Below are positions 1 through 20,000 of a DNA stretch of 20,000 nt, in pieces (within the stretch, counting starts at the first letter, position 1; every line of letters starts with the position of its first letter). The translations under genes and the position numbers were made by a program. The stretch comes from an uncultured virus (IMG/VR IMGVR_UViG_3300028630_000295) (Duplodnaviria; Heunggongvirae; Uroviricota; Caudoviricetes): IMG/VR virus record IMGVR_UViG_3300028630_000295; one strand, 5' to 3'. The notes under the pieces were generated by a model, which saw only the letters and a program-made list of their open reading frames with translations, searched no databases and was not told where the DNA came from.

Positions 1-508
1 TGAAAAGTTAACAGAACTTGATATCAATAGTGATATAACTTTTATTGACATTGCAAAAAGTAAATATTATGATTTCTCAAATGTTACAGATGAAAATCTT
101 TTAGTTCAAAAATCAGAAGCGGTTCAAAATGAACTTCAAAAGATTATTGATGCTAAATTGAATGTACATATGGCAAATGTACTTCTACCAAAAATGTATC
201 TATCATTACCTTCTAATATGGATTGTAAAATTGAAAAAAATATTCACAACTTAACAATAGATTCAGATGGAACAATAAGATTATGTCTAAGAGTAAGAGG
301 TGTAGATACACCAAATAAAATTAATATTGGAAATTTATTTGAGAAGAACTGGAACTTAAATCCAAATCTAAAACCGCAGTTAATTAAAGATAAATTACAT
401 TATTGTAGACTTTGTAATTGGAGTTGCCAGATTATGTCTCAGATTATTTCAGAAAATTCCAATATGTTGGGAAGTCTAGTTCATGAAAATAAAAGATCAA
501 AAAATTAG
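1..508 (+). CDS. 5'-truncated radical SAM protein, C-terminal SPASM/twitch-like Fe-S domain
   Basis: Frame is open from position 2 (EKLTELDINSDITFIDIAK...), upstream of the listed TTG at 158, so the gene starts before the window. The C-terminus has a SPASM-type pattern: C(KIEK)...LTIDSDGTIRLC...IGNLFE...CRLCNWSC. Confidence 0.7.
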   Translation, partial: EKLTELDINSDITFIDIAKSKYYDFSNVTDENLLVQKSEAVQNELQKIIDAKLNVHMANVLLPKMYLSLPSNMDCKIEKNIHNLTIDSDGTIRLCLRVRGVDTPNKINIGNLFEKNWNLNPNLKPQLIKDKLHYCRLCNWSCQIMSQIISENSNMLGSLVHENKRSKN

Positions 509-1247
509 GTGTATAATATGTGGTAAATATTTTAGAAATAAAAGAGGTATTGCAACACATGTTTTTAAACATTCTGACAGATGTTTAAAAGGGTATATAA
601 TACTATATGGATTTAATAGGTGGACTTGGCCAGAAGAAACATTTTTAAATTTGAAACAATGTAAAGAATGTAGAGCACCATTAAAAGATGTAAGATCTAA
701 AGAATTTTGTTCATTTTGTAGATCAAATAATCATAATGTTATGAAAAATCCGGATATAGTTAAGAAAAATGTTGAAACAAATAAACCCTTGCGAAATACC
801 AAAGAATATAAAAAAATGATATCCGATAGATCTATAAAAATGTATAAAGAAAATCCTCAGTTAAAAGAGAAGCAAAAGAAATATATGTTAAATGGTGGTG
901 CTCTAAAGGCAAGAAAGGGAATTAAAAGTCCATCTAAACCACAGATGAAATTATTTTCAATGGTTAAAGAAATTTTTAATGACTCTATAATTAGTTATGA
1001 TATATGTGGTACTATTGATAGTAAAAAATTTCAGTTTGAGGTAGATATTGCAATACCAAAATATAAACTTGTTATAGAGTATGATGAACCATATTGGCAT
1101 AAAGATAAAGATTGGGATGAAAAAAGACAAAAGAAAATAGAAGTTCTCGGATGGAAGTTTTTAAGATACTCAGAAATTCCATCCATAGAAAAACTCAAAA
1201 CTGATATTTCAGAAAATATAGAGGATCTGGAAGTATGTCAGAACTAA
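483..1247 (+). CDS. Free-standing putative homing endonuclease: C2H2 and CxxC zinc modules plus C-terminal Vsr/DUF559-like (PD-(D/E)XK, EDxHD-type) nuclease
   Basis: CIICGKYF...THVFKH zinc finger; CKEC...CSFC; basic linker; C-terminal EVDIAIPKYKLVIEYDEPYWH...DEKRQKKIEVLGWKFLRY, typical of Vsr/DUF559 nucleases. Overlaps both neighbouring genes. Confidence 0.75.
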   Translation: MKIKDQKIRCIICGKYFRNKRGIATHVFKHSDRCLKGYIILYGFNRWTWPEETFLNLKQCKECRAPLKDVRSKEFCSFCRSNNHNVMKNPDIVKKNVETNKPLRNTKEYKKMISDRSIKMYKENPQLKEKQKKYMLNGGALKARKGIKSPSKPQMKLFSMVKEIFNDSIISYDICGTIDSKKFQFEVDIAIPKYKLVIEYDEPYWHKDKDWDEKRQKKIEVLGWKFLRYSEIPSIEKLKTDISENIEDLEVCQN

Positions 1248-1546
1248 TAACATCAGCAATAGACTTCCTAAATAAAATCAAAGTTGAAAAAATGGTTGTT
1301 GTAAAGTTCAAGAAACTTGACGGAACTGAACGAACCATGAACTGTACATTGGACTTCTCAAAAATTCCAAGGGAGAAGCATCCGAAGGGTGTTGATTTAG
1401 CAAAAATTCTAAAACTAATTAATAATAATCACATTCTAAGAGTTTATGATTTAGAAAAACAAGACTGGAGAAGTGTTCCGTTTGATAGAGTTGATTATCT
1501 AGTAACACCTTCTAATAAAAAATCTTATAGAATTAAGCTGAAATAG
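1235..1546 (+). CDS. Phage SH3/Sm-like beta-barrel protein (WYL_2/DUF2693-like)
   Basis: Pattern VKFKKLDGTERTMNCTL...VYDLEKQDWRSVPFDRV matches this common large-phage family. Confidence 0.7.
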   Translation: MSELITSAIDFLNKIKVEKMVVVKFKKLDGTERTMNCTLDFSKIPREKHPKGVDLAKILKLINNNHILRVYDLEKQDWRSVPFDRVDYLVTPSNKKSYRIKLK

Positions 1547-1549
1547 GGG

Positions 1550-1888
1550 GTGTATATGGTAATATCTAAAAATATCATTGGAACAATTGATGTAGATACA
1601 AATTCAGGAACAATTTGGATTAATGCACCAAATTGTATTCTTAGAGTTCAGGGATTAGATTTTGGTAGACGAGGAATAAGAGAAAAGTTTTCAATGATAG
1701 ATATTAGTGGAAACAAAGCATCTATGATTGAAGGGGATCTTGTTCTGGATGATAAATCTTTAGTTAGATTTATTCTTGATTTATTTAATTCTTTGTCATA
1801 CAACGTTATGAACGGAAAGATAAAAGATAAGAATAAATTTCTAGATGATTTATGTAAAGAAATAAACAGAAGGATTGATGAGCAATGA
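1550..1888 (+). CDS. Hypothetical protein
   Basis: 112-aa ORF tightly packed between neighbours, with ATGA overlap into the next gene. The start may be ATG 1556 after AGGGGG. Confidence 0.6.
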   Translation: MYMVISKNIIGTIDVDTNSGTIWINAPNCILRVQGLDFGRRGIREKFSMIDISGNKASMIEGDLVLDDKSLVRFILDLFNSLSYNVMNGKIKDKNKFLDDLCKEINRRIDEQ

Positions 1889-2253
1889 CAATACTACAAA
1901 ACCTTCTAAATGAACTAAAAGGAGACTCAGAATCTAATATTGATGAGTCAGTGAAGAAAATTTGCGATACAATCTATGATGAAGAGAAAGGAAAATTTTT
2001 ATATCCTACAAAGATGCCAAAAGGTGCAAATGTTTTTCTGGCAATTGAATGTCAGGGAAGAGAACATGGAGAAGTTGGATATCTATGTTTAGAAAGAGAT
2101 GCTCCAGGTACTTTTTTCGCTGGGTATTGGGCTGGTAATGCTAGTGGAGTCAATTCTCTTAAAAGAGTAAAAACATGGGATATTAGAGAAATAGAAGTTG
2201 AAAAAATAATGTTAGAATATGCAAAAATACTCAAGTATCTAGTTAGGGAGTAA
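1885..2253 (+). CDS. Hypothetical protein
   Basis: 122-aa ORF with ATGA-coupled start. Its stop lies 5 nt before the next ATG. Confidence 0.65.
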   Translation: MTILQNLLNELKGDSESNIDESVKKICDTIYDEEKGKFLYPTKMPKGANVFLAIECQGREHGEVGYLCLERDAPGTFFAGYWAGNASGVNSLKRVKTWDIREIEVEKIMLEYAKILKYLVRE

Positions 2254-2258
2254 CTCAA

Positions 2259-4847
2259 ATGAGTGAAAAGAAAGAAAAAGAAATAGAGTTTACTGATAGT
2301 TTTCGTGAATTAATTATTTCTAAACGATTTGTATCATCAAATCAAACAGCCTGTGATGAAAAAGAAAAGATTTTTCTTCCCTATAAAAGAAAGAATCTTT
2401 TGAATCTAAATGATTTCTTTGAAAGATTAATGAAAATGGTATCTATTAAGGGTACTATTCTTCCAAGAAATTGTAGATACGTAGATTCAAGAGATAATGG
2501 TTATAAAATTTTAGTAATTGAGGATCCTCCTGCTGTTAGAAATATTTTAGTTGACATGGATTTTGAAAATACAAAGGAGAGATTTAAAATTACAGGAAAA
2601 GATCAGATTGTTGAAGTTAAAGATTTAATTGGTGAGAAGAGACCATATAGAATGAATCTTTCTTTCCCGTATGTAGTATATATACTTATGTTTAATCATG
2701 AGAATAGATTTAGTAGAATGAAAGTTTTTTATAGATTATCTCCAATGAGTTCTGCTCATGATTATCTTCTTCTAGCAAACTTGCCAAATATTGGTGGTAG
2801 TCAAACGGTTTGCTTAGGGGATTTGCATCAGCAGTATAGTAACTTATCTGATGGAGCAAATCTAGTTATAGATTCATTTTGGTTTAACTCATTTAATACT
2901 GATTATATTACTAACTATCAATCATACGCTAAAGAAGTTCCCGAGTTTAAAGATTTTGTTTCTTGGGCATACAACACAGTTGTTGATCCAATGTTTATCT
3001 TTAGTGTAAAGTATTTTAAAAATGATAGAACTGTTGAACAAGAATGCAACCAATTTTTTAAGGAGCACTCACCACAAGCAGAAACAAATAATAACACAAT
3101 TCACGATTTTTTAAACAGATTGCTTTCCCCATCCAAAGTTGTAGTAGATGGGAAATTATTAACTTCGAGAGCTGGAACTACTGAGTCATATTATTTTAAA
3201 GAGAAACCAGTATCAATTGGAGATATCATTAATTATGATAAAAGTGATTATTATATCAATGATATTATTATAGATTCAAATACAGGTTTTCCAGCTTATT
3301 TTAGTCTTGAAGATAAAGAAGGAAAATTAAAAACAATAGAAATTTCAAAAGTTAACCAATCTCAATTTGAGATTAAGTATCCTGTTATTGAATGTCTCCA
3401 GTTGGCTGATGGAAATGAAGTTAAAATTGGAGATGCTGTTGTATTGCAATATCCATTCAAAAAAGTAAGAACCATTGAAAAGATAAGAATGGGAAGAGAT
3501 GGTAATCCAGAAGTATTGTTAAAAGGTGATACTGATTATTACCTTTTAGATAAAATTGGTGCCACAAAACTAGGGGATATTATTCCTCAGTTAAGTGGAA
3601 TTAAACTTAACAAAGATGATGCATATATTCTGTATAGAAAGACAGACGATGTATTCAAATACTTTGCTAATGTAAAATATGATTCATATGAAATTTCTAC
3701 CGAAGGTTATATTATTTTAAAGTTTAATGAAACTAATATGCAAGCAGGTCAAAGTGCTAGAAAATGGAGAATCTATGATTCGTCTGTGGAGCATCATCAA
3801 GATGAATGGCAGTTGCATTTGAAGTCAGATGTTAAACTACTTGAAAACAGAACATTTAGGATTTTAAATAAGTTATATCAGAATAAGAATAAAGATATTT
3901 ATTTAGTTAAAGATGCTGTCATATTTGATGAAAGAAAATATGCAGGAGTAGTTCCAAGCTACAATCATGAAGAAGCAATTAATGACATTCTTACGGAAAA
4001 GGGAACCAGATTATTTATTCCATCTTATGATGTAGATATTGATTTTTCTGTTGGAGATACAGTTATTGTAGCGGATTGGGATAATTTATATTGTATGGTA
4101 ACCCCAAGAGTAATTCATGCATTTATTTATGAAAATCAGTGCTTATTTGTTCTTACCATTGATCCCGATACAGGAGCAATGAGAAAAGATAAATATATTG
4201 ATTTCAAAAATAATATTGTCTATGTTGGTTCCATTAGAAAAATTGATTTGAATGTTAAAAATCTCGAAAATGGAACTCTAATTGTAGCGCAAGAAGCATG
4301 GATTCAGAACTTCCCTAAGAAAGATGTAAATAAAATTGTAGGTGTAATTACTGATACTATTACTCATCCACCTCTTGTTCTTTGCTCAAATGGGTTAACT
4401 ATTTGGGCAGATGAATTAAATCAATTTAAATTGATTAAGAAAGGTGCAAGAGGATACAAGAGTCTGTTTGAAAAGATAGTTCCTGTTGTAAATCCAAAAG
4501 ATTTGAAAGATCAACTTGGGGATCTTTATATTCACACTGATTCTGGTAGTAAAGTTGATACTATTCTCTTCTCAAAAACAACACCTCAAGATTATGGTCA
4601 CAAAGCATATACATATCTGATAAGTACATCTTATATTCTTACCAGAAATGATTATAATGCTAGAAATTCTTTGAATCTTAATGCTACACCAGAAGCGTTT
4701 GAAAAATTTAAAGTTAAGAGATATGGAATTATAAGACCAAGATATTCTGAAAGAAGAAAAGCTGCAGAATCAATGATTAATGCTTATCCAAATCTTCTTG
4801 GTGGTCATATCAGTAGCATTAGACAATTTAGATTATACCAAAAGTGA
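2259..4847 (+). CDS. Large protein with N-terminal prokaryotic E2 family D (PRTRC protein B-like) ubiquitin-conjugating domain and long beta-rich C-terminal extension
   Basis: Residues ~65-225: LSFPYVVYILMF...MKVFY...LLLANLPNIGGSQTVCLG...DSFWFNSFNTD, resembling the Prok-E2_D signature (PN...VC.G...FW.S.F). Candidate catalytic Cys185 (codon 2811-2813). Directly upstream of JAB, E1 and Ubl genes. Confidence 0.75.
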   Translation: MSEKKEKEIEFTDSFRELIISKRFVSSNQTACDEKEKIFLPYKRKNLLNLNDFFERLMKMVSIKGTILPRNCRYVDSRDNGYKILVIEDPPAVRNILVDMDFENTKERFKITGKDQIVEVKDLIGEKRPYRMNLSFPYVVYILMFNHENRFSRMKVFYRLSPMSSAHDYLLLANLPNIGGSQTVCLGDLHQQYSNLSDGANLVIDSFWFNSFNTDYITNYQSYAKEVPEFKDFVSWAYNTVVDPMFIFSVKYFKNDRTVEQECNQFFKEHSPQAETNNNTIHDFLNRLLSPSKVVVDGKLLTSRAGTTESYYFKEKPVSIGDIINYDKSDYYINDIIIDSNTGFPAYFSLEDKEGKLKTIEISKVNQSQFEIKYPVIECLQLADGNEVKIGDAVVLQYPFKKVRTIEKIRMGRDGNPEVLLKGDTDYYLLDKIGATKLGDIIPQLSGIKLNKDDAYILYRKTDDVFKYFANVKYDSYEISTEGYIILKFNETNMQAGQSARKWRIYDSSVEHHQDEWQLHLKSDVKLLENRTFRILNKLYQNKNKDIYLVKDAVIFDERKYAGVVPSYNHEEAINDILTEKGTRLFIPSYDVDIDFSVGDTVIVADWDNLYCMVTPRVIHAFIYENQCLFVLTIDPDTGAMRKDKYIDFKNNIVYVGSIRKIDLNVKNLENGTLIVAQEAWIQNFPKKDVNKIVGVITDTITHPPLVLCSNGLTIWADELNQFKLIKKGARGYKSLFEKIVPVVNPKDLKDQLGDLYIHTDSGSKVDTILFSKTTPQDYGHKAYTYLISTSYILTRNDYNARNSLNLNATPEAFEKFKVKRYGIIRPRYSERRKAAESMINAYPNLLGGHISSIRQFRLYQK

Positions 4848-4855
4848 GGAAAATA

Positions 4856-6025
4856 ATGTTTAATGTATATATCTATAATGAAGGAGATGAACTTCCGAAA
4901 GATGATGTTTGTTATATTCTCACAAAAGACGGCATTCTTCTAAAAAAGAAGGTCGGATTGATGGAGAGTATTTCTAAGGTTGATAAAATTTCGATTCTTG
5001 GAGATTTAAAACCACATGCAAAACTCCACATTGAAAAGATACCTGGTCCTGTGTTTGCTAAGATTTATAGTTTCTTTAAGGAAGTATATAAAGAGTTTTA
5101 TTCGGAGTGTGTAGCTCTTTTATACTATAATCCAAAAACGAAGAAATATAAAACTTTCATTCCGAACCAGGAGGTTTCTGGAGCTAGTCTTGATTATGTT
5201 AAAGATAGAACATTCAAAGATCATGTGTTGATGTGTTCTATTCATAGTCATGCTAGCATGAGTGCTTTCCATTCAGGAACGGATAGTGATGATGAAAAGA
5301 GCTTTGATGGTCTTCATATAACTCTTGGGAAGATGAATCAAGATGTTATTGATATCTCAGCTTCTATTGTTGCAAATGGAACCAGATTTATGGTTGATCC
5401 TCTTGACTATGTTCATAATCTGGATCTTGTTGAATTCTCATATTATAATCCAAATCAGTTTAAACCAGCATTTGTGGTTGTTGATGGTGAAAAACAATAC
5501 ACTAAAGATGTAAAAACACATCTTGGTTATGTAATTAATGGTGTATCTGATAAGGATAAGGAATTTGATAAGAATTGGATGAGATTTGTCAAGAAGAAAA
5601 CATACTCATATACATATTCAAGATGGGTATGGGATAATGAGCAGAAAAAACTAATTGAAGTCAAAGAGGAGAGATCTGGTGGTGAAACAGTTGGATCTGT
5701 TCTGGAAGCTCAAAATCGTGCCCGTGGTGGTTATCCATATTATGGTGGTCATAGGGGACGAGAGGATTGGTGGACTGGTATAAACGAAAGACAAAGGTAT
5801 AGAAATGATGAACATACATCTCCAAGATATGAAAAATATAATCCATGTAAGGATTGTATTTTTAGAGATCATAAACTGAGACAAGATGAAGTTAGCAAAG
5901 CACTAGAACCAGTTGCTGATAACTATAAGAGTAAAACTCCTGATCCTACTTTTAAAGAAATGGTAAATACAGATCAAGAACTCATGGAACTTTATGATGA
6001 ATTTGGTCTGTATAGATACTGGTAA
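4856..6025 (+). CDS. JAB/MPN+ (JAMM) metallopeptidase, prokaryotic deubiquitinase-like (PRTRC protein A-like)
   Basis: SECVALLYY (catalytic Glu), P.QEVSGASLDY and SIHSHASMSAFHSGTDSDDE (HxH-x7-S-x2-D JAMM motif). ATG 4856 after GAGG preferred over GTG 4844. Confidence 0.9.
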   Translation: MFNVYIYNEGDELPKDDVCYILTKDGILLKKKVGLMESISKVDKISILGDLKPHAKLHIEKIPGPVFAKIYSFFKEVYKEFYSECVALLYYNPKTKKYKTFIPNQEVSGASLDYVKDRTFKDHVLMCSIHSHASMSAFHSGTDSDDEKSFDGLHITLGKMNQDVIDISASIVANGTRFMVDPLDYVHNLDLVEFSYYNPNQFKPAFVVVDGEKQYTKDVKTHLGYVINGVSDKDKEFDKNWMRFVKKKTYSYTYSRWVWDNEQKKLIEVKEERSGGETVGSVLEAQNRARGGYPYYGGHRGREDWWTGINERQRYRNDEHTSPRYEKYNPCKDCIFRDHKLRQDEVSKALEPVADNYKSKTPDPTFKEMVNTDQELMELYDEFGLYRYW

Positions 6026-6038
6026 AATGGAGGAATTA

Positions 6039-6722
6039 ATGGAAAGACTTGTAATTATTGGTCTTGGAGGTATTGGTTCAATTTTAAGTGATAAATTATC
6101 TAGATTTGTAAATTTCAAAAAAGATCAAGAAACTTGGATTACATTGATTGATGGTGATTATTTTGAGGAGAAGAATTTTGAAAGACAAGAATTCTTCAAC
6201 CTTGGAAATAAAGCATCAGTCAAGGCAGCGGAATTGAGTTCAAGGTATGAGAAGATTAAGTATGATAATGTTCCATACTTTGTTGATGAAAATCTTTTAC
6301 CAAGAGTGATGGGTGAGGGAGACACTGTTTTTCTCGCAGTTGATAATCATAAAACGAGAAAATTAGTCTCTGATTATGCTAAAAATTTAAAAGATATTAC
6401 TATTATCTCTGGTGGTAACGATCTTATTGATGGGAACGTGCAAATCTATGTACGAAAAGGAGGTGAAGATTTAACTCCCAGTCTTACTGATTACCACCCA
6501 GAAATTGAAAACCCAGCAGACAAATTACCAAATGAAATGAGTTGTGAAGAGTTACAAAACTCTGAACCCCAACTATTCTTTACAAATTTAGGGGTTGCTA
6601 CAATCATGTGTTGGTCCTATTACAATATTAAAAATAAAGACCTCACAAGTTCCGAAATTTATTTTGATATTAACAAAATGAGAGCACATTCTACTGCTAG
6701 AGAACCAAAAACTAAAAAGTAA
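6039..6722 (+). CDS. E1-like ThiF/MoeB-family adenylyltransferase (Ubl-activating enzyme)
   Basis: IIGLGGIG, LIDGD..EEKNFERQ, NKA, LAVDNHKTR and SCEE...QLFFTN with candidate catalytic Cys (codon 6543-6545). No CxxC zinc pairs. ATG 6039 follows GGAGG (6029-6033). Confidence 0.9.
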   Translation: MERLVIIGLGGIGSILSDKLSRFVNFKKDQETWITLIDGDYFEEKNFERQEFFNLGNKASVKAAELSSRYEKIKYDNVPYFVDENLLPRVMGEGDTVFLAVDNHKTRKLVSDYAKNLKDITIISGGNDLIDGNVQIYVRKGGEDLTPSLTDYHPEIENPADKLPNEMSCEELQNSEPQLFFTNLGVATIMCWSYYNIKNKDLTSSEIYFDINKMRAHSTAREPKTKK

Positions 6723-6732
6723 GGAGTTTGAA

Positions 6733-7182
6733 ATGAATAGAGCAGAACTAGAAGCAAAAACCGTAGATGAACTTCGTAGTATTTGTGTACGTTATGGTAT
6801 CGTTGGAATGAGCAAGAAGAGGAAGGACATCATTGTTGATGCTCTTCTAGCATATTATAAAAGTAGTGCAGGACCAGTTTCAAAGTCCGGTTCCCAGAAC
6901 CTCGATGAAATGAGGTCCGTTTTTCACAGTAAAGTTACGAATCCTGGTGCAGCAGCAGGAAACAAAACTTCTACCACAATCCTCGTATCCTGTGGTGCGG
7001 CGTATGGAAACTTTCCTGTGGTCGGGAAAACTGTGGGGTCCGTTGCCGAGTTTCTTCGGGAAGTCCTCAATGTTGACCGTATGTCACAAGGTGTCGTAAA
7101 CGGTAAGCAGGTTGAAGATTCTTACCGTCTGAAAGAAGGGGACAATCTTGAGTTCCTGAAACCTGCTGGCCGCAAAGGTTAA
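6733..7182 (+). CDS. Ubiquitin-like (beta-grasp) protein with N-terminal Rho-N/HeH-like helical domain, C-terminus ...PAGRKG
   Basis: N-terminal LEAKTVDELRSICVRYGIVGMSKKRKDIIVDALL (Rho-N-like). C-terminal GKTVGSVAEFLREVLNV...VVNGKQVEDSYRLKEGDNLEFLKPAGRKG (beta-grasp with free terminal Gly, GxKG end as in PRTRC protein C). Strong AAGGAG RBS. Confidence 0.88.
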   Translation: MNRAELEAKTVDELRSICVRYGIVGMSKKRKDIIVDALLAYYKSSAGPVSKSGSQNLDEMRSVFHSKVTNPGAAAGNKTSTTILVSCGAAYGNFPVVGKTVGSVAEFLREVLNVDRMSQGVVNGKQVEDSYRLKEGDNLEFLKPAGRKG

Positions 7183-7190
7183 AAAATGAA

Positions 7191-7223
7191 GCTCCCAGTC
7201 TTCATGGAAAGAGGACTGGGAGC
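7191..7223 (+). terminator. GC-rich stem-loop closing the Ubl operon (terminator or mRNA-stabilising hairpin)
   Basis: GCTCCCAGTC (7191-7200) is the perfect reverse complement of GACTGGGAGC (7214-7223), extendable by 3 pairs. It begins 8 nt after the Ubl stop. Only a weak T-tract follows. Confidence 0.65.
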
Positions 7224-7246
7224 CCATTTAATAAACTTATGGAGAA

Positions 7247-7738
7247 ATGATTATGGAAGATGGCAAGCAGATCAATCCTGAAAATCTATATCCCAAGTAT
7301 TATTATCAATCGGATGAAATCATTGGAAACGTGTATACAGCATGTATTCTAGTTGATAGATCTAACGGTGTAATTGTGTCAAGAGGTATAGCTGTAAGAT
7401 CTCTTCTTGACATGCATAAAAAAGCAACTGCCAGAAATATTGCTCATGGTAGAGCTATTAAAGCTATTGCCAATGTGAGTAGTTCTGATGAAATCAATGT
7501 TGATAGGCAGAGAGTTCCATCGTTTATTCTATTTAAGAAGAAAGATGGATTAACAGAAGAAGAAGCTCAGAAAATCAATGAGAGTTTCTTTATTCCAGAA
7601 GGATCCTCAAACATTTATGTTCCAAGGTTCTATCCACTTGAGGTAACTGCAAAAGAGTTTAAATTCAAATCAGAATTTATGCCTCAACCTACTGAGAAGG
7701 AAAAGATGATTGCTACAAAGTTACCTAAAGTAAAATAG
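7247..7738 (+). CDS. Phage protein, possibly Gp49/DUF1876-like dsRBD-fold
   Basis: TACILV...SRGIAVRSLLD.HKKATARNIAHGRAIKA resembles the G.A.....D.......IA..RA pattern of that family. GGAG upstream (start 7247 or 7253). Confidence 0.5.
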   Translation: MIMEDGKQINPENLYPKYYYQSDEIIGNVYTACILVDRSNGVIVSRGIAVRSLLDMHKKATARNIAHGRAIKAIANVSSSDEINVDRQRVPSFILFKKKDGLTEEEAQKINESFFIPEGSSNIYVPRFYPLEVTAKEFKFKSEFMPQPTEKEKMIATKLPKVK

Positions 7739-7743
7739 TATGA

Positions 7744-7857
7744 TTGGTGGGTGGGTGACCTGGGGAGGAACTTGATGCTAGATCCAAAAAAGGGTACAAT
7801 TTTGATCCTTTAAACCGACTAGTGTTCAAGGAGTAACCCACAGTAGCCCACCCCCAA
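7744..7857 (+). ncRNA. Unidentified structured RNA element (long interrupted hairpin), cis-leader or small RNA
   Basis: Nested complementarity: 7744-7756/7846-7857 (one bulge), TGGG 7761-64/CCCA 7837-40, CTTGA 7771-75/TCAAG 7826-30, TGCTAG 7776-81/CTAGTG 7819-24, AAAGGGT 7789-95/ATCCTTT 7805-11. Fills the only large intergenic gap and is far more GC-rich than its surroundings. Strand is assumed. Confidence 0.6.
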
Positions 7858-7874
7858 ACTTTTAAGGAGTTTGT

Positions 7875-8129
7875 ATGGCATATAACCAAGAAAAGGATAA
7901 ACTTTTAAAACTTTTTGAAATGGAATCCAATATTCCAGGAAACAGTCTTTTGGTTTCGATATTTTCATATGATAATGCAAAACCAAAGCTTCAAATTACA
8001 AGATCATATAAGAAAAAAGATGAAACATTAGGATATGCAGCTGCTGGAAGATTAACAATAGAAGAAGTAGAATTTCTGAAAAATAATATGGATGAAATTA
8101 TTTCAACAATGAAAGGTATAGGTAAGTGA
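7875..8129 (+). CDS. PC4/YdbC-like small ssDNA-binding protein or transcription cofactor
   Basis: LLVSIFSYDNAKPKLQITR...GRLTIEEVEFL matches the PC4-fold pattern (beta strands, then xLT.EE helix). TAAGGAG RBS. Confidence 0.6.
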   Translation: MAYNQEKDKLLKLFEMESNIPGNSLLVSIFSYDNAKPKLQITRSYKKKDETLGYAAAGRLTIEEVEFLKNNMDEIISTMKGIGK

Positions 8130-8181
8130 GATGCTTTCTCAACATTAGGGAACAAATAAATGTGGATTGGAGGGATGTGAT

Positions 8182-9066
8182 TTGTACGGTAGTATTTCCC
8201 TTATTGGTTTAGGATCACTTGGTAGTTTTTTAGCTAGAACCCTCGTAGATGCAAGTCGTCATTTGAGAGAACTTATCTTGATAGATTATGATATAGTATC
8301 AGAAGATAATTTAGAGAGAAGTTTATACGATATAAATGATATAGGAAAATTGAAAATAGATGCCCTATTTGATAAAATAAGAAATTATAAACCAAGTTTA
8401 TCAGTTCAAAAACTTGCGACTAGATTAATTTCTGGATCACCACTTCCAATATGCGACTTACATATTGACTGTAGAGATTTTCATTATAATTCAATTGAAA
8501 ATGTACCAATGATAAGAACTTATATTTCTTCTGGAAAACTAGTTGTAGATTGTAGGGATAATATTAAACACCAACGAAATATAGAAGGTTCTTACTCAAC
8601 GGTAGTTTTGAAACACCATCTTTTATATGCTTCAACAATTATAGCAAATTTGATTGACACAGGAAATATTAAAAAATTAATTGACAAAAAATTAGTTCAA
8701 ATTTTTGAACTAGATTACCTCGAAAAGAAAATAGAAGATAAACTCAATAGAGTAGAAAATATGCCAGATGTGATTTATGACTCAGAATTTGATAGTCAGA
8801 AATTATTGAACTTATTAGAATATTCTCAACCAATTATCTCTTCAAATAAAAACTCTCCTATTACAGTATATGTTGGTGGTCGAAATAGACCAACAGTTAA
8901 AGAAACAATTCCCCCAAATAGATTGTGTGATTTTAGTGACTTAATATCCTGTTTGTCACCATTAACACAATTGAGATTTTCTAGTAATTACTATATTGTG
9001 ATATTTAGTCCAATTACACCACATGGTCCTATCATTGAGTTAATTCCAGACGATGGTTCAGCGTAG
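8182..9066 (+). CDS. Second, divergent ThiF/E1-like adenylation-domain protein with unknown C-terminal domain
   Basis: ISLIGLGSLGS, LILIDYDIVSEDNLERSLY, DIGKLKIDAL, DLHIDCRD. TTG 8182 lies 7 nt after GGAGGG and is preferred over 8167. Confidence 0.8.
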   Translation: MYGSISLIGLGSLGSFLARTLVDASRHLRELILIDYDIVSEDNLERSLYDINDIGKLKIDALFDKIRNYKPSLSVQKLATRLISGSPLPICDLHIDCRDFHYNSIENVPMIRTYISSGKLVVDCRDNIKHQRNIEGSYSTVVLKHHLLYASTIIANLIDTGNIKKLIDKKLVQIFELDYLEKKIEDKLNRVENMPDVIYDSEFDSQKLLNLLEYSQPIISSNKNSPITVYVGGRNRPTVKETIPPNRLCDFSDLISCLSPLTQLRFSSNYYIVIFSPITPHGPIIELIPDDGSA

Positions 9067-9074
9067 GATTAATC

Positions 9075-9422
9075 ATGGAAAAAAAGATTTTAAATTTTAA
9101 AAAAATTATAGTTCCTACGAGGGTGGTTTATCAGAATTCTATTAGAATAATCACTCGAATTAATTTGGATTTTGTAATCAATGGATATTCTATTTATCTA
9201 GATGAAGAATCTAGATTAGAGAAAGTAATAGTCAACGGAAAACATCCGAATAGTAATCCAGATACAAATGAGTTCTGTATTCCGATTCCGTTTAAAAATA
9301 TGTTTAGAGTAACGAAAAGTTATAGGAAAAGGTTAGAAGGAATGATGGCAACTTTTAATATGAATGATTGTTATTTTTCTCCGTGGTATGCTTTCTCCTA
9401 TGATAAAGACTTTTATAACTAG
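9075..9422 (+). CDS. Hypothetical protein with HPN-x8-C motif, possible minimal E2/UBC-like protein
   Basis: KHPNSNPDTNEFCIP (His57, Cys68) followed by a predicted helix. Starts 8 nt after the second E1-like gene. The ORF is secure and the function is tentative. Confidence 0.45.
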   Translation: MEKKILNFKKIIVPTRVVYQNSIRIITRINLDFVINGYSIYLDEESRLEKVIVNGKHPNSNPDTNEFCIPIPFKNMFRVTKSYRKRLEGMMATFNMNDCYFSPWYAFSYDKDFYN

Positions 9423-9430
9423 GAGGAAAT

Positions 9431-9646
9431 ATGTCTGTTAAGCATAGAAATCAGATTTTGGACACAATTGAAAACTTGGTAAGTGATCTTAAACAACCAG
9501 TAGAAAAAGCATTTCAAAGTTTAACTAATATTGTTCTAGATTTTAATCATGAAAGACTAATAAGAGCAATTGAAAAAAGAAAAACTCCAGAGCAACCACA
9601 AAAACCAAGTGATGTTATTATTGATATTAAGGAGATTAAGGAATGA
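9431..9646 (+). CDS. Hypothetical small helical protein
   Basis: AGGAGG RBS and ATGA overlap with the next ORF. Confidence 0.65.
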   Translation: MSVKHRNQILDTIENLVSDLKQPVEKAFQSLTNIVLDFNHERLIRAIEKRKTPEQPQKPSDVIIDIKEIKE

Positions 9647-9861
9647 AAACTGGTAAACTTCTTGGTGAGCAACTTCAACAAGAAATAATTGATTTAGTTA
9701 ATGAAACAGCTCAAAAAGCAAATAGAGATATTACAAAAACAGAACTAAAACAGATTATCAAGGAGGTGATGCCCAATATTGAAGCAATGATTGCCAAGAA
9801 TGTAAAACAACATCTAAGATCTATAGCTGTTAATATATTAGAAAATACATCAGAGGAGTAA
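9643..9861 (+). CDS. Hypothetical small helical protein
   Basis: AAGGAG upstream. Ends 4 nt before the beta' start. Confidence 0.65.
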   Translation: MKTGKLLGEQLQQEIIDLVNETAQKANRDITKTELKQIIKEVMPNIEAMIAKNVKQHLRSIAVNILENTSEE

Positions 9862-9865
9862 AAAC

Positions 9866-12565
9866 ATGCCTTCATTGTTGGATCAAAACAAATTCGTTGA
9901 GGATTTGCCGGAAGTTTCTTCTGTATCAATTATGAGCAAAAGAAAGTTCCATCCAGAAGGACTTTTCTCTGAGCAGATTTTTGGACCTCTCAAAAATTAT
10001 ACATGCCAATGTGGAGTATATTATGGTTCTTCTAAATCAGGTGGGAAGTGCAAAACTTGCCAGGTTGATATAGTGAATAACAATGAGAGGAGAAAAAGGT
10101 TTGCTAAGATTAGACTTCCTATTCCTGTAGTTAATCCAATCTTTTATGATCTCATTGTTAGTATTGGTGGGAATAACTTAAAGGCTACGATTGACACATT
10201 GATGAAAAAAGACGATGTTAGTCTTTATAAGGATGGAAATGATTATGTATGCGTAGACGATAAATTAGTTCCTCCAAAAGTTAAAAAATGGGAAACATTA
10301 GAAGCAATCAATGAACTTATTACTGGAATTACAAAAGAAAATGTTAAAGGTGGGAATAAAAATTGGAAAATTATTCAAGATAATTTAGATAAACTATTTC
10401 TAAATTATGTTATTGTTCTCCCACCTGATTTGAGACCAGCAGCAAAAGGGATTGAAAAGAACAGTCAGGTAGTAGATAAAATTAATAGATATTATATGCA
10501 AATACTAACTAAAAAAGAAATAATGAAAGAAACTATTATTAATGTAACCAATAATAAACAATTATTTTATACTTATTTTAAGCAGTTACAAAAAGATGTA
10601 AACGAATTATATGAGCATATTATTGAAAAGCTATCTAAAAAAGAAGGCTTAATCAGGGGAAATATTCTTGGAAAGAGAATTGACTTTTCTGGTCGAGCAG
10701 TTATCATTCCAGATCCAACCCTATCTTTAGATGAATGTTGTTTACCATATATTATGGTTCTGGAATTGTTCAAGTTAAAAATCTCCAAAATTTTGATTGA
10801 GCTTGGAAAATTTAAACTTCTTAATGATGCTGTTGATTATATTGACAAGTGTATTGAATATAAAATTCCGGCTCTATACAAAATTGCAGAAGAAGCAATT
10901 TATGACGAAGTTTGTTTATTGAATAGACAACCATCTCTGCATAGATTGAGCATGGTTGGTTTCAAAATTAAGATGTCAGTGGATAATGTTATTAAAATTC
11001 ACCCATTGGTTTGCTCTGGATTTAACGCAGACTTCGATGGAGATCAGATGGCTGTTTATATTCCAGTATCTGAAGAAGCTAAAGAAGAACTCAGACAAAA
11101 ATTTCTATCAACAAAAAATCTTACAAATCCAGCAAACGAGAGTTTAACTACAACTCCAAGTCAGGATATTGTTCTTGGGATATATACATTGACATCTCAT
11201 AGATTTAAAGAATTAGAAGGTAAAGTAGAATATAAAGGAAAAGAAATTACAGAAGCACAAAAAATATTTAATGAAGCACTACCAGAATCTTATCCAATTA
11301 TTGATTATGTTGTTGGAAAAAAGGAATTGATTTCAATTCTAAATGATATAAAAGATAATTATTCAGAAGAAATAACAAAGACAGTTTTAGATGAAATTAA
11401 ATGGAGAGGGTTTAAATACTCGACTTTATTTGGTTCAACTCTATCTCTAGATGCTTGTAGAATTGAGAACTCTAAAAAAGTAAGGAACTCTCTGTATGAA
11501 GGAGATAATATTCTTACTCAGTTAGAAAAAGTTTCTAGTGACGAACTAGAAACTATCCTCAAAAATAACTTTAGTTATTCTTATCTTATAACATCTGGAG
11601 CAAGAGGTAGTTGGGAACAAGTAAGGCAGATCGTTATGACCAGAGGTTTTATTTCTAACTTCAGAGGTCAAATTTTAGCAACTCCTATTAAACACAGTCT
11701 CTTAGATGGTTTAACTCAAGAAGAGTTTTTCCTTTCAACTTATGGTTGTAGAAAAGGTCTCCTAGACGTTTCGTTGAATACTGGAGCATCAGGATATCTT
11801 TCAAGGAAATTGAATTTCACTTGTGCTAATCTTCAAATTCACGAATCTCTAGATGATTGTGGAACGAAGGATCTTCTTGAAGTTTATGTTAATGACAAGA
11901 AGAAAGCGAGAATGTTAGTCAATAGATGGTGTATGCTTCCCACTAAAAAATTGGTATTAATTACACAACAGAATTATGAAGCCTTAATTGGAAAAACAAT
12001 TATGATTAGAAGCCCAATCTTCTGTAAGAGTGAGCAAGTATGTCATAAATGTTATGGTGAGTTATTTAGATCCCTTCATAGTAGATTTGTTGGAATAATT
12101 GCTGCCCAATCTTTAGGGGAATGCAATACACAGTTGATTCTAAGAACTTTCCATACATCTGGTGTAGCAAAAGTTAATAAAGGTGAAGAAGAAATGAAGC
12201 AGATGGACATTGTTAGTGATTTAGATAGTGTCAGTAAGCTTCTACATTTACGAAAGAGTAAAGAGTATAAAGAATTAGTATCTGATTTATATAAAGTTTA
12301 TAACTCAAATAGAGATATCTATCATGTTCATTTTGAATGTGTAGTGTCTCAGATGATGTGGAAAGGAAACACCAAATGGAGACTTCTTGAACACAGAGAT
12401 AAAATTGTTCCTGAATATCACAGTGTTCAATCAGTTCCCAGTAAAGAGAGTTGGTTATTGGGTCTTGGATTCTCAAACCCGAAACGACACATTTTAAAGG
12501 GAATTGTTCATGGTGGTCTCTATAGTGGAATTATGGATAAAATACTTTGTGGAGAAAAGTTATGA
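9866..12565 (+). CDS. rpoC: DNA-directed RNA polymerase beta' subunit, compact and divergent bacterial type (899 aa)
   Basis: GLFSEQIFGP, CQCG...CKTC zinc site, VLPPDLRP, KEGLIRGNILGKRIDFSGRAVI, LLNRQPSLHR, catalytic NADFDGDQM (~11024-11050), SGARG, bridge helix RKGLLD...SGYLSRKL, DCGT, RSPIFC...CHKCYG, trigger loop GIIAAQSLGE..TQL.LRTFH. Confidence 0.97.
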   Translation: MPSLLDQNKFVEDLPEVSSVSIMSKRKFHPEGLFSEQIFGPLKNYTCQCGVYYGSSKSGGKCKTCQVDIVNNNERRKRFAKIRLPIPVVNPIFYDLIVSIGGNNLKATIDTLMKKDDVSLYKDGNDYVCVDDKLVPPKVKKWETLEAINELITGITKENVKGGNKNWKIIQDNLDKLFLNYVIVLPPDLRPAAKGIEKNSQVVDKINRYYMQILTKKEIMKETIINVTNNKQLFYTYFKQLQKDVNELYEHIIEKLSKKEGLIRGNILGKRIDFSGRAVIIPDPTLSLDECCLPYIMVLELFKLKISKILIELGKFKLLNDAVDYIDKCIEYKIPALYKIAEEAIYDEVCLLNRQPSLHRLSMVGFKIKMSVDNVIKIHPLVCSGFNADFDGDQMAVYIPVSEEAKEELRQKFLSTKNLTNPANESLTTTPSQDIVLGIYTLTSHRFKELEGKVEYKGKEITEAQKIFNEALPESYPIIDYVVGKKELISILNDIKDNYSEEITKTVLDEIKWRGFKYSTLFGSTLSLDACRIENSKKVRNSLYEGDNILTQLEKVSSDELETILKNNFSYSYLITSGARGSWEQVRQIVMTRGFISNFRGQILATPIKHSLLDGLTQEEFFLSTYGCRKGLLDVSLNTGASGYLSRKLNFTCANLQIHESLDDCGTKDLLEVYVNDKKKARMLVNRWCMLPTKKLVLITQQNYEALIGKTIMIRSPIFCKSEQVCHKCYGELFRSLHSRFVGIIAAQSLGECNTQLILRTFHTSGVAKVNKGEEEMKQMDIVSDLDSVSKLLHLRKSKEYKELVSDLYKVYNSNRDIYHVHFECVVSQMMWKGNTKWRLLEHRDKIVPEYHSVQSVPSKESWLLGLGFSNPKRHILKGIVHGGLYSGIMDKILCGEKL

Positions 12566-12801
12566 GGAAAAAAATACCACATAACGACATAAATTATATC
12601 AAGTATCAAGCTGACCAGTTAGAAAATACAGTAAAACAAAGGTCACATCAGAGAAGAGCTCTTATTAGATTTATAAAAGCTAATAGATCCCATCTTAGAT
12701 GGTGGGATAATTACATTTCAACAAGATGTGATACAACACTGGTAGAGAAGGCTAGAAGTGTAATAGCTTCAATGGAGGAAAAATCAAAAACTCCAAGCTA
12801 A
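12562..12801 (+). CDS. Hypothetical basic protein between the two RNAP subunit genes
   Basis: ATG 12562 overlaps the beta' stop (ATGA) with GGAG upstream. Fills the gap to the beta RBS. Confidence 0.55.
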   Translation: MRKKIPHNDINYIKYQADQLENTVKQRSHQRRALIRFIKANRSHLRWWDNYISTRCDTTLVEKARSVIASMEEKSKTPS

Positions 12802-12816
12802 AAAGGAGGATTTCTC

Positions 12817-15800
12817 TTGGAAATCGTAAATCCTAAGTTTAAAGTAAACAGAGAAAATAATATATTTCTCATAAGAAAAAAAGAGTATCAGGAATTAGAA
12901 TCTCAAATAAGGGAGATTCTAAAACCAGCAGAAGAACTCGGATTTGCAGTTATGGAATTCGGGATTAAAGATTCAAGGACTTCTCCCGGAGAATTAGAGA
13001 AGTCCTTGAAAAAGAATTTGGTGATTAAACTACAAAAGGGAGCAGCTGAAATTGATTTGAGTATGTATATTCCAAGGTTGATTGATGATAATTATATCGT
13101 AATCAGCGGAAGGAAAAAGATACCCCAATTTCAGTTGTTTGATATTCCAATAGTTACGAGAGGAGAAACTATCAAGCTACGAACCAATGTAGCAAACATG
13201 ATTATTTCCAAGGAAAAAGATTTTCCATATATTCATCTCACAATCCTTGGAAAGAAAGTTCCCCTCTCAATATTAATGTTGGCATATTATGGTTTTGATA
13301 CGTTAAACAAAATGTATAGTTTAACATCAATGCCACCCATTGTCTTAGATAATAAATCAAGATTGATTGATTATCTAATGTTTGATTTGAAAGACTGGGC
13401 AGATGGGTATGATGGAGAGAAACAAGAGGATTATGTAAAAGAAATTGGAAGTAAATTTTCTAGTTATGATGCAAGGACCAAAGGAGAGGATTTAATTTAT
13501 TGTCTTGACTTGATTCCAAAAGTAGATATTATGTCTAAAAAGTTATTCAAGACACAAAATCTCATGGAAGAAATAGTCTATGCAATTAGTACAGATGGAA
13601 TTGATGATACTGATTATCAAAATAAGAGAATCAGATGTTTTGAGTATCTTATTTTGGGAAGGGTTGCTAAAGCTATATTTGATTTGTGTATGTCTAATCG
13701 AACAGCAAAGCAACCGAAGTTCAACATTAATTCCAATGCAATTCTCTCTGAATGTAATGTTTCAGACATCGTCCAGTTCGACTTTTCAATTAACCCAATT
13801 GATGAGTTGACAAAGTTGTCTAGAGCAAGTCTTTTAGGACCAGGAGGATTCAATAGAGAGAATGTTCCTGAATATCTAAGAGATGTTTGCCCTAGTATGT
13901 TTGGGAGAATATGCTCAGTTGATACTCCAGATAGAGATAACTGTGGTATTCTTCAGAATCTTCTTCCAAATGTTGATATGGATGATAATCTGAAATTTAC
14001 AGATCATACTTTAGATACAACTCCAATTTCAATCCCAGTTGCCATGGTTCCATTCTTAGAGCATGATGACCAGACAAGATTACAGATGTCATCATCTCAA
14101 ATGAGACAGGCAATCATGTTAACCAACTTCGATCAACCAATGATCCAGTCCGGGTGTGAAGGACTTTATACTGATTATACTCAATTTGTGAAAAGAGCGA
14201 AAAGAGATGGAGAAGTAATTTTCTTTGACCATCATTATCTAATTGTCGTCTATGACAATAAAGAGTTAGATATATTCAATGTTTCCCTTAGAAAAATCTA
14301 TGTGGATAACATGGATATGATGAAGGTCTATGTAAAACCTGGTGATAGATTTAAAGCTGGTGAGATTCTCGCAGAAAGCAATTATTGCACAGATGGGAAA
14401 ATTAATATTGGTAAAAATCTATTAACTGGAGTTATGATCTATTATGGAAAGAACTATGAAGATGGAATAGTTCTCTCTGATAGAGTAGTCAAAGAAAAAG
14501 TATTTACTTCTGTTCACTATACAGATCTTTCTTTTGTAGTTCCTCCTGATAAGGTTCTTCTGAGTTTAGCAAGTGATAAATATAAACCTCTTCCAGAGGT
14601 TAATTTATCAAAGTTAGAAAGGATTAATACTGCTGAATCCTATGCAGTTATGAAGGGAGTTCCGGAGGGTCCAATCGACTTTTGTTCAATCTTTGAAGAA
14701 CCAATTAAACTCACTGCGAAGCGTCCCATTTTGGTTACAGATGTAAATATCTATGCAAATAGATGGCATACTGGAGTGCCAGAATGGAACTCTTTTATTG
14801 AGAATAAAATTGAAGAACAGCAAAAGAGAGAGAAGAAACTTCAAGATGTAATAACAAAGAATTGTCCAAAGGAATTGGCAACACAATTAATCAAATTACA
14901 TGGACTAGATAAGTTCTCTAGTACAGGTAAATATAAGATTAAGGGTGAAGAAGTCAATGGTGTATATGTAGAGTTATATGGCATGTATGCTAGAGATATC
15001 CAACCTGGTGACAAAATTGCAAATAGGCATGGAAATAAAGGGGTTATTACTGAGATCATTCCCCATGAAAGTATGCCACAACTAGCAGATGGTCGTCATG
15101 TTGATATCTGTATCAATCCTCTCAGTATCATATCCAGAATGAATGTTGGTCAGTTATTTGAATTACATTTATCCAAGTCTCTTGAAGACTTAAAAACGAA
15201 ATTATTTAAGATGATAAAGGACGGGAAGGGTCAGAGAACTCTTCGAAAATATTTATTAGATTATATTGATATTATAGATAGAACAGAAGATAAATGGTAT
15301 TCAAAACAGTTTAAAGAACAACTGGGTGAGATAACAGAGGAGTTTGTAAATAGTCTGTGTTTGATTCAAGCACCATTTGAATCTGTCACGGACGATATGA
15401 TAAAGAACGCGATGGAATTTACCAACACCCCGTACCGGCAACCAGTCTACGATCCGATTTCAAAGACAACTTTGCAGGAAGAGATTGCAGTTGGATATCT
15501 ATACTTTTTCAGGATGGTTCATATAGCTGAAAGTAGATTAGCTGCAAGAGGAATTGGATCATATGCAAGAAGGACTCTGCAACCATTGGGAGGAAGAAAA
15601 AATCGTGGAGGTCAGAGATGTGGGGAAATGGAGACTGCATGTTTGATTGGTCACGATGCTCCAGTGAATTTATTTGAGTTCTTGACAACGAAGAGCGATT
15701 GCATTGACTTGAAAAATCAATACATTCGCCAGACGATGGAAACAGACTTCACGAAAGAACCTGAGGAACTTTCCATCGTGCCGGAGAGTGTTAAATTGTT

Positions 15801-15837
15801 GAACGCGTATATTACTGTAATCGGAATCAAACGTTAA
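12817..15837 (+). CDS. rpoB: DNA-directed RNA polymerase beta subunit, compact and divergent bacterial type (1006 aa)
   Basis: LGPGG, RDV...GRIC..DTP, VPFLEHDD..R..M...MRQA, GKNLL, NYEDGIVLS, GDKIANRHGNKGV, DICINPL.I.SRMNVGQLFE, QPLGGR..GGQRCGEME, VPESVKLL. TTG start after AGGAGG. Confidence 0.97.
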   Translation: MEIVNPKFKVNRENNIFLIRKKEYQELESQIREILKPAEELGFAVMEFGIKDSRTSPGELEKSLKKNLVIKLQKGAAEIDLSMYIPRLIDDNYIVISGRKKIPQFQLFDIPIVTRGETIKLRTNVANMIISKEKDFPYIHLTILGKKVPLSILMLAYYGFDTLNKMYSLTSMPPIVLDNKSRLIDYLMFDLKDWADGYDGEKQEDYVKEIGSKFSSYDARTKGEDLIYCLDLIPKVDIMSKKLFKTQNLMEEIVYAISTDGIDDTDYQNKRIRCFEYLILGRVAKAIFDLCMSNRTAKQPKFNINSNAILSECNVSDIVQFDFSINPIDELTKLSRASLLGPGGFNRENVPEYLRDVCPSMFGRICSVDTPDRDNCGILQNLLPNVDMDDNLKFTDHTLDTTPISIPVAMVPFLEHDDQTRLQMSSSQMRQAIMLTNFDQPMIQSGCEGLYTDYTQFVKRAKRDGEVIFFDHHYLIVVYDNKELDIFNVSLRKIYVDNMDMMKVYVKPGDRFKAGEILAESNYCTDGKINIGKNLLTGVMIYYGKNYEDGIVLSDRVVKEKVFTSVHYTDLSFVVPPDKVLLSLASDKYKPLPEVNLSKLERINTAESYAVMKGVPEGPIDFCSIFEEPIKLTAKRPILVTDVNIYANRWHTGVPEWNSFIENKIEEQQKREKKLQDVITKNCPKELATQLIKLHGLDKFSSTGKYKIKGEEVNGVYVELYGMYARDIQPGDKIANRHGNKGVITEIIPHESMPQLADGRHVDICINPLSIISRMNVGQLFELHLSKSLEDLKTKLFKMIKDGKGQRTLRKYLLDYIDIIDRTEDKWYSKQFKEQLGEITEEFVNSLCLIQAPFESVTDDMIKNAMEFTNTPYRQPVYDPISKTTLQEEIAVGYLYFFRMVHIAESRLAARGIGSYARRTLQPLGGRKNRGGQRCGEMETACLIGHDAPVNLFEFLTTKSDCIDLKNQYIRQTMETDFTKEPEELSIVPESVKLLNAYITVIGIKR

Positions 15838-15893
15838 TAAAAAGGGGGTAGATGAAATAGTCTACCCCCTCAATAGGAGAGAAGAATTAGATG
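15628..15893 (+). repeat. Direct repeat copy 1: last 69 codons of rpoB, hairpin, RBS and start codon
   Basis: Colinear without gaps with 18367-18576 over 210 nt (57/69 aa identical by hand count), followed by the same AGGGGGTAGA/TCTACCCCCT-CAA hairpin, AGGAGA and TAGATG. Confidence 0.95.
15843..15870. terminator. Stem-loop AGGGGGTAGA-N8-TCTACCCCCT after rpoB
   Basis: Perfect 10-bp inverted repeat, preceded by an A-run (T-tract on the minus strand) with no T-tract on the plus strand. Confidence 0.7.
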
Positions 15894-18341
15894 GCAAACA
15901 AAAAATTGAATAATGAGTTATTGAAAAGTTTGTCTATTGCAAAAAGTGAAAAAGATGTAGAAAATGCATATAGACATATGATGAGTCATTATTTTCCGGC
16001 ATCTACTACTTCTCCAAACAAAGTTGATGGATTTACAGAATCAGGAAAAATTAAGTTATTAATGGAGTTTAAATATAAATCTAATCTTAAAGACAAGTTA
16101 ACTAAGGCAGAGATTTTAGTTCAATTAATTTATTACTTAAAGCGTTTGGAGAAAAGTGGAGTTGCAGCAAATGTTATATTTTCTGGTGATATAGATGAAT
16201 GTTTCTGTATGAGTACAGGACCATTATATAAATACTTATCTAAAAATTTAGATTGGTCTATTGCTCCATCTAGTGCTTCATCTAAAAATCCAGAACTTAT
16301 ATCGGAAATAGTAAATGATAAAGAAATAGCACCATTTATATATGACATAAATAAGAATATTAATTCAGATCAAATAGCAGAAAAGATAAAATTTATCTCA
16401 GAGGGAAAATCATTTTCAATTGGTATTACAAAACATAATATAGTTCCAATCTTTAAATATTTTCAAGATCATGTAGTAACAGATAAGTTTTTATCTGAAA
16501 AAGATGAAATTAGAAAAATATCTAGAGCAGCTGATTTATTTATTTCTTGTTTAACTGATTCAGAAAATACCTTCTTGCATCCAAATAAACAGAATATTTT
16601 AAGATGTAGAGGGGAATCAATTAAGGTTAATGCAAACTTATATATCTCCTTCTTTAGTCATTTCAAGCAGGATTATACAGTTGAAGAATTGAGAGATTTA
16701 ACATCATGTAAAGATAGAATTATAGAAGAAATATATAGGAGAAGAACTGGTGCATTTTTTACTCCTACAATTTGGGTTGATGAAGCACATAAAATGATGG
16801 CAGAATCTCTTGGACCAAATTGGTATGACGAGTATGTAGTTTGGGATTGTGCAGCAGGAACAGCACAATTAACTAGAGATTATAATTTTAAAGAATTGTA
16901 TATCAGCACGCTTGAAAAAGGGGATATAGATATTATTAGAGATATGGAATATAATCGAGGAGCAACAATTTTTCAATACGACTTTTTAAGTGAAGTTGGG
17001 ATTGAAAAAGTTCCTGTTTCTTTAAGAAAATTATTTGAAGAAAAGAAGAAGATTTTATTTTTAATTAATCCTCCATATGGGAAAGCAGCAGGAAAAGGGG
17101 AGATTTATAAAAGTACAGAAAAAGGTAGTAGCAATAATATAGTTAATGATGTTATGAAATCTGAAAATTATGGAAATGCATCACCACATTTATATTTTCA
17201 GTTTATTTTTAAAATAATGAAATTAATAGAATATTATAAAAATGATGTTATAATATGTACTTTTGCACCTCCTGTTTTTATGACTGGACCATCATTTAAA
17301 AAAGCAAGAGAGAAATTTTATAATATTTTTTCATTTGAAAATGGTTTTATTTTTCAAGCATCTGAATTTTCAAACGTTAATGGAAGATGGGGAATAAGTT
17401 TTACAGTATGGAAACCAGGAAAAAATAAAAAGGAAATAGTAGTTTCATGCAGAAAAATAGAAGATTTTGAAGTTAAAGAAATAGGAAAGAAGAACTTATA
17501 TAGTACAGATAATGAAGAAGCATGTAATACATGGGTAAGAAGAGAAATTAATGGACTTAAAACTTCAGACGAACCAAAATTGTCATCAGCAATAAAGGTT
17601 GTTGAAAATGAACAAAATTCTAGAAAATTGTGTAATAGTATTGGTTCTATGTATAGTGTAGCAAACAATGTAGATAGTAATATGCAATCTGTAGCTTTAT
17701 TCTCTTCGTCATATTCTAATTCACAAAATGCTTTTCCCATAGTTCCAGAAAATTTTTATAAAGCTATAGCATTACTTGCAGCTAGAACTATAGAATCTAA
17801 TTGGATTAACTGGACAGATGAATATATAAAACCATCAGATGAAATTTTAAATTCGGATAAATATAAACAGTGGAATAATGATGCTATTATTCTTTCTATT
17901 CCTACAGAAGTATCTTCTCTTAGACAAATTCTTTACAAAAAACAAAAATGGAATATCTTCAACCATTTCTTCTTTATGTCAAATAAAGAAATGATGGAAC
18001 TAGCAAATAAATATAAATTTCCTGAGATGTATGAAGATGCTAGAAAATTTAATGAAGACAGATACGTTTATAAATTATTAGAATCAGTTAATCTTTCTCC
18101 AGATGCAAAACAAGTTCTAGAATATGCTAGAGAAATGATTAGAAAATCAATTGAATTAAGGAAAATTTGGCATGAAGAAAATCCAGAATATCATCTAGAT
18201 GCTTGGGATGCTGGATATGCACAACATAGAGAACTATGGAAAAAACATTTTAAGAAAGAATTTGATGTATTTAAAGAATTATATAAATCGTTTGGAGATA
18301 GGATGCGAGAAGGAGTTTATAAGTTTGGATTCCTAAAATAA
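15891..18341 (+). CDS. Fused restriction-modification-like protein (Type IIG/IIC architecture): N-terminal PD-(D/E)XK nuclease, gamma-class N6-adenine methyltransferase, C-terminal specificity region
   Basis: SEKDVE...KVDGF...LLMEFK nuclease motif; RRRTGAFFTP (motif X); VVWDCAAGTAQL (motif I, variant); FLINPPY (motif IV); ASEF..V (motif VIII). Confidence 0.85.
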   Translation: MANKKLNNELLKSLSIAKSEKDVENAYRHMMSHYFPASTTSPNKVDGFTESGKIKLLMEFKYKSNLKDKLTKAEILVQLIYYLKRLEKSGVAANVIFSGDIDECFCMSTGPLYKYLSKNLDWSIAPSSASSKNPELISEIVNDKEIAPFIYDINKNINSDQIAEKIKFISEGKSFSIGITKHNIVPIFKYFQDHVVTDKFLSEKDEIRKISRAADLFISCLTDSENTFLHPNKQNILRCRGESIKVNANLYISFFSHFKQDYTVEELRDLTSCKDRIIEEIYRRRTGAFFTPTIWVDEAHKMMAESLGPNWYDEYVVWDCAAGTAQLTRDYNFKELYISTLEKGDIDIIRDMEYNRGATIFQYDFLSEVGIEKVPVSLRKLFEEKKKILFLINPPYGKAAGKGEIYKSTEKGSSNNIVNDVMKSENYGNASPHLYFQFIFKIMKLIEYYKNDVIICTFAPPVFMTGPSFKKAREKFYNIFSFENGFIFQASEFSNVNGRWGISFTVWKPGKNKKEIVVSCRKIEDFEVKEIGKKNLYSTDNEEACNTWVRREINGLKTSDEPKLSSAIKVVENEQNSRKLCNSIGSMYSVANNVDSNMQSVALFSSSYSNSQNAFPIVPENFYKAIALLAARTIESNWINWTDEYIKPSDEILNSDKYKQWNNDAIILSIPTEVSSLRQILYKKQKWNIFNHFFFMSNKEMMELANKYKFPEMYEDARKFNEDRYVYKLLESVNLSPDAKQVLEYAREMIRKSIELRKIWHEENPEYHLDAWDAGYAQHRELWKKHFKKEFDVFKELYKSFGDRMREGVYKFGFLK

Positions 18342-18366
18342 ATACAGAAAAGGAGAATTACGAACA

Positions 18367-18576
18367 ATGGAAAATGCATGCATCATCGCCCATGATGGAA
18401 AAGTTAATCTTAGTGAATTCTTGACAACTAAGAGTGATTGTATTGATTTGAAAAATCAGTATATTAGAAAGATGATGGAAACTGATTTCACGAAAGAACC
18501 TGAAGAAATTTCAGCGGTTCCAGAATCAGTAAAGTTGTTGAACTCATATTTAACCGTAATTGGAATTAAGAGATGA
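18367..18576 (+). CDS. Stand-alone duplicate of the RNAP beta C-terminal 69 aa (displaced gene end or expressed mini-protein)
   Basis: MENACIIAHD...TVIGIKR versus METACLIGHD...TVIGIKR in rpoB. Intact frame, begins at the Met of the GEME motif, AAGGAG 11 nt upstream. Expression is unproven. Confidence 0.8.
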   Translation: MENACIIAHDGKVNLSEFLTTKSDCIDLKNQYIRKMMETDFTKEPEEISAVPESVKLLNSYLTVIGIKR

Positions 18577-18588
18577 GAATGTAACTAA

Positions 18589-18614
18589 AGGGGGTAGAGA
18601 TGGGTCTACCCCCT
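18589..18614. terminator. Stem-loop AGGGGGTAGA-N6-TCTACCCCCT, second copy
   Basis: Stem identical to 15843-15870 with a different loop (GATGGG). Confidence 0.7.
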
Positions 18615-18634
18615 CAAAGAAAGGAGATGTGTAG

Positions 18635-20000
18635 ATGTTTGAATTACAAACTAAATCATTAAATTTAGCTGATTGTTTAGATATATTAATTGAGTTATAT
18701 AGATCAGGAAAACGAGAATTTATTGATCTTATTTATATTGATCCTCCGTTCAATAGTGATAAAAATTATAATATTCCCTTTGAAGGAGGAGAATTATCAG
18801 AAAAAGCATTTGTTGATACATGGTCAAGAGTAGCTTATCATGACCAACTAGATATGATTTCTAAAATATCACCAGATTTATATAAGTTTCTTGTATCTTT
18901 AGAGAAGACGAGTATTAAAAGATCATATATCACCTACTTGACAGTTATGGGAATTAGAGTTTTCTTTATGAGAGAAATGTTAAAACCAACAGGAACATTC
19001 TACTATCATTGTGATCCTACTGCAAGTCATTATATTAAAATGATACTGGATCAGATTTTTGGAATGGATAATTTTAGAAATGAAATTGTTTGGTGTTATA
19101 CTGGACCATCTAATATACAAAAAAATTTTCCAAGAAAACATGATGTAATTTTAAGATACAGTAAAACAAATATTTTCACTTTTAACTTTAATTCAGTTAG
19201 AATTCCATATAAAGGATTAGCAGCACAGGGACCAAGTAGAAGATGGCATGATGATGAAGAAGAACGAATAAAAGAATCCTTGGAAAAAGGAAAAATAGTT
19301 GAAGATTATTGGACAGATATTACATTAGCTATAAGATCAACAATAGAAAATTTGGGATATCCAACTCAAAAACCAGAGAAACTTTTAGAACGAATTATTT
19401 TAGCTTCTTCTAATCCTGGAGATCTGGTTGCAGACTTCTATCTGGGTGGTGGAACTACAATTGCTGTAGCTGAGAAACTAGATAGGCAATGGATTGGTGT
19501 AGATATTAATCCAAGAGCAATTGAGATTTCTGAACAAAGAATAAAGGATCTTGGAAAACAACTAAAAAAAGATTTTATAGTGAGTGGTATTCCAAAATCT
19601 TCTAAAGAGTTGAGAAAATTAATAGAAGATAATGTATATGGTAAAGATAAAAATAGTAAATTTGCTTTAGAAGATATTGTATGTAAATATTATTTAAAGA
19701 ATGTAGTAGGAAATGAGAAAAAAGTTGGAGATGACTCAATTGATGGAAGATTCACTTTTGATTTTAAAAATGAGAAACATTCAGGAATTGTTCAAGTTAC
19801 TACTAGTGGAAATAAAACACATCTAAAAAATTCTTGTGCAGTTATGGATTTAGAAGGACATTCAATGCTAGTATATGTTACATTTGAAGATAAAATAACT
19901 GATCCATTAATTGATCTGGCTAAAAGATATAAGAAAATTGGTGGGGTGGATAGAGTTCAATTATTAAGTCTAGAAGACTTGATTGATAAGGGAAAACAAT
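18635..20000 (+). CDS. Beta-class N6-adenine/N4-cytosine DNA methyltransferase with C-terminal Mrr-like domain, 3'-truncated by the window (absent from the ORF track)
   Basis: Hand translation from ATG 18635 (AAGGAG RBS): IDLIYIDPPFNS, LKPTGTFYYHCD..ASHYIK..LD.IFG..NFRNEIVWCY, GYPTQKPEKLLERII.ASSNPGDLVADFYLGGGTT, WIGVDI, then GDDSIDGRF...GIVQVT. No stop seen before 20000. Confidence 0.92.
   Translation, partial: MFELQTKSLNLADCLDILIELYRSGKREFIDLIYIDPPFNSDKNYNIPFEGGELSEKAFVDTWSRVAYHDQLDMISKISPDLYKFLVSLEKTSIKRSYITYLTVMGIRVFFMREMLKPTGTFYYHCDPTASHYIKMILDQIFGMDNFRNEIVWCYTGPSNIQKNFPRKHDVILRYSKTNIFTFNFNSVRIPYKGLAAQGPSRRWHDDEEERIKESLEKGKIVEDYWTDITLAIRSTIENLGYPTQKPEKLLERIILASSNPGDLVADFYLGGGTTIAVAEKLDRQWIGVDINPRAIEISEQRIKDLGKQLKKDFIVSGIPKSSKELRKLIEDNVYGKDKNSKFALEDIVCKYYLKNVVGNEKKVGDDSIDGRFTFDFKNEKHSGIVQVTTSGNKTHLKNSCAVMDLEGHSMLVYVTFEDKITDPLIDLAKRYKKIGGVDRVQLLSLEDLIDKGKQ

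Follow-up and report, generated by a model that had tools for sequence, protein, structure and literature searches.

A compact, unsplit beta'/beta RNA polymerase gene pair of the mReC lineage in an uncultured phage

Introduction

The closest described relatives of the locus analysed here are the viral RNA polymerases of the mReC lineage, defined by the presence, on one viral contig, of beta and beta' homologues that can be aligned to the cellular COG0085/COG0086-type subunits (Weinheimer & Aylward 2020, PMC7481178). The mReC clade is monophyletic, with an ultrafast bootstrap of 100 under several long-branch corrections, and its origin was left open in that paper, which cannot exclude accelerated evolution as an alternative (PMC7481178). 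Its 'b'-type short set, to whose family our locus belongs, consists of adjacent genes with products of 999-1017 aa (beta) and 902-915 aa (beta') in the paper's table (PMC7481178). The long 'a'-type set (beta' of about 1000 aa, beta of about 1365 aa) has the same gene order and has the N-terminal signature FHPEGLFSEQIFGP in common with the short one. We found no biochemical or structural studies of this compact polymerase family in the literature searched.

The polymerases of the phiKZ/AR9 type, described by Iyer et al. (2021), resemble those of mReC in being encoded by phages and, as far as the long relatives of our locus show, in occurring as two paralogous sets per genome and in having no accompanying alpha, omega or sigma genes. 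They differ in being split into four or five polypeptides and in being far more divergent, whereas the genes studied here and those of 80 relatives are single frames; moreover, phages of the phiKZ/AR9 type are without the T4-type capsid that mReC relatives have. Unsplit subunits are also found in the Yersinia phage vB_Yru_GN1/YerA41, where the GN1 beta' gene (1090 aa) directly precedes the beta gene (925 aa), as in our locus, and in the Rhizobium phage RHph_TM30, which has an unsplit beta' but no beta after it. Both GN1 and TM30 are about 27-28% identical to our sequence and lie outside its clade, on very long branches (2.6 and 1.55).

Here, we analyse a window of 20,000 nucleotides, the whole of the available stretch of DNA from an uncultured virus (IMG/VR record IMGVR_UViG_3300028630_000295). 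We regard it as highly probable that two of its genes encode the beta'/beta catalytic core of a phage-borne, bacterial-type multisubunit RNA polymerase, carried by an uncultured T4-like jumbo phage of the mReC clade from activated sludge and wastewater.

Results

An unsplit beta'/beta pair outside any ribosomal-protein context

The two genes lie on the + strand. The gene for beta' (positions 9866-12565, 899 aa, ATG start) precedes that for beta (12817-15837, 1006 aa, TTG start); both are unsplit members of the mReC short set, recognised by Pfam, PHROGs and PDB matches and, in the case of beta', also placed by phylogeny. A small ORF of 84 aa with a TTG start (12547-12801, + strand) stands between them. 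An earlier interpretation made from the letters alone (the sequence-only reading) had described these ORFs exactly as we find them. The position of the small ORF is a variable slot: the spacer from beta' to beta is shorter than 120 nt in 24 of 80 related loci, and the 84-aa ORF is a member of a family of 10 sequences confined to the window's subclade, with no match in Pfam, PHROGs, NCBIfam or PADLOC.

The polymerase genes end a tightly packed block in the order ThiF, 115-aa ORF, two small ORFs, beta' and beta. At its head is a ThiF-family (E1-like) gene (8167-9066, + strand; Pfam ThiF, 3.7e-13) that has a homologue in 77 of the 80 related loci, and the spacing suggests that this gene may be co-transcribed with the polymerase genes. 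By Pfam, the neighbours are JAB, two ThiF, a ThiS/Rho_N-like ORF, WYL_2 and DNA methylase genes, in place of the rplL and rpsL that the sequence-only reading had rightly noted as absent. The Pfam scan found no ribosomal-protein gene in the 20-kb window, which contains no tRNA and, having no match to Rfam families, no rRNA. Virion genes and a second polymerase set were likewise not found within these 20 kb, the GC content of which is 26-38%. The junctions beta'/ORF/beta and beta/cassette/duplicate (see below) are bridged by DNA contigs, in two runs that are not flagged as the source. Run X16, from an RNA library, contains contigs that show 0-1 differences from beta' and beta, a result compatible with DNA carry-over that does not imply transcription.

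Conserved catalytic residues and family-wide changes

The beta' protein matches Rpb1 domains 2, 5 and 3 above the Pfam cut-off (8.4e-35, 6.7e-25 and 1.1e-07) and domains 1 and 4 below it, and beta matches Rpb2 domains 6, 3 and 7 (1.9e-47, 8e-11 and 3.8e-10). Both genes of the pair are on a viral contig with Rpb1/Rpb2 domains above cut-off, as in the definition of mReC. The motifs NADFDGDQMAV, GECNTQLILRTFHTSG, PFLEHDDQTRLQMSSSQMRQ and NRHGNKGV are found in the translations, and the residues align with those of E. coli, which agrees with the earlier statement that all catalytic motifs are kept. In beta', D389/D391/D393 align with E. coli D460/462/464, and the two Zn sites (C47/49/62/65 and C665/720/726/729) with C70/72/85/88 and C814/888/895/898; the Asp triad, both Zn sites and the R and H of the trigger loop are retained in 80-81 of 81 family sequences. 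In beta, R421, E548, D549, K733, K741, R774 and H902 align with E. coli R678, E813, D814, K1065, K1073, R1106 and H1237, and these seven residues are kept in 80-81/81 sequences. The gene pair is real, and the polymerase that it encodes is probably active, to judge from this conservation.

The motifs had also been said to be altered at nearly invariant sites. This holds for nine changes, all fixed in 80-81/81 sequences: T931 to V/I, M932 to L and G938 to S in beta', and N677 to T, A679 to L, L680 to Q, N684 to S, M685 to Q and Q686 to M in beta. The 'CN' pair of GECNTQ is not a family trait and varies among the 81 sequences (R53/C12/T10/K5 and G44/N21/S12/A3). Among the residues that we take to form the rifampicin pocket, D516 is replaced by F in 81/81 and H526 by K in 67/81 sequences, and the enzyme is probably insensitive to rifampicin.

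In the PDB, bacterial chains give the best matches (8e-101 for beta' and 7e-82 for beta). For beta, bacterial and plastid-sized chains match at 1e-60 to 1e-82, archaeal and eukaryotic chains at 1e-19 to 1e-27, and the 665-aa chain of PDB 7s00, presumably the AR9 enzyme, matches at only 1e-19. The PHROG families of split phiKZ/AR9-type subunits match the window's proteins at 1e-20 to 1e-40. When compared with bacterial RpoC/RpoB cores (E. coli, Streptomyces, Thermus), the pair has the fold family and the catalytic, Zn, bridge-helix and trigger-loop elements in common, but it is only 29-34% identical, has the reverse gene order, lacks the rplKAJL/rpsL context (the E. coli context was compared), and its beta' and beta are about 240 and 180 aa shorter than the smallest bacterial chains aligned. 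The missing segments sit at positions that we take to be the rudder, the rim-helix tips, the jaw and the C-terminal tail. The only structural model was poor (pLDDT 57.8, pTM 0.34), and for this reason the map of missing domains is based on sequence alignment.

The pair belongs to the short-set clade of mReC

The database homologues of beta' that were listed (n=120) are 60-92% identical to it; 118 of them have 885-923 aa, and the other two are longer and contain an intein family. IMG/VR yielded 151 relatives, of which 80 loci were fetched and compared. The nearest of the database matches listed has 92% identity, and the nearest locus in IMG/VR has 83%. In 80/80 loci, beta lies downstream of beta' on the same strand and the frames are intact; across the family, beta' has 882-931 aa and beta a median of 1001 aa. 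Short chains, beta' before beta and the altered motifs are fixed traits of the family (80/80 loci; 80-81/81 sequences), to which thousands of proteins from metagenomes belong, with wastewater and sludge as common sources.

Three of the relatives, L009, L005 and L061 (277131, 105615 and 72147 bp), agree in metagenome id and exact length with contigs in Supplementary Datasets 1 and 2 of Weinheimer & Aylward 2020 (PMC7481178) and are the same contigs, and the window's beta' is 62-65% identical to theirs. In our tree, the window falls inside a short-set clade (17/17 sequences, support 100) that includes all three, and 29 bacteria are separated from this clade by a branch with support 100. The tree is a quick, unrooted LG+G4 reconstruction without archaeal, eukaryotic or giant-virus sequences, and the program issued a warning that two long branches, the short and the long clade, meet in it. 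The window thus lies within the mReC short clade and outside all cellular clades sampled, and neither nesting in a cellular clade nor an rRNA or ribosomal-protein operon was found. The gene pair belongs to a known lineage, published in 2020, and is no new kind of system. The suggestion of a separate viral capture and minimisation survives in so far as the pair is viral, bacterial-type, unsplit and smaller than the bacterial counterparts aligned; a new or separate event is not supported, the pair being a member of published mReC.

These data leave close to refuted the idea that the pair comes from a cell, namely a streamlined symbiont or candidate-phyla bacterium whose rpoC-rpoB pair is reduced. 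Some homologues do bear the names of archaeal MAG bins, and the low GC and the lack of a virion gene in 20 kb would fit. However, the 80 related loci come from a collection of viral contigs, and relatives carry T4-type capsid, portal, terminase, sheath and baseplate genes; one relative has direct terminal repeats and a CheckV completeness estimate of 100%. No relative exceeds 34% identity in the genomes of 185,579 species, the Patescibacterial beta' sequences fall with the other bacteria in the tree, and the window is devoid of rRNA, tRNA and ribosomal-protein genes.

The same prokaryote genome collection gave 599 relatives, the best cellular beta' being only 29-34% identical, with the best matches spread over Actinomycetota, Patescibacteria, Spirochaetota, Bacteroidota and others, so that no phylum stands out as donor. 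This bears on a second alternative, which we judge improbable: a recent capture from a modern bacterial host followed by fast shrinkage and divergence, the deep branch being a rate artefact. In its favour, PDB and genome matches are all closest to bacterial-type subunits, and accelerated evolution is the alternative that the mReC paper could not exclude (PMC7481178). Yet no phylum stands out as donor, the 29 bacteria group together with support 100, and the family has fixed signatures, constant lengths and 57-92% identity among many members, which speaks for purifying selection over a long time; the monophyly of mReC under long-branch corrections (PMC7481178) also argues against it. Given the unrooted tree and no phylum standing out as donor, the sequences would fit either capture followed by minimisation or an ancient deep lineage.

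Long relatives carry virion genes and a second polymerase set

Virus context and a second set come from relatives 57-83% identical in beta', rather than from the window's own genome. Gp23 capsid is present in 4/5 long records, and the complete 277-kb relative encodes Terminase_6N, Portal_T4, a Peptidase_S77 prohead protease, sheath and gp25 baseplate proteins. Capsid and terminase are of the kinds named for mReC, a T4-type capsid (PF07068) and a terminase (PF03237) (PMC7481178).

A second beta occurs in 8/9 long records, with about 1361-1375 aa in seven and 1072 aa in one (G002). In this long set, beta' (1002 aa) is again upstream of beta (1364 aa), so that the order is that of the short set, and their identity to the corresponding proteins of the window is 28% and 26%. 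Long beta' is without Zn finger 1 and has an insert at a site where about 75 residues are missing from the short set, a segment that we take to be at the jaw position; long beta is extended at its N-terminus by several hundred residues that have no Pfam match. Deletions common to both sets relative to all aligned bacteria affect E. coli beta' 20-33, 310-326, 671-687, ~703-722, 1264-1285 and the C-terminal tail. The window's pair is the short one of the two paralogous sets found in these relatives.

Given that the long set could supply the function and that several bacterial domains are missing, the short set might instead be a copy of the long one in decay, or a decoy or scaffold without catalysis. 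We consider this very improbable: the catalytic and Zn residues are kept in 80-81/81 sequences, the frames are intact in 80/80 loci, and one long record (G004, 224 kb, 72% complete) showed the short beta only.

Bacterial genomes also encode alpha, omega and sigma, whereas none was found in the window's relatives, a search that the sequence-only reading had proposed. Profiles for Sigma70_r2 (PF04542), RNA_pol_A_bac (PF01000) and Rpb6 (PF01192) had matches in 0/5 long records and in 10/14, 14/14 and 14/14 genomes used as positive controls. None of the three subunits was found among the 382 ORFs of the complete 277-kb relative (Pfam, E<=1e-5). This absence holds at Pfam thresholds; the PHROG scan took in 150/382 ORFs at E<=1e-8, and a divergent factor could escape. 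The second beta'/beta set, the missing alpha, omega and sigma, and the promoter-like motifs described below are additions beyond the main text of the 2020 paper.

Two promoter-like motifs and the question of host factors

Two motifs, A (RGAACAAAWWWAAAAW) and B (CTATATATATTAAT), recur in 5/5 long relatives tested. Motif A occurs twice in the window, no more than chance, and its sole copy on the + strand (GGAACAAAT, 8149-8157) falls within a gap of 37 nt just upstream of the ThiF-family gene. A copy at the corresponding position is found in the complete 277-kb relative. The pattern RGAACAAA lies within -90..+15 of the start of the homologous ThiF gene in 16/74 loci, against 1.7% of random 105-nt windows. 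Motif A is missing before this gene (ThiF-2) in the other 58/74 loci, in many of which GGGGG..CCCCCAA-type hairpins precede it. We regard the copy at 8149-8157 as a candidate phage promoter. The complete relative has motif A before both polymerase blocks, which is a poor fit to a simple scheme where one set makes the other.

Motif B includes TATATT/TATTAAT-like hexamers, a feature that favours a hybrid enzyme, in which a phage beta'/beta core would be assembled on host alpha (and omega) and directed by host sigma, only the large subunits having been replaced. With no phage alpha, omega or sigma found, the platform and the promoter factor must come from elsewhere. Furthermore, Zn finger 1 and the long helices that precede the catalytic domain are retained in short-set beta' (by alignment and predicted secondary structure), a region that is presumably the sigma-binding site in bacteria. 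We nevertheless find a hybrid unlikely. Sigma70-type promoters are not enriched in the window (111 matches vs 99.9 +/- 9.4), the C-terminal tail of beta', which we take to be the omega-binding part, is missing, and only 53/266 aligned positions of the N-terminal third of beta are identical to E. coli. Moreover, split phage enzymes function without alpha and omega.

An inserted cassette and a duplicated beta end

Directly after beta lies a G/C-rich hairpin (GGGGGTAGA..TCTACCCCC, 15842-15871) without a T-run on the + strand, a candidate terminator or RNA end; it is of the type that precedes ThiF-2 in many of the loci without motif A there. The hairpin is followed by an inserted ORF of 816 aa (15891-18341, + strand) with an NPPY motif and a GC content of 27.7%, against 34.9% for beta. 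The ORF is not in any of the 80 related loci and had no match in Pfam, PHROGs, NCBIfam or PADLOC; by inspection, it may be methyltransferase-like. Beyond it, the final 69 codons of beta occur again (18367-18576, + strand; Rpb2_7, 5.3e-07), with a Shine-Dalgarno and ATG of their own. The copies are identical at 57/69 residues and differ at 55/207 nt, with 29 synonymous vs 12 nonsynonymous codon differences, and a second hairpin copy follows the duplicate at about 18590-18613. A DNA contig from run X8 covers 15606-18870. Compared with published mReC, the window represents a different phage, with an inserted cassette and a duplicated beta 3' end of its own, seen in 0/80 relatives.

Discussion

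The analysis favours a phage polymerase core of the mReC short set, which would transcribe phage genes from phage-specific promoters, motif A and/or motif B being the candidates. It may do so without alpha, omega and sigma homologues of its own, by analogy with the split phiKZ/AR9 enzymes, and the short and long sets may share out the infection programme between them. A broader proposal, which we offer only tentatively, is that mReC phages have largely host-independent transcription by two unsplit paralogous polymerases without alpha, omega and sigma, reading two lineage-wide promoter classes. On this proposal, RGAACAAAWWWAAAAW would act upstream of the genes for replication, of the polymerase genes and of large virion genes, and CTATATATATTAAT upstream of small genes clustered in one direction. 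Such an arrangement would parallel, independently and with unsplit enzymes, the phiKZ virion/non-virion strategy, and its core would be the smallest known natural two-subunit core of the bacterial type.

The small size, the reversed gene order and the changes at near-invariant sites are thus shown to be stable and under selection in a family that is very abundant. The core appears to do without the rudder, jaw, rim-helix tips and omega-binding tail, at the positions where we take these to be, and without the alpha platform. A naturally minimal, unsplit core would be a useful object for asking what a multisubunit RNA polymerase needs, and the two-set arrangement would give a second independent case of large phages escaping host transcription.

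The polymerase genes of the window and their setting

The window (GC content of 26–38%) has all its long ORFs on the + strand, and this is where the polymerase genes lie: beta' at 9866–12565 (899 aa), a small ORF of 84 aa at 12547–12801, and beta at 12817–15837 (1006 aa, TTG start). Pfam domains Rpb1 2, 5 and 3 score above the cut-off in beta', as do Rpb2 6, 3 and 7 in beta. The sequence-only reading had described two subunits of these sizes separated by a small ORF, which the coordinates and domains bear out, and every motif it quoted is found in the translations. Its claim that the genes lie outside any ribosomal context also holds: the neighbours identified with Pfam are a JAB gene, two ThiF-family genes, a ThiS/Rho_N-like ORF, WYL_2 and DNA methylases, and a scan of the window for tRNAs returned none. 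A search of the window with Rfam gave no family, so it carries no rRNA.

Among GenBank phage records, 130 matched beta' and 71 matched beta, all at less than 60% identity (25–31% for the best listed), and a nucleotide search of phage records with the window gave no matches. Several records (H1, H14, H15, H18, H19, H22 and others) that are deposited as "phages" of Enterococcus, Staphylococcus, Listeria or Salmonella match as ordinary full-length bacterial rpoB/rpoC. Such records, one of which is marked UNVERIFIED_ORG, seem to be host DNA.

A further member of a known viral clade

The beta'/beta pair of the window is not cellular: it is a member of mReC ("multimeric RNAP-encoding Caudovirales"), the clade defined by Weinheimer & Aylward 2020 (PMC7481178). 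This assignment follows from four lines of evidence, i.e., the agreement of related contigs with those listed for the clade, the position of the window in the beta' tree, the low identity to cellular proteins and the bacterial type of the matches in the PDB. The beta' protein belongs to a very large family in a metagenomic protein collection, where the best 120 matches are 60–92% identical, measure 885–923 aa in 118 cases and are borne by contigs of up to 304 kb. Two longer metagenomic homologues, P0052 (1322 aa) and P0122 (1056 aa), carry the intein family PF14890 in a precomputed domain list. A scan of viral contigs with the single protein gave no confirmed relatives, and an alignment-based scan of IMG/VR gave 151, from which we fetched 80 loci with 57–83% identity. 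Three of these contigs, L009 (277,131 bp), L005 (105,615 bp) and L061 (72,147 bp), are found in the supplementary tables of PMC7481178, with agreement in both metagenome identifier and exact length.

Phylogeny had been proposed as a check of the viral origin of these genes. A quick IQ-TREE analysis of 52 beta' sequences (LG+G4, with SH-aLRT as the only support measure) places the window inside a clade of all 17 sequences of its own short type, including L009, L005 and L061 (support 100), and outside the bacterial group, as all 29 bacteria lie across a branch of support 100. Among prokaryotes, sampled at one genome for each species, a scan returned 599 relatives, of which the best 80 are rpoC genes of the ordinary bacterial kind from many phyla, with 29–34% identity. 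The matches in the PDB are bacterial-type, at 8e-101 for beta' and 7e-82 for beta; archaeal and eukaryotic chains match beta at 1e-19 to 1e-27.

The clade has been known since its publication in 2020, and the window adds a member to it. In the accessible part of the literature, subscription journals being outside this coverage, we found no account of the anatomy of the enzyme, its two sets, partners, promoters or biochemistry. Passages of a 2025 lineage paper, a 2026 review of jumbo phages and Iyer et al. 2021 yielded nothing on the anatomy, sets, partners, promoters or biochemistry of the enzyme.

Subunit anatomy

We aligned the two subunits to E. coli RpoC and RpoB and to small bacterial chains. 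In the alignment to E. coli, beta' retains both Zn sites and the Asp triad, and the equivalents of E. coli R678, E813, D814, K1065, K1073, R1106 and H1237 are kept in beta by 80–81 of the 81 family members. The E. coli beta' segments that have no counterpart in the window are 20–33, 201–223, 310–326 (which we take to be the rudder), 524–548, 671–687 and 704–722 (671–722 being presumably the rim-helix tips), 956–1126 (presumably SI3), 1149–1225 (which we take to be the jaw), 1264–1285 and 1358–1407; we assume that the omega-binding tail is among these missing parts. Each gap is flanked on either side by well-anchored alignment, and most gaps also hold against a bacterial beta' of 1142 aa. The beta subunit lacks E. 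coli 226–346 (SI1, on our assumption), 354–376, 578–619, 632–653 and parts of 969–1010, and within its residues 1–320 only 53 of the 266 aligned positions are identical to E. coli. An AlphaFold2 model of beta', built from a 16-sequence alignment, was too poor for use (mean pLDDT 57.8, pTM 0.34).

The sequence-only reading had also drawn attention to changes at near-invariant motifs. Most are fixed in the family: N677->T, A679->L, L680->Q, N684->S, M685->Q and Q686->M in beta, and M932->L and G938->S in beta', are each found in 80–81 of 81 sequences. This does not extend to the "CN" of GECNTQ in beta', which varies across the family. The beta sequences have F in place of D516 in all 81 cases and K in place of H526 in 67 of the 81. 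As we take these two positions to be among the main sites of rifampicin resistance, natural insensitivity of the enzyme to rifampicin would be a reasonable expectation.

Gene order, the beta'/beta junction and a cassette after beta

The order of the two genes is conserved. In all 80 loci, beta comes after beta' on the same strand, with a spacer of 3–1023 nt, and the sizes vary little (882–931 aa for beta', a median of 1001 aa for beta). The same order is common to the long set, the second and longer beta'/beta pair of the relatives, and to the cultured Yersinia phage vB_Yru_GN1. The spacer is shorter than 120 nt in 24 loci; the remaining 56 junctions are occupied by small ORFs of unrelated families (30, 10 and 5 members) or by larger ORFs that have been inserted. 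The larger ORFs of two loci, L006 and L036, are cysteine-rich and encode 287 and 343 aa; judged by reading their sequences, they may resemble homing endonucleases. The junction is a variable slot and an insertion hot spot, with different families of small ORFs in different subclades. The 84-aa ORF of the window belongs to a family of 10 sequences within its own subclade and has no match in any of the four family libraries searched. It is a genuine gene, though an accessory one rather than a fixed subunit.

Downstream of beta lies a cassette (15838–18634) in which an 816-aa ORF is flanked by two copies of the final 69 beta codons that have diverged from each other. The second copy, a 69-aa ORF at 18367–18576, repeats the end of beta with 57 of 69 residues identical and 55 of 207 nt different. 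Each copy is identical to the nearest relative at 59 of 69 positions, and the same G/C hairpin lies 3' of each. The 816-aa ORF has an NPPY motif, a lower GC content and no family match, and neither it nor the cassette is present in any of the 80 related loci. Codon differences between the copies are synonymous in 29 cases versus nonsynonymous in 12, which suggests that the second copy derives from another functional beta allele. The cassette looks like an acquisition by recombination with such an allele of a related phage.

Sequencing runs corroborate this organisation. Fourteen DNA runs (activated sludge, wastewater, biogas fermenter) hold at least 89% of the words sampled from 11000–19000; six of them were flagged as possible sources of the window. 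Contigs longer than 160 kb are present in the sludge and wastewater runs in which the window is found. Two contigs of run X8 cover 9491–13521 with no differences and 15606–18870 with six, and one of run X13 covers 15844–18404 with none. These contigs, from two other DNA runs, show that neither the beta'/ORF/beta arrangement nor the cassette is an artefact of a single assembly. In the RNA-library run X16, contigs match 10073–10276, 12121–12368 and 13875–14195 with 0–1 differences, which is weak evidence of transcription.

The upstream module and two probable gene additions

A ubiquitin-like module (2259–9422) precedes the polymerase genes and encodes an 862-aa protein, JAB, a ThiF/E1 protein, a ThiS-like protein with Rho_N and a second ThiF/E1 protein. 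The JAB protein has a weak PRTRC_A match, and the second ThiF/E1 protein matches the E1-E2 models of PADLOC at about 1e-12. Homologues of the module are found in 62–77 of the 80 loci, with identical order in the 277-kb relative. The 862-aa protein retrieves only its own viral cluster from the ESM Atlas at 0.93; a weak lead at 0.83, below the trusted level, associates it with clusters carrying Prok-E2_D.

Two other genes of the window are absent from all 80 loci: a DUF559/MTES_1575-type endonuclease-like ORF with a C2H2 finger (483–1247) and an N6/N4 DNA methylase (18635–19999; 2.3e-47). Both are probably mobile or strain-specific additions.

Two polymerase sets in the relatives

We searched nine long relatives for beta genes with the Rpb2_6 family and found two such genes in eight of them. 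The first of each pair encodes about 1000–1070 aa and the second about 1361–1375 aa in seven of the eight and, in G002, 1072 aa, with a distance between the two of mostly 33–49 kb. The exception, G004 (72% complete), shows the short beta only. G001, the 277-kb relative that is complete, encodes a long beta' of 1002 aa and, downstream of it and separated by a cupin ORF, a long beta of 1364 aa; these proteins are 28% and 26% identical, respectively, to those of the window. Zn finger 1 is missing from the long beta', which has an N-terminal signature and several deletions in common with the short set, the one present in the window. Pairs of this kind on one contig are marked by the labels "a" and "b" in Supplementary Dataset 2 of PMC7481178, in whose main text the words for two sets or copies, gene order, synteny, sigma and alpha do not occur. 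Hwang et al. 2023 (PMC10159854) mention one viral genome that has a second beta gene fragment.

Polymerase partners, virion genes and host

The relatives were also searched for alpha, omega and sigma homologues, as the sequence-only reading had proposed. None of five long relatives matched Sigma70_r2, RNA_pol_A_bac or Rpb6/omega, for which controls were positive in 10, 14 and 14 of 14 genomes, respectively. When all 382 ORFs called in G001 were scanned against Pfam (E<=1e-5), RNAP families were limited to the two beta'/beta pairs, with no sigma, alpha or omega. A PHROG scan that covered 150 of the 382 ORFs, all without Pfam match, placed none in a transcription category at a strict 1e-8, which is not proof of absence.

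G001 carries T4-type portal, capsid, protease, terminase, sheath and baseplate genes. Its domains include Amidase_2, GH108 with PG_binding_3, OmpA, three PilZ, a pilin N-methylation motif and a heptosyltransferase type, and point to a Gram-negative bacterium as host. Three metagenomic beta' homologues (P0051, P0119 and P0120), one of them on a 255-kb contig, carry NCBI names that assign them to Thorarchaeota or Heimdallarchaeaceae MAGs. The Asgard archaeal host that these names suggest was rejected for G001, where peptidoglycan- and LPS-related genes are present. Given this gene content, the archaeal names are probably binning errors involving phage contigs.

G001, a T4-like jumbo phage, also has numerous radical-SAM, sulfotransferase and glycosyltransferase genes. 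At about 168.7–169.8 kb (L190:18701-19804), it has a strong match to the Volactin actin-like family PF25216 (1.8e-70).

Candidate promoter motifs

Scans of the window showed no enrichment in Sigma70-type promoters (111 versus 99.9 +/- 9.4) or intrinsic terminators (7 versus 7.4 +/- 3.4). An intergenic stretch of 143 nt at 7736–7878 forms a long hairpin with G-rich and C-rich arms (-48.2 kcal/mol, z = -2.86); none of 200 shuffles folds as well, and it has no Rfam match.

The gaps upstream of the G001 ORFs are enriched in two motifs. Motif A, RGAACAAAWWWAAAAW, is found upstream of 25 of 168 ORFs, at 16–40 nt from the start codon in 19 of the 25. Among the genes that follow it are those of large virion proteins and of DNA polymerase B as well as the ThiF gene that heads the short polymerase block, and it likewise precedes the ligase that heads the long one. 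It occurs in all five long relatives, with 8–40 copies versus 0–16 for the reversed control. On its + strand, the window has a single copy (8149–8157), located in a gap of 37 nt immediately ahead of the ThiF gene that starts at 8167. The ThiF homologue is similarly preceded by motif A in 16 of 74 loci, versus 1.7% of random windows; ten other genes show this placement in 0–4 loci each. Many of the 58 loci that lack the motif at this position have a GGGGG..CCCCCAA hairpin and a Shine-Dalgarno sequence before ThiF, and the hairpin 3' of the window beta is of the same kind.

Motif B, CTATATATATTAAT, is found upstream of clusters of small ORFs in G001–G005, with 7–16 copies in each of the five versus none for the reversed control, and is almost one-stranded in four of them. 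The window has a single match, with two mismatches and inside an ORF, which is not above chance. Motifs A and B may be promoters of the phage enzymes, motif B looking like a possible second class. Motif A is common to both polymerase blocks, which does not agree with a simple model where one set produces the other.

Follow-up and report, generated by a model that had tools for sequence, protein, structure and literature searches.

Mobile open reading frames (mORFs) in fungal mitochondria bring a foreign gene end with them, as at atp6 of Allomyces. Restriction–modification (RM) gene complexes were reportedly described by Nobusato and colleagues in 2000 as inserted with a long target duplication, and insertions of this type have been catalogued in bacterial chromosomes (Furuta, Abe and Kobayashi 2010, PMC2853133). 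At the FBA1 gene of Torulaspora and Lachancea yeasts, WHO elements carry a proven site-specific endonuclease as cargo; as portrayed in the account of Coughlan et al. (2020, PMC7282813), their alleles are 99% identical upstream of the cut and 85% identical downstream of it, and relics pile up in clusters. Phages offer two further parallels. Modular shuffling mediated by PeSLs is reported for the hyperplastic regions of T4-type phages (PMC2839356, PMC4122927), and so-called 'HEG islands' have been described, in which free-standing homing endonuclease genes neighbour essential genes of phages (Barth, Dunham and Seed 2023, PMC10448857).

Here, we focus on a stretch of 20,000 nucleotides (the window). 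Its source, an uncultured phage that inhabits activated sludge and wastewater, encodes its own RNA polymerase β′ and β subunits. An earlier note had proposed that the window carries a self-homing element that replaces the end of its target gene, a proposal for which relatives, junction and surveys mostly provide no support. The duplicated end of the β subunit gene is probably what remains of a single illegitimate crossover, mediated by microhomology, between two phages that are related.

The duplicated rpoB end

The genes and hairpins of the window described here lie on the plus strand. The β′ gene (9866–12565; 899 aa) matches Pfam RNA_pol_Rpb1 domains 1–5 with E-values down to 8.4e-35. It is followed by a complete β subunit gene, termed rpoB (12817–15837; 1006 aa), which matches Pfam Rpb2 domains 3, 6 and 7 and the NCBIfam rpoB model at an E-value of 1e-101, below the cut-off. 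The last 69 codons and stop of this working gene constitute copy 1 (15628–15837). The second copy is an orphan ORF of 69 aa (18367–18576; Pfam Rpb2_7, E 5.3e-07) with an AGGAG 10 nt before its ATG and an intact frame.

The observation that started this work, two rpoB ends with hairpins flanking an 816-aa gene (15628–15873 and 18367–18617), was reproduced. The direct repeat (15627–15830 and 18366–18569) is 204 nt long, gap-free and 75% identical, and blastn stretches it to 15627–15873 and 18366–18617, with both hairpins inside. In translation, copy 1 runs from METACLIGHDAPVNLFEF to VIGIKR and the orphan from MENACIIAHDGKVNLSEF to VIGIKR. The earlier hand counts proved exact on recounting: 57 of the 69 residues are identical, 29 of those 57 with a different codon, and 152 of 207 bases agree. 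The 12 amino acid differences fall at positions 3, 6, 8, 11, 12, 16, 35, 36, 48, 50, 60 and 62 (six within the first 16 residues), and the CpG counts of 12 in copy 1 and 4 in the orphan are likewise correct. GC3 is 0.49 in copy 1 and 0.32 in the orphan. Hairpin 1 (15844–15869), with an 11-bp stem and without a U tract, and hairpin 2 (18590–18613), of the type found in the relative L001, were identified by pattern match and fold, with energies of −20.4 and −19.2 kcal/mol. Their pattern, GGGGGTAGA..TCTACCCCC, occurs at these two sites only (0 expected from 200 shuffles). The stretch 15840–15873, which holds hairpin 1, is 100% identical to positions 9420–9453 of a second relative, L002, and a third, L021, has the same hairpin type.

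GC3 and CpG content within rpoB are highest in copy 1, with a rise from about 15300; in CpG, the rpoB genes of L001 and L002 likewise have their peaks at the gene end (6 and 8). Despite those two peaks, we count the maximum in copy 1 against a crossover.

An assembly chimera of two strains could mimic such a structure, since many strains co-occur in the sampled metagenome and contigs break at 15606–15635 and 18375–18404. However, contigs from independent public runs bridge repeat and junction: one from X13 spans 15606–18700 with 6 differences, and one from X14 spans 15844–18404 with none. In addition, at least 96% of the window's sampled words are present in 14 DNA runs under 12 study codes, several of which may be sources of this DNA. 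The duplicated structure is not an assembly artefact, and a chimera is next to inconceivable. The 14 runs date from 2019 to 2025, so the arrangement is not transient, a persistence that is counted against the crossover reading.

The inserted gene and the slot behind rpoB

The gene between the copies (15891–18341) had been read as a nuclease–methyltransferase with no integrase alongside it, and both points are supported. The insert (15874–18365) contains this gene alone, with no other coding-strand ORF and no transposase, integrase or prophage. Motifs and predicted fold give the protein a Type IIG architecture: an N-terminal nuclease-like domain, a γ-class N6-adenine methyltransferase (MTase; NPPY at residues 393–396) and a C-terminal target-recognition domain. 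It has no match in Pfam, PHROG, NCBIfam or PADLOC. The family comprises at least 700 proteins, mostly viral as judged by Atlas clusters. Residues D46, E59 and K61, which may represent a PD-ExK nuclease motif, are invariant together with NPPY in 30 homologous sequences.

The AF2 model of the protein (pLDDT 85.7) matches DrdV (Z 18.4) as well as LlaGI, MmeI, BpuSI and BsaXI. The DrdV alignment begins at model residue 3 and has an rmsd of 12.6 Å over 379 residues, as obtained with the full-chain model. The MTase core aligns with M.TaqI (Z 16.7, rmsd 3.8–4.0 Å over 292–298 residues) and with type I M subunits (Z 16.8–16.9). Residues 272–813 align with MmeI (Z 15.7, 5.3 Å, 384 residues), LlaGI (Z 17.1, 4.6 Å, 343 residues), CamA and M.BseCI. 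As modelled, the cargo is a single-chain Type IIG-like RM enzyme; this putative enzyme presumably acts against rival DNA.

Downstream of hairpin 2 lies a β-class N6/N4 DNA MTase gene (18635–19999; Pfam PF01555, E 2.3e-47) that runs off the window. Two further sequences, L012 and L013, are 100% identical to it over residues 195–455 and extend the gene, which encodes 474 aa once completed from L013. The slot directly behind rpoB is hypervariable: the cassettes of relatives differ, and their borders are the conserved hairpin or short microhomologies. L021 shows a junction of the same kind as that of the orphan: its MTase runs into a 213-aa ORF at the microhomology GATAGA, and a 51-aa stub is left over. 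LAGLIDADG genes are found 2–3 kb downstream in the window's phage, L001 and L021.

The rpoB end is single-copy in L001, L002 and L021. The earlier note regarded the orphan as the original gene end, displaced by an inserted cassette. An orphan-type end is indeed functional in L001, whose single rpoB ends in a sequence and hairpin 97% identical to the orphan; the displacement finds no support. The anticipated empty site, a copy-2-like end followed by the MTase, is not what L001 shows: it has such an end but continues with another gene. Nor do a foreign rpoB end, hairpin and RM gene form one cassette. In L021, the rpoB end is of L001 type except for its last two codons, and hairpin 1 and an 820-aa homologue follow without any duplication. 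Copy 1 thus does not belong to a mobile unit.

The junction, its probable parents and lineage divergence

At its left junction, the orphan has a microhomology of 12 nt, of which 11 match. It had been supposed that the orphan represents the final 69 rpoB codons; 65 of these, from about 18379, are an L001-type rpoB end, but the first 12 nt (18367–18378, encoding MENA) are not derived from rpoB. They are the first four codons of another small ORF, joined in frame, and match rpoB codons MET-A at 11 of 12 bases, which explains the T-to-N difference at residue 3. The translation start is borrowed (18342–18378): the ribosome binding site AGGAG (18352–18356) and ATGGAAAATGCA belong to the beginning of a 54-aa ORF. 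In L021, as in an RNA-library contig (X16), this ORF comes after the 816-aa gene, and neither of the two contains an orphan rpoB end. Window positions 15801–18378 align with L021 70–2663 at 77.8%, spanning the stop codon of the 816-aa gene, an identical RBS stretch and ATGGAAAATGCA; past 18378, L021 continues into the 54-aa ORF and the window into L001-type rpoB. Within the overlap, the two sources can be told apart at base 18374 alone (A, not C). Rather than by a targeted site at 'GEME', the junction is explained by 11/12-nt microhomology to the first codons of the ORF normally found behind the 816-aa gene.

Both parental arrangements have counterparts. The first occurs with the window's own allele in X16, where a contig matches 17815–18378 with 0 differences and then enters 54-aa-ORF sequence. 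For the second, an X14 contig covering the orphan, hairpin 2 and the MTase start (18375–18650) has a depth of 28.4, compared with 10.7 for the 816 contig. This is 2.7 times deeper, and the orphan-type end therefore also occurs without the junction; it is this contig depth that points to the second arrangement. Genomes near-isogenic with either parent were not found.

In the crossover that we infer, parent A would have carried rpoB, hairpin 1, the 816-aa gene and the 54-aa ORF, and parent B an rpoB with an L001-type end, hairpin 2 and the MTase. Pairing of ATGGAAAATGCA, at the start of A's 54-aa ORF, with ATGGAAACTGCA, in B's rpoB codons MET-A, would join A's left part to the final 65 rpoB codons of B and all sequence downstream of them. 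A viable phage would arise only from a junction that duplicates the end of the essential gene, not from one that deletes it, and the redundant end would therefore survive as a relic, without a function of its own. Its open frame and borrowed RBS and ATG would persist because it is young.

A free β C-terminal domain of 69 aa might alternatively be functional, for example by modulating or competing within the phage RNA polymerase. The intact frame and well-placed AGGAG would fit, as would the persistence of the arrangement and the comparison with the L001 end, which over codons 11–69 shows 0 non-synonymous and 3 synonymous differences. Selection cannot, however, be shown from as few as three differences, the RBS and ATG merely came with the start of the 54-aa ORF, the orphan is unique among 130 loci, and a comparable orphan in L061 has a different fusion partner. 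We consider such a function highly improbable. Independently of this, the intact, RBS-equipped orphan free of non-synonymous change is counted against the crossover reading.

The rpoB end fused to the gene had been described as a recoded replacement. Synonymous codon change in the repeat is nevertheless the same as along the whole gene: across all 1006 rpoB codons, 347–361 of 865–875 conserved residues (40–42%) use other codons, and 69-codon windows hold 15–35 codon changes against 29 in the repeat. Synonymous divergence (dS) is 1.48–1.76, or about 1.5–1.8, for the body of the gene and reaches saturation within the repeat. On these comparisons, the 'recoding' is ordinary lineage divergence. 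Identity of rpoB to L001 and L002 is about 79% over the full length of the gene, and each 150-nt window lies between 0.73 and 0.89 with no step at 15627, neither genome being near-isogenic. The backbone has an identity to L001 of 79.5% in its left part (10728–15874) and of 73–81% in its right part, where a single 162-nt stretch reaches 93%. Orphan and hairpin 2 (18366–18617) are 97.2% identical to L001 4904–5154, or about 97% when counted from 18379; with its flanks at 73–81%, the orphan is a local patch. Copy 1 had also been cast as an allele immune to cutting, but where the two copies differ close to the junction (6 positions) it has the consensus of 54 distinct relatives, and the orphan type is the derived one.

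In the L001 rpoB gene, two 1-nt indels compensate for each other and place a TGA in frame at precisely the junction site. This, too, is counted against the crossover reading.

A second copy of the β C-terminal end was present at none of the other 129 of 130 β-end loci. The anticipated association of the 816 family with duplicated gene ends was seen in only one other case (L061) among 93 homologue loci with testable flanks. In L061 and L060, an 816-family gene is followed by an orphan gyrB C-terminus (PF00986, E 8.6e-11); in L061 its identity to the genuine gyrB end is 95%, and the sequence to which it is fused is the beginning of a small ORF rich in Cys. The gyrB orphan could mean more than chance and is counted against the crossover reading. 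On two counts that the earlier note had itself named as speaking against its proposal, the findings largely do so.

These data bear on two explanations in which a nuclease is the driving force. In WHO- or mORF-like homing, the 816-aa enzyme or a nearby LAGLIDADG protein would cut a naive L001-type rpoB near the GEME/MET-A-C codons, and repair would copy in the resistant rpoB end, hairpin and 816-aa gene, leaving the orphan as the right homology arm. The layout agrees with the WHO model as set out in PMC7282813 (a full gene with a divergent 3′ end, cargo, and a fragment of the sensitive allele starting at the junction), and the orphan's near-identity to a circulating functional allele, the gyrB case, the downstream LAGLIDADG genes and the indel scar in L001 are all in keeping with it. 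Against this, microhomology with the 54-aa ORF accounts fully for the junction, and the cargo, which belongs to no homing endonuclease family, resembles a class of enzymes with short cleavage sites. L021 has the cassette behind the supposedly sensitive allele without duplication, identity to L001 and L002 shows no step, copy 1 is not a derived immune form, and relics are all but confined to this locus. We regard homing as unlikely. Alternatively, double-strand breaks made by an incoming RM enzyme may have caused its own insertion, with the target duplicated over a long stretch. An RM-like gene between direct repeats of 250 nt that are single-copy in L001, in an insert lacking transposase and integrase, matches a pattern that PMC2853133 reports for all RM types and as commoner than for average genes, and L061 has repeats 95% identical. 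The repeats of the window, at 73–75% identity, are instead alleles of two lineages and not one target duplicated at insertion; moreover, a causal role of the enzyme is not readable from sequence, and the pattern overlaps with that of a crossover. This explanation is quite improbable.

Comparison with known systems

The locus shares with WHO elements and mitochondrial mORFs, as these are described, an essential gene whose 3′ end is divergent, cargo, and a stranded 3′-end fragment (here 18379–18576) that starts at the junction. It differs in that its cargo is Type IIG-like by fold and not a site-specific homing endonuclease, that one relic is present in 130 loci with no identity step relative to L001 and L002, and that the cassette also occurs without a replacement end (L021). 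Like the RM insertions of PMC2853133, it has repeats longer than 30 bp (here about 250 nt) around an RM gene, single-copy in a related genome, with a gene fusion at the junction and neither transposase nor integrase. Unlike the cases presented there, it resides in a phage, what is repeated is an essential RNA polymerase gene's 3′ end, the copies are not near-identical (73–75%, two lineages), and the junction can be traced to a microhomology of 11/12 nt. DrdV, BpuSI and MmeI (PDB 7lo5, 3s1s and 5hr4) combine an N-terminal nuclease, a γ-class N6A MTase (NPPY) and a C-terminal target-recognition domain in one chain, as does the 816-aa protein with its putative nuclease domain, but it has 9–16% sequence identity to them and no Pfam model match.

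As in the HEG islands outlined in PMC10448857, nuclease genes adjoin essential genes at boundaries of genetic exchange, and LAGLIDADG genes are found in the same slot here; the duplicated unit, however, is without a HEG, and intronless homing as depicted there would by itself leave no duplicated gene end. Although the phage group is unrelated and the decisive junction lies outside the hairpin, the locus resembles the PeSL shuffling reported for T4-type phages (PMC2839356, PMC4122927) in that close relatives swap accessory genes between core genes, with conserved stem-loops at the cassette borders.

The duplicated rpoB end and its junction

The window carries two copies of the end of rpoB. The last 69 codons of the gene (copy 1, 15628–15837) are followed by a hairpin (hairpin 1, 15844–15869) and a gene for an 816-aa protein (15891–18341), behind which lie a second rpoB end (copy 2, here termed the orphan, 18367–18576), a further hairpin (hairpin 2, 18590–18613) and a gene for a beta-class methyltransferase (MTase, 18635–19999). 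The repeat, the two hairpins and all hand counts of the earlier note were reproduced. Contigs from independent public sequencing runs span the duplicated structure, ruling out an assembly chimera. It is fairly probable that illegitimate recombination, acting at a hot spot for cassettes, left this structure as a young scar whose cargo is a Type IIG-like restriction-modification (RM) gene.

Close relatives of the window are few: L001 and L002, contigs whose beta proteins are 86–87% identical to that of the window; L021, a metagenome contig of 4 kb; and L012/L013, which are 100% identical to residues 195–455 of the window's last gene and prolong the window downstream. The orphan and hairpin 2 (18366–18617) are 97.2% identical to the end of the single rpoB of L001 and its hairpin, and rpoC–rpoB of the window is 79.5% identical to L001 across 5.2 kb. 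On the 3′ side of the MTase, identity to L001 is 73–81%, with the exception of a 162-nt stretch at 93% that spans the homologue of a 54-aa ORF. Hairpin 1 is identical to the hairpins of L002 and L021.

The junction itself can be read from L021, where the order is rpoB end, type-1 hairpin, 820-aa homologue (69% identical to the 816-aa protein), intergenic stretch with AGGAG, 54-aa ORF and LAGLIDADG gene. The intergenic stretch is the same in the window and L021, and the 54-aa ORF begins ATGGAAAATGCA. Compared base by base, the window follows L021 through this 12-mer, which ends at 18378, and then becomes rpoB, reading exactly like L001 past its ATGGAAACTGCA. The two 12-mers differ by one base; the window holds the version of the 54-aa ORF, which accounts for N in place of T as the third residue of the orphan. 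The ribosome-binding site and start codon of the orphan come from the 54-aa ORF, and the insertion at GEME proposed in the earlier note gives way to a crossover at an 11/12-nt microhomology with the start of that ORF. A contig from an RNA library (run X16) matches window 17815–18378 with 0 differences before continuing into 54-aa-ORF sequence, so the 816-aa gene, in the very allele of the window, also occurs in an orphan-free arrangement. None of the RNA-library contigs of runs X15 and X16 spans 18357–18379 in the form of the window; one X15 contig covers 18375–18565, and an intact L001-type rpoB would yield the same contig.

One parental arrangement, A (rpoB, hairpin 1, 816-aa gene, 54-aa ORF), therefore exists. 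The other, B (L001-type rpoB end, hairpin 2, MTase), is indicated by depth in run X14, where a contig of 18375–18650 (orphan, hairpin 2 and MTase start) stands at 28.4 against 10.7 for the contig with the 816-aa gene and junction; from this excess we infer that the L001-type end and that MTase also occur in genomes without the junction. The window would then be the left part of parent A joined to the right part of parent B, two related genomes brought together by the 11/12-nt microhomology, and the essential polymerase gene would have survived because its end was duplicated. The orphan had been described as the displaced original end of the gene; this holds as seen from parent B, and as seen from parent A it is a passenger fragment that arrived with the MTase. 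A single crossover fits both views and does not distinguish them.

Other irregularities occur in this region. In L001, rpoB has one base lost and one gained, 7–10 nt apart (4915–4930), giving an in-frame TGA directly after the MET-A codons, exactly at the junction position of the window; this may be a homopolymer sequencing error or a genuine lesion. A contig of run X13, otherwise identical over 3.1 kb, has six substitutions in 60 nt of copy 1 (15672–15732), which suggests a small patch of yet another rpoB allele; gene conversion between the copies was rejected as their source at 15672 and 15687, the two sites compared by eye with copy 2. In a second X13 contig (56 nt, depth 3.3), 26 nt from a small zinc-ribbon membrane ORF run in frame into rpoB at 15606 (GGQRCGEME). 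This ORF is present in three IMG/VR contigs (for example, L328 2731–3096), its next 30 nt resemble rpoB past the joint at approximately 23/30 bases, and the joint is either a rare chimera or another microhomology recombinant.

Divergence of rpoB and the slot behind it

A homing element that replaces gene ends, of the type termed WHO in yeasts, would also leave a divergent new end and an orphan, and the earlier note had taken copy 1 to be a recoded replacement end. Its codon changes instead match the gene-wide divergence between lineages. Over all 1006 codons, the window and L002 share 865 identical residues, with another codon used in 361, and the window and L001 share 875, with another codon used in 347. 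Such changed codons number 15–35 (mean about 24) in 69-codon windows along rpoB, and 29 between copies 1 and 2. Identity to L001 and L002 per 150-nt window is 0.73–0.89, with no step at 15627. The body of rpoB has a dS of 1.48–1.76 and a dN of 0.08–0.09; between the two copies dS is saturated and dN is 0.15. At the six differing positions within the first 16 residues, copy 1 has the consensus residue of 54 distinct C-ends from the wider family at 6/6, and the orphan/L001 type is the derived form. Within rpoB as a whole, GC3 (0.49) and the CpG count (12) are indeed highest in copy 1; the rise starts near 15300, about 300 nt ahead of the repeat, and the last 69 codons are the CpG maximum in L002 (8) and L001 (6) too. 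The excess in copy 1 is possibly a patch from a third lineage.

Nor does copy 1 belong to a mobile unit, as had been supposed, since L021 has the cassette behind an L001-type end: its rpoB equals that of L001 over the available 100 nt until the last two codons, where the cassette of hairpin 1 and 820-aa gene begins. Taken as an explanation of the window's structure, homing is improbable.

The slot 3′ of rpoB is a mosaic. Behind rpoB, L001 has an EVE-like 385-aa gene, the 54-aa ORF, a LAGLIDADG gene and a 213-aa ORF; L002 has an HTH gene ahead of the hairpin and a 376-aa gene after it; and L021 has the 820-aa homologue, the 54-aa ORF, the LAGLIDADG gene, a 51-aa stub of the 213-aa ORF and the MTase. 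The stub arises where a GATAGA microhomology joins the MTase into the 213-aa ORF. Past its MTase, the phage of the window continues with a 57-aa ORF, another LAGLIDADG-like gene and a 215-aa ORF, and contigs of X15 and X14 hold further contexts for the 3′ end of the 816-aa gene and for hairpin 1. In just 8/123 loci does an 816-family gene have a PF01555-like gene no more than 5 kb away, so the MTase of the window is probably an independent cassette. The hairpin pattern was found at 68 loci in IMG/VR, 66 of which are unrelated chance matches, leaving the L001 and L002 contigs as relevant. A hairpin built in the same way (GAGGGAGTAGA..TCTACTCCCTC, −20.1 kcal/mol) stands behind the LAGLIDADG gene in L021 (3693–3722) and L001 (7390–7419), and many genes of these phages may have their ends marked by such stem-loops.

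The 816-aa protein, its family and orphan gene ends

Searches with the 816-aa protein against Pfam, PHROGs, NCBIfam and PADLOC found no family, and neither the protein nor a profile of 30 sequences gave more than chance matches when searched against PDB sequences (E 0.3 and 0.5). The family of the 816-aa protein has at least 700 members, of about 800–860 aa, and its Atlas clusters are mainly viral; PF07669 is carried by 1/120 of the family proteins listed. Residues D46, E59 and K61 (a candidate PD-ExK motif) and NPPY at 393–396 are invariant in 30 sequences. An AF2 model (pLDDT 85.7) has DrdV as its best match (Foldseek E 4.5e-10), with a Z of 18.4 over model residues 3–594 though an rmsd of 12.6 Å, followed by LlaGI, M.TaqI, MmeI, BpuSI and BsaXI. 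The predicted fold supports a Type IIG-like nuclease-methyltransferase.

Flanking repeats were sought beside other members of the family. The first two scans covered 53 loci, some of whose contigs occur in two collections; both flanks reached at least 150 nt in 32, and repeats of at least 100 nt were found in 3/32 (L034, L052 and L061). A further 70 viral loci gave 61 that were testable, four of them with repeat matches (L259, L282, L299 and L324). Among the flank repeats inspected, which leave out L299 with its 86-nt repeat in copies 7 kb apart, L061 is the only gene-end case. In this locus (L061 1–3134; L060 3856–8082) the gyrB-like gene, which is complete in L060, is followed by a Cys-rich ORF of 103 aa, a homologue of 806 aa and a 100-aa ORF. 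The first approximately 45 codons of this last ORF are like the 103-aa ORF and the rest is a second gyrB C-terminus (PF00986), 95% identical to the first in DNA, an architecture that is that of the window. The expectation that homologues lie beside duplicated gene ends is thus borne out, among the 93 testable loci and the repeats inspected in them, at L061 alone; including the window, orphan gene ends occur in 2/94 loci, without formal control. Self-comparison of 325 sequences (2.34 Mb) listed 26 with direct repeats of at least 100 nt; about half were inspected and, besides the window and L061, all were paralogues or intergenic repeats.

The rejected candidates are of several kinds. The L034 repeats are non-coding arrays ahead of two paralogues, those of L259, L324 and L282 are intergenic, and that of L205 is from an unrelated high-GC phage. 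The L024 repeat comes from a second truncated paralogue, and similar internal repeats are present in L057 and L063. In L052 (501–7904) five paralogues (555, 305, 571, 568 and 415+ aa), all truncated and without the N-terminal nuclease-like part, stand in tandem; conserved at the ends and variable in the middle, they resemble a reservoir of specificity modules. In L282 (3866–7411) the family gene is in two ORFs (491 aa and 308 aa), and a candidate GIY-YIG-like 353-aa gene, read by eye, lies just upstream on the opposite strand.

One independent case in 93 loci weakly keeps a selfish reading alive. According to such a reading, 816-family genes would spread in the manner of WHO elements between co-infecting phages: the enzyme would break the rival genome, repair would copy the gene along with the divergent end of the adjoining essential gene, and the old end left behind (that of rpoB in the window, that of gyrB in L061) would act as right homology arm when the next genome is invaded. 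With all steps taken together we hold this to be quite unlikely. If true, an RM enzyme, rather than a classical homing endonuclease, would drive gene-end-replacing homing. The second orphan end, at gyrB, renders the homing idea testable.

The phage group and comparison with known systems

Almost all ORFs of the window are on the + strand. The RNA polymerase genes are of the multisubunit type and unsplit, with beta′ (9866–12565, 899 aa) ahead of beta (12817–15837, 1006 aa) and an 84-aa ORF in between (12547–12801); their best-matching PHROGs families are labelled unknown function. The back-translated beta C-terminal motif occurs in at least 120 IMG/VR stretches (L067–L186), and 80/80 of those fetched with flanks encode the domain, so the window is a member of a large uncultured phage group; the contigs listed are of 4.8 to 277 kb. 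Searching GenBank phages with rpoB (tblastn) found relatives of at most 31% identity, none spanning 80% of the query, and three relatives among MAG contigs (51–53% identity) are too distant to be useful. The stretch is present in public runs of 2019–2025 that sampled activated sludge, wastewater and digesters. An Rfam search of the window found no family, and a promoter and terminator scan gave signal no higher than in shuffles. On the 5′ side of the polymerase genes lies a ubiquitin-like conjugation set (4844–9066): a JAB-domain protein (4844–6025), two ThiF/E1-like proteins (5994–6722 and 8167–9066), with PADLOC E1–E2 matches as low as 2.8e-12, and a small protein (6733–7182) that matches Rho_N and, weakly, ThiS. 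Free-standing endonuclease-like genes in the window (483–1247) and L001 (10038–10763) both have a zinc finger, a DUF559/MTES_1575 Vsr-like domain and a weak HNH PHROG match; they have a 137-nt stretch in common at 68% identity.

The preferred reading, a recombination scar, offers a base-level view of how an accessory RM gene and a methyltransferase gene became neighbours in a phage genome. It also carries a caution: a seemingly recoded replacement gene end with an orphan can form without homing, by recombination of two diverged lineages, and gene-wide divergence and relatives should therefore be checked before selfish elements are called. By-products are a large, mainly viral Type IIG-like family outside all Pfam models and an uncultured phage group, likewise large, whose beta′ and beta genes are unsplit.

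Compared with the WHO model, as set out in PMC7282813, the window has the layout in common and does not show the diagnostic features. Its nearest published parallel is the 'insertion with long target duplication' that PMC2853133 describes for RM gene complexes; there the repeats are one duplicated target, whereas those of the window are diverged alleles. The sort of rearrangement is already known, and the window is a well-resolved example of it.
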